Assembly (NCBI GenBank): GCA_942493075.1
Contig: OW818681.1
Coordinates: 5,899,296 to 5,963,295, forward strand
DNA from: an uncultured Verrucomicrobiota bacterium
Lineage (GTDB): Bacteria > Verrucomicrobiota > Verrucomicrobiia > Limisphaerales > UBA8199
Length of the DNA: 64,000 nucleotides
Direction: 5' to 3'
Part shown: positions 1 through 64,000 of the stretch, piece after piece
How the letters are laid out: every line of letters starts with the position of its first letter
How positions within the stretch are numbered: the first letter of the stretch is position 1
Translations under genes and position numbers: made by a program
The notes under the pieces: generated by a model
Databases searched by the model: none
What the model was told of the DNA's origin: nothing
Seen by the model: the letters and a program-made list of their open reading frames with translations, nothing else

Positions 1-877
1 CACGATGAACTTCTTCCGCAAAGGTCCGCAAGTGGTTGTCTATTGCGCCCAGGACCAGGTCTATGCCGAGCGGATCTTTAAACAATTCAAGGAACAAACC
101 GGGATTCGCGTGCTGGCTGTTTACGACAGCGAAGCGGTGAAGACAGTGGGCCTGGCCAACAGGTTGCTGGCCGAGAAGGCGCAACCCCGAGCAGACTTGT
201 TCTGGGGGAACGAGGAGTTGCGCGCGCGGCAATTGGCGCAACGAGGAATTTTCCGTGAGACGAATGGATTGGCGGTTTTCGGCTATCGTTCCCGCCGGTT
301 GGTGGTAAATACCAACACCTTTGATTTTTCGACGGCTCCTAAGAGTTGGCGTGATCTGACAAACTCGGTCTGGCAGGGCAAACTCGCTTTCGGATATCCC
401 CAGTTCGGCACCACCTCAACGCACTTCCACGCGCTGCGACAACATTGGGGCGAGCCCGCTTGGAAGGCCTGGTGCCTCGCTTTGGCCGCTAACAAACCGC
501 GGCTTGTGGATGGAAATTCGGTTGTGGTGAAGATGGTGGCCAGCGGTGAAGCCGTAATTGGCATGACCGATTCGGACGACATAGCCGCTGCGCAACGGGA
601 AGGCGCGCCTGTGGCTGCGTTGCCCATCGCTGAGGATTCGTTGCTGATACCGAATGCAGCCGGGTTGATTGCAGGCGGGCCGAACCCGAACCCGGCGGAG
701 GTTCTGTTCGAGTATTTGCAGAAACCTGAGGTCGCCCGCGAACTGGTATCGATGAATGCCCTCGAAGGTGTGTCCCCTGCTGAGATCCAAACTTCGACAC
801 TGAAGCCGGATTGGGAAACGATGCTGCGCGATCTTGATGCCACTGTGAGAATCTTGAACGAGATTTTTCTCCGATGA
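1..877 (+). CDS. ABC transporter periplasmic substrate-binding protein, Fe(III)/FbpA-AfuA-like. Probably 5'-partial: no signal peptide after the first ATG at 5, and the frame is open to the window edge.
   Basis: ORF 5..877 shows the family-1 solute-binding fold typical of iron(III) SBPs (VVVYCAQDQVYAERIFKQFKEQTGIRV...). It overlaps the next gene by ATGA. Confidence 0.7.
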   Translation, partial: TMNFFRKGPQVVVYCAQDQVYAERIFKQFKEQTGIRVLAVYDSEAVKTVGLANRLLAEKAQPRADLFWGNEELRARQLAQRGIFRETNGLAVFGYRSRRLVVNTNTFDFSTAPKSWRDLTNSVWQGKLAFGYPQFGTTSTHFHALRQHWGEPAWKAWCLALAANKPRLVDGNSVVVKMVASGEAVIGMTDSDDIAAAQREGAPVAALPIAEDSLLIPNAAGLIAGGPNPNPAEVLFEYLQKPEVARELVSMNALEGVSPAEIQTSTLKPDWETMLRDLDATVRILNEIFLR

Positions 878-3291
878 ATTGGGCACTGTTGTTAAACAGC
901 CTGGGCGTCGCTCTCCTGGCCACCGCGGGTGCGGTGATTGCCGGATTCGCGGCAGCCCTCTTCGCGCTTGCATGCGGTCGGCGCATGCGCTTCGCACTCT
1001 GTGCTTGTGGGGTCCTGGTTCTGGTGCTGCCTCCGTTTCTTGTGGCAAACGCGTGGCTGCACTACTTTGGTTTGAACGGGGCATGGCGCGGCGTGCTGCC
1101 ATTCAATGTGCTGACTTTGCCCGGCACAGCGTGGGTGTTGATCCTGCTTCTCTGGCCGATCACTTTCCTGCTTGTTCTTGCCGGGTGGCGACAATTGCAC
1201 CCAGTCCACTTCGAGAGCGACCCTGCGGTGCGCGGTCGATACCTGCTCCAGGCATTGTTAATCCCGTTCGCGGGTCCTGCCCTGGGTTGGGCGACCGTTA
1301 TCACCCTTGTGCTGGCCCTGAATCAGTTCACGGTGCCGGCTCTGTTACAGACCAAGGTGCTACCCGCTGAGATGTGGGTGCGCTATAACACGGAACTGGA
1401 TGCTTTGGGCGCGCTACGCATGAGCCTGCCCTTAATCCTTGGTCCCCTTGTCTTGCTTTTCTGGGTGCGACAGAAACCCGTGCCCTGGAAACAAACCCGG
1501 GAAGAGTTAACTCCGGCAACCGTGCGCCGCCAGTTAGGTGCAGTTTGGATCGGATTGGCATTCGTGATCACGGTGCCAATGATTGCGCTCTCGCTCGGAC
1601 TGCCCCTGTTCCAGATTCTATCCGCGCCGCGCACATGGATAGAGCTGCCGATGACTCTGGCGGCGGCCAAGGTATCGCTCGCGCACTCATTCCTGTATGC
1701 ATTGGTCGCCGCTACATCGTGCACGTGTCTCAGCTTGCTCGTTTGGCATCGGATGGTGCGCGGGTTCGCGTGGCTTCTGTTTCTCATCCCTGGAATGCTG
1801 CTGGGGCTTGGGCTGATCCGTTTGCTCAACACCTCATGGACAGGGTTGCTTTTTCAAACACCGCTGCTTGTATTGATCGGGCTGACGTTACGTTACATCG
1901 CGCTTCCAGCCAGCGTGCTGGCCGCTCAGGCGCGGCGCATTGATCCGAGAATCCTTGATGATGCACGGCTCCTTGGATTAAGCCTGCCGCAGCGCATCCG
2001 GCACGTCTATGCGCCGTCGTTGGCAGGTCCTGCCCTCGTGGTTTGGTACTGCGTGTTTCTCCTGTGCTTGTGGGACGTGGAAACCGCTTTGCTCCTGATT
2101 CCGCCCGGAGGCGAAACAGCGGCCTTGCGTGTGTTCAACCTGCTCCATGCCGGTTATAGCGCCCAGGTGAATGCCCTGTGCCTGGCGTTGCTGGCACTGG
2201 GGCTCTTGCCGCTGCTTTTCGTTCTAGTCGCCACGGTGATCTCCGGTGGTAAGCGTCGCATGAGCCTGCTCCGCTGGCTGCCGTTGATCCTGGCCACCGG
2301 GATGGCGGGATTGATCAGCGGTTGCTCGAAACCCCTTTCCTCTCAGTCAGCGCCGTTGGAGAGCCGTTTCTTCACGGAGGCTTCGGTGATCGCCTCGCGC
2401 GGTGCCGGTCCAGGAGAAGTCAACAAACCGCGCTCGGTCACGGTGGGCACGGATGGGGGGCTGTACGTGGTGGATATGACCGGGCGTGTGCAAAAGTTTT
2501 CTAACACCGGATCGTTCCTGAAATCGTGGCAGATGGAAAAGACGGACTTGGGCCGACCGAAAGGCTTGGGTGTGGACCGTGAAGGCAACATCATGGTGAA
2601 CGAGCCCCATTATTCGAAGGTCAACCATTTCACCACGGACGGCGCGCTGACGGTCCGATGGGGCGTGCACGGGACCAATGATGGGCAACTGGCGTTTCCG
2701 CGGGCGGTGGCGGTGAACTCGCGCAACGAAATCTACCTGAGCGAGTATGGCCTGGTAGAGCGAGTTCAGCGGTTCAGTTCTCGCGGGGAGAAATGGTTGG
2801 GGACCTTTGGTACCGCCGGATCAGCTCCGGGTCAGTTCAACCGTCCCGAAGGTCTGTGCATTGACCGGCAGGACCGTGTGTATGTGGCTGACTCGTGTAA
2901 TCATCGAATCCAGGTGTTCGACATGGACGGCAGGTTTCTGCATGCCTATGGCTCGGCAGGCACCGGGTTGGGGCAACTCAGTTATCCCTACGATATTTGT
3001 GTTGATGCGCAGGGGTTCCAGTTCGTCTGCGAGTTCGGCAACAGCCGCATTCAGGTGTTCGATCCGGAAGGCAAGCCGCTCGAAATCATAGGCGGACCGG
3101 GCCTGGCTCCTGGCCGATTTAACAATCCCTGGGGAGTAGCGCTCGATGGCTCAGGCAATCTGTATGTGGCGGATGCGTTGAACCATCGGGTGCAGAAACT
3201 GATCCGGCGTATCGGTGTGAGCCAGGCCCCTTCACAGCCAGGGCTTGCAGTTGAGCAGATCGCCTCACGCCGTGTGGGAGCCCATTCATGA
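874..3291 (+). CDS. Two-domain FbpB-like ABC permease (~460 aa, about 12 TM) fused in frame to a lipobox-bearing NHL-repeat beta-propeller (~340 aa).
   Basis: The N-terminal half is hydrophobic and permease-like. An internal Met at 2260 starts MSLLRWLPLILATGMAGLISGCS, a classic lipoprotein signal with lipobox ISGC. This is followed by NHL repeats (YVVDMTGRVQKF, VYVADSCNHRIQVFD, LYVADALNHRVQKL). No stop codon separates the two parts. Confidence 0.7.
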   Translation: MNWALLLNSLGVALLATAGAVIAGFAAALFALACGRRMRFALCACGVLVLVLPPFLVANAWLHYFGLNGAWRGVLPFNVLTLPGTAWVLILLLWPITFLLVLAGWRQLHPVHFESDPAVRGRYLLQALLIPFAGPALGWATVITLVLALNQFTVPALLQTKVLPAEMWVRYNTELDALGALRMSLPLILGPLVLLFWVRQKPVPWKQTREELTPATVRRQLGAVWIGLAFVITVPMIALSLGLPLFQILSAPRTWIELPMTLAAAKVSLAHSFLYALVAATSCTCLSLLVWHRMVRGFAWLLFLIPGMLLGLGLIRLLNTSWTGLLFQTPLLVLIGLTLRYIALPASVLAAQARRIDPRILDDARLLGLSLPQRIRHVYAPSLAGPALVVWYCVFLLCLWDVETALLLIPPGGETAALRVFNLLHAGYSAQVNALCLALLALGLLPLLFVLVATVISGGKRRMSLLRWLPLILATGMAGLISGCSKPLSSQSAPLESRFFTEASVIASRGAGPGEVNKPRSVTVGTDGGLYVVDMTGRVQKFSNTGSFLKSWQMEKTDLGRPKGLGVDREGNIMVNEPHYSKVNHFTTDGALTVRWGVHGTNDGQLAFPRAVAVNSRNEIYLSEYGLVERVQRFSSRGEKWLGTFGTAGSAPGQFNRPEGLCIDRQDRVYVADSCNHRIQVFDMDGRFLHAYGSAGTGLGQLSYPYDICVDAQGFQFVCEFGNSRIQVFDPEGKPLEIIGGPGLAPGRFNNPWGVALDGSGNLYVADALNHRVQKLIRRIGVSQAPSQPGLAVEQIASRRVGAHS

Positions 3292-6161
3292 GGTTTCAAT
3301 TCACCCATGCGCTCTATTTGCTGCTGCTGCTTCCCGCAGCCGCCTGGGTGATTTGGCTATGGGCCTGGACGGATGCCCAGCTCACACCTGTTCGACGATG
3401 GCTTTCTCTGGGTCTGCGCTGCATGGTTCTGCTTGCCTTGATCCTGGCGATCGCTGGCGCCCAGGCATTGCTCCCGGTCGATGGCATGAATGTTTTCTAC
3501 CTGCTGGATCGGTCCGATAGTGTTCCTGGCTCCGGCCAGGAAGCGGCTCGTGAATACGTGAATCGCAGTGCCCACACGAAGCGATCAACCGATCGCGCCG
3601 GAGCGGTTGTGTTCGGAAGCGAAGCCAGCATTGAGTTCCTGCCAAACACCATCGTGGATTTACCAAAGGTGCAGGCCGTCGTGGGCAGTGAGCGCACGGA
3701 TTTGGCTGAAGCCATTCGACTTGGCACCGCGGCACTGCCGGAAGCTGGGCAGAAACGGTTGGTGGTGCTTTCGGATGGAAATCAAAACTCGGGAGACGCT
3801 TTGGAAGCGGTGGCGGCGGCGCAGCGACTGGGTGCGACCGTGGATGTTGTTCCATTAGGCTCGGCTCGCCGTGGAGACGTCTCACTGCAACGCCTTGAAA
3901 TGCCGGCTCGATTGAAACGCGGCCAGCCTTTTGAATTGAAGATCGTGACTCAGGCTGAGGAAGCGCGCGAGGCCACCCTTCGGTTGTGGCGCAATGACCA
4001 GCTTCTCGGGGAACAGAAGATGCAGCTTAACCCTGGCAAAAACTTGCACTCACTTTCACAGCGTCTGGAAGAGCCCGGGTTCTACAATTACGAGGTTTTG
4101 CTGGAGATCCCGGGCGATCCGATCCCGCAGAACAATCGCGCTGCGGGTTTCGCTGTTGTAGCAGGAGAACCCAAGCTTCTAATCGTCTCGGATGACCCGG
4201 CGGCTGATAGGTCGCTGGCTTCCGCGCTCCAGAACGCCCAACTCCAGAGCAGCATGGTGGGGCTGAACGGATTCCCCACGAGCCTTGCAGAACTGCAGAC
4301 CTACGACACGGTTTTCATCAGCAACCTTTCGGCCGGTGATCTGGGAATGACCCGCCAGAGGTTGCTTGAGAGTGCGGTGCGCGATTTTGGGGTGGGGTTG
4401 GTGTGCGTGGGAGGCCCACAAACCTACGCGGCAGGGGGGTATCGCGGCACGCCATTAGAATCGGCCCTGCCGTTGAGCATGGAGTTGGATAGCAAGAAAG
4501 TGCTCCCGCCCGGTGCCGTGGTGTTGATCATGCACGGCATGGAGTTCATGAACGGCAACCAGGTGGCTCGCGATTGCGCGCAAGGCGTGCTGTCGGCGCT
4601 GGGCCCCGGAGATGAGATGGGCGTGCTGCTTTGGGATGGCAACGAGCGATGGCTCTTTCCTCTGGCCAAGGTCGGTGACCGCAAAGAGATGGCGCGACAG
4701 ATTGCGGGAATGAACCAGGGCGATCTGGCCAGTTTTCAAGGCGTCCTGCAAATGGCCCACGAAGCGTTGGCCAAATCCCGGGCCAGCCTCAAGCATATCA
4801 TTATCTTTAGCGATGGCGATCCGCAGGCCCCTAAACCCGAGCTGATGCAGGCGATTGTTAAGGACCGCATTACGGTAAGCAGTATCTTGATTGCCGGGCA
4901 TGTTGGACCCGAGACCATGATTCTCATGGCTGACGCCGGGCGCGGCCGCTTTTACAACATCACCTCCCCTGACGAGTTGCCTCAGGTGTTCATCAAAGAA
5001 ACCGCTGTTATTCTGAAGAGCGCCATTTACGAAGAACCATTTGTGCCTCAGGTGCGCTCGATGACCGAACCCGTGCGCGGCATTCAACCAGCCGAGTATC
5101 CTCAACTGCTCGGTTACGTGGCCACCACTCCGAAGCCGCGAGCCGAAACACCGCTCTGGACCCCGGCGAGCGATCCCTTGCTGGCGCATTGGCAATATGG
5201 TTTGGGCCGAGCGGTCGCTTTCACGTCAGACGCCCAGGCGCGCTGGGGCAAACACTGGACCAGTTGGGGCAAGTACCGACAATTCTGGACTCAACTTGCG
5301 CAATGGAGTCTGCGCCGGGCGGAGAGCGCCGACTTCGATGCGCGCATGAGCATTGAGAATGGTGAAGGATTGGTGAGCCTCGATGCGGTTGATGCCCAGG
5401 GCAATTACCGGAATTTTCTAAACCTGCAAGCTTCGCTAGTTGATCCCAAAGGGGATCGCCAAACGTTGCGCCTGGAGCAGAACGGCCCGGGCCATTACGA
5501 GGCGCGGTTCAAAACCCGGGTTAGCGGTGTCTATATGGCAAACGTTTTGGAACTGGCTGAGGGTGGCGTGCGAGCCGCGCAAGTGCTCGGCGCTACCGTG
5601 AGCTATTCGCCTGAGTTCAACACCGCCAGCCCTGATCTCGCGCTGCTGGGCCGCATCGCAGAGCGCGGAGGCGGAAAGCTCCTCGACTTGAACAATCCGA
5701 TCGCTGGTCCATTTTCTCATGACAGGATCAGAACCTTTCAGCCGCGCGATTTGTGGGAATGGTTGCTCCAGTTTGCTGTGCTCCTCTTCGTAGTTGATAT
5801 CGCGATGCGCCGCGTGATGATTGATCGCGAGGAATGGGCCGTCGGCTGGCGCCGTGTGCGCGCATGGATTCCGTTCTTGAAGCCCGCGAAGCAGGTCACT
5901 TCAAGCGACCCTTCGTTGTCGAGCCTGCTTGCGCGGCGGCATCAAGTGCGATCGCAGCAGCCCGTAGCTCCGCCGTCCAGTGCGCCGGAACATCTCTTTC
6001 AACCCCGGGAAGAACCCTCCGCGCCCGCGCCGGACCCAGCCTCTGCGTCATCAGTGCCGCCTGCACAACAGGCTCAGGCACCAAGTGCAACTGCCGCTCA
6101 GGGCAGCACCGCCAGCCGGTTGTTGGAAGCCAAGCGCCGCGCCCAAAAGAAGCAGGAATAG
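3288..6161 (+). CDS. BatA-like membrane-anchored VWA-domain protein. Architecture is VWA, a ThuA/class-I glutamine-amidotransferase-like domain, a second VWA-like region, a C-terminal TM segment and a Pro/Ala-rich tail.
   Basis: BatA-type N-terminus (MRFQFTHALYLLLLLPAAAW), a MIDAS motif DRSDS, and a second cluster IIIFSDGDP. The start overlaps the upstream stop by ATGA. Confidence 0.7.
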   Translation: MRFQFTHALYLLLLLPAAAWVIWLWAWTDAQLTPVRRWLSLGLRCMVLLALILAIAGAQALLPVDGMNVFYLLDRSDSVPGSGQEAAREYVNRSAHTKRSTDRAGAVVFGSEASIEFLPNTIVDLPKVQAVVGSERTDLAEAIRLGTAALPEAGQKRLVVLSDGNQNSGDALEAVAAAQRLGATVDVVPLGSARRGDVSLQRLEMPARLKRGQPFELKIVTQAEEAREATLRLWRNDQLLGEQKMQLNPGKNLHSLSQRLEEPGFYNYEVLLEIPGDPIPQNNRAAGFAVVAGEPKLLIVSDDPAADRSLASALQNAQLQSSMVGLNGFPTSLAELQTYDTVFISNLSAGDLGMTRQRLLESAVRDFGVGLVCVGGPQTYAAGGYRGTPLESALPLSMELDSKKVLPPGAVVLIMHGMEFMNGNQVARDCAQGVLSALGPGDEMGVLLWDGNERWLFPLAKVGDRKEMARQIAGMNQGDLASFQGVLQMAHEALAKSRASLKHIIIFSDGDPQAPKPELMQAIVKDRITVSSILIAGHVGPETMILMADAGRGRFYNITSPDELPQVFIKETAVILKSAIYEEPFVPQVRSMTEPVRGIQPAEYPQLLGYVATTPKPRAETPLWTPASDPLLAHWQYGLGRAVAFTSDAQARWGKHWTSWGKYRQFWTQLAQWSLRRAESADFDARMSIENGEGLVSLDAVDAQGNYRNFLNLQASLVDPKGDRQTLRLEQNGPGHYEARFKTRVSGVYMANVLELAEGGVRAAQVLGATVSYSPEFNTASPDLALLGRIAERGGGKLLDLNNPIAGPFSHDRIRTFQPRDLWEWLLQFAVLLFVVDIAMRRVMIDREEWAVGWRRVRAWIPFLKPAKQVTSSDPSLSSLLARRHQVRSQQPVAPPSSAPEHLFQPREEPSAPAPDPASASSVPPAQQAQAPSATAAQGSTASRLLEAKRRAQKKQE

Positions 6162-6197
6162 CTTAATCGGCCCTTGGTTGCCCAAATGCCATGCCTT

Positions 6198-6968
6198 CTA
6201 CATGCCCATGATCTGGTACCCGCAATCGGCGTAGATCACCTGACCCGTAATTGCTCCAGCGCCGTCGCTGGCCAGGAACAGGCCCGTTGCGCCAAGTTCC
6301 TCCGGCAGCAGGTTGCGCTTCAGCGGAGCGTGCTCTTCATAGTGTCTGATCATCTCCAGGAAACCGGAGATGCCACGAGCGGCCAGGGTGTTGACCGGGC
6401 CGGCACTGATGCAATTAACCCGGATCTTTTGCGGACCGAGGTCATACGCCAGGTAACGGGTGCAGGCTTCCAGGGAAGCTTTGGCCACACCCATGACATT
6501 ATAATGGGGGACTACCTTTTCGGCGCCGTAATAGCTCATTGCCACGATGCTGCCGCCATCTTTCATGAGCGGTGCGGCTTCGCGGGCAAGGCCCAGAAGC
6601 GAGTAAGCGCTGACATCATGGGCAATCCGGTAAGCCTCGCGGCTGGTGTTGATGAATCGGCCTTCCAGGGCCTCGCGCGGGGCAAACGCTACAGAATGCA
6701 GGAGCAGGTCGAGTTTGCCGAACTTCTCGCCAACTGCGGCGAAAACCCGGGTGATATCTTCGTCGCGGGTGACATCGCAGGGCAAAATCAGCGTGTCCTG
6801 GCCGAAAGAACCGGCGAGTTCTTCGACATTATCGCGGATGCGATCACCTTGATAGGTGAAAGCCAGCTTGGCGCCTGCCTTGTGCCAGGCCTGGGCGATG
6901 GTCCACGCGATAGACCTCTTGTTCGCCACGCCAAAAACCACACCGTATTTACCAGCCAATAAAGACAT
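6198..6968 (-). CDS. fabI: Enoyl-[acyl-carrier-protein] reductase (NADH), FabI
   Basis: Full-length SDR-family FabI signature (GKYGVVFGVANKRSIAW...YYGAEKVVPHYNVMGVAKASLE...). Confidence 0.9.
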   Translation of the reverse strand: MSLLAGKYGVVFGVANKRSIAWTIAQAWHKAGAKLAFTYQGDRIRDNVEELAGSFGQDTLILPCDVTRDEDITRVFAAVGEKFGKLDLLLHSVAFAPREALEGRFINTSREAYRIAHDVSAYSLLGLAREAAPLMKDGGSIVAMSYYGAEKVVPHYNVMGVAKASLEACTRYLAYDLGPQKIRVNCISAGPVNTLAARGISGFLEMIRHYEEHAPLKRNLLPEELGATGLFLASDGAGAITGQVIYADCGYQIMGM

Positions 6969-7157
6969 GCTTATACCTATTGATTGATTTGCCGTCAGAA
7001 GCCCGCCCAGCCGGACTAAAATCGAACGGTTACCTTAAGAAAAGATTAAGCCGCTGGCAAGGCTCGATTGCTGGGCGGAAAATGCCGGAAATGGTGCTAA
7101 CAGATAATTTGCTTGATCCTAAGGTGGGGCTCCATTATCAGTTTCGCGCCTTTTATG

Positions 7158-8000
7158 AACCGGATCAACTTTCTTACACCAGCTTTGCTTATCACCTCCG
7201 CGTTGGCCGCCCAGGCGGCCGTCAGTTTCACCGGGGGCGCTTATACACAAAACTTTGACACGTTGCCGAACGCACCTGTCAACACCAGCTTGCAGACAAC
7301 CGCCCCCTGGGCCGATGACGTAGCGGCACCCTCGGGCCAGACCAGCATTGCAGGATGGTATTTGTGGCATCCGGCGACGGCGACCGAAGGTGGCGCGAAC
7401 GGGAATCAAAAGTTTCGAATTCACGATGGCAGCGGGAACACTGGTGCATTCTACAGTTTCGGCACTGCAGCCTCCTCTGAACGCGCGCTGGGCTACCTGG
7501 CGGCCAATGCAATCGGTGTCGCGGGAGCCGAATCGTACATCGGTCTGCGTTTGCACAATGATACAGGAGCCAGCATCTCCGGCTTTTCCCTGAGCTATAG
7601 CGGCGAGCAATGGCGCGATGGTGGGGCCGCAACTCCTAACGCGCAAAGCCTTACCTTCGGCTATAGCACTTCGGCAACCTCAGTCCAGGACGCTTCATTC
7701 ACAAGCGTTGCTGCCCTGAACTTCACTTCACCCGTGCTCGTGAATACCGCCAGCGGAGTGGCCGTGGATGGGAATAACGCCGGCAAGGTGGTGATCAGTT
7801 CAGTCACGGTGAATGGATTGACCTGGGCAGCGGGCACAGACCTGTGGCTGCGTTGGGCGGACAAGAATGATTCCGGAAACGATCACGGGCTGGCTATCGA
7901 TGACCTGACTTTCACTGCCGTAGTCCCGGAACCCGGATCGGCCGCGCTGATCGGGCTGGGCGTACTGGCGTTCGGCCTGCTCCGCCGCAAGAACAGCTAA
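7158..8000 (+). CDS. Secreted PEP-CTERM sorting-domain protein. The ORF is open from 7113, but the signal peptide starts at MNRINF.
   Basis: N-terminal signal peptide, then a C-terminal VPEPGSAALIGLGVLAFGLLRRKNS, which matches PEP-CTERM (PEP motif, TM segment, basic tail). Confidence 0.7.
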   Translation, partial: NRINFLTPALLITSALAAQAAVSFTGGAYTQNFDTLPNAPVNTSLQTTAPWADDVAAPSGQTSIAGWYLWHPATATEGGANGNQKFRIHDGSGNTGAFYSFGTAASSERALGYLAANAIGVAGAESYIGLRLHNDTGASISGFSLSYSGEQWRDGGAATPNAQSLTFGYSTSATSVQDASFTSVAALNFTSPVLVNTASGVAVDGNNAGKVVISSVTVNGLTWAAGTDLWLRWADKNDSGNDHGLAIDDLTFTAVVPEPGSAALIGLGVLAFGLLRRKNS

Positions 8001-8054
8001 TGGGCTGAATCCGCCGGCTGGAACATCCAGCAGGCGAAATCTGAGAATTCAAGA

Positions 8055-8088
8055 GGGACCAGTGCAAAACGCCTGGTCCCTTTTTCGT
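8055..8088. terminator. Candidate bidirectional intrinsic terminator between the convergent PEP-CTERM gene and the UbiA-family gene.
   Basis: GGGACCAG-tgcaaaacgc-CTGGTCCC followed by TTTTT (8081-8085). Confidence 0.5.
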
Positions 8089-8170
8089 TAAACGCAAGCA
8101 TGGTGAACAATCGACGTGGCGCGAGGCAGCACCATTTGCCTCAGCGTTATCAACGAGCTCCAGCCGGTTT

Positions 8171-9067
8171 TTACCGCAGTTTGAACCCACCTTTAAAGAT
8201 CACTTCGGCAAGTGTGACCACCAGGAAAATGGCGCTGATCACGGCATTCAACCGGAAGAACGCCACATTGATCCAATTGAGGCTGCGACGTCTCGCAACC
8301 CAATGTTCCATCACCAGGCAGCCGACGATCAGTATCCATCCGATTATGTAAGCGATTCGAAAACGGCACAACAAGCCGAAGGCCAGAAGCAGCCCGCATA
8401 ATAAAACATGAGCCAGGAAGGCCGCCTGCAAAGCGTTGTTGGGGCCCCACGCCACCACCAGCGAATGCAGACCGTGCCGGCGGTCGAATTCATAATCCTG
8501 CAAGGCGTAGATGATGTCGAAACCCACCAGCCAAAGCACCACCGACAGCGAGAGCACGATCATTTGAAAGATCTCCGCCGTGGTGACATGTGTCCCCTTC
8601 ACGGCGAGCCACGCACCGATCGGTGCCAGCGCCAGTGCGATGCCGAGGTAAACGTGGGTGTAATCTGAAAACCGTTTCGTCAGCGAATAAAAGCACACCA
8701 CAAACAGCGCTACAGGTGACAGATAAAAGCAGATCGGATTCAGAAAGTAACTTGCAGTTATCAGGCCAGCGGCCGAAAGCGCCCATAAGGTCCAGGCAGC
8801 CAGCAGGCTGATTTTCCCGGCGGGCAAATGGCGGCCTGCGGTGCGCGGATTCAGCGCATCGAACTTCCGATCCATAATGCGATTGAATGCCATGGCACAG
8901 GTTCGGGCACTGACCATTGCAGCCAGGATCAGCAGGAACGTTCTCCAACCAGGCCACCCCCGATTGTCGCGCGCGGCCACAGTCATGGCGGCCAGCGCAA
9001 ACGGCAAGGCAAAGATCGTATGTGAGAACCTGACAAACTCACCCCACTTCTTGATAGCGGAAAACAT
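8171..9067 (-). CDS. UbiA-family aromatic polyprenyltransferase (4-hydroxybenzoate / 1,4-dihydroxy-6-naphthoate prenyltransferase, MqnP-like).
   Basis: Polytopic membrane protein with UbiA-type Asp-rich motifs (NRIMDRKFD, DYEFD). It sits next to ubiX. Confidence 0.8.
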   Translation of the reverse strand: MFSAIKKWGEFVRFSHTIFALPFALAAMTVAARDNRGWPGWRTFLLILAAMVSARTCAMAFNRIMDRKFDALNPRTAGRHLPAGKISLLAAWTLWALSAAGLITASYFLNPICFYLSPVALFVVCFYSLTKRFSDYTHVYLGIALALAPIGAWLAVKGTHVTTAEIFQMIVLSLSVVLWLVGFDIIYALQDYEFDRRHGLHSLVVAWGPNNALQAAFLAHVLLCGLLLAFGLLCRFRIAYIIGWILIVGCLVMEHWVARRRSLNWINVAFFRLNAVISAIFLVVTLAEVIFKGGFKLR

Positions 9068-9094
9068 CGAATAAACTTTGTGTTGAGCCGGAGG

Positions 9095-9655
9095 CTAGCC
9101 TTCCGGTTCCTCCTGCCAGCGAACCGAGAGCTTATGATCCACGCCCAGGTGATCCAGCACCCGTGCCACCACGGTATCAGCCACGGCCTCCACAGTGGAT
9201 GGGCGCGTGTAAAATGACGGGTTGGCAGGCAGAATGGTCGCCCCGGCCAGGAACAGCAGCTCGAGATTCTTTATGTGGATCAAGTTGAGCGGAGTCTCCC
9301 GTGGCACAAGGATCAGTTTACGCCTCTCCTTGAGCACGACATCCGCAGCCCGCAGCAGAACATCCGCACTATAGCCGTGAGCAATCCGGCCAAGAGTTCC
9401 CATGCTGCATGGAATCACAACCATTGCCTCAGGTGCGTTGGAGCCGCTCGCAAAGGGAGCGTTCATACTGCGAAGACTATGCATCTGCACGCCCGCAGGC
9501 ACCCGGAGGCCCCCAGGCAGTTCCTCGGAGATCACAGCCTGGGCATAGGCGCTCAGCACCACATGGATCTCATGCTGTGCCGGGTCCAGGTTGTCCAGCA
9601 AACGCTGGGCATAGAGGGAGCCGCTTGCCCCCGTGATGGCAACGAGAATCTTCAA
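9095..9655 (-). CDS. ubiX: Flavin prenyltransferase UbiX (MqnL-like in the futalosine context).
   Basis: MKILVAITGASG...VVIPCSMGTLGRIAHG, a flavoprotein/UbiX signature. Confidence 0.85.
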   Translation of the reverse strand: MKILVAITGASGSLYAQRLLDNLDPAQHEIHVVLSAYAQAVISEELPGGLRVPAGVQMHSLRSMNAPFASGSNAPEAMVVIPCSMGTLGRIAHGYSADVLLRAADVVLKERRKLILVPRETPLNLIHIKNLELLFLAGATILPANPSFYTRPSTVEAVADTVVARVLDHLGVDHKLSVRWQEEPEG

Positions 9656-9817
9656 TTCAGTCGCCCAAGATGCCCTTTGGAGCGGAAAAAACCCAATTAA
9701 AAATAAACTCGGGGGACAAGTCCAAGTCCTGATTTCAATTTGTCACTTTCGAAGAGGCCATTCATCTTCCTCGCAACTGCTGCCTTGTGATCGCAGGAAT
9801 GCCGACCGAACAGTGAT

Positions 9818-9945
9818 CCGTACTGTTGGTAACTGCGCGTTCCATTTGATGTCATTCCTGGTGGTTCCGGTTTGCGCCACAAAGGCGCAAACCGGAACCA
9901 CCAGGAACTTTTCTGTTTTAAGCCTAGAGGTTACCAACAGTACGG
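9818..9945. repeat. MITE-like palindromic element, copy 1: terminal inverted repeats CCGTACTGTTGGTAAC/GTTACCAACAGTACGG around a long internal hairpin.
   Basis: Inverted termini are visible directly. The internal stem is CCTGGTGGTTCCGGTTTGCGCC-acaaa-GGCGCAAACCGGAACCACCAGG. Confidence 0.6.
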
Positions 9946-10106
9946 AATTGCCAGGCACATCTCCCGGTGTTTGGGCCTTCTACCGCAAGGGAAGGCATCG
10001 AAATCCAAAGCCTCACCCGCTTCTAATCACACCCGTTTCGAACACAACGAACTAATTTTGCTTGATACCCTGCCACTGCCCGCCATGCTTTCCCCATTCT
10101 GTTATC

Positions 10107-11024
10107 ATGAATGCAACCCGTCTCTTCGTACTCGGTTCCCTGGCTCTCACTCTTTTCGCACCAGCGCTCCTGGCTCAGACCACCAATCCTCCTGCTCAGC
10201 CTTTGCCCTGCGAATACGAAAAGCTCTCATCCCCAAAGTTCCTCCAGGCCTTGGAAAAATCCGCCTACACTTGCGTTATCCCATTCGGGATCATGGAAAA
10301 GCACGGGCCCCACCTGCCGCTGGGAACCGACCTCATGCAGGTGCGCGAGATGTGTCTGCGCGCGGCCAAGCAAGAGTATGCCATCGTGTTTCCACCTTAC
10401 TATTTCGGACAAATCAACGAGGCAAAGCATCAGCCGGGCACCATTGCCTACAGCAGCGAACTCATCTGGAAACTACTTCAGGAGACCTTGGACGAACTCG
10501 CGCGCAATGGAGTGAAGAAGATCGTTATTGTGAACGGCCACGGCGGCAACAACGACTTCCTCCGATTCTTCAACATGGCGCAATTGGAGAAGCCTCGCGC
10601 CTACTCTCTGTTCCTTGTGGATCCATGGAATGCTGAGATCTACGCCGCAGTCCAGCCCAAGCTGAAATCCACAATGCCCGGCGGCCATGCGGATGAGACG
10701 GAAACCTCGATGGTCATGGCGCTTCACCCGGAACTCGTAAATCTGGAAGAAGCCAAAACGGAATCGGGAGCCGATCAGGCGAAGCTGAGCCACTTCAAGA
10801 ACGTCAGCACACCGCTCGATTGGTATGCCGGGTACCCCAATCATTACTCCGGACAAGGTTTCAACGGGAGTGTTGAACTGGGCGAGTTCCAGTATGGACT
10901 GCATTCGAAGGTCGTGGCAGATGCCATCAAGCAGATCAAAGCCGACACCAAGGTGCAGGAGTTACAAAAGGAATTCTTCAGGAGCAGCACCGCACCGTCC
11001 GCCAAGAAGCAAGATGGCAAGTGA
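10107..11024 (+). CDS. Creatininase-family amidohydrolase (creatinine amidohydrolase-like), secreted. The ORF is open from 10062.
   Basis: Signal peptide MNATRLFVLGSLALTLFAPALLAQ, plus HGGN and HADETETS metal-binding motifs of the creatininase family. Confidence 0.7.
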   Translation: MNATRLFVLGSLALTLFAPALLAQTTNPPAQPLPCEYEKLSSPKFLQALEKSAYTCVIPFGIMEKHGPHLPLGTDLMQVREMCLRAAKQEYAIVFPPYYFGQINEAKHQPGTIAYSSELIWKLLQETLDELARNGVKKIVIVNGHGGNNDFLRFFNMAQLEKPRAYSLFLVDPWNAEIYAAVQPKLKSTMPGGHADETETSMVMALHPELVNLEEAKTESGADQAKLSHFKNVSTPLDWYAGYPNHYSGQGFNGSVELGEFQYGLHSKVVADAIKQIKADTKVQELQKEFFRSSTAPSAKKQDGK

Positions 11025-11077
11025 TTATTGGCCCGATGACGGGGAGCTTCTTTGACAGGCTGAACAGGAGTCTTCCG

Positions 11078-12379
11078 TCACGTCATCAACCGACACTCCT
11101 GCAAGCGCCTTTCCAGCAGCGAGCGCTCGACAGGTGTACAGGAGAGTTCCATGGCGCGCTGGAAGTGCGCCGCAGCGTCCTCATACCGGCTCGCCTGCGC
11201 CTCGAACTCGCCCATAGAGGCGTAGAGCAAATGGTAGGACTCCAGGGGCTGGCTTTTTAGCAGGGACCGAATCTCCTTGATGGCGGCCTCAGGCCCACGC
11301 ACGTGCGCCACCGCCACCGCACGGTTCAAAGCAACCACCGGTGACGCGTTCATCGCATAGAGTTGGTCGTATAGCACGAGGATGCGGCTCCAGTCTGTGG
11401 ATGCGGAATCGCGAGCCATGGCGTGGCAGGATGCTATGGCTGCCTGCAAATGGTAGTCGGATATCTCAGCACCCTCTGCCGATTGCGCCATATGGATCAT
11501 TCCACGCGCAATGAGGGATCTGTCCCACAACGAGCGATCCTGCTCATGCAATCGGAGCAAGTTGCCCGCAGCATCCAGGCGGGCCGGCAAACGCGAGGCG
11601 TTCAGGCACATCAATGCCAGTAGCGCATGCGTGCTTGGCTGGTCGCCTGCCGGATGCCGCGCCAACAACTCACCCAACCGGATGGCTTCTTCGCAAATAT
11701 CTTCACGAATGAGGAGATCGCCGGTTGAGGCCTTGTAACCTTCATTGAAGAGCAGATAGAGCGTCTGCCGCACGGTTTCCAGACGCGGCTCAAGCTCCGG
11801 GCCAGCCGGAATTTCAAAACGCACTTGCTCTTCGCGCAGCGTCTGCCGCGCGCGAGTCAATCGTTTAGCGATCGCGGCTTCACTCGTAAGAAACGCCCGG
11901 CTGATCTCCTCTACCCCAAAACCGCACAAGGTCTTAAGCGCAAGGGCCACTTGCACCTCTCCGGACAGCGCCGGGTGACAGCACGCGAAAATCAACCGCA
12001 ACCGGTCGTCGGCAATTTCCTGATCAGAGATCAGGGTGTCGTCGCCGAGGTTTGACTCCTCTATCAGCGCGGTAATCTCCGGTTCCTTTTCGCGGAAGGT
12101 CTTCTTGCGGCGCACAGCGTCCAGAGCCAGGTTGCGTGCGACACGCATGATCCAGGCGGACGGATTCTTCGGGACGCCGCTGAACGGCCATACTTGAAGT
12201 GCTTTGGCGAGTGCCTCCTGAACGACGTCCTCCGCCAATCCCAGGTGTTCGATCCCAAAGATGCGTGTCAAGGTCGCCACCATCTTGCCCCATTCCTGGC
12301 GAAACAGATGCTCGAGGGTCAGGGAAATGTCCCCTGACCCGCGCGATGCATCCACTTCGTTGAGGCTTTGGGTGCTCAC
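11078..12379 (-). CDS. ECF-type sigma-70-like factor with a long C-terminal TPR/helical extension (COG4941-type).
   Basis: N-terminal sigma region 2 and 4 motifs (VQEALAKALQVW, ISRAFLTSEAAIAKRLTRAR), then a ~230-aa helical extension. It is encoded with DUF1428 and YciI-like genes. Confidence 0.75.
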   Translation of the reverse strand: MSTQSLNEVDASRGSGDISLTLEHLFRQEWGKMVATLTRIFGIEHLGLAEDVVQEALAKALQVWPFSGVPKNPSAWIMRVARNLALDAVRRKKTFREKEPEITALIEESNLGDDTLISDQEIADDRLRLIFACCHPALSGEVQVALALKTLCGFGVEEISRAFLTSEAAIAKRLTRARQTLREEQVRFEIPAGPELEPRLETVRQTLYLLFNEGYKASTGDLLIREDICEEAIRLGELLARHPAGDQPSTHALLALMCLNASRLPARLDAAGNLLRLHEQDRSLWDRSLIARGMIHMAQSAEGAEISDYHLQAAIASCHAMARDSASTDWSRILVLYDQLYAMNASPVVALNRAVAVAHVRGPEAAIKEIRSLLKSQPLESYHLLYASMGEFEAQASRYEDAAAHFQRAMELSCTPVERSLLERRLQECRLMT

Positions 12380-12747
12380 TTAGCCAACGATTCCACGATC
12401 ACCTTGAACCCGCCGTAAAGCATGCGCGAGCAATCGAACGGCATGTCCTTCGAACCGCACATTTCCTGGATTCTCGGATCTGCCATCACCGCCGCGTTTA
12501 CGCGATCCCTGTGAGCGCGTGATTTGTAAACAATCCACGCGAGCACCACGGTTTCATCGGGCTTGAGCTTCAGTCCCTTTGGAAAGGGCAAGCCCTGGGA
12601 TACCTCCAGGTCGTCGCCGACGCATTCCCGGTATTCCAGAGCGCCATGTTCTCGCCAGATCTTCGCCCCCTTCTGCGCCATGCGGCGGTAGGCGGCTAGA
12701 TTGGCCTTCGGCATCGGCAGCACAAAACCATCAATGTAGTTAGGCAT
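12376..12747 (-). CDS. DUF1428-like small protein
   Basis: 123-aa ORF whose stop overlaps the sigma gene start by 4 nt. MPNYIDGFVLPMPK is a DUF1428-type N-terminus. Confidence 0.55.
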   Translation of the reverse strand: MPNYIDGFVLPMPKANLAAYRRMAQKGAKIWREHGALEYRECVGDDLEVSQGLPFPKGLKLKPDETVVLAWIVYKSRAHRDRVNAAVMADPRIQEMCGSKDMPFDCSRMLYGGFKVIVESLAK

Positions 12748-12778
12748 AACTCAGATCTCCTGTAATCTGCGTGAGCCG

Positions 12779-13201
12779 CTACACAGCTTGAGCGGTTTCC
12801 ATCTCCCGGCGCGCTTCAGATCGCACGGTGCATTCCTCGGCAATCGGCCGCACTTCAACGATCGCCCCGTAAGGCAGCCCCGGACATTCCTTCGCGATTT
12901 CCACCGCTTCCTCCAGCGTGTCGACCTTCAACAGGAAGTAGCCTGCCACCGCTTCCTTGGTTTCCGCATAAGGCCCATCGGAGACCGTTTGGCGTTTGCC
13001 ATTCCCGATAACGACGCGGGAATCACGCTCCAGCGGGTTGCCCCCGATCGCTTTGCCCGCTGCATTCAGCCGTTCAAACCATGCCATCCACTTGGTGGCG
13101 ATCTGCTGCATTTCCTCCGGGGAAAGTCCTTTATGCCAGTCCATGCCGCGGAACAGCAGCAAACATCCGTTTTGGGTTCGTGTATTCATATCTTTGCTCA
13201 T
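12779..13201 (-). CDS. YciI-like (DGPF/COG3795) protein. The ORF is open to 13264, but the start is more likely at MSKDM.
   Basis: GYFLLKVDTLEEAVEIAKECP is a YciI-like fold signature. This is the canonical partner of COG4941 sigma factors. Confidence 0.6.
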   Translation of the reverse strand: MSKDMNTRTQNGCLLLFRGMDWHKGLSPEEMQQIATKWMAWFERLNAAGKAIGGNPLERDSRVVIGNGKRQTVSDGPYAETKEAVAGYFLLKVDTLEEAVEIAKECPGLPYGAIVEVRPIAEECTVRSEARREMETAQAV

Positions 13202-13439
13202 GTGATTTTGCTTTTGTTTCAACCTGTCATTCCTACGACGAATCAGGCCGCTAAAAAAGGACACGCCACCCTCAAAAACCCAAACAGCCCGGCGAACTCC
13301 GGAACGAGTGAAGCACGACTTCTCAACATTCGCATTGCCTATTCACAGTAACACTTTCTCTGATACTGGCCACATCGAATTTATTCCTCGTGGACGCGAA
13401 GTCTCGTTGAAAAGCGGGTAAGCAACGCAGTATGTAAAT

Positions 13440-13990
13440 TCAAAGCAATGATAGATCATCCAGATGTCTGAAGAGGTGGCCTACTAGGAGACTACACCGA
13501 AGGATCCGGGTCCTTTCCCTGCCCTTCTCTTGTCCCGGCAGGGACTCGTGATAATAGCCCAATGCTTTAGCATTGGGTGCTTGACATAATAGCTCCAGAG
13601 TCCCGCAAGGGACGGCTGAACTGTCACTCCCACAAATACTTCGGAGTATGATCTCAAGACTGGACATGGCCGTGCTCAATCGTTCCTTCGGAACTAGGTC
13701 AGAATCGAACACTGCCACCCAAAGCTGAAGCATTGGGCTTTTCTCAACTGTCCCGCTGGGACAGGAACGAGGCGTTCCGGCTGATTGTCGAAACCTCCAC
13801 AGATGACTCAGAAAATGTGCAGGCTCCCACTGATTCACTCTCACGACGGCGTCAACTGTCGATGCTCCGTATTCTGGGCAATTGGTAAACGATGACTTTG
13901 GCCAGCTTGGCCTCACCCACTCCTAATTACGCCTGGGACACCCTGGCACTCGATTACAGAACCCACCCCCCCCATTCCGCGCTTTTGTTC
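13440..13990. ncRNA. Candidate structured non-coding RNA or hairpin-repeat region of unknown identity.
   Basis: No credible ORF over ~760 bp (13265-14036). There are three GUCCCG-N3-4-GGGAC hairpins and two copies of CCCAAWGCUKNAGCAUUGGG. C(UUCG)G tetraloops occur at CUUCGG 13648-13653 and 13687-13692. Confidence 0.25.
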
Positions 13991-14036
13991 CAGGCGGTTT
14001 TCACAGTAGCCTCTTCCCCCGTCCGGAAAAATTTGT

Positions 14037-14501
14037 ATGCACATCGTCCTGGTCGAACCGGAGATCCCGCCCAATACGGGAAACATTGCGCGCCTTTGCG
14101 CCGCCACGCGCACGACACTTCACTTGGTGGAGCCGCTCGGCTTTCGTGTTGACGACACCACGCTTAAACGGGCGGGAATGGATTATTGGAAGATGGTGGA
14201 ATGGCACCGATGGCCGGATTGGACGGCATTCCGCGCGCAGGTGACACCTGGCGCCACTCTTTGGTTCATCGAATCGGATGGCCCCAGGACTTATGCCGAA
14301 GTTCAATTCAAGCCAGATGATTACCTGGTGTTTGGACGCGAGACGGCTGGCTTGCCGCCCAGCCTGTTTCAGTCTGACCCGGAGCATTGGTTGCGAATTC
14401 CCATGGCAAACACGCCCGCGCGTTCGTTGAATTTATCCAATTGCGCGGCCCTGGTGCTCTATGAGGCGCTCCGGCAAACGGGTTTTTCCGGAATGAAATA
14501 G
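14037..14501 (+). CDS. trmL: tRNA (cytidine/uridine-2'-O)-methyltransferase TrmL (SpoU/TrmH family)
   Basis: MHIVLVEPEIPPNTGNIARLCAAT...SLNLSNCAALVLYEA. Confidence 0.8.
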   Translation: MHIVLVEPEIPPNTGNIARLCAATRTTLHLVEPLGFRVDDTTLKRAGMDYWKMVEWHRWPDWTAFRAQVTPGATLWFIESDGPRTYAEVQFKPDDYLVFGRETAGLPPSLFQSDPEHWLRIPMANTPARSLNLSNCAALVLYEALRQTGFSGMK

Positions 14502-15395
14502 TTAGCGCGGGAATAGGCTGAGGGTATCGAGCACCGCTTTAACCTTGGCCACCTCGTGGGTGCGGAAGAGATCAGTCCGGCCCAGGGACGCGAGCATGGC
14601 GAAGAAAGGTTCAGCGCAACGAACTTCATCACCAAAGTACTCAAACGCATGCGGCAAGGCATGACATGTTGGCCACCCCAGAGTGCGCAGCCGGAACGTG
14701 TTTAAGAATACATCCATCTGATGGCGCACACGCACGCCGCTGTCTTGCAGGTTCCGGTAGTAAAAACCCAGGCCAGGATCGATGAAGATTCGCTTTACGC
14801 CGCCGGCGACCGCCAAATCGATTTGCCGCGCGAAATGCTCCTGCATCATCGCCACGGGATCAGATGTGAAAGAAAAATCGCCCACGGCGCGCACGTGCTC
14901 CCCTTGCACATAACAGATGATCACGGCGGCATCATGATCCGCCACCATCCGGTAGAGATCCGAGCTGCTGGGTGTGCCGGTCAGGTTGAGAATGTTTGCC
15001 CCTGCTTCAAGGCAGGCGCGCGCGACTGTGGGTTCGTAGGTTTCAACTGACACCAAAACGCCCCGGGCGCGCACCTCCCGGATCACGGGCAGCAACCGGG
15101 AATTCTGGAGGTCCGCATCGGAACGAGCGGCGTGGGCCAGAGAGGATTCAGCACCGATATCGATGATAGCTGCCCCTTGCTCATGGAGCACACCGGCGCG
15201 TTGAATGGCGCTGCTGGTGGAAAGACAAACACTCTCGCGATACCAGGAATCGGGAGAAAGATTAACCACACCCATGAGCGCCGGGCGGGCATTGCCGTCA
15301 AAGGAATGGCCAGCGATATCGAAGGCCTGCACGCGTGCGCGGGCTGCTTCGGGGTGTTTCGCCAGCAATCCAGCCAGATATTCCAATGAGAGCAT
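14502..15395 (-). CDS. folP: Dihydropteroate synthase
   Basis: Pterin-binding DHPS motifs (GVVNLSPDSW, IIDIGAESS, IFIDPGLGF). Confidence 0.85.
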   Translation of the reverse strand: MLSLEYLAGLLAKHPEAARARVQAFDIAGHSFDGNARPALMGVVNLSPDSWYRESVCLSTSSAIQRAGVLHEQGAAIIDIGAESSLAHAARSDADLQNSRLLPVIREVRARGVLVSVETYEPTVARACLEAGANILNLTGTPSSSDLYRMVADHDAAVIICYVQGEHVRAVGDFSFTSDPVAMMQEHFARQIDLAVAGGVKRIFIDPGLGFYYRNLQDSGVRVRHQMDVFLNTFRLRTLGWPTCHALPHAFEYFGDEVRCAEPFFAMLASLGRTDLFRTHEVAKVKAVLDTLSLFPR

Positions 15396-15813
15396 TACGG
15401 TTTATGTAAACCAGGAAGGGGCAATGCTCAATGCGGAATGTTTAGCTGGCTTTGGTAGGGCGGCATTGCCAAGGCCGCCGTCCCCGAACACCACTGACAC
15501 CTCCCTAAGGCCTGATTTAGATTTGTCACCCTTAGAAGATCATTCATCCATGCGGGGTCTGAGACTCAAATGCAGGCATGCTGTTCGAACCGAAATCATT
15601 ACTGTTGGTAGCCGCCGCCCCTTTTGATTCCACCCTGTTGCATCGTCGCGTCTGCGTGATGATTCTTTGGAGGTTTGCACCCTCAACTCCTCCTTACAAG
15701 CTCCCAGCTCCCACTTTGTAACAGCATATTCCTTGTCTCCCACCCATCCACTTATACACTCACAAGCGAGTATCCTGTATGGCATAAAACTAACGACTGG
15801 GTTCACTTAGGCT

Positions 15814-16332
15814 ATGAGACGCAAGAAATCACGCAGGACCTCGCGGCAAACGTCGGACGAGTCGCGCCTTTCCCGTGGCCGCATCCGGACCGATGCCATC
15901 TTTCCCGTCGCCCCCGCTGTTGCATCCCTGCCGAAAGGTTACGCCGCCACACTTCAGGCGATAAAGACCCACCTCAGCAGTGCCCGCATCCGTGCGGTTC
16001 TCGCCGCCAACCCGATCGTCATTGAGGCCTACTGGCAAATTGGCAAGCTAATCCTCGCTCGCCAAACCGATGCCGCATGGGGTGCCAAAGTTATCGACCG
16101 ACTGGCCGCCGACCTCCAGGAAGCATTTCCAGACATGGGCGGACTGTCGTCGCGCAACCTGCTGGCCATGAAGGTTTTCGCACGCGAGTTCCCCGATGGG
16201 CCAATTGCGCAACAGCCTGTTGCGCAATTGCCGTGGGGCCACGTCCTGCAGATCATGCAGCGCTCCAAGGACCCTGCCGCCCGCGATTTCTACATCCGCG
16301 AGACCCTTACCCATGGCTTCTCGAAACATTAG
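15814..16332 (+). pseudogene. Truncated DUF1016 (YhcG-like, PD-(D/E)XK nuclease family) N-terminal fragment. The C-terminal nuclease domain is missing.
   Basis: Matches DUF1016 N-terminal region (IEAYWQIGKLI..., HVLQIMQRSKDPAARDFYIRETLTHG). It stops about 170 aa short of full length, immediately before the convergent MATE gene. Confidence 0.5.
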
Positions 16333-16377
16333 GCTATTGTCAAGTGTCCGTCCCGGACACCGGAGGGGACATGCCTT

Positions 16378-17736
16378 TCAATCTTGCTGCTGTTGGACTG
16401 GCTTGATGCTGGTTATTTGCTGGGTGGCGCGAGCCCAGGCGCGAAGCAAAATGGCCGCAACCACAACCAACCCGGCAGCCAGGCCCGTCCACAGCCCCAC
16501 GACACCCCATCCGAACCCGAAGCAAAGCACCATGCCCAGCACAAGCCCGACCGGATAATGCCCGATCAGGTTGGCGATCATAGCGGTGCGAGTATTGCCC
16601 AGACCACGCAGAGCGCCTGTGGCGCTTACTTGTGTACCATCGGCAATCTGGAAAAGGGCCACGAGGATCAGAATCTTCGCCCCGAGCTCGATCACCTTGG
16701 GATCCGTGGTAAACCAGCCCAGTAGATAGCGCGGGATAAGAAGGTAGCCTGCTGCGAAAGCGCTCATGACCAGCACCGAAAGGCCTATGCACATCCACCC
16801 GGCAACGAGAGCCCGCCGTGGCTGGCCGGCCCCGATAAACATCCCCACCCGCACCGCTGCTGCGGAGGAGAAACCCAGAGGAAACATAAACGTGAACGCC
16901 GCCAGCATCAGTGTTACATGGTGTGCCGCGAGCGGAACGGCCCCCAGCGCGCCTGCCATGAATGCGGCGATGCCAAATGCACCAACTTCCAACGCCGTAT
17001 GTCCCGCAGCCGGGGCCCCGAGCTTAAGGAAGCTTTTCTGCACTCCCCAGTCCAATCGCGGCAATCGGAGTCGGACAGGCCTGAGCAAATACCAGGTATA
17101 AGCGATGGCAAATGCCAGCATGAAATAACGACAGATCACCGTAGCCCAAGCCAACCCCTTCACCTCCAGCCGGGGAAATCCCCAGTACCCCAAACCTAGG
17201 GCAAAATCTGCGCCCAGGTTCAGGACGTTCGCCCCGATAATGATCAGGCTGAACCCGAGGACCCGATGCCGAGCCTGCCAGTACCGCTGGAGCACGAAGA
17301 AGATGAACAAGCTCGGGAGACTCCAGCCAACGACCTCCAGATAATGTCGGAAAGCGATCTGCACAGGACCGGGCGGAGAGAAATGCAAGTATAGCAACGT
17401 GCCCGCCAAAACTCCGGCTGCGGACAGCACCGACACGATGAAACAGGACCAGATCGATTGGCCCAGATAACGGGCCAGGTTCTTTTCATCCCGCGCCCCT
17501 ACACACTGCGAGAAGTAGGTATCAAGTGCCAGCAGCAGCCCCATGCAAACATTGGTAAAAGTCCAATAGAAACTCGAACCAAGGCCCAATCCCGCCAGTG
17601 TTACGGTGCTGATCCGCCCGGCCACCAGGGTGTCAACCATTCCCATGGACATCTGGCCCACCTGGTTCAGTACAATCGGCAGCGCGAGCTTCAGGGTATC
17701 CCTGAACTCTATCCGCAAATTGACGGCCGATTTCAT
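16378..17736 (-). CDS. MATE-family multidrug/oligosaccharidyl-lipid efflux transporter
   Basis: 12-TM protein with MATE signatures (LALPIVLNQVGQMSMGMVDTLVAG...GALRGLGNT). Confidence 0.85.
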   Translation of the reverse strand: MKSAVNLRIEFRDTLKLALPIVLNQVGQMSMGMVDTLVAGRISTVTLAGLGLGSSFYWTFTNVCMGLLLALDTYFSQCVGARDEKNLARYLGQSIWSCFIVSVLSAAGVLAGTLLYLHFSPPGPVQIAFRHYLEVVGWSLPSLFIFFVLQRYWQARHRVLGFSLIIIGANVLNLGADFALGLGYWGFPRLEVKGLAWATVICRYFMLAFAIAYTWYLLRPVRLRLPRLDWGVQKSFLKLGAPAAGHTALEVGAFGIAAFMAGALGAVPLAAHHVTLMLAAFTFMFPLGFSSAAAVRVGMFIGAGQPRRALVAGWMCIGLSVLVMSAFAAGYLLIPRYLLGWFTTDPKVIELGAKILILVALFQIADGTQVSATGALRGLGNTRTAMIANLIGHYPVGLVLGMVLCFGFGWGVVGLWTGLAAGLVVVAAILLRAWARATQQITSIKPVQQQQD

Positions 17737-17849
17737 CCAGAAAGCCTAGAAGCTAATGTGCAAAGGCTAAAGACAAAATGGGGTGTCTCGGCTCGTTTCA
17801 CACGTCAACTCCGCTGGAAACCTATCCGTTCATAGGCTAAGATCCTCGC

Positions 17850-18950
<1,101 letters not shown>

Positions 18951-19006
18951 CGTATTCCTCCTGCTCCATTTGACTTTGCACCGTTGCGGGTCAACTTTCC
19001 ATCCTA

Positions 19007-20440
19007 ATGAGACATTTTGGATCGGTAACCTGGGCAGCTCCCATGCTTTTGGCCGGGTTGGGGCTTTTTTGCGCTCCGGCGTGGGCGCAGATGCGTGATA
19101 TTTCCAGGCTTTATCAGGAAAACTGCTCCGGCTGCCATGGTGATAATCTGGAGGGCGGCCAAACCGATTCACTTTTGGACGATACATGGAAACATGGCGC
19201 CGATGACATGAGCATGGCACGTGTTATCCGGGACGGCGCGGAGTCTGAAGGCATGCCACCCTGGAAAGGAGAGCTCAGTGAGGCGGAGATTCGCGGTATG
19301 GTGGTCTTTATCCGGGAAAAGCACGAGCAAGCTCTCACAAAAAAGACCACGTTCAATAAGCCGACTCTCAACCAGGTCACCGCGACTCAAGAGCACAAGT
19401 TCCGTTTGCGCAACGTGGCCGAAAACCTGGATACCCCGTGGTCGGTCGCGTTTCTGGCGAACGACACGCTTCTCATTACGGAGCAGAAGGGCACGCTGCG
19501 CATTTTGGAGAAGGGCAAGCTGCGCAATGAGCCGATCAGCGGCACCCCAAAGGTCCGGTATAAAGGACAGGGCGGACTTATGGATGTGGCGCCGCATCCG
19601 GGCTACGCAACCAATGGCTGGGTTTACCTCTGTTTCACTGATCCAGGGTCCAATGACGAAACCAGCGATGCCGGCATGACTGCGGTGGTACGCGGTCGGA
19701 TCAAGGATTACAAATGGACGGATGAGCAGACCATCTTCCGTGCGCCTCTCTGGACCTATCGCGGCGGTGGAGTGCACTTTGGCTGTCGCCTGGTTTTCGA
19801 TGAATCGGGCCACCTGTTCTTCCCGATAGGCGAACGCGGGCAGATGCAGGACGCCCAGAATCTCACACGTCCAAACGGCAAGGTCCACCGTGTTTTCGAT
19901 GACGGGCGGATACCGTCTGACAATCCGTTTGTTGGACAATCGAATGCGATTCCGAGCATCTGGAGCTATGGCCATCGTAATCCGCAAGGATTGGATCGCC
20001 ATCCTGTCACCAAAACCTTATGGGATGCCGAGCACGGTCCCCGCGGGGGCGATGAGCTGAACCTGGTGCTTAAGGGACGCAACTACGGCTGGCCGATTAT
20101 CACCTACGGAATGAATTACAACGGCACACCCATCACTGGGCTTACCCAGAAGGAAGGGTTAGAGCAGCCAGTTGTCCATTGGACGCCCTCCATAGCTGTA
20201 TGCGCGATCGCCTTCTATAACGGAGAGAAGTTCCCCCGCTGGAAGAACAACCTCTTCGTGACTGCTTTGGCGAAGGAGGAGCTGCGCCGCCTTGTCATTG
20301 ATGGCGAGCGGGTCACAAAACAGGAGATTATTTTTAAGGACATCGGACGCGTGCGCGATGTGGCAGTGGGGCCCGACGGCTTTGTTTACGTGGCGCTCAA
20401 CAAGCCCGATAAGGTAGTGCGGCTCGAACCTGCCGACTGA
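19007..20440 (+). CDS. Secreted fusion of a c-type cytochrome domain to a PQQ-dependent soluble sugar (glucose/sorbosone) dehydrogenase, YliI/Asd family.
   Basis: Signal peptide, then a CSGCHG haem-binding motif. After that a beta-propeller sGDH-like region ([33 protein letters not shown]). Confidence 0.75.
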
Positions 20441-20452
20441 GCCGGATTTTTT
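20421..20452 (+). terminator. Weak candidate intrinsic terminator or attenuator between the dehydrogenase gene and the pseudopilin-like gene.
   Basis: CGGCTC-13 nt-GAGCCG followed by ATTTTTT. The T-run ends just before the GTG start at 20454. Confidence 0.3.
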
Positions 20453-20453
20453 C

Positions 20454-21170
20454 GTGAGATTCCGCCCCTCATCCCGCGCCGGCTTCACACTGGTGGAATT
20501 GCTGGTCGTGATCGCGATCATTGCGATTCTTGCCGGGCTGTTGTTGCCGGCTCTCGCGCGTGCGCAACGGCAGGCGCGCAAGACCTCGTGCATTTCCCAA
20601 CTCAAACAGCACGGAATCGCGTGGCGGATGTATCTGGACGAGAACCAGAGCCGATTCCCTGACCGCCGGGATCTTAAAACAACCCTGCCGGGTGGTTATA
20701 AACCGTGGTCAACCTGGCCCAAGAGCGATCCTCGCTCCGGTTGGGCGGCGGTGGTGCTCAGTAATGTGCTCACGCGATCAGACATCTGGAATTGCCCGGC
20801 AGTGACGCGTTCAGCGTGGGCGAATGTGGATCAGGCGAAACAGCTCTCCGGCAGCCATTCAAACGCGATCGTTGCTGGCTACTGGATGTGGCGGTTTGAT
20901 CGGCATGACGACCCTGTGCCGCTGGATAACTTTTGGGGACGCACCGAGGTGGCTTCCGTTGAGAACTTGCGGGATGCGAATAATCCTGTGGCTGGATCGC
21001 CGCTCGGGCCTGCCGATGTGGAACTGACGATGGACATCTATTTTCCCGCGACGGCCTCCGGCGTAGATCCCGCGTTGAAAGGCCGCACCGCACATCCCGG
21101 CGGGCGCAACCGCCTCCTGCTCGATGGGCATGTGGATCACCTAAAAGACGCCCGCACCCCGAACGGATGA
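20454..21170 (+). CDS. Prepilin-type N-terminal cleavage/methylation-domain protein with H-X9-DG (DUF1559) domain. Has a GTG start.
   Basis: [25 protein letters not shown] is a type-IV pilin-like N-terminus. The C-terminal [12 protein letters not shown] is H-X9-DG. Confidence 0.75.
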
Positions 21171-21287
21171 ATCAAAGTAGAGGCGGGCGTCTCTTCTTGG
21201 TCTCCTGGTTGCCTCTATTCTATGTCCTTTATCCGGATCTATCCGCAGATGGCGCAGATGGCCGCCGATGAAGGCGGAGGCTTCGGA

Positions 21288-21343
21288 ATGTAGCGCGGTC
21301 GTCTCGACTGCGAGTACGGGCGGCGTCTCGCCGCCCCTTTTCC
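21288..21343 (+). terminator. Conserved box plus hairpin terminator element, copy A.
   Basis: ATGTAGCGCGGTCGTCTCGACTGCGAGT box forms CGCGGTCG-UCU-CGACUGCG. It is followed by GGGCGGCG-TCTC-GCCGCCC then CTTTT, downstream of the H-X9-DG gene. Confidence 0.45.
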
Positions 21344-21716
21344 ACTGCAAACGGTCGGATACTAACAATGTTCATTGCGTTTCAGTACTGTTTGTAGCGC
21401 AGCGCCCAACAGCACAAGCTCACCCCCGTTCAGGGGCTTCGGACAAAGACGATTTCTCGCTTGGGTGCCCACTTGACGCTCTGCAATGCGACCACGCCTG
21501 GGCAGGTTTAGTCAGACAGGGCAGGCTGATCCTGTGCCGGAATGTCCTGTGTGATCAGCATGCAGCAACTTTGCGTATACGAACGCTGATATGTCAATCG
21601 CGGAAGCATTTGTTTTGGTTCCGCCTGCGGTCTTTTTGTTCGATTGGTCGCTTGTTTGGGTTCTTGCTTTTCAGGTATTCTATCCTGGTTCGGGTCGTAG
21701 TTAATTATTCCAGGAT

Positions 21717-23201
21717 TTGGTGAAGAAACGTCCTTTTTTGATATTGCAGAACGCCGCCTTCAGGGTCGGCGAAGGTCTTGCTTTCGAGAAAACCAATTGG
21801 GTGTTCCACTCGGATGAGCACTGGGCGGTGCATGGCGGGAATGGTTCTGGAAAATCGCTCTTTGCCGATTGTGTGCGCGGGCTTCTGCCCGTCGTGCAAG
21901 GCTCGCTTGAATATCACTTTCGCTCCCCCGCAGGGCTTTCCGCAGAAGAATCCATCGGCCACGTTTCCTTTGAGGACCGCAGACTCGAACTCGATGGAAG
22001 CGTGATGCAGTCGCGCTGGAGCAGCATCGAGGAGGAGGAATCCTTGAGTGTCGCGAGGTTTCTCTCCTATGAGAGGGTCATGAGTGTGAACCCGTTTGCG
22101 GTCGAGGAGGATCATGAGCAACAGCGGCGCGCTTTTTCCCGCCGACTGGAACGCGCAGTCCGGTTGCTGCGGCTGGAATCCTTTCGCGATCGCAATCTCA
22201 TCTCTTTATCCAATGGGGAGCGCCAGCGCGTTCAACTCGCACACGAGTTGGCCAAACCTCTTCGGTTGCTGATTCTTGATGAGCCTTTCACCGGGATCGA
22301 CCTGGCAACGCGCCACTATCTGCGTGAGGTTTTTAGCGCGCTCATGCGCACACGATTGCGGTTGCTGTTGATAACAACGCATGGGGAAGAGTTGCCTTAC
22401 GGCATAACTCATGTCATGGAGGTGGAAAACTGCCGTGTTGCAAGACTCGGAAAAGCCGGACGGCGGTGCAGCGCGCCCAGGCCTTGTGCTCTGAAAACTC
22501 AAGTTCCACAAAGTTCGGCGTCGAAGCCCAGCTCGACTGGGGCCCAGGTCTTGATCGATCTGCAAAATGTGAATGTCCGTTACGGTGATAAGACTGTGCT
22601 TAAGGACCTGAATTGGACGGTCCGCACCGGGGAGAGTTGGGCGGTGATCGGCCCAAATGGCTCGGGCAAGACCACCTTGCTCAGCCTCATAGCAGGTGAT
22701 CACCCCCAGGCATACGGCAATCACGTTGTGGTCTTTGGATTCAAGCGTGGAACAGGAGAATCCGTGTGGGACATCAAACGCCATGTGGGCATGATATCGC
22801 CGGAACTGCATCTGCACTTTGATGAGGCCCTCACTTGCCTGGATGCCGTCGTATCCGGGTTTTTTGATACCAACGGGCTATTTGAGGAACCGAGTGATCG
22901 GCAGGTGCGCAATGCGCGGCGGATACTCGCAGAGTTCGGCTTAAGAAACTGGGCTCATTCGCCACTTGCCAATTTGTCCATGGGCGAGCAACGCATGGTG
23001 CTGCTGGCGCGGGCACTTGTGAAGAAGCCAAAACTGCTGGTTCTCGACGAGCCCTGCCAAGGCCTGGATGCGAAACACAGCCGCAAATTTCTGGGGCGTG
23101 TTGCCGGGTTGGTGGGCTCTCGAACCACTACTGTCCTTTTCGTTACACACCGGCCTGAGGAGATCCCGCCCGGCATTGGCCGGCAATTGGTGCTTGGCTG
23201 A
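21717..23201 (+). CDS. ABC transporter ATP-binding protein with two tandem ATPase domains (ModF-like).
   Basis: Two Walker A sites (GGNGSGKS, GPNGSGKT), two LSxGE signature motifs, and D-loops (LILDEP, LVLDEP). Confidence 0.75.
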   Translation: MVKKRPFLILQNAAFRVGEGLAFEKTNWVFHSDEHWAVHGGNGSGKSLFADCVRGLLPVVQGSLEYHFRSPAGLSAEESIGHVSFEDRRLELDGSVMQSRWSSIEEEESLSVARFLSYERVMSVNPFAVEEDHEQQRRAFSRRLERAVRLLRLESFRDRNLISLSNGERQRVQLAHELAKPLRLLILDEPFTGIDLATRHYLREVFSALMRTRLRLLLITTHGEELPYGITHVMEVENCRVARLGKAGRRCSAPRPCALKTQVPQSSASKPSSTGAQVLIDLQNVNVRYGDKTVLKDLNWTVRTGESWAVIGPNGSGKTTLLSLIAGDHPQAYGNHVVVFGFKRGTGESVWDIKRHVGMISPELHLHFDEALTCLDAVVSGFFDTNGLFEEPSDRQVRNARRILAEFGLRNWAHSPLANLSMGEQRMVLLARALVKKPKLLVLDEPCQGLDAKHSRKFLGRVAGLVGSRTTTVLFVTHRPEEIPPGIGRQLVLG

Positions 23202-23422
23202 AACGCGTAGCGCGTTCAGAGGAGCGCCACAAAAACAAATAATAACAAGCGCAGCGCAAACATGGCGCTAACATTGCCCAACGAGAGCAGAAAGTCCGTG
23301 CTTTACTGACTAATCTGAAGTCCCAGGGGTCAGTCCTAGAAATGAAATGTGACAATCGGACATTGTGTCACAATTCTAGGACCGCCCCCTTTGGAGGTAG
23401 TTGAAGCTTTGAGTTCGGTCGG

Positions 23423-23773
23423 TTACTTCCGCAGGATCTTCTCCATCGGTCTCCCTTTTGCGAGCTCATCTATCAGCTTGTCCAAATAACGAATTTTTTT
23501 CATGAGAGTATCCTGGATGTCCTCGACGCGGACTCCGCAAACAACGCCTCTAATAAGTGCGCTGTTCGGATGAATGAGGGGTGCCTGAGCGAAAAAGGTT
23601 TCGAGGTCGTTCTCCTGCTCTATCTGGCGATGGAGACCAGCCTCATCATAGCCAGTTAGCCAGAGAATGATCTCATCAACTTCCTCTTGGGTGCGTTGTC
23701 TGCGCTCCGCCTTTGCAACATACAGCAGGTATATCCTCGAAAACTTCATCTTGGAAAGCTGTGGCTTAGGCAT
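23423..23773 (-). CDS. Conserved hypothetical protein (DUF2200-like), in an AT-rich islet.
   Basis: 116-aa ORF with a clean start. Local GC is clearly lower than the surroundings. Confidence 0.45.
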   Translation of the reverse strand: MPKPQLSKMKFSRIYLLYVAKAERRQRTQEEVDEIILWLTGYDEAGLHRQIEQENDLETFFAQAPLIHPNSALIRGVVCGVRVEDIQDTLMKKIRYLDKLIDELAKGRPMEKILRK

Positions 23774-23897
23774 CTTGGTTTCTTTGTGGTCCGGAGCGTG
23801 TTGCTTCCTGCAAGCTAACGCAGAATTGACTGACCGCTACCGGAAAGTGGAACTTGAGAGGGATAGGTCGTGGGCAATCACCATCCAATAACTGGTG

Positions 23898-24095
23898 CTA
23901 TCGTGCCGCATCCCACTTGTTTCCGATCCAAATGATAGCTGCCAGCAGCGCGATGCCTGCGATTCGGATGAGCCCGATCGGTGCAAGAAATATTACGACA
24001 CCGAGCAGCAGTATTGTTAGGGGAAGCTTTCTGTTGCCGTTGGCAAGTGAGACCACCACTCCAGAGATCCAAGCAAGAATAGCGAGCAGAAACAT
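23898..24095 (-). CDS. Small hydrophobic membrane protein (two TM), hypothetical.
   Basis: 65-aa ORF that is almost entirely hydrophobic, in the AT-rich islet. Confidence 0.3.
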   Translation of the reverse strand: MFLLAILAWISGVVVSLANGNRKLPLTILLLGVVIFLAPIGLIRIAGIALLAAIIWIGNKWDAAR

Positions 24096-24127
24096 AGGTT
24101 CCCAGAGATTGACAGGAAGCGGGCCGT

Positions 24128-24379
24128 TCAGTTGTTGATGTTCGTTCTGACGACTACCGTCCCAGCAATGAAATCATGCAGTGACATCAGCAGGAGTGTG
24201 AGAAAGCTGACCGGCCAAAGAACACAGGAATCAGCAAACCCAGTCCAGAAGCGAGGACCAAAAGTCGAGTATCGGTCGGAAGGAGCGAAGAAACGGTTCC
24301 TGTAGTATGCCCAGATGAGCAAGGAGAACAGGATCATAAAACCCAGGCTCATCAATTGGCTGAACATTTCTGTGTGCAT
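24128..24379 (-). CDS. Small RDD-family-like membrane protein, hypothetical.
   Basis: Two TM segments and a C-terminal HDFIAGTVVVR, resembling the RDD-family C-terminus. Confidence 0.3.
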   Translation of the reverse strand: MHTEMFSQLMSLGFMILFSLLIWAYYRNRFFAPSDRYSTFGPRFWTGFADSCVLWPVSFLTLLLMSLHDFIAGTVVVRTNINN

Positions 24380-24494
24380 GTGGTTAGTCCACCGTCAGAA
24401 TGCTAACCCGCGAGAGAAAACACAAGCACGCATCTTGACAAATATAGCGAGTCCCCTTCTCACCCAGGCAACCGCCCCATTACACGATGCTATC

Positions 24495-25334
24495 TTACCG
24501 ATTCCAGCCGTGGCTCTTGTATTTGGAACCGGTCGGCATCTTCTTGAATCGATCCAATGCGTTTTGCCGCCAATCCGCTCCGGCAGGTGCGGATGAGGCT
24601 GCCTCCGCACCGAGGACCTGATCCTGAACGGGCGTTGCTTCTGCGACGGGCGTTGGTGAGGTTTGGATGCTTGCGGCGGTTGCAGCCGGTTGAGTAATCG
24701 AGGCCGCGCGTGGCTGGAAGTATCCTCCTGACCCAAAGGTCGCAAGTGGTTGGGCGGATGAAGGCGAGGCCGTTTGAACGCCAATCACCGGCGGTGTGGC
24801 CGGTTGCGCTGTCTCCTCGTCCAGATAATTCCAACAAACCCGCACGGTGGATATGCTTCCTAAGTGCACCGCGATCCCGCGATATTCCAGCCCCGGGAAT
24901 TCCATTTTCTCCGAGAGCTCTTCGGCTTTAACCATGGCGGCGAGCAAGGCCTGGATTGTGGTGCGCGTTGCGTTCGCGGCCGCGAGGGCGCGGATGGTGG
25001 CACCCCCTACCTTCTCAAAGCGGTCCAACCGCAGAATGACTCTCCGTAAGGGCATGATCTCGATGTCCGCGCTGACCAATTCGTAACCGGCTGATTCGAG
25101 CACGCTGATGTTCTCGTTCACTTCGGTTACAACTTGCCCGAGACGTTCCTCGGTATCGACATTCAGACCGGTAAAGCAGGCCTGGACTTCATCGCGCAAT
25201 TCGTTCAACTGTCCAGCCGCAGCCAGGACGGATTGCCGTAGTTGCGCCGCCTGCTGCGGTGCCGCTTGCACGGCCTGGGAGAGCTGTGTCGCCCGCTGGC
25301 CGATGTTTCGCATCCGACGTGCTAGTTTGCTCAT
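24495..25334 (-). CDS. Hypothetical protein with an N-terminal coiled coil and a Ser/Thr/Pro/Ala-rich C-terminus. It is the last gene of the flotillin/giant-ATPase operon.
   Basis: 279-aa ORF on the same strand, 36 bp downstream of the 1845-aa gene. I recognise no family. Confidence 0.5.
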   Translation of the reverse strand: MSKLARRMRNIGQRATQLSQAVQAAPQQAAQLRQSVLAAAGQLNELRDEVQACFTGLNVDTEERLGQVVTEVNENISVLESAGYELVSADIEIMPLRRVILRLDRFEKVGGATIRALAAANATRTTIQALLAAMVKAEELSEKMEFPGLEYRGIAVHLGSISTVRVCWNYLDEETAQPATPPVIGVQTASPSSAQPLATFGSGGYFQPRAASITQPAATAASIQTSPTPVAEATPVQDQVLGAEAASSAPAGADWRQNALDRFKKMPTGSKYKSHGWNR

Positions 25335-25369
25335 AGATTTCCTGGGTTGCGGTTTGATTGTTTACGGCA

Positions 25370-28300
25370 TCAAGGCTGGATCTGAGGCGGCACACCGGGC
25401 GCAGGTGGTTCTTTAGGCGCTTCGGGCTGCTGCGATTGAGCCAGCACTTCCTGAAATTTTTCAAGAAACGCGCGCTCGTTCGTAAGCATTTCCTGCGTTA
25501 GGTCGATTTCCACCGTCCCTTGTTTTGCGCGGGTGGCCAGCAGTTCCTGGGCATCGCGCAAATGGTTTCGCTGCTGTACGGCCAGATCCTTCAAGGTCGC
25601 CAACGTGCTATGGATCATCTCCAACTCATGCGAAAGGCTGTTTACCTGGTCCCTGATATCGCCGGTGTGGCTCGCTGCCAAGGCGCGGCGCAACTCTTCG
25701 CCAAACGATTTTAACCCATCTCCGATATGCGCGGCGATGGAGGCTCCGGGATCTTCCTTCGGTGCCGCAGGCGCCCTGGTGGCAGCGAGGCTTTCCGCGA
25801 GTGTGGAGCGCATCGATTCCAGCTTGGTTTCCAGTGGGGTTAAATCCAGCGACAACGAAGACGGTTTGGAGAGCTGCTTCTCCAATGTCTCCTGGATGGA
25901 CTCCAGCCCTGCTTGAAATCCTGAGAGCTGGCCAACAACCCGGCTGACCGGGTCATTCTGATCAGCCCCGCGCACGAGCTGGTTGCGCTTGAACGTCTTC
26001 TTGATCTCTTCCCAACGCGCTAGCTCAGCAGCGGAGAGCTGGCCAATGAGTTCCTTGAACTTGAGCAGATTCGCCTCCGCGCCTGTTGTCAGCGTTTGGG
26101 ATTCATTCCGATAATGATCGATCAGAATCGTGCGGAGTTCCTCATCGTTCAGCACAGGCACGACTTTCTCGGCGAGCCTGTTCATATTCCGATAGGAGCC
26201 CTGCAACCGGAACGGGGGTTCGGTGCGGAACTCGTCCGCCTGGGCAGCGGAATGGATATACTCCTGATTCACGCGCAGCACCACGTTCCGAATGACCACC
26301 AGCTTCTTCATTACTGCGAGGATCTCTTCCACCTCCTGCGCCGAGTAGCTGCCTTCAAAACCTTCTGTCGGGCGGGAACCCGTCTCTGCCGTCCGGATAA
26401 ACGAGCGGATATCCTTCTGGCTCTTGTTGGAGAGCGGTGCCAGCACGGCATTCGACGTGACAGCATTTTCCAAGTAGCTGGCTTTGAACCAATCGGCGTT
26501 GCCGCCGATAATATCGCCGAGATTGTAGGTGTCAGCGCGGTTTGCGAGCATGTCCGGAATTCGGAATTTCTGGCCGCTCTCGGTGTAAGGATTGCCAGCC
26601 ATCACAACCACCAATTTGCGTCCCTTGAGATCGTAGGTGCGGGGCTGTCCCTTCCAAACGCCTTCTATCTTGCGCTGTCCATCACAAAGCGAGATGAATT
26701 TTTGCAGGAACTCGGGATTGCAATGCTGAATGTCATCCACGCAAATCATCACGTTATCACCCATCTCCAGCGCCAGGTTCAGCTTTTGGATTTCTTCGCG
26801 GGCGGCGGCGTTCGGCGCGGTCTCCGGATCGAGCGAAGTGACGCCGTGTCCGAGCGCGGGGCCGTTGATTTTTACGAAGATGATTCCCAGACGGTTGGAG
26901 ATGTACTCCATCAAGGTCGTCTTGCCGTAGCCCGGGGGAGAAATGACGAGAAGCAGTCCCATCAAGTCGGTGCGCTTCTGGTCACCGGCGGCGCCGATTT
27001 GCTTGGCGAGGTTATCGCCCAGCATAGGCAGATAGATCTCGTCGATGAGCTGGTTGCGCACAAAGGAAGTGAGCACGCGGGGTGTGAATTCCTCCAGGCG
27101 CAAGCGGGTGCGTTCACGTTCCAGGATGGCCTGTTTAGCACGTTGGAACGCCTCGTACCGGGGGACGACGTTCGTTTCAAAATGGGCTAAGCGCTCACGG
27201 AAATCGAGGTAATCGAACCGGTATTGTGTCCCGCTGACAACCGGGTGGGTACCTTTCATTCCGTCGATGGAACGGGACGTTCCCGCTTGCACGGGTGTGC
27301 GCTTCACCGCATCGCCGCAGAAGATGATGGCTGCAGCTTCTTCCAGGTAACGCTGTCCATCAGGCTGATTCAGCAGAAACCCGCGCACCCAGTCGCGGAC
27401 CAGTTCCAGCTCGCTTTCGGGATGCTCACGGAGTTCCTGGCGCGCTTTGGCAAAAGAATCTGTGCTGCCTTTTTGCAGGAGATGGCGGTTGAAGCCGGCA
27501 ACGATCTGATCCGCCTCGCGGCTGACGGCTATTGTCGTTGCGCCCGCTACGAGTTCATAGAACAGATACTCTCCAGCCGCCGCGACCAACTCCACAGGAT
27601 ACGCTTTCGCCGATTCGTTCCACTCACCAATGCGCTTGCGCAAGGCGGCGACGTAGTTGTCCTGGGTTGGGTCACCCGGGAACAGGCGGTTGCGCTCGCC
27701 AAAGCCCTTTAGCTTCGAATGCCACAAGGTCCGGGTTTGCTCCGGGGCAAACCGATGCCAAAACACCATGGCTAATGCGCGCGCGGCGGGATTGAACCTG
27801 GCGAGCTGAAGGGCCGTATGCGTGCTGAGCAGGACGGTAAAGATGCGCGCCGCATCCAGGTCGTGCACCCCTTTGGTGTAGCCCTCCTGATAGCGCGATG
27901 CCATGAAGGCCTGCACCAGGGCCAACTGCTCGGCTTCACTCTGGGCCAGCGCCTCGGTCAGCGCAGGCAGCTTAAGATCGCCATCAACAGCGTTCCGCCC
28001 CGCAGATCCGCCATGCAGCGCCTGCATCAATCGATAGGCGAGATACTCAGCCCGGTAAACGGTTTCGTTCTCTGAGATGACTTCCTGCGTCCACAAATCA
28101 CGGGACTGCTGAAAGAGCTCGTCGGTGATCGGCTCGAAATACCTGGTACTGGTCAGGTGGATGTGCTGCACACCGTCGCGGTTCACGATCGTGAGTTCGA
28201 GCGGTTGCGTATTGACGCTGAAACGGTGCTTGCCCAGGCGGATGACCGCCTGGCCATCCACGAAGAGCTCCTGGCGATCCTTTAACTGCCGGACCGCCTC

Positions 28301-30907
28301 CTGATGGACGCTCTTGAGGCGTCCTTCGAGATCATCCGCTTTGACGCTGTCTGATAGTTTGACCAGTTCCTGGATGGTTTCGCGGACCTTCCCGATCATC
28401 AGGTCCGACGCCATGTAGCTGTTGATTTCTTCCAGCGTGCGAAACGATGCGAGACGGTTCTTAACCACCTTGAGGATGCGTTCCGCTGCGGTCATCAACG
28501 CGCCAGCGCGCTTGTTCCTGTGTTCCACCAGGGCAACTTTGCGCTGCTCGAACACTTCATACAGCTCAGTGCGCCGCTCGGAGAGTTTGACGGTATACTC
28601 TTCGAACTCGGCGAAGGTGCCTTCCAGTTCCTCCAACTGCACCGAGATGCGGTTGAGATACTCGTCGCATTTGGCCGGGGAATCGCAGAGATCGAGGTAG
28701 CTGGCGGCGGACTGGCTCAGGAGCTTGATCTGCGCGTTAAACTGCTCGGCGCTCTCGGAGGCTACCAGGTTTTGCAGCCGCTTCTTGAGCGCGGCCCGCA
28801 CCTGGTTCAATGTCGCGAACACCCCGGTGATGCCGTCAATGATCCGGGTGGTCGCGGTCGCATCATCGATCTTTAAACCGTTGACGATCTCAATGAGCAT
28901 CTCGAGCTCACCGCTGCCCGCGGCAACGGCCTTCTCGATTTCTCGTGCCTCGGAAACTTTACCGACACTGTCCACTTTTGCGAGGTGCTCGTCCGCGTTC
29001 TTGCGATAAGGATCGAGGGCCTCGGGTTTGAGCAGGAATTGGACGCAGGCTTTCGCCAACTCTTCCGTCTGCTCCACCACGCTTTTCTCGATCAAATCAA
29101 CTTGCGGGATCTCAATGTAGCGAACTTCCTTGATGGTGGCGGTCTCACCGCGCAATTGCCGCAGAGCGGCAAGATTCACCACGAAATCGTTCAGCACACG
29201 GAAGCTTGCCCGGCGGATCTCCTGGAGACGCAGCTCTGTGCGTTTGCGCAAGTCTTGCAGCTTCTCCACCGCCTCGCGCTGCAACCGCCGCACTTTGTCG
29301 AACTCATCGACCGCTTTATCAGCGGCATCCCGGATCTGGCGCAGAGCGCCATCGATCTGGAAACCTTCCTCCGAACTCAGCCATGGATAAGCATCCAGGA
29401 TGGCTCCGCAACGTTTCGTTAGATCGGTGTAAAGCTCCGCGTAAGGGCTCTCCTTGCCGATCAAGGTGAGCACCTCGGTACATTCGGCCAGGCAGCGAAC
29501 AACATCCTTGTTCCCGACCTGATAGAGGAACGTGTCCTTCTTCCCGCCTGGTTCATGACCCGGCTGGTGGTACGGCGTTTGCCGCAACTGGATCATGTGA
29601 TGCTTCTGCGGCTCGTGCTCTGCCCGGAATAAGAGCAGGTGCCCCGTCGGGAAGATGGAGAACCCATGGCAACTGATGCGCTCCTCGACCTTCTGCGAAA
29701 TCAGCCGGTAGGGCATCAGCACATACTTGCCTTCCTGGCGCTGATAAAACACATAAAGCGAATCCTCCCCGTTTGGAGAATGAATGATACGCTCGATGAT
29801 GTAACCCTGTTCCTTGTTTTCGAACTGTTTCAGCTCACCAGTGGCCAGGTAATAGCCGTCAGGGAAAATCAGCCCATGCCCTTGAGGCAGGAAGACGCAG
29901 GATTCTCCCAGGGAATCGGCGCGGACCGCCTGCTGGGTCTTCTCGTTAAAGATGAAGAAGCGTGCCTGGGGTTCCTTATAGGGCCTGATCTTTAGCAGAA
30001 TGAGGTGGTCAACAATCGCGTAGCTGATCTCCGCGTCGTCCACTTTCTGAAACTTGTCCTCAACTGGCTCGGCGTAGATACCCTCACCGCTCGCCGTGTT
30101 GTCTTCCACCTTGATCGTTAGATCGCCGCCAATACATTCCACAAACACCCGGTCTTTGATGGATACGTGTGGATGATCGCCATAGCGGAACGATTCGCGA
30201 TCGGGGGTGCACCAGCGGAACTCGAACGGTGGAGGAAAACCCACCTGCCGGAATTCGCTTTCCGCGCGGCCATCGATGTACTGCAGCTTGCCTTCGTTGT
30301 ACGCCCATTTGAACACCGCGATATCGGTGAGCGAATTGCCAATGGAAAAGACCATGTACAATTTGCCATCGATCACCGAGAATTTGTGAAACCCCGCCTT
30401 CTGATAGACGTTATATAGCCGCTTGAAATCCGTGATGAACGCGGGGTCCTGGAGCAGTTCGAGCCCTGCCTCTTTAAAATTGGCAGCCTGGCCATCGCGC
30501 TGATAAATGGCGAACACGTCGCCCAGCTCCATTTCGCGCTTCAGTCCGAACTGGACGTTGAAACCGAACAGGAAAGCGCCATCGCCCAACTGCACCATGT
30601 CCTGGGGAATGCAGTTATGGGCAGTAACGATCCGGTCGGATTGCAGGAGCTTGAATTCGAGAGAGCCGAAGACCTCCTGGCGGCGAGCGTTAAGCTTTCC
30701 GCCGCGCTCGCGCAGCAGCGCACCTTGCGCCTGCAACCGCTGGCGGATGATCTCATAGGTGGCGCTGCCCAACGCTTGAGTTGGCGTTGCTGGCTGCGCC
30801 TGGGGCGGGGTCTTTGCCTCCGCGTTCGGCGGAGCCGGGGCTGGTACGTTCTCGGCCATGATCTGAATAGGGCCTGCCGGGCTTTTCAACCCGGCAGGCA
30901 CCTGCAA
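25370..30907 (-). CDS. Giant (1845 aa) multidomain protein. Architecture is an N-terminal beta-rich globular domain, a ~600-aa coiled-coil region, a P-loop AAA+ (AAA_5/MoxR-dynein-like) ATPase domain, and a C-terminal helical/Pro-rich tail.
   Basis: Walker A VISPPGYGKTTL and Walker B VMICVDDIQH. Long heptad-like helical stretches surround the ATPase. The start lies 4 bp after the flotillin stop. Confidence 0.7.
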   Translation of the reverse strand: MQVPAGLKSPAGPIQIMAENVPAPAPPNAEAKTPPQAQPATPTQALGSATYEIIRQRLQAQGALLRERGGKLNARRQEVFGSLEFKLLQSDRIVTAHNCIPQDMVQLGDGAFLFGFNVQFGLKREMELGDVFAIYQRDGQAANFKEAGLELLQDPAFITDFKRLYNVYQKAGFHKFSVIDGKLYMVFSIGNSLTDIAVFKWAYNEGKLQYIDGRAESEFRQVGFPPPFEFRWCTPDRESFRYGDHPHVSIKDRVFVECIGGDLTIKVEDNTASGEGIYAEPVEDKFQKVDDAEISYAIVDHLILLKIRPYKEPQARFFIFNEKTQQAVRADSLGESCVFLPQGHGLIFPDGYYLATGELKQFENKEQGYIIERIIHSPNGEDSLYVFYQRQEGKYVLMPYRLISQKVEERISCHGFSIFPTGHLLLFRAEHEPQKHHMIQLRQTPYHQPGHEPGGKKDTFLYQVGNKDVVRCLAECTEVLTLIGKESPYAELYTDLTKRCGAILDAYPWLSSEEGFQIDGALRQIRDAADKAVDEFDKVRRLQREAVEKLQDLRKRTELRLQEIRRASFRVLNDFVVNLAALRQLRGETATIKEVRYIEIPQVDLIEKSVVEQTEELAKACVQFLLKPEALDPYRKNADEHLAKVDSVGKVSEAREIEKAVAAGSGELEMLIEIVNGLKIDDATATTRIIDGITGVFATLNQVRAALKKRLQNLVASESAEQFNAQIKLLSQSAASYLDLCDSPAKCDEYLNRISVQLEELEGTFAEFEEYTVKLSERRTELYEVFEQRKVALVEHRNKRAGALMTAAERILKVVKNRLASFRTLEEINSYMASDLMIGKVRETIQELVKLSDSVKADDLEGRLKSVHQEAVRQLKDRQELFVDGQAVIRLGKHRFSVNTQPLELTIVNRDGVQHIHLTSTRYFEPITDELFQQSRDLWTQEVISENETVYRAEYLAYRLMQALHGGSAGRNAVDGDLKLPALTEALAQSEAEQLALVQAFMASRYQEGYTKGVHDLDAARIFTVLLSTHTALQLARFNPAARALAMVFWHRFAPEQTRTLWHSKLKGFGERNRLFPGDPTQDNYVAALRKRIGEWNESAKAYPVELVAAAGEYLFYELVAGATTIAVSREADQIVAGFNRHLLQKGSTDSFAKARQELREHPESELELVRDWVRGFLLNQPDGQRYLEEAAAIIFCGDAVKRTPVQAGTSRSIDGMKGTHPVVSGTQYRFDYLDFRERLAHFETNVVPRYEAFQRAKQAILERERTRLRLEEFTPRVLTSFVRNQLIDEIYLPMLGDNLAKQIGAAGDQKRTDLMGLLLVISPPGYGKTTLMEYISNRLGIIFVKINGPALGHGVTSLDPETAPNAAAREEIQKLNLALEMGDNVMICVDDIQHCNPEFLQKFISLCDGQRKIEGVWKGQPRTYDLKGRKLVVVMAGNPYTESGQKFRIPDMLANRADTYNLGDIIGGNADWFKASYLENAVTSNAVLAPLSNKSQKDIRSFIRTAETGSRPTEGFEGSYSAQEVEEILAVMKKLVVIRNVVLRVNQEYIHSAAQADEFRTEPPFRLQGSYRNMNRLAEKVVPVLNDEELRTILIDHYRNESQTLTTGAEANLLKFKELIGQLSAAELARWEEIKKTFKRNQLVRGADQNDPVSRVVGQLSGFQAGLESIQETLEKQLSKPSSLSLDLTPLETKLESMRSTLAESLAATRAPAAPKEDPGASIAAHIGDGLKSFGEELRRALAASHTGDIRDQVNSLSHELEMIHSTLATLKDLAVQQRNHLRDAQELLATRAKQGTVEIDLTQEMLTNERAFLEKFQEVLAQSQQPEAPKEPPAPGVPPQIQP

Positions 30908-30911
30908 ATAC

Positions 30912-33089
30912 TCACGCCTTCACGATCGGCTTACGTTCCGAGATCAGCGCATCCGCTGCCATTTCGGAGAGACCACGCTCGCGAGCAGTGGTCAGCGCTG
31001 ATTTCAACAGTGACTGAATCGAGACGTCGCTGGTGGAAGCCATCAGCTTGCCCAGCAGCGCGGCAATGGTCAGGTTCTTGACATCCTCGGAGTTGATGCC
31101 GAAGTCCTTGATCCATTGTTTGAGCTGCGTGCGGAACCGGTCCGGATCGCCATTAAAGAACGTTTCTTTGATGTCCGTCAGCGTGCTGCTGTTGCTGACC
31201 ATGCGATCCACAGAGCGTCCCGCGGTGACAGCTTTAACCACCTTCTCGAAGAAGTCGTTCTCGCCGCCCACAATCTCAATGTTGGCGCTCTTGAGAGCTT
31301 CGGCGACAATGTTCGACTGAGACTCGGCGATGTACCGCTGCACGTTGATGGAAGCGAGTTCCACGTCCCGTTCCTTGGCGAGGCGCAACCGGAATTCCTC
31401 GTGTGCCTGCCCCGCTTCATGCAGAAGCTTCATGGCTTTGGCCTTCTCTTCGATGCTCTTGGCTTCGGCCAGACCCTTGGCCTGGATACCTGCCGCAGAA
31501 GCGAGTTCCTTGTCCTTCACGCCCTCGGCTTCGGCCTGGGCTTGCTGCTCGGTCACAGATGCGGTAACCCCGCCTTTGGCTTTGATCACCTCGGCCTCAG
31601 CAAACCCGACTTCTTTCAATGCTTCCGCATCCGCCTTCTTGGCGCCCGCCTTCGCGCAAATCACCTTGGCCTCGGCAAGGCCTTTTGCGGCTTCCTGGGC
31701 AGCGACGCCTTCGGCTTGCTGCTCCATGGCGTGCCGTCTGTGTTCCGCGGCCTTCGCCTCGGCGCTGGCCATGGTCTGAATACGCTCGGCGTCGCGTAAC
31801 GCACCTTCCTTGGCCGCATCCGCCGCGGTGATTGTCTGAATCCTGGCGGCGTCGGCGAGGGTCCGTTCGGCTTCCCTCTGAGCTTCGGCCGCGACCACTT
31901 TCTGGACCTGCTCCTTCTTGGCGTTCATGTCCGCCTCGATCAAAGTCACTTCGCGCACCCGCTCAGCCGTCATGCGGGCCTCAATGTTGAGCTTCTCTTC
32001 TTCCTGCTGGATGACGGCCTTTTCTTCAGCCACGACCACCGCGCGTTTGCGCTGCACCTCAACGCCAACCTCAGCAACCTTCGCGTCGCGGTCCATTTCC
32101 GCCAGGGATACCGAGCGCTCGCGGCGCACGCGTGCTTCCTCGCCCTCCTGCACCGATTCCTGCTCCAACCGCTGCTTCTCCTTCTTAACGGTAAACTCGC
32201 GCTCTTGCACCGCGCGGTTCATGTCTTCGGTGCGCAATCGGATGGATTCCTCGGCTTCCAGCCTCTTGTTCTCTACTTCCTGACGGCGCGCCTCAATGAC
32301 CTTCCGGGCCTCAGCTTCCTCATTCGCCTTCACCTCGGTGACGGCGCGGGTTTGTTTGGCGGTATCGGACTCGTTGCGCCGTTTCTGCTCGCGCTTGGCG
32401 ATGTCAGCATCCGCGTTCTCTTTCTCGATCTGCACGCCGGCCCGCTGTGAATGTTCGTTGGCGATGACCCGTTCGCGCTGGGTGATCTGCGTAATCTTCT
32501 TGATGCCCTCTGCATCAAGGACGTTATTTGGGTCATGCTGATCGAGCGGTGTCTGCTCAAGATAATCGATCGCGACGTCTTGCAGAAGGAACCCATCCAG
32601 ATCCTTCCCGATTGTAGCCTGGATCTGGTCGCGGAACTTTGTGCGTTCCGTGAACAGCTCGTGAAATTCCATCTGTTTGCCCGCGGTCTTGAGTGCCTCT
32701 GAGAACTTGGCTTCGAAGAGGTCGCGCAGTTGGTCGATGTCCGATACCCGCTCGGGCGTCAGCATTTGGGCTACTTTACGAACGCTCTCCTCCGAGGCAT
32801 CGACCCGGATATAGAACGCCACAGCGATATCGGCGCGGATATTGTCTTTGCATACCAGGCCGTCCTTGCCTTTGCGCTGGATCTCCAGCTTTTTGACGGA
32901 GATATCGACGATATGATAGGTCTGGATCAGGGGGACGCGCACCATCCAATCGAAGGAGACTTTCACGCCGCCCCAACCGGTCTTCACCCCGGCTCGCCCC
33001 GGTTGAATTTTGCGGACGCAGAACAGAGATGCGGCAGCTCCGACGAGGAGCACGATGACAACAAAGGCGCCAATGATATAAGGCAACAT
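30912..33089 (-). CDS. Flotillin-family (SPFH/band-7, YqiK/FloT-like) membrane protein with a long Glu/Ala-rich coiled-coil region.
   Basis: N-terminal TM, then SPFH domain (GVKTGWGGVKVSFDWMVRVPLIQTYHIVDISVKKLEI). Then EA-repeat coiled coil and the flotillin C-terminal domain. Confidence 0.85.
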   Translation of the reverse strand: MLPYIIGAFVVIVLLVGAAASLFCVRKIQPGRAGVKTGWGGVKVSFDWMVRVPLIQTYHIVDISVKKLEIQRKGKDGLVCKDNIRADIAVAFYIRVDASEESVRKVAQMLTPERVSDIDQLRDLFEAKFSEALKTAGKQMEFHELFTERTKFRDQIQATIGKDLDGFLLQDVAIDYLEQTPLDQHDPNNVLDAEGIKKITQITQRERVIANEHSQRAGVQIEKENADADIAKREQKRRNESDTAKQTRAVTEVKANEEAEARKVIEARRQEVENKRLEAEESIRLRTEDMNRAVQEREFTVKKEKQRLEQESVQEGEEARVRRERSVSLAEMDRDAKVAEVGVEVQRKRAVVVAEEKAVIQQEEEKLNIEARMTAERVREVTLIEADMNAKKEQVQKVVAAEAQREAERTLADAARIQTITAADAAKEGALRDAERIQTMASAEAKAAEHRRHAMEQQAEGVAAQEAAKGLAEAKVICAKAGAKKADAEALKEVGFAEAEVIKAKGGVTASVTEQQAQAEAEGVKDKELASAAGIQAKGLAEAKSIEEKAKAMKLLHEAGQAHEEFRLRLAKERDVELASINVQRYIAESQSNIVAEALKSANIEIVGGENDFFEKVVKAVTAGRSVDRMVSNSSTLTDIKETFFNGDPDRFRTQLKQWIKDFGINSEDVKNLTIAALLGKLMASTSDVSIQSLLKSALTTARERGLSEMAADALISERKPIVKA

Positions 33090-33325
33090 AAGCTTGATGA
33101 TGTTGATTTAGGCCTGAATTCCACATTCCAAGCACGCTTTACAGCCTTGCCTGCGATGGGATTTCTGAACCAACTGCTGGGTACCAGAAACACGGAATAG
33201 ACGCCAATACAAAATCCCGGCCATTTTGGAACGCGAGGAAGCGGGTGCCCTGCGCAAAGATTCCAGGCCTGACCCCTTTGTTCACTTGCGCATATGCCAT
33301 TTTGGAGACATAAAGAACTTAGCAC

Positions 33326-33580
33326 GTGACAGAACAGGAAATTAATCGGCACCGCGCATTGCGGCAAAAACGCGCTGCGGAGATTCTCGCTACCGTGGAC
33401 CAGTTCAAGGTCTGCGATCAGTGCCGCTCGATTTCATACAAGCGGGCTCAGACTTGCACGGTTTGCGGCGCCTACCGATTCAATGACAAACCCGCCCTAG
33501 TTAGCAAGACGGCGCGGGAAATGGGCTCGAATCCATTCCCAACTACATCGGGGACAGTCCCACGTCTTGATCCGGTGTGA
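33326..33580 (+). CDS. Possible small zinc-ribbon protein (CxxC-X15-CxxC), divergent from the flotillin operon.
   Basis: 84-aa ORF with VCDQC...CTVCG. It lies in the 510-bp promoter region, so it could be spurious. Confidence 0.3.
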   Translation: MTEQEINRHRALRQKRAAEILATVDQFKVCDQCRSISYKRAQTCTVCGAYRFNDKPALVSKTAREMGSNPFPTTSGTVPRLDPV

Positions 33581-33601
33581 GCTCTTCTCAGCAACTGGCT
33601 G

Positions 33602-33826
33602 TTAGAACTTGATTGCGTCGTTAATCTGGCCGCATTGGGAGCATCGGGATCGGTCCACATCCGGATCATCGGTATAGACGTAATCGCATTTCAGGCATCT
33701 AAAGATGCTATCTCTATTTGAAGGGGGCTCAAAACGGCGGCGCCGGAATTCCGTGTATACGCCCAAAGCGGCCAGGCTGGCTAACGCCACCACCAGGTAA
33801 GTAAAGATTAGCGCGGGAACGGACAT
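33602..33826 (-). CDS. Small membrane-anchored zinc-ribbon protein (one TM plus CxxC-X14-CxxC). The ORF is open to 33904, but the start is more likely at MSVPALIF.
   Basis: Hydrophobic helix ALIFTYLVVALASLAALGVY, then CLKC...CSQC, immediately downstream of the tonB-like gene. Confidence 0.4.
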   Translation of the reverse strand: MSVPALIFTYLVVALASLAALGVYTEFRRRRFEPPSNRDSIFRCLKCDYVYTDDPDVDRSRCSQCGQINDAIKF

Positions 33827-33828
33827 AG

Positions 33829-34632
33829 CTAAGGCAATCCTGCGGGCGATGCATTGGTGGAGGTTATTGGCAAGGCAGCCCATTCGAAGACGATCGTACC
33901 CCAATCCAATTCTCCGGGCTGCGGCGCTTCTGACGGCTCAGCTCCGGGGTTCTTGGAGGCGAAACGCAGGCTGCGGGCCAGGTCGAGGGCATACGTATCC
34001 GCCGCCACCGAACCGCTCTTGGCAGATAGCACGCTTGAAATTGCCAGGCCTTCCGGGCTCACCGCCAGGCGGACTACCGTGTTGGAAAGCAAATCTGTGG
34101 CGGCAAAGCCAGGCAAAGCCGGACGGGCCAGCAACTGTCTTTGAGCGAGGGTGCCGGTCAGGTGGAGTTGCGAAGCCTGCGGCCCACCCGGCAAAGGTTC
34201 GGCCATAGGTAGTGTCAGTTCGGGCGTGGCCAGCGGCAGGCGATGCCGGAATACCGGGCGGTGCTGTTGCATCAGCAGATCGAAGGAGTTGTCCAGTTGG
34301 GAACGAGTCAACTCGAGTAACGCAGGCAGGTTCGTCCATTGGAACGATCGGTTGAGGATGCTATGCAGGTCCCTGTTTTGCCTTGCGAGGGCAAGGCCGG
34401 AGAAAGATTCAGGCTGCGGGAGGGCGAAAAGCGTCGGATTTTGGATTGCGATCAGTTCGGCCTGGCTGCGTGGCGCGGGTTGGAACGTGGGTGCGAAAGC
34501 AGGCTTCCGGCGGGTTGTTGGCGTGCTATCGCTTAGCCAGAAGATCAAGCCGGCCTGTGACGCAAAGATCAGGAGGATGGCCGCCAGCCAGCGCTGGCGG
34601 GACCAGACAGAGTCTATCGTGCCGGCCGTCAT
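33829..34632 (-). CDS. TonB-like energy-transducer protein (N-terminal TM anchor, Pro-rich linker, C-terminal domain).
   Basis: Architecture fits TonB, and its start overlaps the exbD stop by 4 nt. The TonB C-terminal motif is weak. Confidence 0.5.
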   Translation of the reverse strand: MTAGTIDSVWSRQRWLAAILLIFASQAGLIFWLSDSTPTTRRKPAFAPTFQPAPRSQAELIAIQNPTLFALPQPESFSGLALARQNRDLHSILNRSFQWTNLPALLELTRSQLDNSFDLLMQQHRPVFRHRLPLATPELTLPMAEPLPGGPQASQLHLTGTLAQRQLLARPALPGFAATDLLSNTVVRLAVSPEGLAISSVLSAKSGSVAADTYALDLARSLRFASKNPGAEPSEAPQPGELDWGTIVFEWAALPITSTNASPAGLP

Positions 34633-35063
34633 GGTTTGGGGGTGGACTCAGGAGGCCCAAACGCCTGCGGCAAGGTAGCCATCCAGGCTTGGGTGATTTT
34701 TGCGTCGCGCGCCAGCAAGGTGAGGCGCACAAGCATTTCATAGCTCACATTTTTGTCCGCTTGCACGATCAAGGTGAGAGGCTCGCCCGCGTCCTGAACT
34801 GCTTTGCGCAGGCCTTCGAGCAACTGATTGGTATCCACCAACTGGTTCCGGTAATAGAGATGGCCCGAGCTGTCGATGGCAACTGAGACGGATGGGAGGT
34901 CTGTGCCCGGCAAATCATGGGCGACGGGCAGTTGCACGCGAACACCCGGGGTATAGACCATTTTGCTGAGAAGCAGGAAAATCAGCAGCAGAAAGAAGAC
35001 CCCGGCGTAAGGGGCCATATCAAGGTGACCGCGGAAAATGCGCGCGTTACGCGGAAACTTCAT
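34629..35063 (-). CDS. exbD: Biopolymer transport protein ExbD/TolR
   Basis: Single N-terminal TM plus a periplasmic ExbD domain. Translationally coupled to exbB. Confidence 0.75.
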   Translation of the reverse strand: MKFPRNARIFRGHLDMAPYAGVFFLLLIFLLLSKMVYTPGVRVQLPVAHDLPGTDLPSVSVAIDSSGHLYYRNQLVDTNQLLEGLRKAVQDAGEPLTLIVQADKNVSYEMLVRLTLLARDAKITQAWMATLPQAFGPPESTPKP

Positions 35064-35689
35064 GGTTCCTTTCGCTCGGCAGTTTCCGTGACGATATTGA
35101 CGATCTCAGTCGCGGCGCGCTCCATATCGAGGACGATCGAGTTCACGCGGCTGACGAGGTAATTATAAGCAGCATGGGCGGGGATGGCCACGGCGAGACC
35201 CGCCGCGGTGCAGATCAGCGCCTGCCAAATCCCGCCGGAAAGCAGCCCGAAATGGGCGTGCAAGCCTTCCTTCTGCATCACCATGAAAATCCGGATAAAA
35301 CCCATAACCGTTCCAAGCAAGCCGAGCAAGGGTGCCAGTTGGGCGATGGTGGCCAGAAGGTTGAGACGATGTTCGAGTTGGGGGACTTCAGAAAGGCCGG
35401 CCTCCTCCAGAGCTTCGCGCACTCGCTCTCTGCCCTGGTCGCGGTGTGTAATGGCAGTTTGCACCAGGCGGGCAACCGGCCCCGGAGTGGCATCGCAAAT
35501 AGACAGGGCCTCAACCACATTATTGCGCTTGAGCACCGTGCGCACGCCGTTCAGAAACTCGGTGGAGTTGATCTGAGCGGTGTGGTAGTGGAGGAAGCGT
35601 TCGATGAAGACTGCAACAGCCACCGCGCTGCTGAACAGGATCAGCCACATCATCAACCCGCCGCCTCGCATTAATTCGGGCAAAGACAT
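35060..35689 (-). CDS. exbB: MotA/TolQ/ExbB proton-channel protein
   Basis: 3-TM topology with a conserved LAPLLGLLGTVMGF segment. Confidence 0.8.
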   Translation of the reverse strand: MSLPELMRGGGLMMWLILFSSAVAVAVFIERFLHYHTAQINSTEFLNGVRTVLKRNNVVEALSICDATPGPVARLVQTAITHRDQGRERVREALEEAGLSEVPQLEHRLNLLATIAQLAPLLGLLGTVMGFIRIFMVMQKEGLHAHFGLLSGGIWQALICTAAGLAVAIPAHAAYNYLVSRVNSIVLDMERAATEIVNIVTETAERKEP

Positions 35690-35832
35690 AAAGTTCTTTA
35701 TACTCGTTTAAGGAAGCGCATTCAAATCGCAAATCCAGACTCCTTTCAAGAAGCGGATGTAGTCTAAATGAGCAGCGCCGCCCTTTCGAGCGGCGCTGCC
35801 TGTTGTATGATCAAGGGTTAGTATGAAACCGG

Positions 35833-37263
35833 TCAGGAAGCGGATTTCTTGCCCGACTCTTCCTTATATCGAAAGAACACGGCGAACAGGGCCAGGATAG
35901 CCAGGGCACCAACTGCCGGCAGCATCCAGATCTTCTGCCAGAGCGGCAGCGGCTTCGAGAGCGCTTTCAACGGCTGCTCTACCGTCTCGGCAGTCAGCGT
36001 GAATCCGGTATCCGTCTTCTTATAGACCTCCAGGGTGGCGGTGCCTGCACTGGCAGCAACTTCCTTCACCTTGCCAAAGGCAGATTTGCCGTCCATTTCC
36101 CACCGCATCACGTTGCCCGCGGCAATGGTGGACACATTCTGTACGGCCTGGAACTTCGTCGGTTCGACAGTCGGGAAGCTATACTTCTCAACCACCACGC
36201 CCGAGAGGGTTGCGCCCACAAACATGCCCGCTCCGAGCATGATGAAAGCGATGAAACCCTGGGCTTTCGCACGAATGGCCTCAGGCGCTTTCTTGTCGAC
36301 ATAGATGTAGGCGGTTACAAAGAAGAAGTCGTAACAGATGCCGTGCAGGATCAAGCCCATGTACAGAGGCCAGGCGGTGCCGGATTCGTATCCTTGCAGG
36401 AACAGGAGATAACGGACACCCCAGCATGCCATCGCCACCATGAGCATCCATTTCACTCCAAGCCGGGCAAAGAACCAGGGCATGACCAGCATGAAGAAAA
36501 TCTCTGATGCCTGCCCCATCGTCATTTTGGTGGGGATGTTGCTCACATTGCAATCGCCCAGGAACGTCGGCGTGAAGCTGAAGTAGAACGTCAGCGGAAT
36601 GCAAATCAGGAAAGCTGCCAGCGCAAACATGACGAAGGATTTTTCCTTCATGAGTTGCAGGGCGTCCAGGCCCAGGATATCGCGCGCCGTAACAGCCCCC
36701 GTGCTCTTGGGCGGGGTGTGTGGCAATGAGAAGCAGTAAACACCCATGAGTATTGAAACCCCCGCCGCCATGAGAAATGGGAGGGCTGTCGTGGTGGACC
36801 GAGTTCCGAACACGCGATCCACGGTTAACCCTGCGATGATCCAGCTAATGGTGCCCAGCACGCGAATGGCCGGGAATTCCTTGCCCGGATCTTTCATTTG
36901 TGCAAAGGAAATGGAATTCGTCAGCGCCAAAGTAGGCATGTAGCACAGCGTATGGCCGATCAGCAGCGGGTAAAACGTCGAGAAATCGGTGGCCTTCGAT
37001 GCCGCAAAGAGCAGCAGGCCGCTGACGATGTGCAACACCCCAAGGATCTTTTCCGTGGCAAAGAACCGGTCGGCGACCATGCCAACGAAGAAGGGCGACA
37101 GCATTGCGGCGATCGCTGTTGAGTTATAGGCGAAGCCGATTTGTTGCGGCGTGAAGTTCAGGGTTCCGCCCAGGTAAGGTCCCATGGTGACGTACCACGA
37201 GCTCCAGATGAAGTACTCGAGGAACATCATCACGGAGAGGCGGATTCGGAGTTGGGAGTTCAT
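35833..37263 (-). CDS. MFS transporter, nucleoside:H+ symporter (NupG/XapB-like) family, with a ~100-aa C-terminal soluble extension.
   Basis: MFLEYFIWSSWYVTMGPYL is an NHS-family N-terminus. 12 TM. Confidence 0.75.
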   Translation of the reverse strand: MNSQLRIRLSVMMFLEYFIWSSWYVTMGPYLGGTLNFTPQQIGFAYNSTAIAAMLSPFFVGMVADRFFATEKILGVLHIVSGLLLFAASKATDFSTFYPLLIGHTLCYMPTLALTNSISFAQMKDPGKEFPAIRVLGTISWIIAGLTVDRVFGTRSTTTALPFLMAAGVSILMGVYCFSLPHTPPKSTGAVTARDILGLDALQLMKEKSFVMFALAAFLICIPLTFYFSFTPTFLGDCNVSNIPTKMTMGQASEIFFMLVMPWFFARLGVKWMLMVAMACWGVRYLLFLQGYESGTAWPLYMGLILHGICYDFFFVTAYIYVDKKAPEAIRAKAQGFIAFIMLGAGMFVGATLSGVVVEKYSFPTVEPTKFQAVQNVSTIAAGNVMRWEMDGKSAFGKVKEVAASAGTATLEVYKKTDTGFTLTAETVEQPLKALSKPLPLWQKIWMLPAVGALAILALFAVFFRYKEESGKKSAS

Positions 37264-37653
37264 CTTGTTTGGTTTGTTGAGACGATTAGGAGTGGGTTAT
37301 CTGAGATGTTGAAAACGGGTGCCGTCCGTGAGGAGCGGCATCGCCCCAACTGGGCTGAGCACGGCAGGAGCCGTGGGGCGAGGCGGTTTGAAATCGTAAT
37401 CATTCACCGGCATGGGCCGTCGCATCGAGTCAAGCGACAAAGTCCAGCCTAGTCAAATCCTCCCCGCCCCGCAAGCCGCTTATCTCATGAAAAACCTCAC
37501 CATCCCTTGCAGCATTCCTCTCCCCTCCAGTCCAAACGCCCCCGTAGTGCTCCGTGTTCACCCATCACGTCTCAATGCCCACCCTCTGGATGGTCCTCGG
37601 TTCCTCGTGTCCCCGTTGACACTGCGCCCCCCCACAGGTAGCTTCGGCCCTGG

Positions 37654-38928
37654 ATGTCCAGGTTGCCCTTTGAATTGTTACTGGCTTTGCGTTACTTACG
37701 ACCGAAACGAACCTTTGTTTCGGTCATCACGCTCATTTCAGTGCTCGGCGTGACCCTGGGCGTGGCCGTGCTGATCATCGTGATCAGCGTCATGAGCGGC
37801 TTCGATCGCCAGCTTCGCGAGAAAATCCTCGGGTTCAATACCCATATCAAAGTCCTCCCTGCGGGTGGGCTGACTGATAATTACGGGGAACTCATGCGCA
37901 AAATCAATGAGCACCCGCAAGTCATCGCCACCGCCCCGTTCGTCATGGGACGTGTCCTCCTCCAAACCGAGGCTGTGGATGACAAATCACGCTGGGAGGC
38001 CCCGTTGCTGCGCGGCTTGGACATCAGCCTCGAAACCAATTTAAGTATCCTGCCTCAAAGCATCATTGCCGGCGACTTCGATGTCAGCAACCGCGGGCTG
38101 CTGCTTGGCTCTGAATTCGCTCGCGCCATGGACCTGTGGGTTGGCGACCGGGTGAGTATCTATTCGCCCCATGACCTTCAGAAAATGAAGGAAGCCCAGG
38201 AAAAGGGAGACTCCCAGAAAGCTCGCCTCCCGGACGAGTTCGAAGTCCGCGGCATCTTCGATGTCGGCTATTACGAGTTCAACATGTCAGTGATCATGGC
38301 GTCCCTGGAGGATTCCCAGGAGCTCTATGCGTTGGAGAACAGCGTGCACGGCGTGCTGGTGATGCTCAAGGACCCGACCCAGGCCATGGTGGTGAAGGAA
38401 GATCTACAGAAGAAGCTCGGACGCGGTTTCGAATTCAGCACCTGGATGGAGGAGAACGAAAACCTGCTCAGCGCGCTGGTAGTGGAGAAGAACGTGATGT
38501 TTTACCTCCTGTTTTTCATCATGATCGTCGCTGCGCTCTGCATTTTAAGCGCGCTCATTACCTTCGTAGTGCAAAAGACGCGAGAGATCGGCATGCTCAA
38601 GGCCCTGGGCGCAACTGACTGGCAGGTGAGCATACTATTCTTAAGCCAGGGCGGGTTCGTGGGTGTTGTCGGCGTATTGGCTGGATACGGCTTGGGAATG
38701 CTGGCGCTGGCTTATCGCAACGAATTTCTGCGGTTTATGACCCAGATCACGGGGTTTGAGCTGTTCCCGCGGTCGATCTATCATTTTACTGAACTGCCTG
38801 CGTTGATTGTGCCGGGGGATGTCCTCCTCATCTGTGGCAGCGCCTTGGTGATCTGCGTTTTGGGCGGGCTGATTCCTGCCTGGCGCGCCGGGCGCCTCAA
38901 ACCCGTGGAGGCGCTTCGTTATGAATAG
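37654..38928 (+). CDS. lolE: Lipoprotein-releasing system permease LolC/LolE (FtsX/MacB-type).
   Basis: 4-TM FtsX fold with a large periplasmic loop. Overlaps lolD. Confidence 0.8.
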   Translation: MSRLPFELLLALRYLRPKRTFVSVITLISVLGVTLGVAVLIIVISVMSGFDRQLREKILGFNTHIKVLPAGGLTDNYGELMRKINEHPQVIATAPFVMGRVLLQTEAVDDKSRWEAPLLRGLDISLETNLSILPQSIIAGDFDVSNRGLLLGSEFARAMDLWVGDRVSIYSPHDLQKMKEAQEKGDSQKARLPDEFEVRGIFDVGYYEFNMSVIMASLEDSQELYALENSVHGVLVMLKDPTQAMVVKEDLQKKLGRGFEFSTWMEENENLLSALVVEKNVMFYLLFFIMIVAALCILSALITFVVQKTREIGMLKALGATDWQVSILFLSQGGFVGVVGVLAGYGLGMLALAYRNEFLRFMTQITGFELFPRSIYHFTELPALIVPGDVLLICGSALVICVLGGLIPAWRAGRLKPVEALRYE

Positions 38929-39628
38929 CGACCAACCGCTGCTTTCCGCCCGCGGGGTACACAAAACCTATAAGCTTGGCGCCCGCTCACTGGATGTTCT
39001 CCGTGGAGTGGATCTTGAACTGCAAACCGGTGATTTTGTGGCTTTGCGTGGCGCGTCTGGTGCCGGAAAGAGCACATTGCTCCATCTTTTGGGCGGGCTG
39101 GATACCCCCACGCGCGGCGAAGTATGGCTTTCAGGCCGAAACGTAGCACGCCTGTCCCGTGGCGAGCTGGCCCAACTGCGCAATCGCGAGGTGGGCTATA
39201 TCTTCCAGGCCTACTATCTTCTGCCCGAACTCGATGCCTTGGAAAACGTCTGCCTGCCTGCGCGCATGGCACGGACCTCCGCCAGCAAAGCCGCAGCCCG
39301 TGGACGCGAGCTGCTGGAGCGTGTGGGGCTTAAAGACCGCATCGAGCACAAGCCCTATGAACTATCGGGTGGCGAACAACAACGCGTGGCAATCGCTCGT
39401 GCCTTGATCAACGACCCCGGATTGATTCTCGCTGACGAACCCACCGGCAACCTGGATTCGCATACGGGTCAGGAAATCATAAACCTGCTGCTCTCTCTGC
39501 GAGCCGAGCGGAAATCCACGCTAGTCATTGCCACGCACGATGAAGTCCTGGCCAAACTGGCGCCGCGCGTGATCCGTCTTGTGGACGGTCTGGAAGAAAA
39601 ACCTGTGCCGACGACAGAGGCGCAATGA
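38921..39628 (+). CDS. lolD: Lipoprotein-releasing ABC ATPase LolD
   Basis: [38 protein letters not shown]. Confidence 0.85.
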
Positions 39629-39647
39629 TCTCCTTCCCGTGGGCCGC

Positions 39648-39705
39648 ATGTAGCGCAGTCGTCTCGACTGCGAGTTCGCGCACCGTCTCGGTGCGCTTTC
39701 GTTCC
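39648..39705 (+). terminator. Conserved box plus hairpin terminator element, copy B, downstream of lolD.
   Basis: ATGTAGCGCAGTCGTCTCGACTGCGAGT, then GCGCACCG-TCTC-GGTGCGC and TTTCGTT. Confidence 0.45.
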
Positions 39706-39746
39706 GAGTGAGTAGAACAAAAAGAGGAATGGCGCACTTCGCGGAA

Positions 39747-39872
39747 TCCGTACTGTTGGTAATCACGATCCGAAGGAGAGATATTCCCTGGTTTTTCAGG
39801 TTTGCGTTCCAGGGCGCAAACCTGAAAAACCAGGGTGGAGCAAGAGGTGCGCGCGCGTTACCAACAGTACAG
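39747..39872. repeat. MITE-like palindromic element, copy 2.
   Basis: TIRs CCGTACTGTTGGTAAT/GTTACCAACAGTAC. Internal hairpin CCCTGGTTTTTCAGGTTTGCG-N8-CGCAAACCTGAAAAACCAGGG. Confidence 0.6.
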
Positions 39873-40207
39873 AAAGCGATCGGTAGATGTGGCCGAGAGC
39901 AGACGCTCGCCTCCAGGATCGCCGCTTGCGGTCTTGGACTGCTGTAGTCCTACAGCTTTTTCGAAGGGCGTTTCTGCTACGAACGAAGAGATTCTCCTTA
40001 GGTCGAGCCCGGTGCCCTCGTGCGAAAAGCGGCGCTTCACGCCGCACTCCACAACGCGTAGCGCATTCGAAGCTTTGAGAACACAAGACCCGGGAGCAGC
40101 GTTCTGAAGCACGACTCGATGGAACGCATAATTCAAGCCGGTGCCACACATCGCTTGCTGCCATTCATTCGCACCATGCCAGCCGAACTGGAATCCGTAC
40201 TGTGGGT

Positions 40208-40400
40208 AAAGCCTCCAATTCCTAAAGGAATCGCATCGTGACCACAGACCAGCAAACACGTAAGTCATTGGTTATCAAAGGAGGCGTTTGCTGTTCTGTG
40301 GAAAAAGCCTCCAATTCCTAAAGGAATCGCATCGTGACCACAGACCAGCAAACACGTAAGTCATTGGTTATCAAAGGAGGCGTTTGCTGTTCTGTGGAAA
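40208..40400. repeat. Two perfect tandem copies of a 96-bp unit, each a long imperfect hairpin. They are preceded by a solo TIR-like CCGTACTGTGGGTAAA at 40195-40210.
   Basis: The unit AAAGCCTCCAATTCCTAAAGGAATCGCATCGTGACCACAGACCAGCAAACACG...CGTTTGCTGTTCTGTGGAAA repeats exactly. Confidence 0.7.
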
Positions 40401-40683
40401 GCTTCGCAACTCTTTTAATGTCCTCCCATATGGTGCAGATTCCTTGCTGCCGACAGGAATGAGCGCGATCGCTAGATGGGGCAGTTACAGGGATGCAGAG
40501 CCGAGACGGCTCTGCCACTTTGCAGGACCTCGAACCCGCTGGGTTCGTAGCTGATCTTATGAACGAGATCGGGAGGCATCTGCGACCCCTCGCGGGGTCG
40601 TGTCCCCTCTTCCTTCCTACTGGAGGCAATTTTTTCAACAGACCTGTTCGACATCGGTCAAGGCTGACATAGTATAGATATCA

Positions 40684-42987
40684 ATGGGTGGACTGGAGTT
40701 TGTCAGAGATTTGGCTGTGGTGCTGGGCGTGGCTGGGCTGGCAGGCTGGCTTTGCCAGCGCGTAGGCCTTTCGCTCGTGGTCGGCTATTTAGCAGCGGGC
40801 GCGATCATTGGCCCTTTTACCCCGCCTTTTCAATTCGTTACTGATCTGGACCGGGTGCAATTGCTCGCGCAGGTGGGCCTGATATTCCTTATCTTTTCTA
40901 TCGGGCTGGATCTGAGTTTTGCGAGGCTTCGCCGCCTGGGAATGCCGGTAATTCTGGCTACCGTGGTAGGCGCGGTGCTGGTGTTCAACGGCTGCCGGTT
41001 ATTCGGAGCGCTGGCGGGGTGGACGCATACCCAGAGCTTATTCCTGGCGGGCATCATGATGGTTTCGAGCTCGGCGATCATCAGCAAAGTGCTTCACGAA
41101 TTAAACGCGAGCCATCGGCGCGACGGCCAGCTCGCATTGGGAATTACGGTGATGGAAGACACCGTGGCGGTGGTGATGCTGACTGTGCTCGCTACGTTAG
41201 TGCAGTTCGGGGGACAAAAAAGTCCGCCTGTTGCCCAGGTGGTGGGGGGATTGGCCGCGTTCATCGTCCTTCTGGTGCTGGGTGCCTTATTTGTAATGCC
41301 CCGTTTGTTGGCGCGCCTTTCGGCGATGGGGCGTCCCGAGATTCGCACGATTGTGGTCATTGCGATTCTCCTGTTTCTAGCGTGGCTGGCTCAAAAAGCA
41401 GGCTACTCCACGGCTCTGGGCGCGTTCCTACTGGGAGTCGTGGTCGCGAGCACACCCCAGAAGCAAGAGATTGAGCGCGTATTTGAAGGACTTAAAGACA
41501 TGTTTGGGGCCGTGTTCTTTGTCGCCATCGGGATGCTGGTTGATTTCCGTCTGTTGCTCGGGGCCTGGCCGCTGGTTCTCGGGGTTACGGCTTTCGCCTT
41601 GTTTCTGCGGCCCATCGCGACTGGTTTGGCACTAGTCGTCGCTGGCAACGAGACAAGAGATTCGGTTCGAGCCGGTTTGTCATTGGCGCCTCTCGGTGAG
41701 TTTTCTTTCATTATCGCGCAACTGGGGGTGGCGGCTGGCGCGGTGCCACCGAGCTTCTTCCCGACTGCGGTAGGGGCCTCTCTGTTGACTACCCTGGCAG
41801 CGCCTTCGCTCATGCGACGTTCGGGTCCGATCAGTGGGTGGGTGGATCGGCACCTCCCATTGATGCTCCGCGAGTGGATCGCGTTTTATCATTCCTGGCT
41901 GGACCGGATGATCAGTGGCGGACGCCAGCGCAGCCTGTTGTGGAAGCTAACCGGCAGGAGGCTTGGGCAGATTTTGGGAGGTATGGTGCTGATCTCTGCG
42001 CTGGTGCTCTTTGCTCGTCCGTTGTTTACCTGGGTGCGTGGTTATCTGGGGGAGGACTGGATGTTCGAAGGTGGCACTGCAATCATGTTCTGGACCGTCT
42101 TCGGTGTGCTCGTTCTGGGTCCCCTGGTGGCAATCTGGCGAAACGTGGGCGCGTTGAGCATGATCGTGGCTGAACGAGTGGCCATGGATACTCGACGGCC
42201 TTCCACGGTGCAGCCGCTCCTGGAGCGCGCCTTGCGCGGCGTTTCAGCCAGCCTGCTGATGCTGTGGTTGCTCTCGATCCTCCCGTTTGGACGCTCCTTC
42301 CTGTCCGGCTTCCTGGTGGTCCTGGCTATCGTGGCCATTGTGGCCGCGGTCTTGTGGCGGCGTTTGATCTTTTGGCAGAGCAAACTGGAAATCGAGCTGC
42401 GCGCCCAGCTCAAGAGCGCCGTTGGTGAGGGCAGCCATGATTTGAAACAGTTGCTTAACGAGAAACAGGAGGTGTGGGAACTCCAGGCTGAGGAATACAC
42501 CATCCCCGATTCCTCGGCTATGGCCGGCAAACACATCGGTGAATTGGCCCTGCGCCGGCGTCTAGGCTGCTCCATTGCCAGCATTGACCGTCATGGCATC
42601 GCTATTGTGAATCCTTCCGCAGAGGTAATCCTGTATCCGCAGGATAAACTGCTGTTGCTGGGAAGCGCCGAGCAGATCGATCGCGCGATCGCTGAATTTG
42701 GCGCGGCCCGTTCCGAGACAGGCGGTGCCTTGCAGGATTTAAGCCTGGAAACACTGTCCGTGCCCGATCACAGCCCTGCGGCTGCCAAAACGCTGATTGA
42801 ATTGGACCTGGTGCGGGCGTGGGGTGTGCAGGTTGCCGGAATTCAACGCGGCAGCATCCGCATTCTTACTCCAAGCGGTGCGGATAAGCTGGAGGCAAAT
42901 GATACGTTGCTGATTTTGGGCGGGACCGCCCAGATCAACGCGTTCGAAGCGTGGCTCAATGGAAGCCCGGCGCCGGGGGGCTCCTAA
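40684..42987 (+). CDS. Monovalent cation:proton antiporter (CPA2/KefB-like) with two C-terminal TrkA-C (RCK_C) domains.
   Basis: About 12 TM in the N-terminal half. The C-terminal half has two RCK_C-like segments (EEYTIPDSSAMAGKHIGEL, ETLSVPDHSPAAAKTLIEL). Confidence 0.75.
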   Translation: MGGLEFVRDLAVVLGVAGLAGWLCQRVGLSLVVGYLAAGAIIGPFTPPFQFVTDLDRVQLLAQVGLIFLIFSIGLDLSFARLRRLGMPVILATVVGAVLVFNGCRLFGALAGWTHTQSLFLAGIMMVSSSAIISKVLHELNASHRRDGQLALGITVMEDTVAVVMLTVLATLVQFGGQKSPPVAQVVGGLAAFIVLLVLGALFVMPRLLARLSAMGRPEIRTIVVIAILLFLAWLAQKAGYSTALGAFLLGVVVASTPQKQEIERVFEGLKDMFGAVFFVAIGMLVDFRLLLGAWPLVLGVTAFALFLRPIATGLALVVAGNETRDSVRAGLSLAPLGEFSFIIAQLGVAAGAVPPSFFPTAVGASLLTTLAAPSLMRRSGPISGWVDRHLPLMLREWIAFYHSWLDRMISGGRQRSLLWKLTGRRLGQILGGMVLISALVLFARPLFTWVRGYLGEDWMFEGGTAIMFWTVFGVLVLGPLVAIWRNVGALSMIVAERVAMDTRRPSTVQPLLERALRGVSASLLMLWLLSILPFGRSFLSGFLVVLAIVAIVAAVLWRRLIFWQSKLEIELRAQLKSAVGEGSHDLKQLLNEKQEVWELQAEEYTIPDSSAMAGKHIGELALRRRLGCSIASIDRHGIAIVNPSAEVILYPQDKLLLLGSAEQIDRAIAEFGAARSETGGALQDLSLETLSVPDHSPAAAKTLIELDLVRAWGVQVAGIQRGSIRILTPSGADKLEANDTLLILGGTAQINAFEAWLNGSPAPGGS

Positions 42988-44046
42988 CTAAAGCTCCAAC
43001 AGGGCCAGGGCTCCTTCACTGTCGATTACCAGGGATTTGAGCAGCCCTCCTCGGATGGCAGCGGCGACTGCCGTTGAACGGTCCCTTCCGACCACCAGGG
43101 CAACCACTTGAGGCAGGTTCCGCAGATGCTCCAATTCAACGCTGATGACCTGGTCGCGCCATGGCGAGTTGCACTCGCGTCCACGACCGTCAAAGAAACG
43201 GCCACACATCTCTCCGACCGCGCCACTGGCCATCAGGGCCGAGAGATCGTTGGTGGAGACCACGTAACGATTCGCGAAAACCGAGTTGGTGGGCGTTCCC
43301 ACGGCAACAATCGCCGCATCAGCATGCCCCAGGCGTTTCCAGACGCTCTGCGCGTTATGGAGCCGGAGCATCGAATCACGGGTCTCCTTGTCGGGCGCGA
43401 TTGCGGGCATGTTGATATTCATGAAACAACCGCCCCAGCGGCGCGCGAGGGTTTGTCCAAGCTCCAGAGCATCGACGTGCTCCAGATTGGACCCCACGAT
43501 TCCGAGAGCTTGCAGCACGGTGACATGCCGGTTGGGATCTGCGGGAATGCGGTTGACAAGCTCGGCGATCGTCCGCCCGCCGGCGACCACCACATCGCTG
43601 CGCGGAGAAATGAGCGCGCTAATAAACGAGGAGCCAAAATGGGCCACGAACTGGCGCTTATCGTGGGGCGAGGCACCCGGGGGAGTCGTGATGACGGCTA
43701 CGGAGTTGAGCTCAAATCTCTTCGTCAGCCGACTCTCCAGTTCCGCGTCGCGCGGTTCATAAGGCTCCACCCAGTAACGGGCGATGCCGCGTTCGCGGGC
43801 GACCGTCAACATCCGGGAAATCTTCGCCTGCGAAAACTTGAAAAGCTGTGCCAGGGTTTCCTGCTGCCAGCCGTGGGAATAATAAAGCGAGGCAAGCAGG
43901 TGCAATTGTTCCGGGGAATAGGATTCAGCCCTTTTCAGGTGGTATCGCCCCAGCGGGCCGCTGCCTGGGGCGAAGCCGGACGGGTTCTGGAGCGTATGCG
44001 GCTGCGACGGCAGATCAAAAGCGGTGCTGGGCTGTGATGAATTCAT
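42988..44046 (-). CDS. SorC/DeoR-family sugar-binding transcriptional regulator
   Basis: N-terminal HTH (LAQLFKFSQAKISRMLTVARERG) plus a C-terminal sugar-phosphate-binding domain. Confidence 0.7.
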   Translation of the reverse strand: MNSSQPSTAFDLPSQPHTLQNPSGFAPGSGPLGRYHLKRAESYSPEQLHLLASLYYSHGWQQETLAQLFKFSQAKISRMLTVARERGIARYWVEPYEPRDAELESRLTKRFELNSVAVITTPPGASPHDKRQFVAHFGSSFISALISPRSDVVVAGGRTIAELVNRIPADPNRHVTVLQALGIVGSNLEHVDALELGQTLARRWGGCFMNINMPAIAPDKETRDSMLRLHNAQSVWKRLGHADAAIVAVGTPTNSVFANRYVVSTNDLSALMASGAVGEMCGRFFDGRGRECNSPWRDQVISVELEHLRNLPQVVALVVGRDRSTAVAAAIRGGLLKSLVIDSEGALALLEL

Positions 44047-45089
44047 ACAGCCTGGAGAACAATTTTCATTCCTTTACCGGCCAGTGCCAAATCATAGGCA
44101 TCAGCCACCTTAGTTATCGGCAGAACATGCGAAATGATTCGGGAAAGATCGACCCGGCGTGATTCAATGAGCTTGAGGGCCGTGCGATAATCCTGCGGAG
44201 CACCACCCGTCATGCCGGTCACTATCAAGTTCTTATAATGAATCGCGTTTGTATCCAGCGGGGTGGGAGGCGATCCGGCTGGCAACCCGGCAAAAAGGCA
44301 GAGGCGTCCGAAAGGCGCTAAGAGCTTGATGGCTTCGGCTTGAAGTTCTGGCACAGGAACAGCCGTAATGACTGCATTCACACCGTGGTTGCCTGTCTCA
44401 GCCATGACCCATTGCAACACCGGCCCTGTGCGCGGATTGAAGCAGGCACTCGCGCCAAGCTCTTTGGCGGTGTTTAATCGCTCATCATTCAAATCCACAA
44501 CAAACACCCGGGAGGCGCCTGAAACCAGAGCCAGCATGAGGTTCAATAGCCCCATCGGCCCAGCCCCATAGATCAGCACGACATCTCCCTGGGCTATTCT
44601 GCTGGCCCGGATGCCATTTACTGCACACGAAAGCGGTTCTGCCAAAGACGCTTCTACTGCGGAGACACTCTGGGATAGGCGGATCACATTTCCCTGCTGA
44701 ATAGCTGGAGCGGTAAGCCGGACGTACTCGGTATGGGCGCCGTCAACATTGATGCCGAAAGCTGAATATTCGGGGCACATGTTCATCAGACCCTGCCCGC
44801 ACATTTCACACGTGCCGCAGCCGATGTTGGGAGCGACTCCGACGCGGTCGCCGACTTTGAAACCCGACACCTCACCGCCCACCTGTTCCAGTGTGCCGAC
44901 AAACTCATGACCCAGAACCACGGATTGATCAGGCTTAAGCTTCCGATGACCGTGCCGCGCGATTTTGGCATCCGTCCCGCACAATGAGGAGGCTTCCACT
45001 TTGAGCAGCATTTCTGAAGGATTGATCTGGGGAATGGGAAGATCCCGAAACTCCAGCCGTCCGCCCTGTGTGTAGGTTGCTGCGATCAT
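44043..45089 (-). CDS. Zn-dependent medium-chain alcohol/polyol dehydrogenase (sorbitol/L-iditol or threonine dehydrogenase-like). The ORF is open to 45212, but the start is likely at MIAATY.
   Basis: Zn-ADH motifs (CGTDAKIARHGH, GHEFVG, CGTCEMCGQG) and a Rossmann GAGPMG. Confidence 0.75.
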   Translation of the reverse strand: MIAATYTQGGRLEFRDLPIPQINPSEMLLKVEASSLCGTDAKIARHGHRKLKPDQSVVLGHEFVGTLEQVGGEVSGFKVGDRVGVAPNIGCGTCEMCGQGLMNMCPEYSAFGINVDGAHTEYVRLTAPAIQQGNVIRLSQSVSAVEASLAEPLSCAVNGIRASRIAQGDVVLIYGAGPMGLLNLMLALVSGASRVFVVDLNDERLNTAKELGASACFNPRTGPVLQWVMAETGNHGVNAVITAVPVPELQAEAIKLLAPFGRLCLFAGLPAGSPPTPLDTNAIHYKNLIVTGMTGGAPQDYRTALKLIESRRVDLSRIISHVLPITKVADAYDLALAGKGMKIVLQAV

Positions 45090-45251
45090 ATGAAACACTT
45101 CTTGAGAATGCCCGTGAATGGGTCTTTCGAAGCCGAAGGCCGGCGTTGTTGCAGAGCCTGAAAACTCATTAACGCATTGTTTTGCCAGGCACGCCAAAGT
45201 GTCAACCTGCAAGCCCTGAGGGGGGCGTTGATTCTGTGAATATTTATCTAA

Positions 45252-46187
45252 CTACCGCAGGCAAAGCTTCGCGGCACCCAGCAGGCCGGCGTCACCGCCC
45301 AACCGCGACGTCCTCAGCTTTACCCGGCGCATGGCCACGGGCTGTCCCCATTTCAGAGCCTCGGTCCTGATGGCTTGAACAAACCGTTTGGCAGGTCCAA
45401 ACACGCCGCCGCCAAAAATGATCATTTCTGGATTCAACACGCTTACCAGGTTGGCCAAACCCATGCCCCAATATTCAATCGCTTGATCCAGCACAGCTTT
45501 GGCGACCGGATCAGCTTCCTCGTAAGCCGAAAAAATGTCGCGCGTAGAGATCTCCTCGGCGCGCAATCGGCTGGCGCGTGCTGCTGGCGTCCGCAACATT
45601 TCAGCGGCCACCTTTACCAGGCCTGGGCCTGAAGCATGATGCTCGAAGCAACCGGTCTGCACATACGGAGGCAGAAAAGGCCGGCTCAGCGCAAACCAGC
45701 CGATCGATCCTGCGATTCCTTCGGCTCCGCGGATAATCCTTCCGTCACTTAGAATTCCGGCGGCAATGCCGGTGCCAATGGAAAGGAAGATGGCATCGCG
45801 GCAACTCTTCGCGCAGCCTTGCCATTGCTCTCCCAGGATGTAGCACGCGCGATCGCCCTCCAAATGCACGGGAACCCGCGAGCCGGTTTCCTGCTGGATA
45901 ACACGGCGCAACGGGAACTTCTTCCAACCCGGAATATTTGGAGCCCAGACGGTGCCCGGCTCGGGGTAGGCGATGCCGGGTACAGAAACACCCACGGCGG
46001 TCACCTTGATGCGGCGGGTGTCGGCGAACTGGAGGAGATTGCGAATCTGTTCACGGATTAGCTCACCCACAGCTTTGCCGGTGCGCGTCTCTAACGCGGC
46101 GTTCTGGCGCTGCTGGAGCTTGCCGTTTTGCGAAACGAGAGCGGAAGCCAGCTTCGTTCCGCCCAGGTCAAGAGCGATGACTGCCAT
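45252..46187 (-). CDS. ROK-family sugar kinase (glucokinase-like). The ORF is open to 46430 (start more likely at MAVIALDLGG), and beyond 46187 overlaps ruvB.
   Basis: MAVIALDLGGTKLASALV N-terminus. ROK signature region and the kinase fold. Confidence 0.7.
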   Translation of the reverse strand: MAVIALDLGGTKLASALVSQNGKLQQRQNAALETRTGKAVGELIREQIRNLLQFADTRRIKVTAVGVSVPGIAYPEPGTVWAPNIPGWKKFPLRRVIQQETGSRVPVHLEGDRACYILGEQWQGCAKSCRDAIFLSIGTGIAAGILSDGRIIRGAEGIAGSIGWFALSRPFLPPYVQTGCFEHHASGPGLVKVAAEMLRTPAARASRLRAEEISTRDIFSAYEEADPVAKAVLDQAIEYWGMGLANLVSVLNPEMIIFGGGVFGPAKRFVQAIRTEALKWGQPVAMRRVKLRTSRLGGDAGLLGAAKLCLR

Positions 46188-46230
46188 AAAATTCTGGTTC
46201 GCCCGGCTCCGCCTCGTACGGGCGCGGACC

Positions 46231-47250
46231 TTACAAAAGGCCGGCCTGGGCTCCGGGGCGGGCGCCGATACCGAGCTTCTTGTAGCCCATCTCGGTGACA
46301 ACCCGTCCTTGCGAGGTGCGTTTGAGATACCCCTCCATGATGAGGTAAGGTTCATACACCTCTTCAATGGTGTCGGGCTCTTCGCCAACGGCGACCGCCA
46401 GTGAGCTAATGCCAACAGGTCCCCCGCCAAATTTTACAATGATGGCTTCGAGGATGCGCTTGTCCATCTCGTCCAGCCCGTTTTCATCGATTTCGAGCAT
46501 GCGCAGCGCGGCATCGGCGATTTCGGCGGTGATCTTACCGGAGTGTTTCACCTGGGCGTAATCGCGCACGCGACGGAGCAGGTTATTGGCGATGCGCGGA
46601 GTGCCACGGCTGCGCCGTGCGATCTCCTCAGCTCCGCGTTCCTCCACATCCACACCCATTAAACGGGCCGAGCGTATGACGATCTTCTGCAATTGGCTGG
46701 CTTCGTAATAATCGAGCCGCTCGCGAATCGGAAAACGGGTAAGCAGGGGAGCGGTCAGCAACCCGCTGCGAGTGGTGGCGCCGATCAGCGTGAACCGGGG
46801 CAGATTCAGCCGCACACTGCGCGCGTTTGGCCCCTGGTCAATAATGATATCGAGCTTGTAATCCTCCATCGCCGGGTAGAGGTATTCCTCGATTGTCTTC
46901 TGCAACCGATGAATCTCGTCAATGAACAGGACATCGCCTTCTTCTAGATTTGTAAGGAGACCCGCGAGGTCACCCGCCTTTTCGATCGTGGGGCCGCTCG
47001 TGCTCTTTAGGCTGGCCCCCATTGCCTTGGCGATGATGTTAGCCAGAGTGGTTTTGCCAAGACCAGGAGGGCCGCTGAGCAGGACGTGATCAATGCACTC
47101 ACCGCGCTGGCGGGCGGCGGCCACAGTGATCTCCAGCCGTTCCTTAACCTTGGCTTGCCCGGTGAAATCGGAGAACAAGGACGGCCGCAGCGTCATTTCC
47201 AACGCCGCGTCGGGCTTAGTCAAAACATCAGTGATCGGGCGCTCAGCCAT
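46231..47250 (-). CDS. ruvB: Holliday junction branch-migration ATPase RuvB
   Basis: [29 protein letters not shown], and the RuvB C-terminal winged helix. Confidence 0.9.
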
Positions 47251-47536
47251 CCCGTTAGCATCTTAAAGAGCCGCCATCCGGTCAATACCGCCGGTGGGGG
47301 CATCGGGGACCCAATTCGCACGCGAGGCACCTGGTGGTGCGGCCACCTGGATCGAGTTGCCACCGGAGCTGCGGAGTTCGCGGAGAAGGGTGGAAAAATA
47401 GTACCTTATTCAGCCTTTATACTTTAGCCCTTAGCCTTTCCCCCAGCGGGCGCTCCCGCCCAATGTGTGAAAAATCCAGGATCGGGCATCGGATTGCACT
47501 CCAAACGACCGGATACCAACGATGTCCATTACACTT

Positions 47537-47661
47537 TCGTACTGTTGGTGGCACAAAGTCCTATAAAATGAACCCCTGGTTTCTCAGGTTTGCGCCAGAG
47601 TGCGCAAACCTGGAAAACCAGGGAATATTTCTTCTTCGGATCGTGATTACCAACAGTACGG
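47537..47661. repeat. MITE-like palindromic element, copy 3.
   Basis: TIRs CGTACTGTTGGTGGC/ATTACCAACAGTACGG. Internal hairpin CCCTGGTTTCTCAGGTTTGCGC-N6-GCGCAAACCTGGAAAACCAGGG. Confidence 0.6.
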
Positions 47662-47772
47662 ATTCCGCGAAGTGCGTCATTCCTGCCCCTTTGTTCAATC
47701 GTGATCGGGCATCGGATGATAGGCAGTCCCCGGTGTCCTCACCGGGCGGGTTCGCCTTTCATTCAGGCACCC

Positions 47773-47829
47773 GAACGAAAGCGCACCGGGACGGTGCGCG
47801 TACTCGCAGTCGAGACGACCGCGCTACAT
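47773..47829 (-). repeat. Conserved box plus hairpin terminator element, copy C, inverted.
   Basis: Reverse complement reads ATGTAGCGCGGTCGTCTCGACTGCGAGTACGCGCACCGTCCCGGTGCGCTTTCGTTC. Confidence 0.45.
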
Positions 47830-48065
47830 CACGGACGCACCGCAAGGTGCCGTCCCGTGCATTCCGAAGGAATGCCAGCTATTAGCCAGGGGTTGCGCGA
47901 GGAACGAGCGCCACCCCTGGTAGCGTGTCAGAGGGGACACGACCCCGCGAGGGGTCGCAGATGCCTCGACCGGTCTTGAGCCAGGGACTGTCACAAGCGG
48001 TCGTAGTGACAACGAGCTGATAGCAGGACATTCTCTCCGCGGGCCTCGGGCGATGACGCCCTACC

Positions 48066-48103
48066 CCAAAAACCAAAAAGCCGGACGACAGGTCCGGCTT
48101 TAT
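48066..48103. terminator. Bidirectional intrinsic terminator. It serves tadA on the minus strand.
   Basis: GCCGGAC-gacag-GTCCGGC, flanked by an A-tract (AAAAACCAAAAA) upstream and TTTAT downstream. Confidence 0.55.
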
Positions 48104-48215
48104 ACACACGGCACACGAGAACGGTGCCAATGCTGATAATCTACACAGTCCCTGATTTTCTCCTAGTCACCAGAACTGGTGACAAAGGACCCATGTTCCC
48201 ATTGTCCCTTGTCAA

Positions 48216-48770
48216 TTATCTATTGTTTTCCTTGTCGTCCCGCTCTTTCCTCCGCTCGGCAAAGAAGCTTTGCAGCAGGCCGCGGCATTCCGGCTCGCGC
48301 ACTCCCGAGGTGATTTGCGACCGATGGTTCAATCCTGGAAACTGAAGCAGGTTCAAAGCGCTGCCGGCAGCCCCGGCCTTTGTGTCCGAAGCGCCAAAAA
48401 CCACACGCGCCAAACGCACATGCACAATGGCCCCAGCGCACATGGGGCACGGCTCCTTCGTCACATAGAGAGTGCATTCGTTTAGCCGCCAGTCTCCCAT
48501 CGCCCCCTCAGCCTGTGTGATCGCAAGCATCTCCGCGTGGGCGGTGGCGTCCTTGAGCAGTTCTACCTGGTTAAACGCCCGGCCGATGATCCGTGCCCCA
48601 CGCACAACGATCGCGCCAACCGGCACCTCGCCCACTTCATATGCTTTGGCGGCTTGCCTGAGCGCTTCCCCCATGAAGTATTGATCACTCTGCAGATCAA
48701 TAATCGGACCCTCCGCGCCCGGTTCGCTCAACTCACCGTCCTTGGGACTGGAATCAAAATCGTTCATCAT
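48216..48770 (-). CDS. tadA: tRNA-specific adenosine deaminase TadA. The ORF is open to 48815.
   Basis: CMP/dCMP deaminase zinc motifs HAEMLAI and PCPMCAGA. Confidence 0.85.
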   Translation of the reverse strand: MMNDFDSSPKDGELSEPGAEGPIIDLQSDQYFMGEALRQAAKAYEVGEVPVGAIVVRGARIIGRAFNQVELLKDATAHAEMLAITQAEGAMGDWRLNECTLYVTKEPCPMCAGAIVHVRLARVVFGASDTKAGAAGSALNLLQFPGLNHRSQITSGVREPECRGLLQSFFAERRKERDDKENNR

Positions 48771-49282
48771 TTCAGCTCCGTTGCAGGGCCCGGCCATGCT
48801 TCTTCGAGCGCCCAATCATCGGTCCCGTCAGGATGGCAATGGCAATGTGCGGCAAAAAATCCGCCGCGATACTGCCAGATCCATGGCCAGATCCGCTCGC
48901 GATCCGTCTGCGGAATCTTGAGACTAGCCAGTTCTGACGGGGCAAAGAACGAGAACCGGCCCTCGTTGCACGGCTCAGGGCAGGCCTTCAACCGGGGCTT
49001 AATCTCGAATAGGAACATGAGCCAATGGCTCTGCCCGGCATACCCATGTTCACTTATCAAACCGGCCAGATGCAGATCAGATGGCGCCAGTTGGATGTTC
49101 AACTCTTCCTTGGCCTCGCGGCATGCGCACGCAAAAGGCGATTCGCCAATATCCGTTTTCAGCTTCCCACCGCAGGGACTCCACAGGCCCAGGTTCGGTT
49201 GCTGCAACCGTTCCATCAAGAGGGCGCGATCCTGCTCATCAAACGCATAAAGCAGGGTCGCAATCTTATAGGGCAGGCTCAT
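48767..49282 (-). CDS. NUDIX hydrolase
   Basis: Nudix box GGKLKTDIGESPFACACREAKEELNI. Confidence 0.7.
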   Translation of the reverse strand: MSLPYKIATLLYAFDEQDRALLMERLQQPNLGLWSPCGGKLKTDIGESPFACACREAKEELNIQLAPSDLHLAGLISEHGYAGQSHWLMFLFEIKPRLKACPEPCNEGRFSFFAPSELASLKIPQTDRERIWPWIWQYRGGFFAAHCHCHPDGTDDWALEEAWPGPATELK

Positions 49283-49351
49283 GCTTGTTCCTGATAGATC
49301 CAAAGTCTCAGTATGGCTACACGGTCAAACCAGCTCGGACTTCTATGCCGT

Positions 49352-50020
49352 TTACCAGAATCTATAGTCGTTTCGCAGCACAATCCACACGGCCAGCAGG
49401 AAATTGGTGATCGCATGAGCCGTCATGGCATCGCCCAGGCGATTCTTCCGCAGGCAGAGCCACTGATAGGCCATGGCGCACAGAATGCCAGCCAGCCACT
49501 CGTAGTGGGCAAACCCAAAAATCGCGGCGGTGACAACGAACGACAGCCAATGAAACCGCGCCAGGGGAATGCCTAGGAAATCCGTGCGCACGAGGTAACG
49601 ATACAGAAATGACCGGTAGAACACCTCTTCCAGGGGAGGCACCACAATCGTAGAACCCAGCGTGCGCACCAGGATGCAGAACCAGGCTGCTGCTGTTCCC
49701 TCTCCGAACTGTTTATGTGGGTTCCACGGCTCACCGGCTGCGGACATCTTGGGGTAAAAATCGTTAATGCCGATCCACATCACACAGACACCAACCCCCA
49801 CCAGCACAGCTTCCCAGCTAAAGTTCCACCGCATCTCCTTTACGTAGGGCCACATCTCATAGACGAGCCAGGCGCCAACGAATGTTTTGCCGACGTAAAC
49901 CCAATAGCGGCCAGCCTCTCCGAAGGAACCTTGGAGGGACGTGAGCACTACGAAGAGTACGAAAGGAATGACCCGGGCCTTGATGGGCGAGGACGCGAGA
50001 TGTTGTGTTAGAAAGCGCAT
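49352..50020 (-). CDS. CPBP-family (CAAX-type) intramembrane glutamic endopeptidase
   Basis: EEVFYRSFLY...FGFAHY...HAITNFL are CPBP motifs. Polytopic. Confidence 0.7.
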   Translation of the reverse strand: MRFLTQHLASSPIKARVIPFVLFVVLTSLQGSFGEAGRYWVYVGKTFVGAWLVYEMWPYVKEMRWNFSWEAVLVGVGVCVMWIGINDFYPKMSAAGEPWNPHKQFGEGTAAAWFCILVRTLGSTIVVPPLEEVFYRSFLYRYLVRTDFLGIPLARFHWLSFVVTAAIFGFAHYEWLAGILCAMAYQWLCLRKNRLGDAMTAHAITNFLLAVWIVLRNDYRFW

Positions 50021-50090
50021 AGTGGCTCCGTGGGCCGGGAACTTAATGCCACAGCACCGCTTAAAGTCAATGATTCACTCCAATAGCACC

Positions 50091-50672
50091 TCACCGGCCC
50101 AGCAACAGCGTGTTGGTCTGAGTCAGATTCGCAAGCACCACGCTTTCCGAATCGATGGATTGGACGGTCCACTCGCCCACTTTGTCCCCTTTGAAAAGGG
50201 AGGTCCCATTAATGATTACCGAAGGCCGGGTGGGATGATACACGATCGCCTGGAGCCTGAGCTCGGGTGCAGGACGGACGGCCACAGGCACAGGCACCGG
50301 GATACTTTCGGCAGGGGCCGGAGTTGTCCATACGGTATTGCTCGGCGCTAACGGATTGGCGGCCACGGCTGGGGCGTTGCTCGCTGCGGCTGGGTTCTGT
50401 TGGGATGCCGTCATCGCAGACCGGAGGCTGTTGGTCGATTCCCGCGCGCGGGCCGCGCTGATACGCTCACGGTTATGCGTGATATAAATCTCCCAGGCCA
50501 TGAAGAGGACCATCAGGGCTGCCACCAGCAACACGCCGGGCACGAGCAGGCCTGCCCAAAGAGAAACCCGATGCGAGGCCTCCGGCGGCTTGAACTGCTG
50601 CTGTGTGATGGGCGGCGGAGCCGTGGGCTGGGCTTCGTGGGCTCGTTTTAGGGCGTCATTGACCAGGCTCAT
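50091..50672 (-). CDS. GspB/ExeB-like single-TM periplasmic protein, partner of the ExeA-like ATPase. The ORF is open to 50738, but the start is likely at MSLVNDAL.
   Basis: Positioned downstream of, and overlapping, the ExeA-like gene. It has a TM helix followed by a periplasmic domain. Confidence 0.45.
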   Translation of the reverse strand: MSLVNDALKRAHEAQPTAPPPITQQQFKPPEASHRVSLWAGLLVPGVLLVAALMVLFMAWEIYITHNRERISAARARESTNSLRSAMTASQQNPAAASNAPAVAANPLAPSNTVWTTPAPAESIPVPVPVAVRPAPELRLQAIVYHPTRPSVIINGTSLFKGDKVGEWTVQSIDSESVVLANLTQTNTLLLGR

Positions 50673-51502
50673 GCGCAGAAATTCCCTTCCAGTTCCCGAA
50701 TGGCCTGGCCTACCATGCGATAGGAGATCCGTTGACAATGATTCACGAAGCCCGCCAGCAGGGCTTTGTCGCAGAGCGCATTCACCAGGCGGGGAATGCC
50801 TTTGCTATACTGATAAACACGCCATAAAGCCGCCCAGGTAAAACAAGGCGTGCCATTGCCTCCCGATACCTGCAACCGATGCTGCACGTAACGGGCAACC
50901 TCCCCGCGTGTTAACGGGGAGAGATGATAGCGCACGGTAATGCGCTGACGAAGCTGTCGCAGGTTGTAATCGTTCAAGCGAGTGCGCAGCTCCGGCTGAC
51001 CCAGCAGCACGATCTGTACTAGCTTGCGGTTATCCGTTTCCAGGTTCGACAACAGACGCACCTGCTCCAATAACTCGTTCGTGAGATCCTGCGCTTCATC
51101 GATGATCAACACGCTTTCCCGCCCGTTCTCTACCTGTTGAAGGAGGAACATGTTGATCATGCTCAGAGTTTCCAGGCGATCCATGCCGCCTACAGGCAAC
51201 CCAAATTCAATCGCGATAGCCTTCATCATCTCATCCGGGCTCATGACCGGGTTCAGGATGAGCGCTGTGGCGAAATGATTATCGAGCTGTTCAAGCAAGG
51301 CCCGGCAGAGAGTCGTCTTTCCCGCGCCTACCTCGCCAGTGAGTTGAACGAAGCCTTTGCGCTCCCGAATACCATAAAGCAAATGGTTGAAAGCTTCCCG
51401 ATGCTTTGCGCTATAAAAAATGAAGCGCGGGTTCGGCGTGATGTCGAACGGCGGATCGGTCAACCCATAGAAATCCAGGTACACGCCACTGAGTGAGCAC
51501 AA
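50669..51502 (-). CDS. ExeA/GspA-like AAA ATPase (MshM-like)
   Basis: FVQLTGEVGAGKTTLCRALLEQL and LIIDEAQDL are ExeA-type motifs. Confidence 0.75.
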   Translation of the reverse strand: MCSLSGVYLDFYGLTDPPFDITPNPRFIFYSAKHREAFNHLLYGIRERKGFVQLTGEVGAGKTTLCRALLEQLDNHFATALILNPVMSPDEMMKAIAIEFGLPVGGMDRLETLSMINMFLLQQVENGRESVLIIDEAQDLTNELLEQVRLLSNLETDNRKLVQIVLLGQPELRTRLNDYNLRQLRQRITVRYHLSPLTRGEVARYVQHRLQVSGGNGTPCFTWAALWRVYQYSKGIPRLVNALCDKALLAGFVNHCQRISYRMVGQAIRELEGNFCA

Positions 51503-51770
51503 ACGGTGCCGCAGGCTGTCCTTTCAGGCTCCCGAGCGCCAGATTCAAGCAATGACGCTGGCTGATGGAAATGGCTCGTTTGCCGCTGGAGCAGGACCAC
51601 AGAGAGCCAATGCCTCGAAGGAACCATGAAGAAACTGCGGGGAACGGAGCCGCGACACCGGATAGAACTTGCCTGTAACGTTATTCTACAGCCCTTGAAC
51701 TTTCGAGCGCTAGCCTCAGAACCACGGAACGGCTTGCTCTAAGCCTGTGTTTCCTGCCCTAATTCAAGAC

Positions 51771-51806
51771 AACAAAAAGCGAGGTTGGGACTGCTCCCAA
51801 CCTCGC
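51771..51806 (-). terminator. Intrinsic terminator of groES-groEL.
   Basis: On the minus strand: GCGAGGUUGGGA-GCAG-UCCCAACCUCGC then UUUUUGUU, 48 bp after the groEL stop. Confidence 0.8.
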
Positions 51807-51853
51807 TCCTGTTTCTTCAGTTCCTCCGATAAATTAGAGGATGTCAGCCGGAC

Positions 51854-53503
<1,650 letters not shown>

Positions 53504-53528
53504 CTATACGGGGTTTGAGTTATTTCAC

Positions 53529-53822
53529 TTAGTCGAGCACGGCCAGGATATCTTCGGAGTTCAGGATCTTGTATTCCTTGCCGTCGATCTTGATTTCCGT
53601 GCCACCATACTTGCTAACCAGCACGCGGTCGCCCTTCTTCACTTCGAAGGGAACTTTCTTGCCGTCGTCATCCGTCTTGCCGGTGCCCAGCGCCACAACG
53701 ACGCTTTCCATGGGTTTTTCTTTGGCGGTATCCGGGATGATGATTCCGCCCTTCTTAACTTCCTTCTCTTCGGCGGGTTCAACGAGAACGCGATCACCGA
53801 GAGGTTTAATGTTTAGTGCCAT
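53529..53822 (-). CDS. groES: Co-chaperonin GroES (Hsp10). The ORF is open to 53876.
   Basis: [37 protein letters not shown]. Confidence 0.9.
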
Positions 53823-53879
53823 ATTTAGTTTTCTGGTTGTTTTTGATTTTTCGGTTGAATCAAAATCCCGCCGCATAAA

Positions 53880-53935
53880 GCTGCGGGAAAATTGTCAAAT
53901 CAGCGCGCGCGTAACCGGCCGTTGCCAACCGGTTA
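53880..53935 (-). terminator. Possible stem-loop terminator or attenuator between dnaK and groES.
   Basis: GCGTAACCGG-10 nt-CCGGTTACGC, with a weak U-tract on the minus strand. Confidence 0.3.
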
Positions 53936-53954
53936 CGCGTGCAGGCGCCGTGCC

Positions 53955-55898
53955 TTATTTCTTGTCGTCCACCACTTCGGCGTCAATGATCGGACCCTCG
54001 TCCTTCTTGCTGCCCTTGGCGTCCGCCCCCGGCTCGGCTTGCGGTCCTTGGCCGCCCGCTTGTTGCTGGGCTGCGCGAGCTTGTTCGCCCGCGTTCTTAT
54101 AAAGTTCCGTCGAGGCCGCCTGCCAAACGGTATTGAGTTTCTCTGTCCCGGTGCGGAGTGCTTCCAGATCGCTGCCCTTCAGCGCTTCCTTCAGCTCATT
54201 GACCGCGCTCTGGATCTTTTCCTTCTCGCCAGCCGGCAGCTTGTCCCCATTATCCTTGATCAGCTTCTCCGAGCGATACACCGTGTTATCGGCGTCGTTA
54301 CGGACTTCGACCTCCTCCCGGCGCTTCTTATCGTCATCCGCGTGAGCCTCGGCGTCTTTGCGCATGCGCTCCACCTCGTCTTTGCTCAGCCCGCTGCTTG
54401 CGGTGATCGTGATCTTTTGTTCCTTACCTGTGCCCAGGTCCTTGGCGCTTACGTGCAGCATGCCGTTGGCATCGATGTCGAATGTGACCTCGATCTGCGG
54501 CACTCCGCGCGGCGCGGGCGGGATATCAGTCAACTGAAACTTGCCGATCGTCTTGTTGTCTCGCGCGAATTGCCGTTCACCCTGGAGCACGTGGATTTCC
54601 ACACCAGGCTGGTTATCCGAGGCCGTGGAGAAAATTTCCGATTTCCGCGTGGGGATCGTGGTATTGCGCTCGATCAGGCGTGTGAACACCCCGCCCAGTG
54701 TTTCAATACCCAGTGAGAGCGGCGTCACATCCAGCAACAGCACGTCTTTGACTTCGCCCTTGAGCACGCCGGCTTGAATCGCAGCGCCAATCGCCACTAC
54801 TTCGTCCGGGTTCACGCCCTGATGCGGGGTCTTGTTGACCATCTGGTGTGCGGTCTCAACAACCTTCGGCATGCGCGTCATACCACCAACCAACACCAAC
54901 TCGTCGATTTGGCGCGCATCCAATCCGGCATCTTTCAAACAAGCGCGGGTTGGGATGATCGTGCGCTCGAACAGCTCATCGCAAATCTGCTCCATCTTCG
55001 CGCGGGTCAGCTTCATGCTGATGTGTTTTGGCCCGCTGGCATCCGCCGTGATGAACGGCAGGTTGATCTCATAAACTTGTGAGCTGGACAACGCGATCTT
55101 CGCCTTCTCGGATTCCTCCTTGATGCGTTGCAGAGCGTCGGGCTGCTTGCGCAGATCCATGCCGTTCTCGCGTTTGAATTCGTCGAGAATGGTATCCATG
55201 ATCCGGCCGTCCCAATCGTCACCACCCAGATGGGTGTCGCCGTTGGTGGCCTTCACTTCGAACACGCCATCGCCGATTTCCAGCACGGAGATATCGAATG
55301 TGCCGCCGCCCAAGTCATAGACAGCGATCTTCTCATCTTTCTTCTTATCGAGACCGTAGGCGAGCGAAGCTGCCGTCGGTTCGTTAATGATGCGGAGCAC
55401 TTCGAGCCCGGCGATGCGCCCGGCATCTTTGGTCGCCTGGCGCTGGGAGTCGTTAAAGTAAGCCGGCACGGTGATCACCGCTTGAGTGATGGTTTCCCCC
55501 AGGCGCATTTCAGCGTCCGATTTAAGCTTGGCCAGAATCATGGCCGAGACTTCAGCGGGGCTGTACTGCTTGGGCTTGCCTTCGACTTCCACCTCCACGT
55601 AAGCGTCACCGTTCGGGCCGGGCACAACCTTGTAAGGGACGCGTTTGCGTTCCTCTTCCACTTCGGAATACTTGCGCCCCATGAACCGCTTGATGGAGTA
55701 AACTGTATTGCGCGAGTTGGTAATGGCCTGCCGCTTGGCAGCATCACCCACGAGCCGCTCGCCAGTCTTGGTGAAAGCCACGACCGAAGGGGTAACACGA
55801 CGCCCCTCGGAGTTCTCGAGCACCAGCGGTTCACCGCCTTCCATGACCGCCATGCACGAGTTAGTTGTTCCTAAATCAATACCAAGTACTTTTGCCAT
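53955..55898 (-). CDS. dnaK: Molecular chaperone DnaK (Hsp70). The ORF is open to 55913.
   Basis: [34 protein letters not shown]. Confidence 0.95.
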
Positions 55899-56223
55899 AA
55901 TAGCTCCTGCCAATAAAAATCCAAGGAGCTATAAGCAGGTGCGGTGCCATAGAGGAACAGATTGATACATGTTACTGGTGTACATCGCCTTACATTCCGA
56001 AAGGCCATAACAGCAGTCGATTCTCCCTCTCAGAATGTGCGCCATACTGACTCAAGGTGTGGGTTCTGAGCGCCCATATGGCACAGTTACCGTGAACGTG
56101 AACTTCCGCCGGGATGCTCGGGCGATGCTAATACTTCCCATGCTCTCCGTGTCCCGTCCATGCCCACAGAAACCCCACAAAAAACCTGTTCGCTCATGCA
56201 TTCAGTGTCCATATATCCATTGA

Positions 56224-57795
56224 ATGATTAGCGACGACATGGCCCTGGTGCGGGAATATGCTCAGAATAATTCCGAGCGAGCCTTCTCCACTCTCGTCTC
56301 GCGCCACGTCAACCTGGTCTATTCGGTCGCTTTGCGCCAAACCCACAACCCTCATCTGGCGGAAGAGATCACTCAGAGTGTATTTATTGTTCTCGCTCGC
56401 AAGGCAGGGTCCTTGAATCCCAAAACCATTCTTCCGGGCTGGCTGCATCGCACCGCCCGCTTTATCTCCGCTGACACACTAAAGATCCAGCGGCGCCGTC
56501 ATATTCGCGAACAGGAGGCCCACATGCAATCCACCCCACACGAGCCGGACTCCACCGCCTGGAACGGCATCGAACCCCTGCTTGACGAAGCATTGGGTTG
56601 TCTCGGAGAAAAAGAGCACGACGCCGTCGTGCTGCGCTTCTTTAATGGCAAAGAACTCAAGCACGTCGGCGAGGCCATGGGTCTAACCGAAGACGCTGCG
56701 CGGATGCGCGTCAATCGGGGCTTGGAAAAGCTCCGCAAGTTTTTCTCAGCGCGAGGGGTGACGCTATCGACAACGGCAATCGCCGGGGCCGTGGCAGCAA
56801 ACTCGGTCCAGGCTGCGCCGGCCGGAATGGCGTGCACCATCGCTGCGGCTGTCATTTCAGGAACTGCAACAACCACTGCGGCGGTCATCGCCGCTATCAA
56901 AGGCACAACCATGACAACTATCCAAACCACCGCCATAGCGACAGCACTTGCTGCGGCTATCGGAACAGGGGCTTACCAGGGCCATCAAGCGATCAAAGCC
57001 CGCAATGAAGTCGAGAGCCTTCGTCAGCAGCAGGCCCCTTTGACTGAGCAGATCAAAACGATGCAGCACGAGCGCGACGAGGCAGCTATCCGTTTGGCAT
57101 CGGCTTCGAACGAAGTGGCTTTGGCCAACAAAAACGCCAGCGAACTACTGCGTCTCCGCGGCGAGGTCACATTCCTGCGCCAGAAGGCCAAAAGTCTGGA
57201 AGCCGATGTCAAAGCGGGGGTGGAGTTTGAATCTGCCGCAACGGCGTCCACATCGAATACTCCGCCGGTAAATTTTTTCCAATCATCATGCAAGGCCAGG
57301 ATAGCTTGGAACGAGCCCGTTGTCGTTGGAGGCTGGAGAACACCCGGCGGTAAGCGCGCGCTCGTGATTGCTCAGCCCTCTCAGGGGAACGACTCAGATG
57401 AAAGCATCAACATCAAGGCTTTTATTGTCGAGTGCACCGAGGATGCAGCCGTATCTTACGGCCTGGCTCAATTCATTCAGGATGAGGGAGGCGCCACCAA
57501 ACCAGCGACATTGAGCAGCGACCTGTTTGAGACTCTGACTGAGAAGGGCGGAAGTGGGATCGATCTCTACAACAAAGCATCGGTCACAACCTTGAGCGGT
57601 CGGCAAACCCAAATCCAATGCATTACTGGCATGCAGAAATCGCTTTCCGGAGAGGATATCCCCCTGGGCCCAACTGTAGATATCCTTCCGAAAATCGCCG
57701 AGGATGGGAAGAGCCTGGATATGGATGTTGTCACGTCTGTGACTTATCCGACGCCACCTCCCAAAGCACCTGAGCGAAACCAAAGTTCACAGTAA
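56224..57795 (+). CDS. ECF sigma-70 factor (regions 2 and 4) fused to a transmembrane Ala/Thr-rich segment, a coiled coil, and a ~180-aa C-terminal extracytoplasmic domain. This is a single-chain sigma/anti-sigma-like arrangement.
   Basis: Sigma region 2 (LVREYAQNNSERAFSTLVSRHVNLVYSVA) and region 4 (ELKHVGEAMGLTEDAARMRVNRGLEKLRK). Then a hydrophobic stretch, then a soluble domain. Confidence 0.7.
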   Translation: MISDDMALVREYAQNNSERAFSTLVSRHVNLVYSVALRQTHNPHLAEEITQSVFIVLARKAGSLNPKTILPGWLHRTARFISADTLKIQRRRHIREQEAHMQSTPHEPDSTAWNGIEPLLDEALGCLGEKEHDAVVLRFFNGKELKHVGEAMGLTEDAARMRVNRGLEKLRKFFSARGVTLSTTAIAGAVAANSVQAAPAGMACTIAAAVISGTATTTAAVIAAIKGTTMTTIQTTAIATALAAAIGTGAYQGHQAIKARNEVESLRQQQAPLTEQIKTMQHERDEAAIRLASASNEVALANKNASELLRLRGEVTFLRQKAKSLEADVKAGVEFESAATASTSNTPPVNFFQSSCKARIAWNEPVVVGGWRTPGGKRALVIAQPSQGNDSDESINIKAFIVECTEDAAVSYGLAQFIQDEGGATKPATLSSDLFETLTEKGGSGIDLYNKASVTTLSGRQTQIQCITGMQKSLSGEDIPLGPTVDILPKIAEDGKSLDMDVVTSVTYPTPPPKAPERNQSSQ

Positions 57796-58011
57796 CAGAA
57801 GCCCATAATCGCGGGAATCGGCCCACGGCCATAGATCGATAGCCCCGCCCCCAACAACGCCGCGTGAGGTTACGCGGCCTTCACAGTGCCTGATTGCGCA
57901 CTTGGCATCACACGTGAGTCGTTCTTAGTGGCGATGTCACCGGGGGCTCTTCTGTGGTGTCCGTGTGCCGTCCGTGCTCACACAAGTTCCACGCCACCCC
58001 TGTCGGACGCG

Positions 58012-60056
58012 GCTTGTCGAGGTAGGGACGCGGGTTACCCGCGCCCCCCTCACAGATCCCGGCGGGCAGTTTTCCTGCACCGGGCTCTTCAGATCAACTC
58101 GCTCTCGCATTCGCCATTGGTTGTTTCCATGTCCGGGAGAAGTGTGCCAGACGCTGGCAGTAACTCAGTTCCAACTGGCAAGGCATGCAGCCGTTCTTTT
58201 CCACAATGCGCGGGGGCGGCACTTGGAAACGCTCCAGCAGCCGATTGACCGCTGGCCATCTCAGGCTCTTTCGCTGACTCCGCCGGTTGAGCCATTTGTA
58301 CAGTGCCCGGCAGGTCTCATCATAGAGGAGTTTCATACGGCGAGAGTTGCCGATGATTCCATAGTAATTCCACGTCCCTTGCAGCTTTGCCTTCAATGTT
58401 TTCATCAATAGGCGCAGCTTCTGGTGACGCTGTTCTTTGATCCAGTCTTTCATCCTCTGCATGGCCGCCTGATGCTTCTTGGTGGCCGTGCGTCGTTTAA
58501 CCCTTGGTTTGCCTTTCCGGTCCGCTTCCCAGTAAAACTCGAACCCTAAAAAGTCAAACCTCCCATTGTGTGGCCCGCCATTGCGGCCAAAACGTATCGT
58601 CTTGGTTTTGTCGGGTGCCACCTCCAGCCCAAACTGAGCCAGTCGTTCTTTCAGTGCCTTTTCGAAGGCTTCGGCTTCATGCCGATACTCAAAGCTCGCC
58701 ACAAAGTCATCCGCATAGCGGACCATTCGACAGCGCCCTTGTTGCTTGGGTTTGACCACGCGTTCAAACCATAGATCCAGCACATAGTGCAGGTAGATAT
58801 TTGCCAGCACAGGCGAAACTACTCCGCCTTGGGGTGTTCCAGTCTGAGGATGTATCACCTTCCCATCCTCTTCCAGTATCCCTGCCCGCAGCCATTTGCG
58901 GATCAGGTTTACAAACGCTCCATCAGCGATTCTTTCCTCCAACATCCGCTCCAACCAGTCCCATTGGATATTGTCGAAAAATCCTTTGATGTCTGCTTCC
59001 ACTACGAAGTTGTGTCCGCCAAACTGCAACTCGTCCGTCAGGGCTTTGATCGCCGCGTGGGCGCTGATCCCTGGCCGATACCCATAGCTGCACGGCAGAA
59101 AGTTCTCTTCATAGATTGCCAGCAGGATTTGCGTCGCCGCCACTTGCAGCAGCTTATCCTCCAGCACCGGTATTCCTAAGGGACGGAATTTTCCGTTCCC
59201 CTTCGGAATGTACTTCCTCCGCACCAGTCGCGCCCGGTAGGCTTTGCGCCGGAGTCGATCCACCAGATCCGCCAGGTTCGCCTCCAGGTTTCTCTCATAT
59301 TCCTGGTACGTGACCTTGTCCACGCCACTGGCTGCGTCCTTCCGCAAGCGGTAGAAACACAGGCGCAAGACGTCCTGATTGATCATCCGATACAGCCCTC
59401 CGAACCGGTAGTGCTTTTGTGTGCATGCCTTCTCAGCTATAGCCCGCAGGGAGGTTTGCCAGTCTTTCTCCGTGGTTCTTACGGGACCGGTTTCCTGTGC
59501 AGGCTGCGTTGCTCTGTGGGACCCTTCCTGAACTTCGGGGCTTGCGCCTTGCCGTCCAATACTATGATCCCATCCGACTCCCGGATCGTCCGAAGGCGCT
59601 CCTTGTCGTTGCGTCCTCGTTCCTGCTTGGCCCTCGCAGTTAGTGCGGCAGGGACCCTCCGGGCCTCCTTCGTTCCGTGCGTCTCCTTCAGTGCCCGCCA
59701 CGCTCTTAGACCCCGGCAAGCCCGCCGCGACCTCACCTGTAGCGGTCACTTCGGTTTTGGGTTCGGGTAACGTAACTCCATCCCCACTTGCATTTTCGTT
59801 TTTCGAGGCTGAATTGCTTAAGCGGGATGCGGGTCCCGCTTGCGGCTTGCACTTTACCGCAGGTACGCTTCCCAACGGGCGTTCCGGCCGGTAAAACCAT
59901 AAGTCCACCGGTTCTCTTCCCGCCAGGCAACCTTCGGCTTTTGGATGTTGGTTAGACTCTTCCATTCTTTGTTTTCACTCAGAACTCCGATTGTCTGACA
60001 ACCGGATCAGAGGGACTTTCACCCTCGGATTACGCACAGCTTCACGAAGCGCTACT
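58012..60056 (-). mobile_element. Group II intron (IIC-like, ~2.04 kb), copy 1. Boundaries are approximate (±20 nt).
   Basis: Domain V on the minus strand at 58054-58087 reads GAGCCCGGUGCAGG-AAAA-CUGCCCGCCGGGAUCU. A domain VI-like stem follows. The intron encodes an RT/maturase and has an identical tandem copy. Confidence 0.75.
58094..59965 (-). CDS. Group II intron reverse transcriptase/maturase (no endonuclease domain). The ORF maximum is shown. The true start is probably near 59386-59500, because the N-terminal 190 aa are low-complexity read-through of intron RNA domains.
   Basis: RT motifs PKGNGKFRPLGIPVLEDKLLQ, FVVEADIKGFFDNI, VRYADDFV (the YADD motif), then maturase domain X. Confidence 0.85.
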   Translation of the reverse strand: MEESNQHPKAEGCLAGREPVDLWFYRPERPLGSVPAVKCKPQAGPASRLSNSASKNENASGDGVTLPEPKTEVTATGEVAAGLPGSKSVAGTEGDARNEGGPEGPCRTNCEGQAGTRTQRQGAPSDDPGVGWDHSIGRQGASPEVQEGSHRATQPAQETGPVRTTEKDWQTSLRAIAEKACTQKHYRFGGLYRMINQDVLRLCFYRLRKDAASGVDKVTYQEYERNLEANLADLVDRLRRKAYRARLVRRKYIPKGNGKFRPLGIPVLEDKLLQVAATQILLAIYEENFLPCSYGYRPGISAHAAIKALTDELQFGGHNFVVEADIKGFFDNIQWDWLERMLEERIADGAFVNLIRKWLRAGILEEDGKVIHPQTGTPQGGVVSPVLANIYLHYVLDLWFERVVKPKQQGRCRMVRYADDFVASFEYRHEAEAFEKALKERLAQFGLEVAPDKTKTIRFGRNGGPHNGRFDFLGFEFYWEADRKGKPRVKRRTATKKHQAAMQRMKDWIKEQRHQKLRLLMKTLKAKLQGTWNYYGIIGNSRRMKLLYDETCRALYKWLNRRSQRKSLRWPAVNRLLERFQVPPPRIVEKNGCMPCQLELSYCQRLAHFSRTWKQPMANARAS

Positions 60057-60109
60057 ACGCATCACGCGTACTAGCGCCCTGCCCCTCCGCTATCCCACTC
60101 CCGCACCAT

Positions 60110-62152
60110 GTTGTCGAGGTAGGGACGCGGGTTACCCGCGCCCCCCTCACAGATCCCGGCGGGCAGTTTTCCTGCACCGGGCTCTTCAGATCAACTCGCT
60201 CTCGCATTCGCCATTGGTTGTTTCCATGTCCGGGAGAAGTGTGCCAGACGCTGGCAGTAACTCAGTTCCAACTGGCAAGGCATGCAGCCGTTCTTTTCCA
60301 CAATGCGCGGGGGCGGCACTTGGAAACGCTCCAGCAGCCGATTGACCGCTGGCCATCTCAGGCTCTTTCGCTGACTCCGCCGGTTGAGCCATTTGTACAG
60401 TGCCCGGCAGGTCTCATCATAGAGGAGTTTCATACGGCGAGAGTTGCCGATGATTCCATAGTAATTCCACGTCCCTTGCAGCTTTGCCTTCAATGTTTTC
60501 ATCAATAGGCGCAGCTTCTGGTGACGCTGTTCTTTGATCCAGTCTTTCATCCTCTGCATGGCCGCCTGATGCTTCTTGGTGGCCGTGCGTCGTTTAACCC
60601 TTGGTTTGCCTTTCCGGTCCGCTTCCCAGTAAAACTCGAACCCTAAAAAGTCAAACCTCCCATTGTGTGGCCCGCCATTGCGGCCAAAACGTATCGTCTT
60701 GGTTTTGTCGGGTGCCACCTCCAGCCCAAACTGAGCCAGTCGTTCTTTCAGTGCCTTTTCGAAGGCTTCGGCTTCATGCCGATACTCAAAGCTCGCCACA
60801 AAGTCATCCGCATAGCGGACCATTCGACAGCGCCCTTGTTGCTTGGGTTTGACCACGCGTTCAAACCATAGATCCAGCACATAGTGCAGGTAGATATTTG
60901 CCAGCACAGGCGAAACTACTCCGCCTTGGGGTGTTCCAGTCTGAGGATGTATCACCTTCCCATCCTCTTCCAGTATCCCTGCCCGCAGCCATTTGCGGAT
61001 CAGGTTTACAAACGCTCCATCAGCGATTCTTTCCTCCAACATCCGCTCCAACCAGTCCCATTGGATATTGTCGAAAAATCCTTTGATGTCTGCTTCCACT
61101 ACGAAGTTGTGTCCGCCAAACTGCAACTCGTCCGTCAGGGCTTTGATCGCCGCGTGGGCGCTGATCCCTGGCCGATACCCATAGCTGCACGGCAGAAAGT
61201 TCTCTTCATAGATTGCCAGCAGGATTTGCGTCGCCGCCACTTGCAGCAGCTTATCCTCCAGCACCGGTATTCCTAAGGGACGGAATTTTCCGTTCCCCTT
61301 CGGAATGTACTTCCTCCGCACCAGTCGCGCCCGGTAGGCTTTGCGCCGGAGTCGATCCACCAGATCCGCCAGGTTCGCCTCCAGGTTTCTCTCATATTCC
61401 TGGTACGTGACCTTGTCCACGCCACTGGCTGCGTCCTTCCGCAAGCGGTAGAAACACAGGCGCAAGACGTCCTGATTGATCATCCGATACAGCCCTCCGA
61501 ACCGGTAGTGCTTTTGTGTGCATGCCTTCTCAGCTATAGCCCGCAGGGAGGTTTGCCAGTCTTTCTCCGTGGTTCTTACGGGACCGGTTTCCTGTGCAGG
61601 CTGCGTTGCTCTGTGGGACCCTTCCTGAACTTCGGGGCTTGCGCCTTGCCGTCCAATACTATGATCCCATCCGACTCCCGGATCGTCCGAAGGCGCTCCT
61701 TGTCGTTGCGTCCTCGTTCCTGCTTGGCCCTCGCAGTTAGTGCGGCAGGGACCCTCCGGGCCTCCTTCGTTCCGTGCGTCTCCTTCAGTGCCCGCCACGC
61801 TCTTAGACCCCGGCAAGCCCGCCGCGACCTCACCTGTAGCGGTCACTTCGGTTTTGGGTTCGGGTAACGTAACTCCATCCCCACTTGCATTTTCGTTTTT
61901 CGAGGCTGAATTGCTTAAGCGGGATGCGGGTCCCGCTTGCGGCTTGCACTTTACCGCAGGTACGCTTCCCAACGGGCGTTCCGGCCGGTAAAACCATAAG
62001 TCCACCGGTTCTCTTCCCGCCAGGCAACCTTCGGCTTTTGGATGTTGGTTAGACTCTTCCATTCTTTGTTTTCACTCAGAACTCCGATTGTCTGACAACC
62101 GGATCAGAGGGACTTTCACCCTCGGATTACGCACAGCTTCACGAAGCGCTAC
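60110..62152 (-). mobile_element. Group II intron, copy 2. Identical to copy 1 and separated from it by a ~53-bp spacer.
   Basis: The ~2.04-kb sequence is identical, including the DV/DVI region and the ORF. Confidence 0.75.
60191..62062 (-). CDS. Group II intron reverse transcriptase/maturase, copy 2 (100% identical protein).
   Basis: The ORF translation is identical to 58094..59965. Confidence 0.85.
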   Translation of the reverse strand: MEESNQHPKAEGCLAGREPVDLWFYRPERPLGSVPAVKCKPQAGPASRLSNSASKNENASGDGVTLPEPKTEVTATGEVAAGLPGSKSVAGTEGDARNEGGPEGPCRTNCEGQAGTRTQRQGAPSDDPGVGWDHSIGRQGASPEVQEGSHRATQPAQETGPVRTTEKDWQTSLRAIAEKACTQKHYRFGGLYRMINQDVLRLCFYRLRKDAASGVDKVTYQEYERNLEANLADLVDRLRRKAYRARLVRRKYIPKGNGKFRPLGIPVLEDKLLQVAATQILLAIYEENFLPCSYGYRPGISAHAAIKALTDELQFGGHNFVVEADIKGFFDNIQWDWLERMLEERIADGAFVNLIRKWLRAGILEEDGKVIHPQTGTPQGGVVSPVLANIYLHYVLDLWFERVVKPKQQGRCRMVRYADDFVASFEYRHEAEAFEKALKERLAQFGLEVAPDKTKTIRFGRNGGPHNGRFDFLGFEFYWEADRKGKPRVKRRTATKKHQAAMQRMKDWIKEQRHQKLRLLMKTLKAKLQGTWNYYGIIGNSRRMKLLYDETCRALYKWLNRRSQRKSLRWPAVNRLLERFQVPPPRIVEKNGCMPCQLELSYCQRLAHFSRTWKQPMANARAS

Positions 62153-62330
62153 CACGCTTTACGTTTCACCCCCACTCCGGTGCTTTTCCGATGCCGTCTT
62201 TTCATTTGTTCTGATTTTCCTGACGGTTTTTGTTGCCAGCAACTAATGAGTTGGACAAAATCATGTCGTCAAATGAAATCCGTCCCCGATCAACAGAACC
62301 GTAAGGGCGCCGGCAGGCTTCGCCCTTTGA

Positions 62331-62614
62331 TTTCTATGGTTCTTCCCCCCACGTCATTAGCCTCTGGAACCCTCCTCACCCAGGTTCAAACACTCGTAGG
62401 AGAATTCGATAATGCGCTTGAGATCGAGCTCCAGGATGAGTCTTTCGACCACGCGTTCTCCGGTTGTCAGAAGGGCGAGCCGCGCATGGTCATCTCCACC
62501 GATGGCAAGGCCCTGTTTCACGTGACCGGCATGGTCCCATCTGACGATCTCAGAACCATGTTCGAAGATGCAGTGAAGTATTCAAGATCCCTGGGGTTGA
62601 CGCAAAGCGTCTGA
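62331..62614 (+). CDS. Small hypothetical protein. The ORF is open from 62180, but the start is more likely at MVLPP.
   Basis: 94-aa ORF with normal composition, upstream of the DUF4912-like gene. No recognisable family. Confidence 0.25.
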
Positions 62615-62855
62615 TCCCCGTTTCTCCGCACCACATTTGGTATTGGGCGGCACTCTCGCGCCGCCTTAAGCCTCCTATTATCCAGCCTCCGGGGAAATGT
62701 TCGGAATGGCGCAACCGAGACGACAAGTCCCACTTCTAATCACACCCTTCCGCGGTGCCCTGATCGAAATACCGGTTGCACAGCCGTCCCTCTGAACGTA
62801 AAGTTTCCGCCGTAAGCGATCTCAGGCGACTCCCCCGCGCCCGCATCGGCTCTCT

Positions 62856-64000
62856 ATGAAGAAGAAATCGCCAGCTTCAAGATCTGCCCGCCCCGCCATT
62901 CGGCGGATACGCACGAAATCTGTCCCGCCACAGCCGCCAGTTCAGAAAACTAAACTGACCGCGAATAAAGGCGCATCAGAAGCCCAGCCGCTATCAACAT
63001 CGCCCAAACCAGCCGTTTCGAAGATTTTAGAAGCGGCTGCAAAGCCCGCTCCCCCCGCGAAATCAAGCCCCGCTGCCCGGTCGAAGAGCCTGAAAACTGC
63101 GGCCAAAGCCAAGTCGCTGAAACCTGATAAACTAGCGAAAACCGGTTCGAAAGCGATTGTCCCACTGGTTGCCACGACAGAACCGGCTCAATCCATAAAG
63201 CCGCCTGTTAAGGCCCCTCGGAAAAAGGCGCCTATTAAAGCTACGGCCCAGTCCATGTCATCCCCGGTGCCTGTTGGCAAGCTCAGCCGCGCAAAGGTCG
63301 CTACACCCATTCCAGAACCGCCGACCCCGAACGTATCGAGGCGCAAACCCGTGCGCCCGAAGGAGAAACGGTCTGTCGCGGATGTGATTTCGGCCAACGC
63401 TCCTGCACGCGCGACAATAGCGTCGGCCCCGGCAGCCAGCGGGGCCACTCCCGTTCCGCCGCGAGCCGCTGTCGCTCCGGTGGAGGCAGCCACAACCTTG
63501 GCTCCAGTTACCGAGCCCCCGGCGCCCGCCACTGCTCCCGCGCCACGCACGCAATTGCCCCCTGATTTTCCGTTCCACGTTCCGAGTATCCTTTTAGAAG
63601 GCGACGAGCCGGCGACTGGCACGCCGATCAAAGTCTTGCCTCAAGCCAGCCGTGGGGCCGAGCAAACGTCAGTGCCTATGCGAGAGGTGGTGCAGATCCG
63701 GACTTCCCTGCACCTGGCAGCGCGAGATCCGCGATGCCTGTATGCGTCCTGGGACCTGAGTTTCGAGGAGCAACGCGCCTGCAATTCACGTTCAGCAGAT
63801 CACCATCTCGTTTTACGCGCGCGTTTGGGCGATAGCGCGGGGCCAATCGTTGCCGAAGTGCATGTGCACCCGGAAAGCCAGCATTGGTTCGTGCATGTGG
63901 ACCAGGCAGGCACGGGTTATACCGGCGAGCTCGGCTATTACACTCATAGCGGGCAGTGGGTCGCACTCGCTTATTCTCAAAGCGTAACCACGCCTTCGGA
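62856..64000 (+). CDS. Lys/Pro/Ala-rich protein with a C-terminal DUF4912-like domain. 3'-partial at the window edge. Not in the supplied ORF track because it runs off the end.
   Basis: ATG at 62856, and my manual translation found no stop through 64000. It reads MKKKSPASRSARP..., then a low-complexity K/P/A region, then LAARDPRCLYASWDLSFEEQ, which resembles the DUF4912 N-terminal motif. Confidence 0.5.
   Translation, partial: MKKKSPASRSARPAIRRIRTKSVPPQPPVQKTKLTANKGASEAQPLSTSPKPAVSKILEAAAKPAPPAKSSPAARSKSLKTAAKAKSLKPDKLAKTGSKAIVPLVATTEPAQSIKPPVKAPRKKAPIKATAQSMSSPVPVGKLSRAKVATPIPEPPTPNVSRRKPVRPKEKRSVADVISANAPARATIASAPAASGATPVPPRAAVAPVEAATTLAPVTEPPAPATAPAPRTQLPPDFPFHVPSILLEGDEPATGTPIKVLPQASRGAEQTSVPMREVVQIRTSLHLAARDPRCLYASWDLSFEEQRACNSRSADHHLVLRARLGDSAGPIVAEVHVHPESQHWFVHVDQAGTGYTGELGYYTHSGQWVALAYSQSVTTPS

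Follow-up and report, generated by a model that had tools for sequence, protein, structure and literature searches.

The question raised by this locus is whether a transporter permease and a β-propeller carrying a lipoprotein-type signal of its own, which are joined here with no stop codon between them, constitute one genuine gene, and if so what its product might become. Throughout, "the window" denotes the whole 64,000-nucleotide stretch of DNA analysed. The features needed for the argument, all of which lie on the forward (+) strand, are these:

5-877, +: solute-binding protein gene, 3′ part (cluster-D, FbpA/PhnS/thiamine-like; Pfam SBP_bac_11, E = 1.1e-13)
874-3291, +: permease/NHL open reading frame, 805 aa, present as first described
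874-2247, +: permease part, residues 1-458 (FbpB and PotC profile matches, Foldseek, hydropathy and charge distribution)
1210-1266, +: EAA-type coupling loop of module 1 (ESDPAVRG...LLIPFA), cytoplasmic (conservation)
1942-2016, +: EAA-type coupling loop of module 2 (DDARLLGLSLPQRIRHVYAP), cytoplasmic (conservation and pattern)
2230-2259, +: cytoplasmic loop ATVISGGKRR, following the final TM segment of the permease and supplying the internal signal peptide with its positive n-region
2260-2322, +: internal lipoprotein-type signal peptide, residues 463-483 (MSLLRWLPLILATGMAGLISG) (AlphaFold, conservation, length)
2314-2325, +: lipobox I-S-G-C, with Cys484 the predicted lipidation site and a predicted signal peptidase II cut at G483/C484
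2326-2370, +: Ser/Pro/Ala-rich tether, residues 485-499 (SKPLSSQSAPLESRF) (pLDDT, spacing, motif)
2371-3213, +: six-bladed NHL β-propeller, residues 500-780, predicted periplasmic (Pfam, profile, Foldseek)
3214-3291, +: C-terminal tail and stop codon, unconserved (0.12) and disordered (pLDDT < 50 at residues 783-805)
3288-6161, +: 957-aa membrane protein with two VWA domains and a GATase1-like domain (Pfam VWA, VWA_2, GATase1_like)

As regards the reading frame itself, the preliminary description had reported 805 codons, flanking ATGA overlaps, a methionine codon at 2260 and an ISGC lipobox, and all of these are present in the sequence: the start (874-877) overlaps the upstream binding-protein gene and the stop (3288-3291) the downstream VWA gene, while Met463 (codon 2260-2262) stands between GGKRR and MSLLRWLPLILATGMAGLISGC. 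The out-of-frame stops noted at 2237 (TGA) and 2261 (TGA) are also there, but 2237 is not the only alternative-frame stop close by, since a TAG at 2225 and a TAA at 2250 accompany it. Searching with the 805-residue protein gave 996 database homologs at E ≤ 1e-5, of which the best 120 are nearly all about 775-1000 aa long and nearly all contain both BPD_transp_1 and NHL, most of them covering 93-100% of the query. Relatives occur in at least 583 species-level representative genomes, almost all of them Verrucomicrobiota of the Limisphaerales/Pedosphaera type, and among the 80 top-ranking loci from genomes and the 80 top-ranking from metagenomes nearly all have the fused form. Of 81 loci, 80 carry no stop at the junction and keep a single frame across it, as do 79 of a further 85. 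The frame at 874-3291 is a real, intact and conserved gene of a Limisphaerales/Pedosphaera-type verrucomicrobium, and the joining of permease to NHL domain goes far beyond chance.

The alternative to a genuine fusion, offered at the outset as a lost stop or assembly artefact and here taken to include a frameshift or sequencing error that joined two genes, can now be given almost no weight. It might appeal to the facts that no more than a single in-frame stop may separate two split orthologs (L050 and L082, see below) from the fused form, and that a near-identical assembly of an independent strain (L001, 97.3% DNA identity) has a 2-nt indel elsewhere in the gene. However, L001 reads through the same junction, with five substitutions and no indels relative to the window across nucleotides 2200-2330; its indel lies in an A-run some 400 nt upstream of the junction, and it is the window that carries the intact version of the gene. 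Hundreds of other assemblies, produced independently by different projects, moreover have the fused frame, at 45-84% identity, in support of a genuine fusion.

The comparison of orthologous loci that had been proposed as a check found the two parts fused in most cases, but separate genes do also exist. In these split loci, which lie in the same operon, a permease gene of about 465 aa is followed by a free-standing NHL lipoprotein gene having the same lipobox: L050 has an in-frame stop and then a lipoprotein gene with a GTG start, L082/L083 (on 15 contigs) have the arrangement TAA-gca-ATG, and L084/L085 (on 8 contigs) have an 8-nt overlap in another frame. These are the same system in another state, and are no sign of an error in the window. 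A permease-only search gave about 29 fused to 15 split family representatives (the calls for database proteins derive partly from gene calls that may be truncated at contig ends), and a rough tree requires at least 12 changes between the two states. The split permeases end right after TM11 and have no junction helix, which must therefore belong to the NHL part.

Turning to the parts themselves, the permease comprises two tandem type I ABC-importer transmembrane modules of 5 + 6 TM segments, with its N-terminus outside and its C-terminus inside. A family profile matched Thermus thermophilus FbpB (PDB 9j4r) at E = 1.5e-20 (residues 2-444 against 31-478) and PotC at E = 6e-18, Foldseek gave a target-normalised TM-score of 0.72 against 9j4r, and in the AlphaFold model of the 805-aa protein (pLDDT 85) this part lies mostly at 80-97. 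Pfam BPD_transp_1 was not reported for the window protein at E ≤ 0.01, and is precomputed for most homologs. The original designation, a complete two-domain FbpB-like permease, is right as to the two modules and the fold, but not as to completeness: it lacks some 30-50 N-terminal residues, roughly one TM helix, that canonical FbpB-type permeases possess, and hydropathy gives 11 TM segments rather than 12. In alignment A1 the module 1 EAA loop (mean conservation 0.71) has E114, D116 and G121 at least 90% conserved and P131 invariant, while in that of module 2, which by inspection matches the pattern EAA-x3-G-x9-I-x-LP, D357, G368 and P381 are invariant and A364, L366, A369, W372 and R376 at least 90% conserved. 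Two cysteines on the periplasmic side of the permease, C398 and C436, are likewise conserved in this alignment.

About six NHL repeats had been counted in the C-terminal part, and these indeed make up a six-bladed propeller: Pfam NHL matches at E = 4.3e-32, the AlphaFold model has 24 strands between residues 492 and 778 (pLDDT > 90 for the propeller), and NHL domains of Thin/TRIM71, themselves six-bladed, are matched both by the family profile (E = 1e-66 to 1e-69) and by Foldseek (target-normalised TM-score 0.88-0.92). After the second EAA loop come two TM segments, then the K/R-rich loop and then the junction helix; hydropathy and the positive-inside rule assign both EAA loops, together with the KRR loop, to the cytoplasm and place the propeller on the other side of the membrane. 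Because both EAA loops must be cytoplasmic, this order of segments predicts a periplasmic propeller, in agreement with the export suggested at the outset.

The junction is a quite different matter as regards conservation, since the loop (0.23) and helix (0.28) are, apart from the C-terminal tail, the least conserved parts of a protein in which the permease averages 0.70 and the NHL domain 0.80. In homologs the loop varies in length and averages 2.7 Lys + Arg against 0.23 Asp + Glu. The helix spans only 13 residues in the AlphaFold model (469-481, at low confidence), and the uncharged stretch before the cysteine has a median length of 15 residues in 153 fused and in 38 split homologs, the two sets showing no difference (p = 0.35). 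Against this variable background C484 is invariant and G483 at least 90% conserved (alignment A1); the cysteine is invariant across more than 150 fused homologs, and remains so in the divergent set A2, whose fused members are only about 30% identical to each other. Among the best 120 of the 996 homologs, all have Gly (98), Ser (13) or Ala (9) followed by Cys after a hydrophobic stretch, with Leu, Val, Ile or Phe at -3 in 106, giving a family pattern of L-[T/A/S]-[G/S/A]-C. Read from Met463, the window protein satisfies the PROSITE-type lipoprotein rule on direct inspection (an Arg within the first seven residues, Cys at position 22 preceded by L-I-S-G, and no charged residue from -10 to -5). 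Beyond the lipobox, itself in a disordered region of the model (pLDDT < 50 at residues 482-488), a C-[S/A/T]-P motif is common to fused and split forms, and in the same best 120 homologs the distance from the cysteine to an NKPRS motif is fixed at 29-36 residues.

The lipobox is thus, on the evidence of these alignments, under selection. Because the cysteine is invariant, while the helix is among the least conserved parts and has the length found in split orthologs, the junction is most likely a lipoprotein signal peptide that still works. The earlier view of it as a former signal peptide, now acting as an extra TM helix, was therefore correct as to signal peptide and lipobox, but the word "former" has been revised.

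One might ask whether the lipoprotein is instead made, also or mainly, from an internal start at Met463, with read-through from the permease incidental. There is an in-frame ATG at 2260, with GGTGGT (a 5/6 match to GGAGGT) 10-15 nt upstream; the product would be a textbook lipoprotein precursor, and the split orthologs indicate that a separately translated NHL lipoprotein is viable. However, Met463 is replaced by Ile in a protein 82% identical (P0004) and is absent from another at 70% (P0002), and any Met 8-30 residues before the cysteine occurs in only 19 of 60 loci. The methionine that had been listed among the features of an independent gene, though present in the window, is therefore not conserved, and an independent internal start is not a feature of the family. 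As there is also no stop between the parts, ribosomes translating the permease would read on, and no promoter-like or terminator-like signal was found at the junction; this origin for the lipoprotein must be considered quite improbable.

The reading preferred here, to which we would assign a probability of roughly 60%, is that the frame encodes a precursor of two units. The first would be the 11-TM two-module type I ABC importer permease (a relative of FbpB, ThiP and PotBC), N-terminus outside and C-terminus cytoplasmic, and the second the six-bladed NHL propeller behind a KRR n-region, a short hydrophobic h-region and the lipobox ISGC. The permease would be inserted co-translationally and the propeller threaded into the periplasm by the junction helix, after which Lgt would put diacylglycerol on Cys484 and LspA (signal peptidase II) would cut between G483 and C484; that the fused protein is lipidated and cut at this site is probable. 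The permease would retain the signal peptide as an extra C-terminal helix, while the NHL product would be a lipid-anchored propeller made next to it in a 1:1 ratio, and both might serve as subunits of a periplasm-facing, Bat-like membrane system. The scheme assumes that Lgt and LspA accept an internal signal peptide behind 11 TM helices.

A less probable course, though one deserving serious consideration, is that the fusion is genuine but never cleaved, the junction helix being a permanent twelfth TM anchor whose cysteine is lipidated without cleavage or engaged otherwise, for instance in a disulfide with the permease cysteines. The conservation of C398 and C436 near the periplasmic face would suit this, as would the reported existence of permeases of the OpuA/GlnPQ type with a signal-anchor-tethered extracytoplasmic domain, and the dominance of the fused state (the 80 of 81 and 79 of 85 loci above, and about two thirds of representatives) suggests a useful linkage. 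Persistence of fused forms in most lineages does suggest some benefit of covalent linkage, and an uncleaved tether predicts the same; equally, an uncleaved but lipidated junction, or a cysteine kept for some other reason, would be expected to leave the same sequence pattern. However, a packed structural TM helix should be conserved and about 20 residues long, unlike the poorly conserved 13 helical residues found here; it is the whole lipobox pattern that is kept (Leu at -3, a small residue at -1) and not the cysteine alone; split permeases manage entirely without the helix; and repeated interconversion of fused and split forms is most readily understood if both yield identical mature products.

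The window begins about 54 codons into the binding-protein gene, the full version of which in L001 encodes 344 aa with an N-terminal TM anchor. Among solved structures T. thermophilus FbpA comes closest to this binding protein (E = 4e-11), but an invariant TDSDD replaces the ferric Tyr-Tyr, so that the label "iron-type" holds at the family level only; given this acidic motif, the transported substrate may be a cation. The gene order is a protein of about 640 aa, a MoxR AAA+ ATPase, DUF58, BatA, the membrane-anchored binding protein, permease/NHL and VWA/GATase1-like. The synteny MoxR-DUF58-BatA-(SBP)-permease/NHL-VWA is conserved in loci with enough flank (166 loci were examined), with the VWA/GATase1-like gene immediately downstream in essentially all of them and the binding-protein gene absent in some. 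No ABC ATPase adjoins the permease/NHL gene in any of the 166 loci (2.3 Mb scanned), and any nucleotide-binding partner must therefore be encoded elsewhere. The ATGA-overlapped neighbours are real, but the expressions "iron-type" and "this operon" are misleading; the operon is a Bat-like MoxR-DUF58-BatA-VWA cluster. The organism also encodes LolCE/LolD.

Several known systems invite comparison. BatA-type VWA domains have been shown to face the periplasm in Borrelia (PMC5700661), while the function of Bat-like systems is unknown (PMC3557215); a role for the permease and NHL products in complex with such a system is conjecture. Like the Bat (Bacteroides aerotolerance)/MoxR-VWA operons (PMC3557215, PMC5700661), the window cluster has a MoxR AAA+ ATPase (AAA_3, E = 1e-63), DUF58, a BatA protein with N-terminal double TM and VWA domain, and then a further VWA membrane protein. 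Bat operons in the literature include TPR proteins and BatD. We know of no report of one with an ABC permease, solute-binding protein or NHL lipoprotein, and their insertion between BatA and the second VWA gene appears to be peculiar to this verrucomicrobial lineage.

With the FbpB-type two-module permeases (of ferric iron, thiamine, 2-aminoethylphosphonate and polyamine importers, including T. thermophilus FbpBC, 9j4r) the window permease shares fold, two-module layout, both EAA loops and a cluster-D binding-protein gene immediately upstream, but it is only about 21-32% identical to them, lacks the N-terminal TM segment and has a lipoprotein module at its C-terminus, in an operon differing also in the missing ATPase gene, the altered ferric site and, in some loci, the absence of the binding-protein gene. 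The NHL sensor of Mycobacterium tuberculosis PknD (PDB 1rwi/1rwl; Foldseek target-normalised TM-score 0.85) is likewise a bacterial six-bladed propeller held outside the cytoplasmic membrane on an anchor; there a single TM helix joins it to a Ser/Thr kinase, whereas the propeller here has a lipobox and is attached, at least in the precursor, to the permease of a transporter.

In its positive n-region, short h-region, lipobox and flexible Ser/Pro tether, the junction resembles lipoprotein precursors processed by Lgt and LspA. The split orthologs are ordinary N-terminal precursors of this kind, whereas the fused protein carries its signal peptide internally, after 11 TM helices; a literature search brought up no example in which an internal lipobox that follows a polytopic membrane protein is processed. 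Importers of the OpuA/GlnPQ type, in which, as van der Heide and Poolman are said to have described in 2002, the substrate-binding domain is fused to the permease via a signal-anchor helix, likewise carry an extracytoplasmic domain on the permease C-terminus behind one extra, topology-reversing hydrophobic segment. Here, however, the fused domain is an NHL propeller and not of periplasmic-binding-protein fold, a separate binding protein is encoded too, and the linker has an invariant lipobox and the length of a signal peptide. A parallel for the precursor reading itself is FbcH of Bradyrhizobium japonicum, a cytochrome b/c1 polyprotein that was reportedly found (Thony-Meyer and co-workers, 1991) to be cut at an internal signal peptide into two subunits of one complex. 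The two proteins have no sequence relationship, and FbcH is cut by leader peptidase (type I) without lipidation, where the window protein has a predicted type II lipoprotein site, but both are the product of one gene in which a polytopic membrane protein is followed by an internal signal peptide and then a periplasmic domain.

Both ends of the gene discussed here are ATGA overlaps, at 874-877 with the stop codon of the upstream gene and at 3288-3291 with the ATG of the downstream one, just as the preliminary description had them:

874..3291, + strand: permease/NHL gene, 805 residues, called as an open reading frame.

The same is true of the Met codon at 2260 (Met463, between GGKRR and MSLLRWLPLILATGMAGLISGC in the translation) and of the lipobox ISGC, encoded at 2314-2325, both of which are present as claimed; the out-of-frame stops near the junction, by which is meant the cytoplasmic loop, helix and lipobox lying between permease and propeller, number four on inspection of the sequence, rather than the two originally listed. 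An internal start at Met463 as a feature of the family is ruled out, since this Met is not conserved, and a scan for promoters and terminators gave no signal exceeding chance, and none at the junction.

The absence of a stop codon between the permease and NHL segments had been put down either to a genuine fusion or to a lost stop or assembly artefact, and it is the former that is borne out. A database search returned 996 relatives of the 805-aa protein, the best 120 of which are nearly all 775-1000 aa long, most of them with 93-100% query coverage and about 50-56% identity, while scanning one genome per species gave at least 583, with the best 80 of these coming almost entirely from Verrucomicrobiota labelled Limisphaerales, Pedosphaera or subdivision 3. 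At the level of DNA, a single frame runs stop-free between the two segments in 80 of 81 loci, a count that is biased because the loci were ranked using a full-length fused profile, and likewise in 79 of 85 further loci, mostly metagenomic. This test, in which frame and stops are checked between tblastn segments, replaced a classification by motif alone, by which about 20 loci with drifted motifs had been overlooked. Against an artefact stands not only this conservation across the family (several hundred relatives in the same frame) but also the near-identical strain assembly L001, from a different project, which matches the window at 97.3% DNA identity over 6.2 kb; within the gene it differs by 63 substitutions, five of them at 2200-2330, and has no indel at the junction. 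Within the gene it has a single indel, an AA insertion of 2 nt into an A-run after window position 1855 (L001 ~10020), because of which the L001 gene is called in two pieces (334 aa and 485 aa); this is probably a homopolymer error of that assembly, and the window copy is the intact version. The permease/NHL gene is thus real and widespread, and carries only generic annotation in the databases.

The ranking bias was corrected by searching with the NHL part alone and, exhaustively, with the permease alone. Orthologous loci where permease and NHL lipoprotein are separate genes, a comparison proposed in the preliminary description, do indeed occur (L050, L082/L083 and L084/L085). In L050 the permease ORF is of 462 aa and ends at an in-frame stop just past TM11, and the NHL ORF begins with GTG and encodes an n-region of its own together with the lipobox ALSGC. 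L082/L083, seen on 15 contigs, have TAA-gca-ATG at the junction, and the two genes of L084/L085, seen on 8 contigs, are in different frames and share 8 nt; a context look-up placed both in the same operon as the fused genes. As the split permeases stop right past TM11, the junction helix is functionally part of the NHL unit, and both the length of the signal peptide and the C-[S/A/T]-P motif past the Cys are the same in split and fused forms. Searching with the 376-aa NHL protein of L050 yielded many relatives of 300-450 aa; 68 among the best 120 have no more than 45 residues ahead of the lipobox Cys (truncated calls may be among them), and their signal peptides are often textbook examples, such as MKAVPFLLVLLPALLLGC. 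The permease-only search favours neither state; among the full-length representatives that it gave, about 29 are fused, with lengths of 763-906 aa, and 15 are split, at 436-475 aa, and its more distant matches are canonical FbpB-like proteins (27-32% identity, 500-548 aa). When the NHL domains are arranged in a rough neighbour-joining tree, which is indicative only, the state must have switched at least 12 times, and split members form three sizeable clades interspersed with fused ones. Several singleton "split" tips of this tree were rejected as truncated gene calls (e.g. P0234 and P0164), so that only the three larger clades and the DNA-verified loci were trusted as evidence for the split state.

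The junction itself has the properties of a lipoprotein signal peptide. ISGC, at residues 481-484, conforms to the lipobox pattern [LVI][ASTVI][GAS]C; across an alignment of 52 members C484 never varies and G483 is conserved at 90% or more, and the Cys is invariant also in an alignment of divergent fused members (A2) that are just ~30% identical to one another. In all 120 homologs the Cys follows a hydrophobic stretch, the preceding residue being G in 98, S in 13 and A in 9; the -3 residue is L, V, I or F in 106 of the 120, and the whole -3 to +1 pattern is present in 103. Spacing from the Cys to the first propeller motif is held within 29-36 residues in these homologs, while that from the NLLH motif of the permease to the Cys varies between 36 and 111. 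Ahead of the helix the loop is strongly positive (mean K+R 2.7 vs D+E 0.23 in the homologs; KRR in the window), and the uncharged residues leading up to the Cys number 15 at the median (interquartile range 14-16), as they do in the split orthologs, so that a positive n-region and a short h-region are both found here. Conservation falls to 0.23 in the loop and 0.28 in the junction helix, the minimum for the protein, compared with 0.70 in the permease and 0.80 in the propeller, and in the AlphaFold model the helix amounts to 13 residues followed by a disordered stretch. Judged from these alignments, the pattern is that of an evolving lipoprotein signal peptide and not that of a packed transmembrane helix. 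Only in its position is it unusual: it is N-terminal in the split orthologs L050, L082 and L084, but the window gene has it internally, from residue 463 onwards, after 11 TM helices.

What follows the junction is a propeller. Pfam NHL has a match in the C-terminal 300 residues (E = 4.3e-32, 109 bits), and the family profile matches the NHL domain of Thin with E = 2.6e-69. An AlphaFold model made with 52 family members as input has a mean pLDDT of 85, exceeding 90 in the propeller region, which Foldseek aligns with Thin, TRIM71, TRIM2 and TRIM3 at target-normalised TM-scores of 0.88-0.92. The "about 6" NHL repeats counted earlier thus form a closed six-bladed propeller. An enzymatic NHL domain of PAL or lactonase type was considered and rejected, the nearest matches being scaffold propellers of TRIM and PknD type, and no active site can be argued for because the conserved D/E-x-x-N-H-R is the generic NHL repeat motif. 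Past the second EAA loop the chain continues through TM10, a periplasmic loop, TM11, the K/R-rich stretch ATVISGGKRR and the junction helix; given that EAA loops must be cytoplasmic, this order would place the propeller outside. Such rule-based reasoning from EAA loops, hydropathy and charge agrees with the export of the NHL domain that had been proposed. It had further been suggested that a former signal peptide acts as an additional TM helix, and of this the export stands; "former" most likely does not, given that the lipobox is selected, the helix drifts and the uncharged run before the Cys has the length found in split orthologs. Some fused homologs, P0017 (1000 aa), P0057 (923 aa) and P0115 (849 aa), have long low-complexity insertions before the signal peptide or C-terminal extensions, and so the cytoplasmic loop and C-terminus must tolerate large changes. 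Four cysteines that are invariant or nearly so, namely C398 (2065-2067) and C436 (2179-2181) where TM10 and TM11 reach the periplasm, and C675 (2896-2898) and C719 (3028-3030) in blades 4 and 5, may form periplasmic disulfides.

Three facts converge here: the states, fused and split, interconvert; as a separate gene the NHL part encodes an ordinary lipoprotein; and in the fused form selection holds the whole lipobox while its surroundings drift. They are most simply read as meaning that both states end in identical mature products. Lgt would then lipidate the fused chain at Cys484 and signal peptidase II would cut it, so that the permease would retain an additional helix at its C-terminus and the propeller would be anchored by lipid, and the fusion would serve co-translational delivery and a 1:1 dosage. 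Lipidation at Cys484 is predicted with reasonable confidence; cleavage by signal peptidase II is predicted with rather less, the balance tilting modestly in its favour. The main rival is that the junction is an uncleaved tether or plain anchor, in favour of which the prevalence of the fused state speaks, while the interconversion of states and the selected lipobox are the grounds for preferring cleavage into separate products. The organism does have lipoprotein-sorting machinery, to judge from a LolC/E-like permease gene at 37654-38928 (+) followed by a LolD gene at 38921-39628 (+; NCBIfam LolD, E = 1.8e-78).

The setting of the gene is equally informative. In L001 the order is a 637-aa protein without assigned function, MoxR, DUF58, BatA/VWA_2, the binding protein, the permease/NHL gene and a 957-aa VWA/GATase1-like protein, with Pfam matches to AAA_3 (E = 1.1e-63), DUF58 (E = 1.4e-29) and BatA (E = 1.2e-13) as well as VWA_2; a MoxR AAA+ ATPase, DUF58 and a BatA-type VWA protein are therefore encoded together, as in a Bat-like operon. 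The MoxR, DUF58 and BatA genes lie just upstream of window base 1, and the order recurs in essentially all loci with sufficient flank in the genome and metagenome sets. The genes called in L001, L082 and L084 showed neither BatD nor the TPR-containing BatC/BatE. The first gene, which always sits just ahead of MoxR and has equivalents in most loci, encodes a conserved protein of ~640-700 aa (L001 2277-4190) belonging to no Pfam family and having only weak, coiled-coil-like matches of Rad50 type. Small insertions separate MoxR from DUF58 in L082/L083 (3954-4400) and L084 (4236-4808), in operons otherwise syntenic, and comprise one IS200-type Y1 transposase gene and one Uma2-family gene. In L086 (6.03-Mb contig ERZ25039534 contig_1519) MoxR and DUF58 are absent directly upstream, their place being taken by a 1999-aa Ig-repeat protein on the opposite strand, and the N-terminal half of the permease has no gene call, possibly because of frameshifts in this long-read assembly.

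A scan for Walker A, LSGG and Walker B motifs over all 166 loci (2.3 Mb) found no cognate ABC ATPase beside the gene. Three ABC-ATPase-like ORFs, of LolD/MacB and Opp/Dpp types, occur in two of the loci at a distance of 7-8 kb, and the sole ABC ATPase in the 64-kb window is LolD, which adjoins the LolC/E-like gene 35 kb from the permease/NHL gene; an ABC ATPase partner in cis was accordingly rejected.

As to the permease, its N-terminal 455 residues resemble two-module ABC importer permeases, with weak matches in curated libraries: the NCBIfam models PhnU2 (residues 4-446) and PotC (residues 268-456) score far under their curated cut-offs, and Pfam BPD_transp_1 gives no match to the window protein at E <= 0.01, PF00528 being precomputed for most full-length homologs. 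The family profile matches Thermus FbpB (9j4r) with E = 1.5e-20 over residues 2-444 and PotC with E = 6e-18, and Foldseek aligns 473 columns with 9j4r at a target-normalised TM-score of 0.72, so that profile and model both give the two-module fold of a type I ABC importer TMD. The "complete" FbpB-like permease of the preliminary description does have two modules; hydropathy gives 11 TM segments, and profile and permease search agree that the canonical first TM of the FbpB type is absent. Both modules carry EAA coupling loops, ESDPAVRG...P131 (residues 113-131, with E114, D116 and G121 at least 90% conserved) and DDARLLG...VYAP (357-381, with D357, G368 and P381 invariant). The conservation of these loops (0.71 and 0.68 for modules 1 and 2) makes a cytoplasmic partner likely, perhaps an NBD whose gene lies elsewhere in the genome. 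The most conserved permease segments are periplasmic, at 147-177 (0.85) and 401-433 (0.89); these presumably match the stretches that line the translocation path in canonical relatives, and on that footing would argue for a working channel.

Directly upstream, with an ATGA overlap, lies an SBP_bac_11 gene (5-877), present in most loci; the window opens ~54 codons within it. Its nearest solved structure is T. thermophilus FbpA (3wae, E = 4e-11), in which NHYY, including the Tyr-Tyr pair that binds Fe in ferric-binding proteins, aligns to TDSDD of the window protein, with D243, D245 and D246 invariant in 65 of 65 members; the wider motif at this site is an invariant G-[L/M]-T-D-S-D-D. With the ferric Tyr-Tyr pair so replaced, iron specificity is not supported, and the earlier term "iron-type" holds as a label at the level of the family but not for the ligand pair of the binding protein. 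The acidic site suggests instead a cationic ligand. Attachment of the binding protein to the membrane depends on lineage, by way of either a TM anchor or a lipobox of its own, and those with an anchor have a conserved cytoplasmic motif NWPKDEFGRxE ahead of it. In L037, L039, L052, L055, L058, L072 and L075, and further in L117-L119, L132, L140 and L149, the binding-protein gene is missing and BatA abuts the permease/NHL gene, so in these lineages it must be either dispensable or encoded elsewhere.

What is surprising is the combination, within a MoxR-VWA cluster, of an internal lipobox under selection and an ABC-type permease without an ABC ATPase in cis. For the full proposal, that this is a natural polyprotein cut by Lgt and LspA at an internal lipobox and that the permease module forms part of a MoxR-VWA machine rather than of an importer driven by an ABC ATPase, a probability of roughly 0.35 seems appropriate. 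Were the internal lipobox processed, Lgt and LspA would act on a signal peptide behind eleven transmembrane helices, a polyprotein strategy would place a lipoprotein beside its membrane partner at a 1:1 ratio, and lipoprotein prediction would have to change, because current tools check N-termini only; were the junction a plain anchor, this would be an ordinary though widespread domain fusion. Fused and split orthologs together offer a natural experiment on internal lipobox processing. Whichever holds, the MoxR-DUF58-BatA-VWA cluster contains a conserved module, made up of an acidic-site binding protein, an NHL lipoprotein and a permease that has no ABC ATPase in cis; this module is spread across a verrucomicrobial order abundant in soil and freshwater, and it gives Bat-like systems, elusive in function since 1999 (PMC3557215), an entry point that is concrete and open to test. 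If the permease is indeed built into the MoxR-VWA machine, Bat systems would be linked to solute handling, perhaps of a cation. In Borrelia BB0173 the BatA-type VWA domain faces the periplasm (PMC5700661), and by analogy a BatA-type VWA protein and the NHL lipoprotein would therefore share a compartment; that the propeller is a periplasmic partner of the VWA proteins may be conjectured on this basis.

A literature search located nothing on a permease/NHL fusion, on internal lipobox processing behind a polytopic protein or on permease fusions containing a lipobox. Among known systems, the fused protein resembles three and departs from each in one defining respect. It shares its fold with FbpB-like permeases, but has no NBD in cis. 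As in transporters of the OpuA/GlnPQ type, an extracytoplasmic domain is tethered to the permease, but the binding-protein fold that defines that type is absent, the fused domain being an NHL propeller and the binding protein the product of a separate gene. With lipoprotein precursors it has the lipobox signal in common, but its signal peptide is not N-terminal. For cleavage at an internal signal peptide, the nearest known precedent is FbcH of Bradyrhizobium, a cytochrome b/c1 polyprotein that is cut at an internal signal peptide of type I.

Follow-up and report, generated by a model that had tools for sequence, protein, structure and literature searches.

A dispersed family of palindromic hairpin repeats in an uncultured Verrucomicrobiota bacterium and its relatives

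Introduction

Small repeats of the REP/REPIN, ERIC and MITE families are well studied in Proteobacteria but barely described in Verrucomicrobia. A stretch of 64,000 nucleotides from contig OW818681.1 of an uncultured Verrucomicrobiota bacterium, here called the window, raises the question of what such a repeat may look like in this lineage. A preliminary description, made from the letters of the window alone, had reported three copies of a MITE-like palindromic element of about 125 bp together with several solo terminal inverted repeats (TIRs). The following analysis deals with the extent of the repeated unit, the feature that is preserved in it, its distribution in the same genome and in related bacteria, and the way in which its copies may have arisen.

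Materials and methods

The ORFs of the window were scanned with Pfam; some of the ORFs were named solely from the stored annotation of syntenic relatives. The related loci comprised contig L126 (ENA), which is ~97% identical to window positions 40.6-56.6 kb, contigs L127 and L133 (ENA), which are ~82-90% identical to the window, and contigs L121-124, L128 and L134-137 (JGI), L125 (NCBI) and L132 (Logan), which are ~77-84% identical to the window.

Results

Copies of the repeat within the window

Three full copies (c1 to c3) and three fragments (s15, s21 and s40) of the palindromic repeat were found in the window, a count far greater than expected by chance, and the full copies lie at 9.8, 39.7 and 47.5 kb, exactly where they had first been placed. 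The copies and their parts are as follows:

9793..10002, + strand: copy c1, extended polar unit with left extension 9793-9817, core 9818-9945 and right extension 9946 to ~10002
9855..9907, no strand: central hairpin of c1 with 24-nt arms 9855-9878 and 9884-9907, 100% complementary, a 5-nt loop, then a T-rich tract
15496..15637, + strand: truncated copy s15 with upstream module, left extension, left inverted end 15597-15611 and left spacer
21347..21414, - strand: fragment s21, right inverted end (15-mer at 21383-21397) and right extension only, adjoining module (a) at 21274-21339
39723..39890, + strand: copy c2 with left extension 39723-39747, core 39748-39872 and a short right extension
39786..39835, no strand: central hairpin of c2 with 21-nt arms, 100% complementary, and an 8-nt loop
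40170..40400, + strand: rearranged copy s40, left extension and inverted-end 15-mer 40195-40209 joined to 2.1 tandem 96-nt units
47487..47686, - strand: copy c3 with left extension 47686-47662, core 47661-47537 and right extension 47536 to ~47487
47574..47623, no strand: central hairpin of c3 with 22-nt arms, 91% complementary

The 15-mer CCGTACTGTTGGTAA, which is itself non-palindromic, occurs nine times in the window with up to three mismatches, compared with 0.63 occurrences expected, and 0 of 100 shuffles reached nine. Both c1 ends, the left c2 end and the right c3 end carry it without mismatch, the right c2 end has one mismatch and the left c3 end three, and the termini described as common to all copies are thereby confirmed. 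The hairpin core GGTTTGCGC was found seven times (1.1 expected), on both arms of c1 and of c3, and the left arm of c2 reads GGTTTGCGT; the earlier statement that the stems differ between copies is correct. A search of the 64-kb window with a covariance model of seven copies, its filters switched off, recovered only the three full copies, at 120 bits (c1), 119 bits (c2) and 128 bits (c3, which aligns best with the other copies on the - strand), and the next best score was 13 bits. All copies are intergenic, as had been noted, in the sense that they lie in DNA between Pfam-supported genes and that the ORFs overlapping them are without Pfam match. Copy c2 starts ~10-18 nt past the terminator-like module (a) at 39632-39704, and c3 is located 270 nt upstream of ruvB.

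The fragments that had been reported as solo TIRs do exist, at 15597-15611, 21383-21397 and 40195-40209, the first of them ~11 nt away from the position 15586 originally given. They are, however, truncated or rearranged copies of the repeat and not solo TIRs. Fragment s15 is cut by a deletion and is left without hairpin and without right half, s21 matches positions 119-165 of the nhmmer model, and the 15-mer of s40 is the head of a tandem unit; every 96-nt unit in the array at 40197-40400 begins with a 15-mer resembling the inverted end.

Module (a), of ~60-75 nt, was found at 21274-21339 (+), 39632-39704 (+) and 47773-47847 (-). It consists of two hairpins, the second followed by TTT, and is terminator-like; each time it is situated just 3' of a gene and adjoins a copy or fragment of the palindromic element, and in L127 it is present without the element.

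Architecture of the repeat unit

The core of the repeat is a nested palindrome of 121-128 bp that consists of inverted ends of 13-15 bp, two spacers and a near-perfect central hairpin of 21-24 bp. The spacers have a length of ~23 nt each and do not pair with each other, 36 nt invariably separate the hairpin core GGTTKGCG from the inverted end on either side, and the inverted ends are paired in 84% of cells across nine copies. The inverted ends had been taken for the ends of the unit, but the homology among copies at unrelated loci runs beyond them for ~25-60 nt on the left and for 20-60 nt on the right. On the left, ~25 nt (GCAGGMATGNCG..CGAAC..AAT) are common to all full copies and two fragments, and a further 35-80 nt are common to several copies; the right extension is common to c3 and fragment s21. 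Between c1 and its paralogue at L138 8321-8451 the homology extends from GCAGGAATGCC to ~57 nt past the right inverted end. Since the left extension differs from the right one, the unit of ~210-250 nt has a polarity.

Two subfamilies were distinguished. Subfamily A, with the hairpin core GGTTTGCGC and ends in GTAA, comprises c1, c2, c3 and L138, and subfamily B, with GGTTGGCGC and ends in GTAG, comprises s15/L128, L126-c4, L130 and L131. The two ends co-vary by subfamily (GTAA/TTAC versus GTAG/CTAC), and the 23-nt internal loops formed by the spacers are not conserved between subfamilies. A long variant at L126 6717-6939 carries a 96-nt unit inserted between hairpin and right end, which itself opens with a 15-mer resembling the inverted end. 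This unit is the same as the tandem unit at window positions 40197-40400, which explains the supposed solo TIR at 40195.

Duplicated target sites, for which a check of the flanks had been proposed, were found at none of the copies: whichever boundary is chosen, no flanking direct repeats are present in nine copies, and the bases just outside the inverted ends (AAT on the left; AA or ATC on the right) are part of the conserved extensions and not a duplicated target. The designation as a MITE-like element holds as far as a dispersed, non-coding, palindromic family is concerned, but not with regard to the conserved flanks past the inverted ends and the missing target-site duplication.

Folding and compensatory changes

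As single strands, the cores gave folding z-scores between -8 and -12, both as DNA and as RNA and for either strand (c1, -12 as DNA and as RNA; c2, -9.3; c3, -8 to -10). In the central helix of nine copies, 10 of the 24 pairs are changed on both sides, one position being occupied by four pair types. Pairing is kept in 93% of cells of the nine copies, compared with 27-41% in controls with partners shifted by 1-3 columns; the observed covariation score was reached by none of 500 shuffles. The peptides of the extra copies described below imply the same compensatory change, CCGG/CCGG to CTGG/CCAG. In a seven-copy alignment the hairpin mismatches, located mostly at helix ends, are eight G-T and four A-C and show no strand bias; the capacity to form the hairpin is therefore preserved symmetrically on both strands, and it is this capacity that is the preserved trait.

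The strand symmetry fits selection at the DNA level better than strand-specific selection on an RNA. Single-stranded DNA, cruciform extrusion or template-switch repair likewise fit better than a strand-specific RNA or a protein operator. Template-switch repair can also maintain perfect palindromes without any selection.

Distribution in the genome and in related bacteria

Copies of the repeat are dispersed over at least 12 unrelated loci in the window, on the same contig and in relatives. A further copy, covered by the ORF P0373, is located on the same 6,534,777-bp NCBI contig as the window and differs from c1, which makes it a separate locus in the same genome; other copies were found in the related Verrucomicrobia L126, L128, L130, L131 and L138. 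These additional copies run against the first ground for refutation that had been given, an absence of further copies. The RuvB of the window is identical to protein P0001, which is encoded on this 6,534,777-bp contig, and RuvB homologues place the window in Verrucomicrobiota. The comparison of the translated element with 1.84 billion representative proteins yielded five spurious ORFs over further copies. One of these is P0373, and another, P0371, led to L138, where a c1-like copy ~88% identical to c1 over element and extensions lies at an unrelated locus. A scan of metagenome contigs in which one end and the hairpin core were required returned only L130 and L131, and the same kind of scan requiring both exact 11-mer ends gave 0 matches. 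The bare 14-mer CGTACTGTTGGTAA returned 120 matches in genome contigs, all of them single, unrelated chance matches.

The covariance model gave 0 matches in 20 unrelated genome pieces, which included other PVC bacteria, and no matches to the element were obtained in plasmid and viral contig collections. Rfam 15 contains no family that matches at gathering thresholds, and at E<=1 the element obtained chance hairpin matches only (SNORA69, mir-224). The density of full copies is 3 per 64 kb in the window and 2 in 21 kb in L126, compared with 1 in ~80 kb in a ~80%-identical relative, all of these being small numbers; extrapolated from the local density, there would be ~300 copies per genome.

Inheritance, decay and rearrangement

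The copies are vertically inherited over long periods. An orthologue of c3 is present at L126 9545-9709 with 92% identity, compared with ~97% in the flanking DNA. The s15 locus has an orthologue in L128 (~77-83% identical), and a different part has been lost in each lineage: L128 has kept spacer, hairpin, right end and right extension, its left part being replaced by other sequence, and the window has kept the left part, having lost 164 nt to a deletion bounded by 8-nt direct repeats (TTGCATCG). From this orthology with differing losses it follows that the family is older than the split at ~80% identity and decays in place.

Besides decaying by deletion, the copies exchange halves and modules and are situated in regions of indels and rearrangements. 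Copies c2 and c3 have a collinear block in common, composed of the terminator-like module (a) and the left half of the element, with 88-91% identity; their left halves are 89-91% identical and their right halves, with the right spacers, are unrelated. This combination indicates that recombination between copies and segmental copying are part of the dynamics, and the c2/c3 pair, as judged from its sequence, looks like a segmental or recombinational copy and not like a jump of the 125-bp unit. That all copies lie within one larger duplicated segment, a possibility raised at the outset, is not the case: c2 and c3 have their block in common, but c1 is without a block common to c2 or c3.

The genes that adjoin c1, c2 and c3 on one side vary from relative to relative. 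Copy c3 is absent from L127 and L121, though neighbouring modules are in common, and the 1056-nt intergenic region of c2 is absent from L132, L133 and L134, in which an ABC transporter gene is followed by hflX. A clean empty site was found at none of the orthologous loci of c1 (L128), c2 (L132, L133, L134) and c3 (L127, L121), which have different gene neighbours or diverged intergenic DNA.

Several structural differences between the window and related contigs were recorded. Between the ~97%-identical genomes of the window (50083-50086) and L126 (6496-7103) there is an indel of 608 nt; direct repeats (TTAGCCTTCAGCC... and GCGCNCTACCAC) delimit the extra block of L126, which is built of several repeated modules, one of them a long copy of the element, so that the indel is multi-module, and its boundaries are not clean. 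A 9-kb segment of the window (~10000-18960, from a creatininase gene to a radical-SAM gene) is inverted relative to L128 (JGI), with one breakpoint in the intergenic region of c1 and the other in a repeat-free 57-nt gap (18950-19007). Window positions 40566-40610 and 47930-47976 contain, within a module of ~47 nt, an inverted stretch of 38 nt with 100% identity. The synteny with the 97%-identical L126 starts inside the 40.6-kb copy of this module, which places a rearrangement or gene-conversion junction within that repeat.

A block of ~590 nt at window positions ~13375-13975 is absent at the orthologous site of L128. It holds an imperfect palindrome of 239 nt (13528-13766), the arms of which match Rfam Acido-Lenti-1 weakly (24-26 bits; gathering score 37), and a 71-nt piece (13734-13804) is found again at the end of contig L132, which is unrelated; the block may be a second mobile or RNA element. 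Just downstream of c2, at 39922-39971, lies a terminator-like module of 50 nt (GCTGTAGTCCTACAGC then TTTTT), which is also present at L128 5066-5117, upstream of a gene for an IS110-family transposase, and downstream of the copy covered by P0369.

Gene context

Full copies are located 100-270 nt upstream of the start codons of unrelated genes, and the flanking genes have functions without relation to each other (creatininase, ruvB, Na+/H+ exchanger, DUF1016 protein, CAAX protease, VWA protein). In regions with tandem genes the orientation of the unit equals the direction of transcription for c2, c3, L126-c4, L130 and probably L131 and is opposite for fragment s21, a co-orientation in 5 of 6 cases that is weak (p ~0.1); the divergent intergenic regions of c1, s15/L128 and L138 give no orientation information. 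The hairpin of c1 with its T-rich tract scored as terminator-like on the + strand, c1 being located between divergent genes, and the full hairpins of c2 and c3 failed the terminator scan.

The three intergenic regions with full copies yielded no sigma-70-like promoter, either within the copies or next to them. Together with a by-eye match to sigma-54 and ECF patterns that was unconvincing, this led to the rejection of a promoter reading. An ATG in the left extension opens an ORF of 39-72 aa across some copies, but this ORF is unconserved; a coding role was rejected on account of a stop at codon 6 in c1, of frameshifts in L131 and s15, and of stem changes that are non-conservative in the protein. 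Integron attC sites, retrons, CRISPR and LexA boxes were also considered and rejected on account of the lack of an adjacent integrase or RT, misfitting core sites and wrong spacing.

Transposase search and other elements

The absence of a transposase from the window, as first described, was upheld by the Pfam scans of the window ORFs: the only mobile-element proteins are two reverse transcriptases of group II introns. Near the copies in ~230 kb of related DNA, the only candidates were an IS110 gene at 8 kb from the L128 copy and a remnant of 22 aa in L130, and no IS with matching ends was found in the scanned window ORFs, the ~230 kb of related loci, or the plasmid or viral collections. The L130 copy is flanked by a gene for a group II intron RT and by an ORF (476-1891 and 2516-3129) and lies ~110 nt upstream of the candidate remnant SRKLRIEYPGASYHVLNRGN, which forms the first 22 residues of this ORF and is fused to a WG-repeat protein. 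This remnant, which we take to resemble the N-terminus of IS200-like Y1 transposases, is too short and gave no Pfam or NCBIfam match, and no motif of the SRKLRIEYPGASYHVLNRGN type was found in the window or in the related loci L121-L131.

The two group II introns are arranged in tandem on the - strand (58014-60066 and 60111-62163), are 99.85% identical over 2053 nt and are separated by 44 nt. Their RT/maturase ORFs extend over 58094-59965 and 60191-62062, and Rfam matches were obtained to group-II-D1D4-6 (100.8 bits) and Intron_gpII (42.8 bits). On the same strand, a gene cluster at 24495-35689 encodes a DUF3686 ('ATPase involved in DNA repair') plus AAA protein of 1845 aa, proteins of 725 aa and 267 aa without Pfam match, and ExbD- and ExbB/MotA-like proteins. 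PADLOC returned only a weak LmuB match for this cluster (E 2e-5), which may represent an uncharacterised membrane-coupled system.

Discussion

The palindromic repeat is a new, lineage-specific family, and as a small non-coding repeat it belongs to a known kind, REPINs, ERIC elements and MITEs being closest to it. REPINs are REP doublets that form hairpins and are mobilised by RAYT Y1 transposases, and they have conserved inverted ends, with spacer length and hairpin capacity kept by compensatory changes (Bertels & Rainey 2011, PMC3116915). The repeat resembles them in its size of ~100-130 nt, its two highly conserved inverted ends, the constant length of its spacer and a hairpin preserved by compensatory changes, and also in being intergenic and vertically inherited, with truncated singlets as decay products, tandem clusters and no internal transposase. 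Unlike in REPINs, the ends are non-palindromic 13-15-mers; by the criteria of PMC3733652 they are no REP stem-loops, which carry a GTAG or CGTC tag. A GTAG end is found in subfamily B only, and there the tag is 22 nt away from the nearest stem. Further differences are the single long central hairpin between two unpaired 23-nt spacers in place of one continuous hairpin, the asymmetric extensions, and the fact that no RAYT gene flanked by copies was seen, the sole hint being the 22-aa remnant in L130.

REP-type repeats are documented in Verrucomicrobia, where GTAG-tagged families have been reported in Opitutus terrae, and REP dimers can be nested in larger palindromes (Di Nocera et al. 2013, PMC3733652). 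The modules found here miss the stem-loop definition of GTAG/CGTC REPs (5-13-bp stems directly abutting the tag), and the unit is larger, with inverted ends at a fixed distance. As in BIMEs, the intergenic regions are composed of several short repeated hairpin modules in varied order and orientation.

In size and behaviour the ERIC elements are the closest analogue. ERIC or IRU elements of enterobacteria are imperfect palindromes of ~127 bp without transposase, which form longer variants by internal insertion; their copy number differs from one related genome to the next, and effects that depend on orientation have been suggested. The repeat shares with them the near-equal size, the imperfect nested palindrome, the intergenic location, the long variants by internal insertion, the variable copy number among related genomes and the lack of an encoded transposase, but its sequence is unrelated and it belongs to another phylum. 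The Correia/NEMIS elements, which are MITEs of Neisseria, have TIRs of 26 bp at their true ends and a TA target duplication. Like them, the repeat has terminal inverted repeats, is small and non-coding, has many intergenic copies and is tied to rearrangement; it differs by the lack of a duplication, by homology past the inverted repeats and by having no known parent IS.

On these grounds the repeat is probably, in our assessment, a lineage-specific, non-autonomous hairpin family of REPIN/ERIC/MITE-like type, with single-stranded hairpin DNA as the form in which it is maintained and probably also moved. The form that is selected or propagated would be the single-stranded DNA hairpin, and an enzyme whose gene lies elsewhere in the genome would produce new copies in trans, candidates being a Y1/HUH transposase (RAYT or IS200-like) or a DDE transposase that binds the ends. 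Homologous recombination between copies would also contribute, and recombination together with segmental duplication could by itself explain part of the spread. Host-level roles as terminator, insulator or mRNA hairpin are possible from the sequence features but would be secondary. A bolder variant, which we regard as doubtful, is that the repeat represents a Y1/HUH (RAYT or IS200-like) substrate of an architecture undescribed for REPINs and hence a new structural class, vertically inherited and also shaping transcription units. According to this variant, a long covarying hairpin is placed 36 nt from two non-palindromic inverted 15-mers, and the extensions provide a polarity aligned with the downstream gene.

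Several other explanations have to be weighed against this. The repeat could be a classical MITE, that is, a 125-bp internally deleted IS whose 15-bp TIRs are bound by a DDE transposase encoded elsewhere and which moves by cut-and-paste with target-site duplications. The inverted ends are indeed conserved far beyond chance and co-vary by subfamily, the element is small, non-coding and dispersed, and the 608-nt indel polymorphism between L126 and the window carries one copy. Nevertheless, none of nine copies is flanked by direct repeats, the homology continues 25-60 nt past both ends with a left side unlike the right one, an IS with such ends was found neither in the window nor in the related loci, and a protein that binds the ends leaves the compensatory change in the central hairpin unexplained, so that a classical MITE is unlikely. 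The opposite extreme, a chance resemblance or a single segmental duplication without any family, can draw on the collinear block of module (a) and left half in c2 and c3; it is scarcely credible, since the shuffle statistics exclude chance, the flanks of c1 differ, and independent copies are present at other loci of the same genome and of relatives.

Explanations based on a function for the host were considered as well. A cis-acting element that is co-transcribed with its neighbours, either as a terminator or insulator cassette or as an mRNA-stabilising or processing hairpin, and that has spread owing to its usefulness before genes, would account for a unit with polarity that matches the direction of transcription in 5 of 6 informative regions, for full copies 100-270 nt upstream of start codons and for the terminator-like score of the c1-subtype hairpin with its T-rich tract. 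This explanation is improbable in view of the weakness of the co-orientation (p ~0.1, with three divergent regions uninformative), the variation of the two 23-nt internal loops between subfamilies, mismatches without strand bias, the lack of sigma-70-like promoters in or beside the copies and the functionally unrelated neighbouring genes; moreover, c1 is situated between divergent genes, where there is nothing to terminate. Far less probable still is that the inverted 15-mers or the central palindrome are operators of a dimeric regulator and that the copies mark its regulon. The palindromic sequences do stand upstream of genes, in one case upstream of ruvB, and TACTGT...ACAGTA is presumably reminiscent of the LexA-box half-sites of E. 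coli. However, instead of being adjacent the two 15-mers are ~100 bp apart, compensatory changes alter the central stem although a protein-binding site would keep its sequence, relatives have the same genes without the element, and fragments and long variants are tolerated.

The hairpin family favoured here is tractable, as it has clear subfamilies, orthologous copies that can be traced across lineages of 97%, 90% and 80% identity, visible decay, module swapping and an association with changed gene neighbours and indels. Repeats of this kind break short-read assemblies and mark hot spots of genome rearrangement; they also give rise to spurious ORF calls, of which five are present in public protein sets. 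If the enzyme that copies the repeat were identified, the REPIN/RAYT or MITE picture would be extended to the PVC superphylum.

Follow-up and report, generated by a model that had tools for sequence, protein, structure and literature searches.

Three short units in the 64-kb window (the whole stretch of DNA that was analysed) are very likely solo copies of a GTAG-tagged REP that belongs to a REPIN family, and this family was probably spread by a RAYT transposase. A REP-type element had been mentioned as one option in the initial annotation of this DNA, and it is borne out by the GTAG foot, the short palindrome, the dispersed extragenic copies, relatives that are mostly inverted doublets and, in a related genome, a RAYT gene flanked by the hairpin. 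The main reading given there, a terminator with a conserved binding hairpin or an sRNA, was not supported, since copy 1 was not flagged by a terminator scan and most relatives carry an inverted arm in place of a T run. To our knowledge, REPs are well studied in Gammaproteobacteria and hardly in Verrucomicrobiota.

Anatomy of the three window copies

The 28-nt box ATGTAGCGCRGTCGTCTCGACTGCGAGT has exactly three matches in the window, at 21288 (+), 39648 (+) and 47829..47802 (-), with none expected by chance (100 shuffles). All three copies contain a common unit of 55-57 nt, composed of AT-GTAG, hairpin 1, AGT(A/T)C, hairpin 2 and a short T-rich tail (Table 1), so that the three two-hairpin copies originally described are all present. 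Hairpin 1 reads CGC(R)GTCG-TCT-CGACTGCG, with an 8-bp stem and a 3-nt TCT loop. Its A/G variation among the window copies exchanges an A-U for a G.U pair, and pairing is kept, as had been proposed. Hairpin 2 has a GC-rich 8-bp stem closed by CG / TC(T/C) / CG. It was found as GGGCGGCG-TCT-CGCCGCCC in copy 1 and as GCGCACCG-TC(T/C)-CGGTGCGC in copies 2 and 3, the two forms differing at three pairs with both sides changed each time. Folded as single strands, copy 1 has both hairpins in its minimum-energy structure (z = -4.0) and copy 2 has both in its centroid structure; in the minimum-energy structure of copy 3 only hairpin 2 is formed, and an alternative pairing replaces hairpin 1. Hairpins with a GTCYC loop and at least six pairs number 8 in the window versus 0.7 in shuffles, and the three units account for six of these eight.

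GTAG REPs are defined by a 5' GTAG directly before a short GC-rich palindrome (PMC3733652, PMC2817692). In all three window copies hairpin 1 is such a stem-loop, and the GTAG, which conforms to the GT[AG]G foot, abuts its stem. The copies are dispersed, with three intergenic ones in the 64-kb window; in other genomes, a single MAG can contain dozens of loci. The unit has no terminal inverted repeats, and an alignment of the three copies revealed no flanking direct repeats, as a MITE would have. The same alignment bears on whether the copies are simply leftovers of a local segmental duplication, without any family. Copies 2 and 3 are 95% identical across 57 nt, and each precedes a common 111-nt repeat; however, the sequences immediately upstream of GTAG are unrelated among the three copies, copy 1 has a different hairpin 2, and the hundreds of related units in other genomes refute this origin, which has virtually no chance of being correct.

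Table 1. Positions of the repeats and associated features in the window and in related loci.
Feature	Source	Position	Strand	Details
REP copy 1 (singlet)	window	21288..21343	+	AT 21288-21289; GTAG foot 21290-21293; hairpin 1 21294-21312; spacer AGTAC 21313-21317; hairpin 2 21318-21336; tail CTTTTCC 21337-21343
REP copy 1, covariance-model match	window	21287-21340	+	model R1, 73.9 bits
REP copy 2 (singlet)	window	39648..39704	+	GTAG 39650-39653; hairpin 1 39654-39672; spacer AGTTC 39673-39677; hairpin 2 39678-39696; tail TTTCGTTC 39697-39704; R1 74.3 bits
REP copy 3 (singlet)	window	47773..47829	-	GTAG 47827-47824; hairpin 1 47823-47805; spacer AGTAC 47804-47800; hairpin 2 47799-47781; tail TTTCGTTC 47780-47773; R1 71.6 bits
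Single hairpin, sister-type REP, GTGG foot	window	40496..40519	-	GTGG-CAGAGCC-GTCTC-GGCTCTG; R1 partial match, 16 bits, E = 0.0066
Terminator-like hairpin after tadA	window	48101-48077	-	10 pairs, tail TTGGTTTTTG
~125-nt repeat	window	9819-9944, 39749-39871, 47538-47660; partial 15598, 21384, 40196		14-mer: 11 matches vs 2 expected
38-nt perfect repeat	window	40573-40610; 47930-47967	+; -	GAGGCATCTGCGACCCCTCGCGGGGTCGTGTCCCCTCT
96-nt unit, tandem duplicate	window	40197-40388		97% identity
96-nt unit	L117	6831-6941		
Tandem group II introns	window	58014-62207	-	2097-nt unit; ORFs 58094-59965 and 60191-62062
Leucyl-tRNA synthetase ORF with REP-RAYT-REP cassette	L071 (WGMQ01000005.1)	723-3971	-	1082 aa
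RAYT-flanking hairpin	L104, Desulfatirhabdium			GTAGCCAGAGCGTCTCGCTCTGG
RAYT-flanking hairpin	L105-L107			GTGGCACGGGCGTCCCGCCCGTG
RAYT-flanking hairpin	L108			GTGGCATGGGCATCTTGCCCATG
RAYT-flanking hairpin	L122			GTGGCCGGAGCTTCCAGCTCCGG
Tandem array with hairpin 1	L055 (CAZVAQ010000085.1)	6637-6785		60-nt period
Repeat upstream of ruvB	L114	9485-9555, 9744-9795		...GCGGCGCTTCGCAAGCTTCGCGC...GCACTCCACGACGCGTAGCGCTTTC...
Same repeat	L111	~60-130		adjoins hairpin-1 REP

Family members, covariation and doublet architecture

The pattern GTAGCGCNNNCGTCTCGNNNGCGAG, which left three stem pairs of hairpin 1 and the whole of hairpin 2 free, was run against 185,579 species, each represented by one genome, and gave at least 103 loci, mostly in Verrucomicrobiota MAGs. 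Other MAG labels among the matches listed were Acidobacteriota, Binatia, Hydrogenophilales, Haliangiales, Planctomycetota and Sumerlaeota; such labels may be unreliable, and both the taxonomic breadth and the copy numbers are lower bounds. Many copies are found per MAG, with at least ~30 loci in a single groundwater Verrucomicrobia MAG; none of the loci listed comes from the source genome of the window. Pattern matches in Microvirga, Rhizobiales, Paraburkholderia, Actinomycetes and Chloroflexota were rejected as chance occurrences in GC-rich DNA, having non-complementary NNN positions and no hairpin 2. Three loci were obtained from viral contigs, without any sign that phages carry the element.

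The positions that the pattern left free show the structure of the family. Among the matches listed, the NNN/NNN positions pair at 3/3 in 76 of 94 distinct matches (81%, against ~5% by chance when G.T is allowed). A hairpin 2 with at least six of eight pairs was found at a fixed offset in 36/94 (38%) versus 0-10/94 in shifted controls, always among the matches listed, where its loop is GTCCC or GTCTC. The unit is 54 nt long in 29 of the 31 distinct two-hairpin units among these matches, and the two loops, which share a CGTCYCG core, lie a fixed 24 nt apart. The family arm is therefore composed of the GTAG foot, hairpin 1 (CGC-NNN-CG / TCT / CG-NNN-GCG), AGTTC and hairpin 2 (a variable stem of 6-8 bp, with CG / TCY / CG). 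A covariance model (R1), as had been suggested for checking the element, gave 177 matches in 100 loci among the loci listed but no further full copy in the window, where it detected only a related single hairpin at 40519-40496 (-). This hairpin shares its repeat-rich spacer with copy 2 and has the form of a GTGG-tagged hairpin that adjoins a RAYT gene in locus L105. Among the aligned R1 matches that fall outside the search pattern (n=54, mostly inverted partners), the GTAGCGC...GCGAGTT frame is kept, with the loops GTCTC, GTCCC and GTCCTC.

In a gap-free alignment of 29 units, 95% of the cells are paired, versus 77.5% after shuffling and 29-50% when the partners are slid, and 77 cells carry double changes versus 26 in shuffles. 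These double changes affect six of the eight hairpin 2 pairs, 97.8% of the hairpin 1 cells are paired, and RNAalifold predicted both hairpins unaided; two choices bear on these values, since the search pattern dictated the outer pairs of hairpin 1 and the 29 units were selected for the presence of hairpin 2. Similarly, GTAG is present in all 29 units by virtue of the pattern, but it is also kept in most of the inverted partners that the pattern did not select. As these partners show the same consensus, much of the search bias is removed. The covariation demonstrates a structural constraint, with many of the double changes being inherited sub-types and not independent events. Hairpin 2 stems recur as few types (GGCGGC, GGCACC, CCGAGC and GGGC), and the difference between window copy 1 and copies 2 and 3 is the family-wide GGCGGC/GGCACC alternative. 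The compensatory changes first noted in hairpin 2 are thus real at all three pairs, but since they reuse the two commonest stems of the family, they reflect family-wide sub-types and not local co-evolution.

Wobble pairs indicate which strand folds. In hairpin 1 of 98 distinct two-hairpin matches among those listed, we counted 38 G.T versus 4 A.C, and this excess identifies the GTAG strand as the one under structural constraint. Folding of this strand fits either single-stranded DNA read by a Y1 enzyme or a sense RNA. G.T pairs were likewise noted for GTAG REPs by Di Nocera et al. (PMC3733652).

The family has REPIN architecture. Among the matches listed, 97 of the 119 two-hairpin matches have an inverted partner at most 250 nt away, GTAG points outward in 51/52 pairs, and most spacers measure -1 to 30 nt. 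The typical full element is GTAG-H1-H2-spacer-H2'-H1'-CTAC, so that what follows hairpin 2 in most of the members listed is a spacer and an inverted arm and not a T run. The arms of one doublet usually differ in stem sequence, which indicates that each hairpin is conserved individually and not through one long inverted repeat. No inverted arm was found within 250 nt of any window copy; all three are singlets of this REPIN family, the minority form (22 of the 119 two-hairpin matches listed), and this counts against the REP/REPIN assignment.

Association with RAYT genes and comparison with known systems

Inverted hairpins on either side of a gene are the published RAYT/REP signature (PMC2817692, PMC6006769), and we were able to find it at one locus with the exact hairpin. 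In the MAG bacterium RI_26 (L071), inverted GTAGCGCGGGCGTCTCGCCCGCGAG hairpins 600 nt apart enclose the ORF of a Y1 transposase, which carries HUH (NHVH) and Tyr (YVWRNP) motifs and matches Pfam Y1_Tnp (E = 5e-10). Against the NCBIfam model 'REP-associated tyrosine transposase' it scored 75.5 bits, just below the cut-off of 80, versus 27 bits for IS200. The REPs of this genome carry hairpin 1 only, and as it holds the sole RAYT directly flanked by the exact hairpin, the two-hairpin arm is left without a direct RAYT link. The REP-RAYT-REP cassette of L071 lies in frame and stop-free inside a leucyl-tRNA synthetase ORF (Table 1), in which the REPs translate as ...GSAGVSPAS... and ...PRGRDARATL.... 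Either leuS has tolerated the in-frame insertion of an entire REPtron, or the arrangement is an assembly artefact.

The L071 ORF has thousands of homologues, many of which are called 'REP element-mobilizing transposase RayT' by JGI. GT[AG]G-footed hairpins flank the gene at all four homologue loci that were read (L104, L105-L107, L108 and L122; sequences in Table 1), and the GTCYC loop recurs in the flanking hairpins of L104 and L105. Among these four, the inverted arrangement across the gene is clear for L122 only. Searches of the window with phmmer (using an E. coli YafM sequence as a probe) and with jackhmmer (using the L071 ORF) gave no RAYT gene in the 64 kb, which also counts against the REP assignment. 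Among the 103 loci listed, the same programs recovered L071 and, besides it, just one weak ORF, in L020, that is Pfam-negative.

GTAG REPs are known from PVC bacteria, namely Opitutus terrae (GTAG-17 to -20) and Rhodopirellula baltica (GTAG-20/21) (Di Nocera et al. 2013, PMC3733652). Like the present family, these have a GT[AG]G foot directly before a GC-rich stem of 6-9 bp, loops of 2-5 nt and many G.T pairs; both singlets and inverted dimers occur, the GTAG of the dimers facing outward, and the copies lie mostly downstream of ORFs, with some inside (PMC3733652). Intragenic REPs of O. terrae encode peptides such as HGRHARAT, which is near the RGRDARAT encoded by the L071 hairpin (PMC3733652). 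They are, however, described as single hairpins, with head-to-tail pairs being rare (PMC3733652), whereas the arm described here continues, at a constant distance, into a second hairpin that is untagged. Searches of the text and supplements of PMC3733652 and of further literature did not turn up the consensus GTAGCGC-NNN-CGTCTCG-NNN-GCGAG, and a literature search with the exact element sequence gave two irrelevant primer-type matches only. The family is a further member of the GTAG REP/REPIN group, with a fixed-geometry two-hairpin arm that is not described in PMC3733652.

The REPIN-RAYT systems of Pseudomonas and Enterobacteria (Bertels and Rainey 2011, PMC3116915; Nunvar et al. 2010, PMC2817692; E. 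coli TnpA-REP, PMC3479197) share with this family the inverted REP doublet, the 5' GTAG recognition foot and, as in L071, a single Y1 HUH transposase gene between inverted REPs. They differ in three respects. The arm described here has two hairpins, and the full doublet therefore four; the associated RAYT, of ~200-250 aa, has the NHVH and YVWRNP motifs; and the known families are lineage-specific, while MAGs assigned to several phyla carry nearly the same arm. Near-identical arms across phyla count against a REP, as REPs are normally lineage-specific, although some of the MAG labels may be wrong.

In the mechanism that we favour, the GTAG strand would fold as single-stranded DNA, and a RAYT of the HUH-Y1 family would recognise foot and hairpin, cut and rejoin, and so spread and maintain the repeats in intergenic DNA; we infer such mobilisation for the source genome as well. 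Copies would lie mostly after genes because insertions are tolerated there. In transcripts, the GC-rich hairpins may hinder 3' exonucleases or act as weak terminators, as a side effect and not as the reason for their conservation. It is doubtful, though conceivable, that the repeats form a distinct four-hairpin REPIN class (54-nt arm, near-invariant GTAGCGC...GCGAGTT frame, CGTCYCG loops 24 nt apart) that moved horizontally between phyla with one RAYT clade, reaching Verrucomicrobiota and several other soil and groundwater phyla, and whose singlets were co-opted in the source lineage as 3'-end RNA hairpins, in the role of stabiliser or weak terminator. On this doubtful reading, the transposase could also use the untagged hairpin 2, which follows GTTC or GTAC, as an additional recognition module.

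The unit could also be immobile and independent of RAYT, being either a protein-binding chromosomal site or the remnant end of an IS200/IS605-type transposon, but we consider this most unlikely. Binding of a nucleoid-associated protein or of gyrase has been proposed for E. coli BIMEs, and a CGTCYCG core in both loops at a fixed spacing would suit a dimeric binder; the strand-specific G.T wobbles argue instead for folding of one strand and not for a duplex binding site. As for a transposon end, IS200/IS605 Y1 transposases use subterminal hairpins with a 4-nt guide as well (PMC6006769), but no tnpB or IS200-type gene adjoins any window copy and the transposase flanked by hairpins in L071 scores far higher as RAYT than as IS200.

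For the RAYT-spread REPIN family that we prefer, the fixed two-hairpin geometry, the clear covariation and the apparent presence in several phyla offer a convenient case for the study of how RAYTs read their substrates. The family also suits the question of whether REPIN-RAYT systems cross phylum boundaries. In genome annotation, masking as REP/REPIN repeats is advisable for such sequences, which should not be listed as candidate regulatory RNAs.

Gene context, terminator-like features and junction DNA

The window belongs to a Verrucomicrobiota genome, and the named neighbours of its RuvB, at 86-88% identity, come from Verrucomicrobiota. The gene neighbours of the three copies are those initially reported. 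A prepilin-type N-methyl/DUF1559-like gene stops 118 nt before copy 1, which in turn begins 373 nt ahead of an ABC ATPase gene, and copy 2 begins 20 nt past the stop (39628) of a LolD-like ABC ATPase gene. Copy 3, on the minus strand, is located between tadA (stop 48216) and ruvB (start 47250), 387 nt past the former, and ends 522 nt before the latter. All three are sense-oriented and lie between co-directional genes.

This arrangement would agree with a functional 3' UTR RNA element kept by selection on the transcript, in which hairpin 2 and its U-rich tail form an intrinsic terminator and hairpin 1 a binding site or a roadblock for 3' exonucleases, or in which the unit defines a 3'-derived small RNA. 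Hairpin 2 does resemble Rho-independent terminators in its GC-rich 8-bp stem, 3-nt loop, T-rich stretch and position after a stop codon. With the tail UUUCGUUC, hairpin 2 of copies 2 and 3 was flagged by a loose terminator consensus scan (5 T in 8), the G.U pairs occur on the sense strand only, and in other bacteria REPs have been reported to stabilise mRNAs and to terminate transcription (PMC3733652). In addition, a metagenome scan for the GGT/ACT sub-type of the window gave five loci with one close match (L112), a metagenomic relative in which the unit is as in the window and the T run is better (CCTTTGTTTTTC).

Several observations speak against this RNA element, which we hold to be unlikely. 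The usual form of the family is an inverted doublet without a T run, so that a transcript from either side reads one arm antisense. The U-tract noted at the outset is weak, being short and interrupted, with just 3-4 uninterrupted residues in the window copies, and in copy 1 the tail CUUUUCC was not flagged at all. Unlike in ordinary Rho-independent terminators, the GTAG foot and the preceding hairpin are conserved across genomes, while most members have no T run. Copy 3 lies ~250 nt beyond a stronger terminator-like hairpin (Table 1) that is found ~115 nt past the tadA stop, which indicates that ordinary terminators occur in the source genome independently of the REP. In L117, a near-identical strain (96-98% DNA identity), copy 3 is kept, its 57 nt differing by 3 substitutions, which is close to the rate in the intergenic DNA around it; one of them makes the T tail weaker (GCTTTCG to GCCTTCG) and another disrupts the outer pair of hairpin 2, the tail thus not being conserved in this strain. 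Nor does any Rfam family match the element in the kind of search that had been suggested as a check: there was no match at gathering score in the window, and permissive E-value scans around copies 1 and 2 were negative on the element, giving only spurious miRNA-hairpin matches on a long hairpin nearby.

Orientation in other genomes is suggestive but not significant. Among the matches listed, the intergenic singlets comprise 11 sense and 4 antisense to the upstream gene (n=15, one-sided binomial p ~0.06), rough counts that depend on a crude gene caller. Seven other singlets in this set lie inside called ORFs, in both orientations, according to the same kind of crude ORF heuristic, not checked by eye; they too argue against a 3' UTR element. 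The sense bias of the window copies and of 11/15 intergenic singlets leaves room for a role at the RNA level. Judging from position, orientation and a weak T run, it is possible that hairpin 2 with its T tail acts as a terminator or mRNA stabiliser, in addition to the REP origin that we prefer.

The window copies lie in variable junction DNA, not in conserved leaders or trailers, and are dispensable. Synteny between the window and L117 ends at ~40593 (16692 in L117), inside the repeat-rich spacer of copy 2 and upstream of a Na+/H+ exchanger gene. Beyond this breakpoint the window has the lolCE/lolD-like genes, whereas in L117 a serB-like gene lies 11 nt away, and we interpret the breakpoint as a strain-level rearrangement at repeats. 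L114 (96% RuvB identity) has no R1 match in 21 kb around ruvB, the 130 nt directly upstream of ruvB being conserved. L118, whose ABC protein is 82% identical, likewise has no REP; ~210 nt upstream of the ABC gene are conserved and the upstream neighbour is different. Because the neighbouring genes also differ in L114 and L118, absence of the REP there shows dispensability and not precise insertion. The coincidence of the copy-bearing, repeat-rich spacers with synteny breaks between close strains fits repeats that mark or promote rearrangement.

Other repeats were observed in the window. A second family, of ~125 nt, consists of a long near-perfect hairpin bounded by 14-nt terminal inverted repeats (CGTACTGTTGGTAA ... 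TTACCAACAGTACG). It occurs 40-115 nt downstream of each REP singlet, in miniature form (GTACTGTTTG-N10-CCCAACAGCAC) after copy 1, and may be either a MITE targeting REPs or a co-travelling module. A 38-nt perfect repeat with an internal hairpin is located in the spacers of REP copies 2 and 3, and together with the REP and the ~125-nt element it forms inverted repeat blocks flanking 40.7-47.25 kb, a segment with ruvB and the Na+/H+ exchanger gene. A 96-nt unit is present in the window as a tandem duplicate and is found elsewhere in L117. The window also contains two identical tandem group II introns, each with a 623-aa ORF and with Rfam matches to domain 1-4 and domain 5/6.

Two further repeats were noted outside the window. 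In a Sumerlaeota MAG (L055), a tandem array carries hairpin 1 (GTAGCGCATGCGTCTCGCCTGCGAG) in each unit; its three matches 60 nt apart were considered as a CRISPR, but the 'spacers' are identical and the array is a tandem repeat. Finally, a repeat with GCGGCGCTTCGCAAGCTTCGCGC and GCACTCCACGACGCGTAGCGCTTTC occurs twice upstream of ruvB in L114, and it also adjoins a hairpin-1 REP in the metagenome contig L111 (Table 1).

Follow-up and report, generated by a model that had tools for sequence, protein, structure and literature searches.

The DNA analysed here, a 64,000-nucleotide (64-kb) stretch from an uncultured Verrucomicrobiota bacterium (the window), carries three ORFs on the minus strand whose positions we verified as 24495-25334, 25370-30907 and 30912-33089. 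In the direction of transcription they encode a flotillin-family protein, a giant AAA+ ATPase and a small protein of 279 residues, g279. The genes and their features are as follows.

33326-33580, plus strand: small ORF between an exbB-exbD unit and the flotillin gene, on the strand opposite to the latter
30912..33089, minus strand: flotillin-family SPFH gene, 725 aa
33018..33089, minus strand: N-terminal membrane anchor of the flotillin, aa 1-24 (Kyte-Doolittle scan and sequence)
32586..33011, minus strand: SPFH/Band_7 domain, aa 27-168 (Pfam PF01145, 52.6 bits against a cut-off of 23.6)
30872..30899, minus strand: 12-bp G+C-rich hairpin in the flotillin-ATPase spacer (folding calculation)
25370..30859, minus strand: giant DUF3686/DUF7902 AAA+ ATPase gene, 1829 aa from ATG 30859
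29570..30667, minus strand: predicted beta-propeller within the DUF3686 region, ~aa 65-430, with some seven blades of four strands each
28250..29362, minus strand: helical, coiled-coil-like stalk, ~aa 500-870, extent inferred from composition and a coil match to LmuB
28772-29023, minus strand: DUF7902, aa 613-696, within the stalk (Pfam PF25472)
26000..27082, minus strand: single AAA+ module, ~aa 1260-1620 (alignment of 13 orthologues and weak Pfam matches)
26915-26941, minus strand: Walker A, SPPGYGKTT, S1307-T1315
26723-26749, minus strand: Walker B, hhhhDDIQH, 1371-1379
25373..25912, minus strand: C-terminal helical Pro-rich tail, ~aa 1650-1829 (orthologue alignment columns 1750-2032)
24495..25334, minus strand: g279 gene, 279 aa, lineage-specific third gene
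24534-24575, minus strand: conserved C-terminal helix motif of g279, DWRxxALDRFKKMP, aa 254-267

Judged by its sequence, the giant ATPase is a full-length member of the Pfam DUF3686 plus DUF7902 family, with PF12458 (DUF3686) scoring 550.1 bits against a cut-off of 25 over model positions 2-447 of 448 and PF25472 (DUF7902) scoring 96.3 bits against a cut-off of 26 over positions 1-84 of 85. This family, which databases call 'DNA repair ATPase', comprises thousands of relatives; our search returned 3,592 homologues at E<=1e-10. The window protein is collinear over ~1,650 aa with proteins of four other phyla, to which it is 37-48% identical over aa 30-1660. A preliminary description of this DNA gave the protein 1845 aa; the corresponding ORF is present at 25370-30907, but that length is an artefact of a mechanical TTG start (TTG 30907). 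Because all aligned orthologues begin at a MAE/MAD methionine, the true start is almost certainly ATG 30859, which yields the 1829 aa inferred from the orthologue alignment. With this start the spacer between the flotillin and ATPase genes, previously put at 4 bp, becomes 52 nt, and 35 nt separate the ATPase gene from g279. The hairpin in the longer spacer, whose outer stem joins sequence around the flotillin stop to sequence around the ATPase start, has a minimum free energy of -36 kcal/mol over 65 nt (z = -6.2 relative to 200 shuffles), and in many orthologous loci this spacer likewise contains a stable hairpin, though of a different sequence. This intercistronic structure probably reduces expression of the ATPase relative to that of the scaffold.

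The ATPase is laid out as a predicted seven-bladed beta-propeller, then a coiled coil and then a single AAA+ module. The propeller refines what had been described as an N-terminal beta-rich domain, and the helices on either side of it, 26-64 and 444-524, are predicted to pack as a bundle. Low Pro/Gly and high Ala/Glu/Leu/Arg content characterise the stalk, which gives an SMC-like coil match to PADLOC LmuB over residues 525-912. A coil-like helical stretch thus exists as proposed, but it spans ~370 aa (~500-870) and not about 600 aa, an extent taken from composition and the LmuB match rather than from a dedicated coiled-coil prediction. In the predicted model, the propeller would sit at the tip of this long helical stalk. 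The Pro-rich tail is conserved within Verrucomicrobia and is missing or only partial in other phyla. A hydrophobic-window scan detected no membrane segment in either the ATPase or g279.

Both Walker motifs reported earlier, SPPGYGKTT and ICVDDIQH, are found in the translation, and an alignment of 13 orthologues shows them to be invariant across five phyla, together with sensor-1 N1423, R1441 in PDMLANRAD and R1557 in QGSYRNMN. Walker B carries Asp-Asp and not Asp-Glu, which could indicate a slow ATPase or a nucleotide switch instead of a motor. Pfam returned weak matches to AAA, AAA_22 and AAA_5, the last being the widest-covering AAA model (aa 1320-1443 of the TTG ORF) at 21.1 bits against a cut-off of 22. 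In the PDB, profile matches were obtained to the P-loop region of NVL, p97, Cdc48, NSF, Rix7 and RuvB (E about 1e-4), similarity being restricted to ~35-50 residues around Walker A, and a profile of the segment from Walker B to the arginine matched no AAA+ structure. The earlier label 'MoxR/dynein-like' is not established. Likeness to the MoxR/AAA_5 group (dynein, midasin-type) lies in the coverage of the AAA_5 model, in one source that names a relative 'MoxR-like ATPase', and in the segment N-P-x-x-E-x-G...P-D-x-L-x-N-R after sensor 1, which may resemble the MoxR/AAA_5 signature; the protein differs from that group in its AAA_5 score below the family cut-off and in having no VWA-domain partner gene adjoining the ATPase.

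The flotillin comprises an N-terminal transmembrane helix, a Band_7 domain, ~360 aa of Ala/Glu-rich coiled coil and a conserved C-terminal region. The Band_7/SPFH match, at E 7e-14 when aa 1-235 are scanned alone, and a single N-terminal hydrophobic segment uphold its identification as a flotillin; hydrophobic 19-aa windows are confined to aa 1-29 in the Kyte-Doolittle scan. As R26 and K27 follow directly after the anchor, the positive-inside rule predicts that the SPFH domain faces the cytoplasm. A Pfam scan of the full-length protein returned no match, an absence probably explained by the coil (20% Ala and 17% Glu over residues 200-560), and the Pfam 'Flot' domain (PF15975) was found neither in the whole protein nor in its C-terminal 155 aa (E<=1). 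The flotillins linked to the ATPase form one orthologous set, with the window protein 30-47% identical to 'flotillin family' or 'SPFH domain-containing' proteins encoded upstream of the ATPase in other phyla; two of these orthologues, both from Streptomyces, are named 'flotillin family protein' in RefSeq.

The third protein, g279, is composed of a long helix (aa 3-54), an alpha/beta domain (62-175), a disordered Pro/Ala/Ser/Thr linker that carries a conserved F..G..FFxPR motif, and the C-terminal helix. No Pfam, PDB or fold relative was found. Its gene is present in 46 of 53 loci and its linkage is kept even when it is inverted. The protein diverges quickly, with 21-42% identity between orthologues compared with 53-72% for the ATPase, and retains its C-terminal motif; the conserved peptide of this compact unannotated accessory family is an easy target for interaction mapping. 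Assignment to the PspA/ESCRT-III proteins was rejected: the PspA_IM30 model scores 15.8 bits against 33.9, an hhalign comparison with a linked PspA has a probability of 0.6%, and the structural model has one long helix and an alpha/beta domain in place of a helical hairpin.

We compared related loci across bacterial genomes. In all 56 of 56 evaluable GTDB loci, and likewise in 12 of 12 drawn from Bacteroidota, Pseudomonadota, Actinomycetota and Deinococcota, the ATPase gene has a flotillin gene directly upstream, a strongly positive answer to the question, raised in the preliminary description, of whether the two co-occur. The genes adjoin and are co-oriented wherever this can be examined, and the pair spans at least five bacterial phyla. 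Flotillin, giant ATPase and g279 form a conserved three-gene unit in Verrucomicrobia, in agreement with the tightly linked operon first described, and the arrangement is far beyond chance, since it recurs in dozens of independent genomes. Both the ATPase and the flotillin evolve slowly across several Verrucomicrobial orders (53-80% identity). The absence of an NfeD-like partner was likewise confirmed, as tblastn with seven YqiJ/NfeD-like partners found nothing in the 64-kb window; such a gene occurs in 0/55 Verrucomicrobial loci as opposed to 11/12 loci elsewhere, so that its absence marks the Verrucomicrobial variant and not the whole family.

The genes that flank the module vary from genome to genome, and none upstream of the unit is conserved in Verrucomicrobia. 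In the window the neighbours include an ABC ATPase, DUF2200 and a nucleoside symporter, and operon GC and GC3 match those of the surroundings, indicating a native chromosomal context; in one 3.5-Mb contig the module lies between pheT and pheS. Several copies elsewhere are on plasmids or megaplasmids. The operon had also been tied to an exbB-exbD-tonB unit. The exbB and exbD genes are real by family matches, the 267-aa 'TonB-like' ORF had no match in a family search, and this neighbourhood is kept in none of the related loci compared; the association is an accident of this genome.

The unit had been considered unassignable to any described system. Besides its Pfam membership, the pairing of flotillin and AAA+ protein has been described computationally by Ravi et al. 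2024 (mSystems, PMC11237479), who report an operon of CesT/Tir-PspA, YqiJ/YuaF, Band-7/flotillin and a 'novel AAA+ ATPase with beta-propeller and coiled coil', with Dokdonia donghaensis ANH61663.1 as prototype, together with abbreviated operons that lack PspA, and for which a YqiJ/YuaF protein with three transmembrane segments is listed, and a PLD gene in some Proteobacteria. Our literature search retrieved this one comparative study and no experimental paper on any family member. The window shares the flotillin architecture, the ATPase architecture (propeller, coiled coil, AAA+) and the flotillin-to-ATPase order, and it is on architecture and gene order that equivalence with the Dokdonia ATPase rests. 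The Dokdonia order is reproduced by a Hymenobacter locus (CesT/Tir-PspA-DUF1449-flotillin-ATPase) whose ATPase is 48% identical to the window protein, and a locus on pQBR103 reads YjfI-PspA-...-YqiJ-like-SPFH-ATPase; the module is thus co-encoded with PspA in Bacteroidota and Pseudomonas. The window has no match to PspA or CesT/Tir within its 64 kb and so, lacking the dyad of the full form, corresponds to the abbreviated one, from which it and all 55 of 55 Verrucomicrobial loci differ in having no YqiJ/YuaF (NfeD-like) membrane protein, while g279 is an extra conserved, unannotated Verrucomicrobial gene that PMC11237479 does not mention. The window unit is a Verrucomicrobial variant of a known pairing: minus YqiJ/NfeD, minus PspA, plus g279. 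Bacterial flotillin-NfeD operons (B. subtilis yuaF-floT/yuaG, E. coli yqiJ-yqiK; SPFH2 of Hinderhofer et al. 2009, PMC2636767) resemble it in their membrane-anchored SPFH protein with a long coiled coil, and module loci of other phyla have the YqiJ/NfeD-like partner upstream. These operons lack an AAA+ gene, whereas the window unit lacks NfeD/YqiJ and a Pfam 'Flot' match.

We propose, with a probability of about one half, that these genes constitute a widespread two-component module in which a flotillin-type SPFH scaffold and a dedicated giant AAA+ ATPase act in membrane maintenance. The cytoplasmic, membrane-anchored, ATP-driven assembly suggested initially gains support here, in that the flotillin alone has a transmembrane segment and the AAA+ motifs are invariant. 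The flotillin would form a cytoplasm-facing cage or microdomain like that of solved SPFH proteins, and the ATPase would oligomerise through its AAA+ ring and use propeller and stalk to attach to the flotillin assembly or to clients gathered on it, with ATP driving assembly, disassembly or remodelling of scaffold or cargo. Its role would be membrane maintenance and envelope-stress handling, the functional neighbourhood of PspA/IM30; given that the window contains no PspA, CesT/Tir or YqiJ, the stress link applies to this unit only by analogy with other phyla. In Verrucomicrobia, where YqiJ/NfeD is missing, g279 would be a soluble accessory, adaptor or regulator, that probably binds the ATPase through short linear motifs in its C-terminal part, the propeller being the likeliest site.

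The database name suggests another function, since the Pfam text for DUF3686 reads 'ATPase involved in DNA repair' and NCBI names relatives accordingly, to which can be added the weak P-loop-level RuvB matches and the coil match to SMC-like LmuB. We regard a repair role as very improbable: the RuvB NCBIfam models score 20.6 and 17.2 bits against cut-offs of 282 and 299, the RuvB similarity is confined to the short Walker A segment noted above, Pfam, NCBIfam and PADLOC scans detected no DNA-binding, nuclease or recombinase domain, and the neighbour in every examined locus is a membrane flotillin, often with YqiJ/NfeD and PspA, with no repair gene among the annotated neighbours. Our literature search found no paper backing the name, which is misleading and should not be propagated. 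Less improbable, though still unlikely, is an anti-phage or abortive-infection module, in which infection or membrane damage, sensed by the ATPase on its flotillin anchor, would set off an effector, for instance the PLD-family hydrolase that some genomes encode beside it. PLDc_2, with or without TelA, does lie directly downstream of the ATPase in Vibrio, Photobacterium and two marine Verrucomicrobia, and the plasmid-borne copies, the variable flanks and the layout of a giant ATPase with a small accessory, shared with many defence systems, are consistent with this reading. The window operon itself, however, encodes no nuclease, protease or PLD effector, its slow-evolving ATPase and flotillin look vertically inherited rather than patchy, and the contexts are housekeeping genes (pheS/pheT; here those neighbours listed above). 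A defence role, which the preliminary description had entertained, is also unsupported by PADLOC-DB v2, where the three proteins gave only coiled-coil or P-loop level matches (best LmuB over the coil, E 2e-5), and by 2.9 million viral contigs, in which no relative was found.

An extraction or quality-control machine of the Cdc48/FtsH kind is a more serious, if doubtful, contender. The flotillin cage would then be a mere platform, as HflK/C is for FtsH, and the ATPase would act not on flotillin itself but on membrane proteins that are damaged or mislocalised, or on polymers of the PspA/ESCRT-III type. SPFH cages and AAA+ machines cooperate at the membrane in FtsH-HflK/C and in m-AAA protease-prohibitin complexes, and it is established that SPFH cages of solved structure can surround or regulate an AAA+ partner. 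In its P-loop region the window ATPase comes nearest to p97/Cdc48, NVL and NSF, propellers and g279-type adaptors are typical substrate recruiters, and in two phyla genes for PspA and CesT/Tir chaperones accompany the module. PspA is nevertheless absent from the window and from the conserved Verrucomicrobial unit, and the ATPase offers neither a protease domain nor a substrate clue. FtsH, an AAA protease embedded in the membrane, has its enclosure on the periplasmic or intermembrane side, whereas the window ATPase is soluble, five times the length of an AAA+ module and on the cytoplasmic side; PDB sequence searches detected no homology to FtsH-type machines beyond the P-loop fold.

A bolder reading, less likely than not, is that the DUF3686 ATPase is a dedicated ATP-driven assembly/disassembly machine for flotillin cages, as Vps4 is for ESCRT-III or NSF for SNAREs, with six propeller-tipped coiled-coil arms gripping the cage and g279 as a new motif-bearing adaptor replacing YqiJ/NfeD. 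Vps4-ESCRT-III and NSF-SNARE are classical AAA systems that disassemble coiled-coil polymers; the window ATPase is likened to them by its P-loop region, which is most similar to that clade, and by a partner that is a coiled-coil-rich membrane-bound polymer. The folded head, disordered linker and C-terminal helix motif of g279 recall adaptors and substrates that use short motifs for docking. The window ATPase differs in lacking an MIT or NSF-N domain, in detectable homology limited to ~35 residues and in its Walker B DD rather than DE. According to a recent review, bacteria seem to have no Vps4-like ATPase acting in PspA/ESCRT-III dynamics; an AAA+ protein whose gene accompanies those for PspA and flotillin would be a candidate for this role.

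If true, this reading would imply an energy-dependent turnover cycle for bacterial membrane microdomains, so far undescribed. To our knowledge, the roles of bacterial flotillins and the assembly and disassembly of their cages are unsettled, and current models without exception regard flotillins as passive scaffolds that work independently of ATP. The presence of a giant AAA+ protein beside one flotillin subfamily in every examined locus, across five phyla, is the most obvious unexplored handle on this question, and the module is carried by tractable organisms, among them Proteus mirabilis, Vibrio campbellii, Pseudomonas fluorescens SBW25 (pQBR103) and Streptomyces.

The three minus-strand ORFs of the preliminary description were recovered at their coordinates, and the motifs quoted for them were found in the translations; the operon itself was thus confirmed, while its start codon and domain boundaries had to be corrected. 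The 1845-aa length first assigned to the giant ATPase derives from a mechanical TTG start at 30907. Orthologue N-termini read MAE/MAD... in alignment and, because every orthologue starts at a Met corresponding to the ATG at 30859, the protein is 1829 aa long. Counted from this ATG, the spacer between the flotillin and ATPase genes is 52 nt rather than the 4 nt initially reported, and the spacer between the ATPase gene and g279, the third gene of the operon, is 35 nt. The features referred to below are as follows.

24495-25334, minus strand: g279, 279 aa
25370-30859, minus strand: giant ATPase, 1829 aa
30872-30899, minus strand: G+C hairpin of 12 bp in the flotillin-ATPase spacer, MFE -36 kcal/mol for 65 nt
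30912-30914, minus strand: flotillin stop codon
30912-33089, minus strand: flotillin, 725 aa
About aa 500-870 of the giant ATPase: helical, coiled-coil-like stalk including DUF7902, C-terminal to the propeller

The spacer hairpin of the window has a z of -6.2 against shuffled sequences. In L003, L015, L019, L020, L027, L031, L038, L054, L069, L070 and L073 (L-numbers denote loci from collected contigs carrying ATPase relatives), the corresponding spacer also contains a stable hairpin, although the sequences are unrelated. The G+C content of the operon (0.581) and its GC3 (0.65-0.73) match those of the window (0.573) and of neighbouring genes (0.71-0.74), and the genes therefore look native.

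Among the candidates scored, 3,592 ATPase homologues were found at E<=1e-10, the nearest of which are all from Verrucomicrobiota and carry the NCBI names 'DNA repair ATPase' or 'AAA family ATPase'; a repeat search with a multi-phylum profile returned mostly Verrucomicrobial proteins again and added little. Across 80 loci sampled from one-genome-per-species contigs, the flotillin gene is the immediate upstream neighbour, in the same orientation, wherever there is enough flank (56/56). The next gene downstream of the ATPase is g279 in 44 of 53 loci; g279 is inverted in two further loci (HMM E 1e-46 and 1e-49) and missing from seven. Any further neighbour is shared by at most 3/49 loci upstream and 3/44 downstream, and the conserved unit therefore consists of exactly three genes. 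The exbB-exbD-tonB and zinc-ribbon genes were considered as members and rejected, none of them recurring beside the module in the loci that could be evaluated (49 upstream, 44 downstream), so that the exbB-exbD-tonB-like neighbourhood to which the preliminary description drew attention is incidental. An opposite-strand ORF also separates the exbBD unit from the flotillin gene. ExbB and ExbD have clear Pfam matches; the adjacent 267-aa ORF (33829-34632, minus strand), previously called TonB-like, has none at E<=1. Between flotillin and this unit lie two small cysteine-pair, zinc-ribbon-like ORFs, 33326-33580 (plus strand) and 33602-33826 (minus strand), neither with an above-threshold family match; one is the opposite-strand ORF and the other combines a TM helix with CxxC...CxxC.

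Some loci have a gap of 1-1.8 kb between the flotillin and ATPase genes. An additional conserved gene in these gaps was sought and rejected, as their content comprises repeats, RAYT insertions and unconserved ORFs: REP-like repeats and/or RAYT transposase insertions in L009, L039, L046, L056 and L061, and unrelated ORFs in L059 and L012. In the former five loci, a single intergenic position has been hit repeatedly by the REP-like arrays and by the RAYT-type (IS200/IS605-like) transposase ORF, with the sequence 'MAHTYTSLLSHIIFSTKDR...', and such insertions may target the spacer hairpin. Several records, including L001, L016, L022, L043, L059 and L061, have titles that name Bifidobacterium, Klebsiella, Akkermansia, Hyphomicrobiales, Methylomirabilota or cyanobacterium, yet their copies of the locus share 65-72% identity with Verrucomicrobial proteins; these MAG titles look unreliable, or the bins contaminated.

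Full-length ATPase relatives with 37-48% identity also occur outside the phylum, as detected by tblastn in plasmid-collection records of Hymenobacter, Streptomyces, Nonomuraea, Deinococcus, Proteus, Halomonas, Pseudomonas (pQBR103), Vibrio and Photobacterium; a Saprospira relative came from the one-genome-per-species contigs. A flotillin orthologue (30-47% identity) lies directly upstream in 12/12 of these non-Verrucomicrobial loci, so that, together with the 56/56 above, flotillin-ATPase gene coupling is obligate in the evaluable loci across five phyla. In 11 of the 12, mutually homologous YqiJ/NfeD-like membrane proteins are encoded upstream of flotillin. CesT/Tir and PspA are also present at the Hymenobacter locus, a yjfI-yjfJ(PspA)-...-yjfC cluster at that of pQBR103, and a PLD-family hydrolase with TelA downstream in Vibrio and Photobacterium. 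No g279 homologue was found in the non-Verrucomicrobial loci examined.

Such operons have been described computationally. Ravi et al. 2024 (PMC11237479) reported CesT/Tir-PspA operons with three further genes, encoding a Band-7/flotillin protein, an AAA+ ATPase with a beta-propeller and coiled coil, and a 3TM protein with YqiJ and YuaF as prototypes; they noted a PLD gene in some Proteobacteria and more widely distributed, abbreviated operons without PspA, and their supplementary table includes a Dokdonia donghaensis example. The Hymenobacter locus has the published gene order and encodes an ATPase that shares 48% identity with the window protein, and we therefore equate the two ATPase families, on architecture and gene order rather than by alignment with the Dokdonia protein. 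The preliminary description was thus right about the operon and its membrane-machine flavour but wrong that it matched no described system: the module is of a kind already described computationally and experimentally untouched, not a new class. Literature searches for DUF3686, PF12458 or 'DNA repair ATPase' with flotillin found no publication, Ravi et al. 2024 was the only paper found to touch the pairing, and no experimental study of the module was found. A Vps4-like ATPase for PspA dynamics 'appears absent in bacteria', according to a 2025 review. The operon of the window lacks YqiJ/NfeD and PspA and has g279 in addition, and this combination is what is new in Verrucomicrobia. A YqiJ-like gene is present in 0/55 Verrucomicrobial loci, and YqiJ, PspA, CesT/Tir, PLD and TelA have no match within the 64-kb window.

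Within the operon, the membrane anchor resides in flotillin alone. Its sole hydrophobic segment (aa 1-29) is followed by R26 and K27, from which the positive-inside rule would place the bulk of the protein in the cytoplasm. Whole-length flotillin had no Pfam match; with the Ala/Glu-rich coil removed from the query (Ala makes up 20% and Glu 17% of residues 200-560), Band_7/SPFH was detected at aa 27-168 (E 7e-14). A flotillin profile gave a marginal QmcA match in the PDB and nothing else.

The ATPase has no membrane segment and has a propeller-stalk-AAA+ layout. It matches DUF3686 (550 bits) and DUF7902 (96 bits), with sub-threshold matches to Pfam AAA, AAA_22 and AAA_5 and no real family match in NCBIfam or PADLOC. 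In a confident AlphaFold2 model of aa 1-525 (pLDDT 84.8, pTM 0.83), residues 26-64 form a long helix, 70-427 about seven beta-blades of four strands each, and 444-524 a bundle of helices. Foldseek returned 237 PDB matches to this model at E<=1e-3, and every one of the 50 listed contains a beta-propeller, with the low TM-scores usual for propellers in different register. The stalk leads through a short beta segment and then a helical region to one AAA+ module and, as alignment indicates, a lineage-specific tail of about 180 residues. Walker A SPPGYGKT, Walker B DDIQH, N1423, R1441 and R1557 are invariant in the five-phylum alignment, the Walker B being Asp-Asp and not Asp-Glu. Similarity to PDB entries (p97, NVL, Cdc48, NSF, Rix7 and RuvB) is limited to about 35-50 residues around the P-loop, and whole-protein, AAA-module and Walker B-to-Arg-finger profiles, run against the PDB to assign the AAA+ clade, likewise gave P-loop matches or nothing; the Asp-Asp Walker B and the AAA+ clade placement are real uncertainties for mechanism.

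Pfam, NCBIfam and PADLOC contain no family for g279, and comparisons with PspA and CesT/Tir show no relationship. At E<=1e-3, an exhaustive HMMER scan identified 417 cluster representatives, each 250-320 aa long with the domain N-terminal. The protein is modeled as a folded head (helix 3-54, alpha/beta domain 62-175, pLDDT about 90) and a predicted disordered Pro/Ala-rich linker ending in a short helix; alignments reveal two conserved islands in this tail, F..G..FFxPR and DWRxxALDRFKKMP, and the C-terminal peptide is DWRQNALDRFKKMP.

We propose, with a probability of roughly 0.5 for this family of readings as a whole, that the module serves membrane maintenance. Flotillin would form a cytoplasm-facing SPFH cage, as in solved SPFH proteins, and the ATPase, oligomerized through its AAA+ ring, could reach the cage or its clients by means of its stalk and propeller. 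ATP turnover might then assemble, disassemble or remodel the scaffold, or extract clients, and would thereby serve membrane maintenance and envelope stress, within the functional neighbourhood of PspA. In Verrucomicrobia, g279 may dock through its C-terminal motifs as an adaptor or regulator replacing YqiJ/NfeD. The spacer hairpins, for which z was computed in the window, suggest a conserved means of setting the scaffold-to-ATPase expression ratio, and the hairpin would lower ATPase production relative to the scaffold. That the ATPase specifically disassembles the flotillin cage is a tentative version of this proposal. Slightly less probable, and nearly indistinguishable from cage disassembly, is that flotillin provides a platform for a Cdc48/FtsH-like client remodeller.

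A defence system, to which the PLD/TelA links and plasmid carriage might point, is improbable: PADLOC yields only coil or P-loop noise, no relatives were found in viral contigs, evolution is slow and vertical-looking, and the gene contexts are housekeeping. DNA repair was rejected, the database name being its sole support and RuvB models falling far under cut-offs. Being well defined, widely conserved and testable, the flotillin-ATPase module offers a way into the question of what bacterial flotillins do.

In two divergent marine Verrucomicrobia (L054, 15539-19091; L078, 15531-19134), an inverted g279 homologue is followed by a PLDc_2 hydrolase gene, alongside a gene for a 620-637-aa protein without a Pfam match; this recalls the PLD and TelA genes 3' of the ATPase in Vibrio and Photobacterium. 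Elsewhere in the window, two 545-aa ORFs, 51854-53491 (minus strand) and 51881-53518 (plus strand), overlap almost exactly on opposite strands, and just one of them can be the real gene. Tandem 623-aa ORFs at 58094-59965 and 60191-62062 (both minus strand) each contain a reverse-transcriptase domain (RVT_1) and a maturase domain of group II introns (GIIM) and, given their identical Pfam scores, apparently represent two adjacent, almost identical group II introns.
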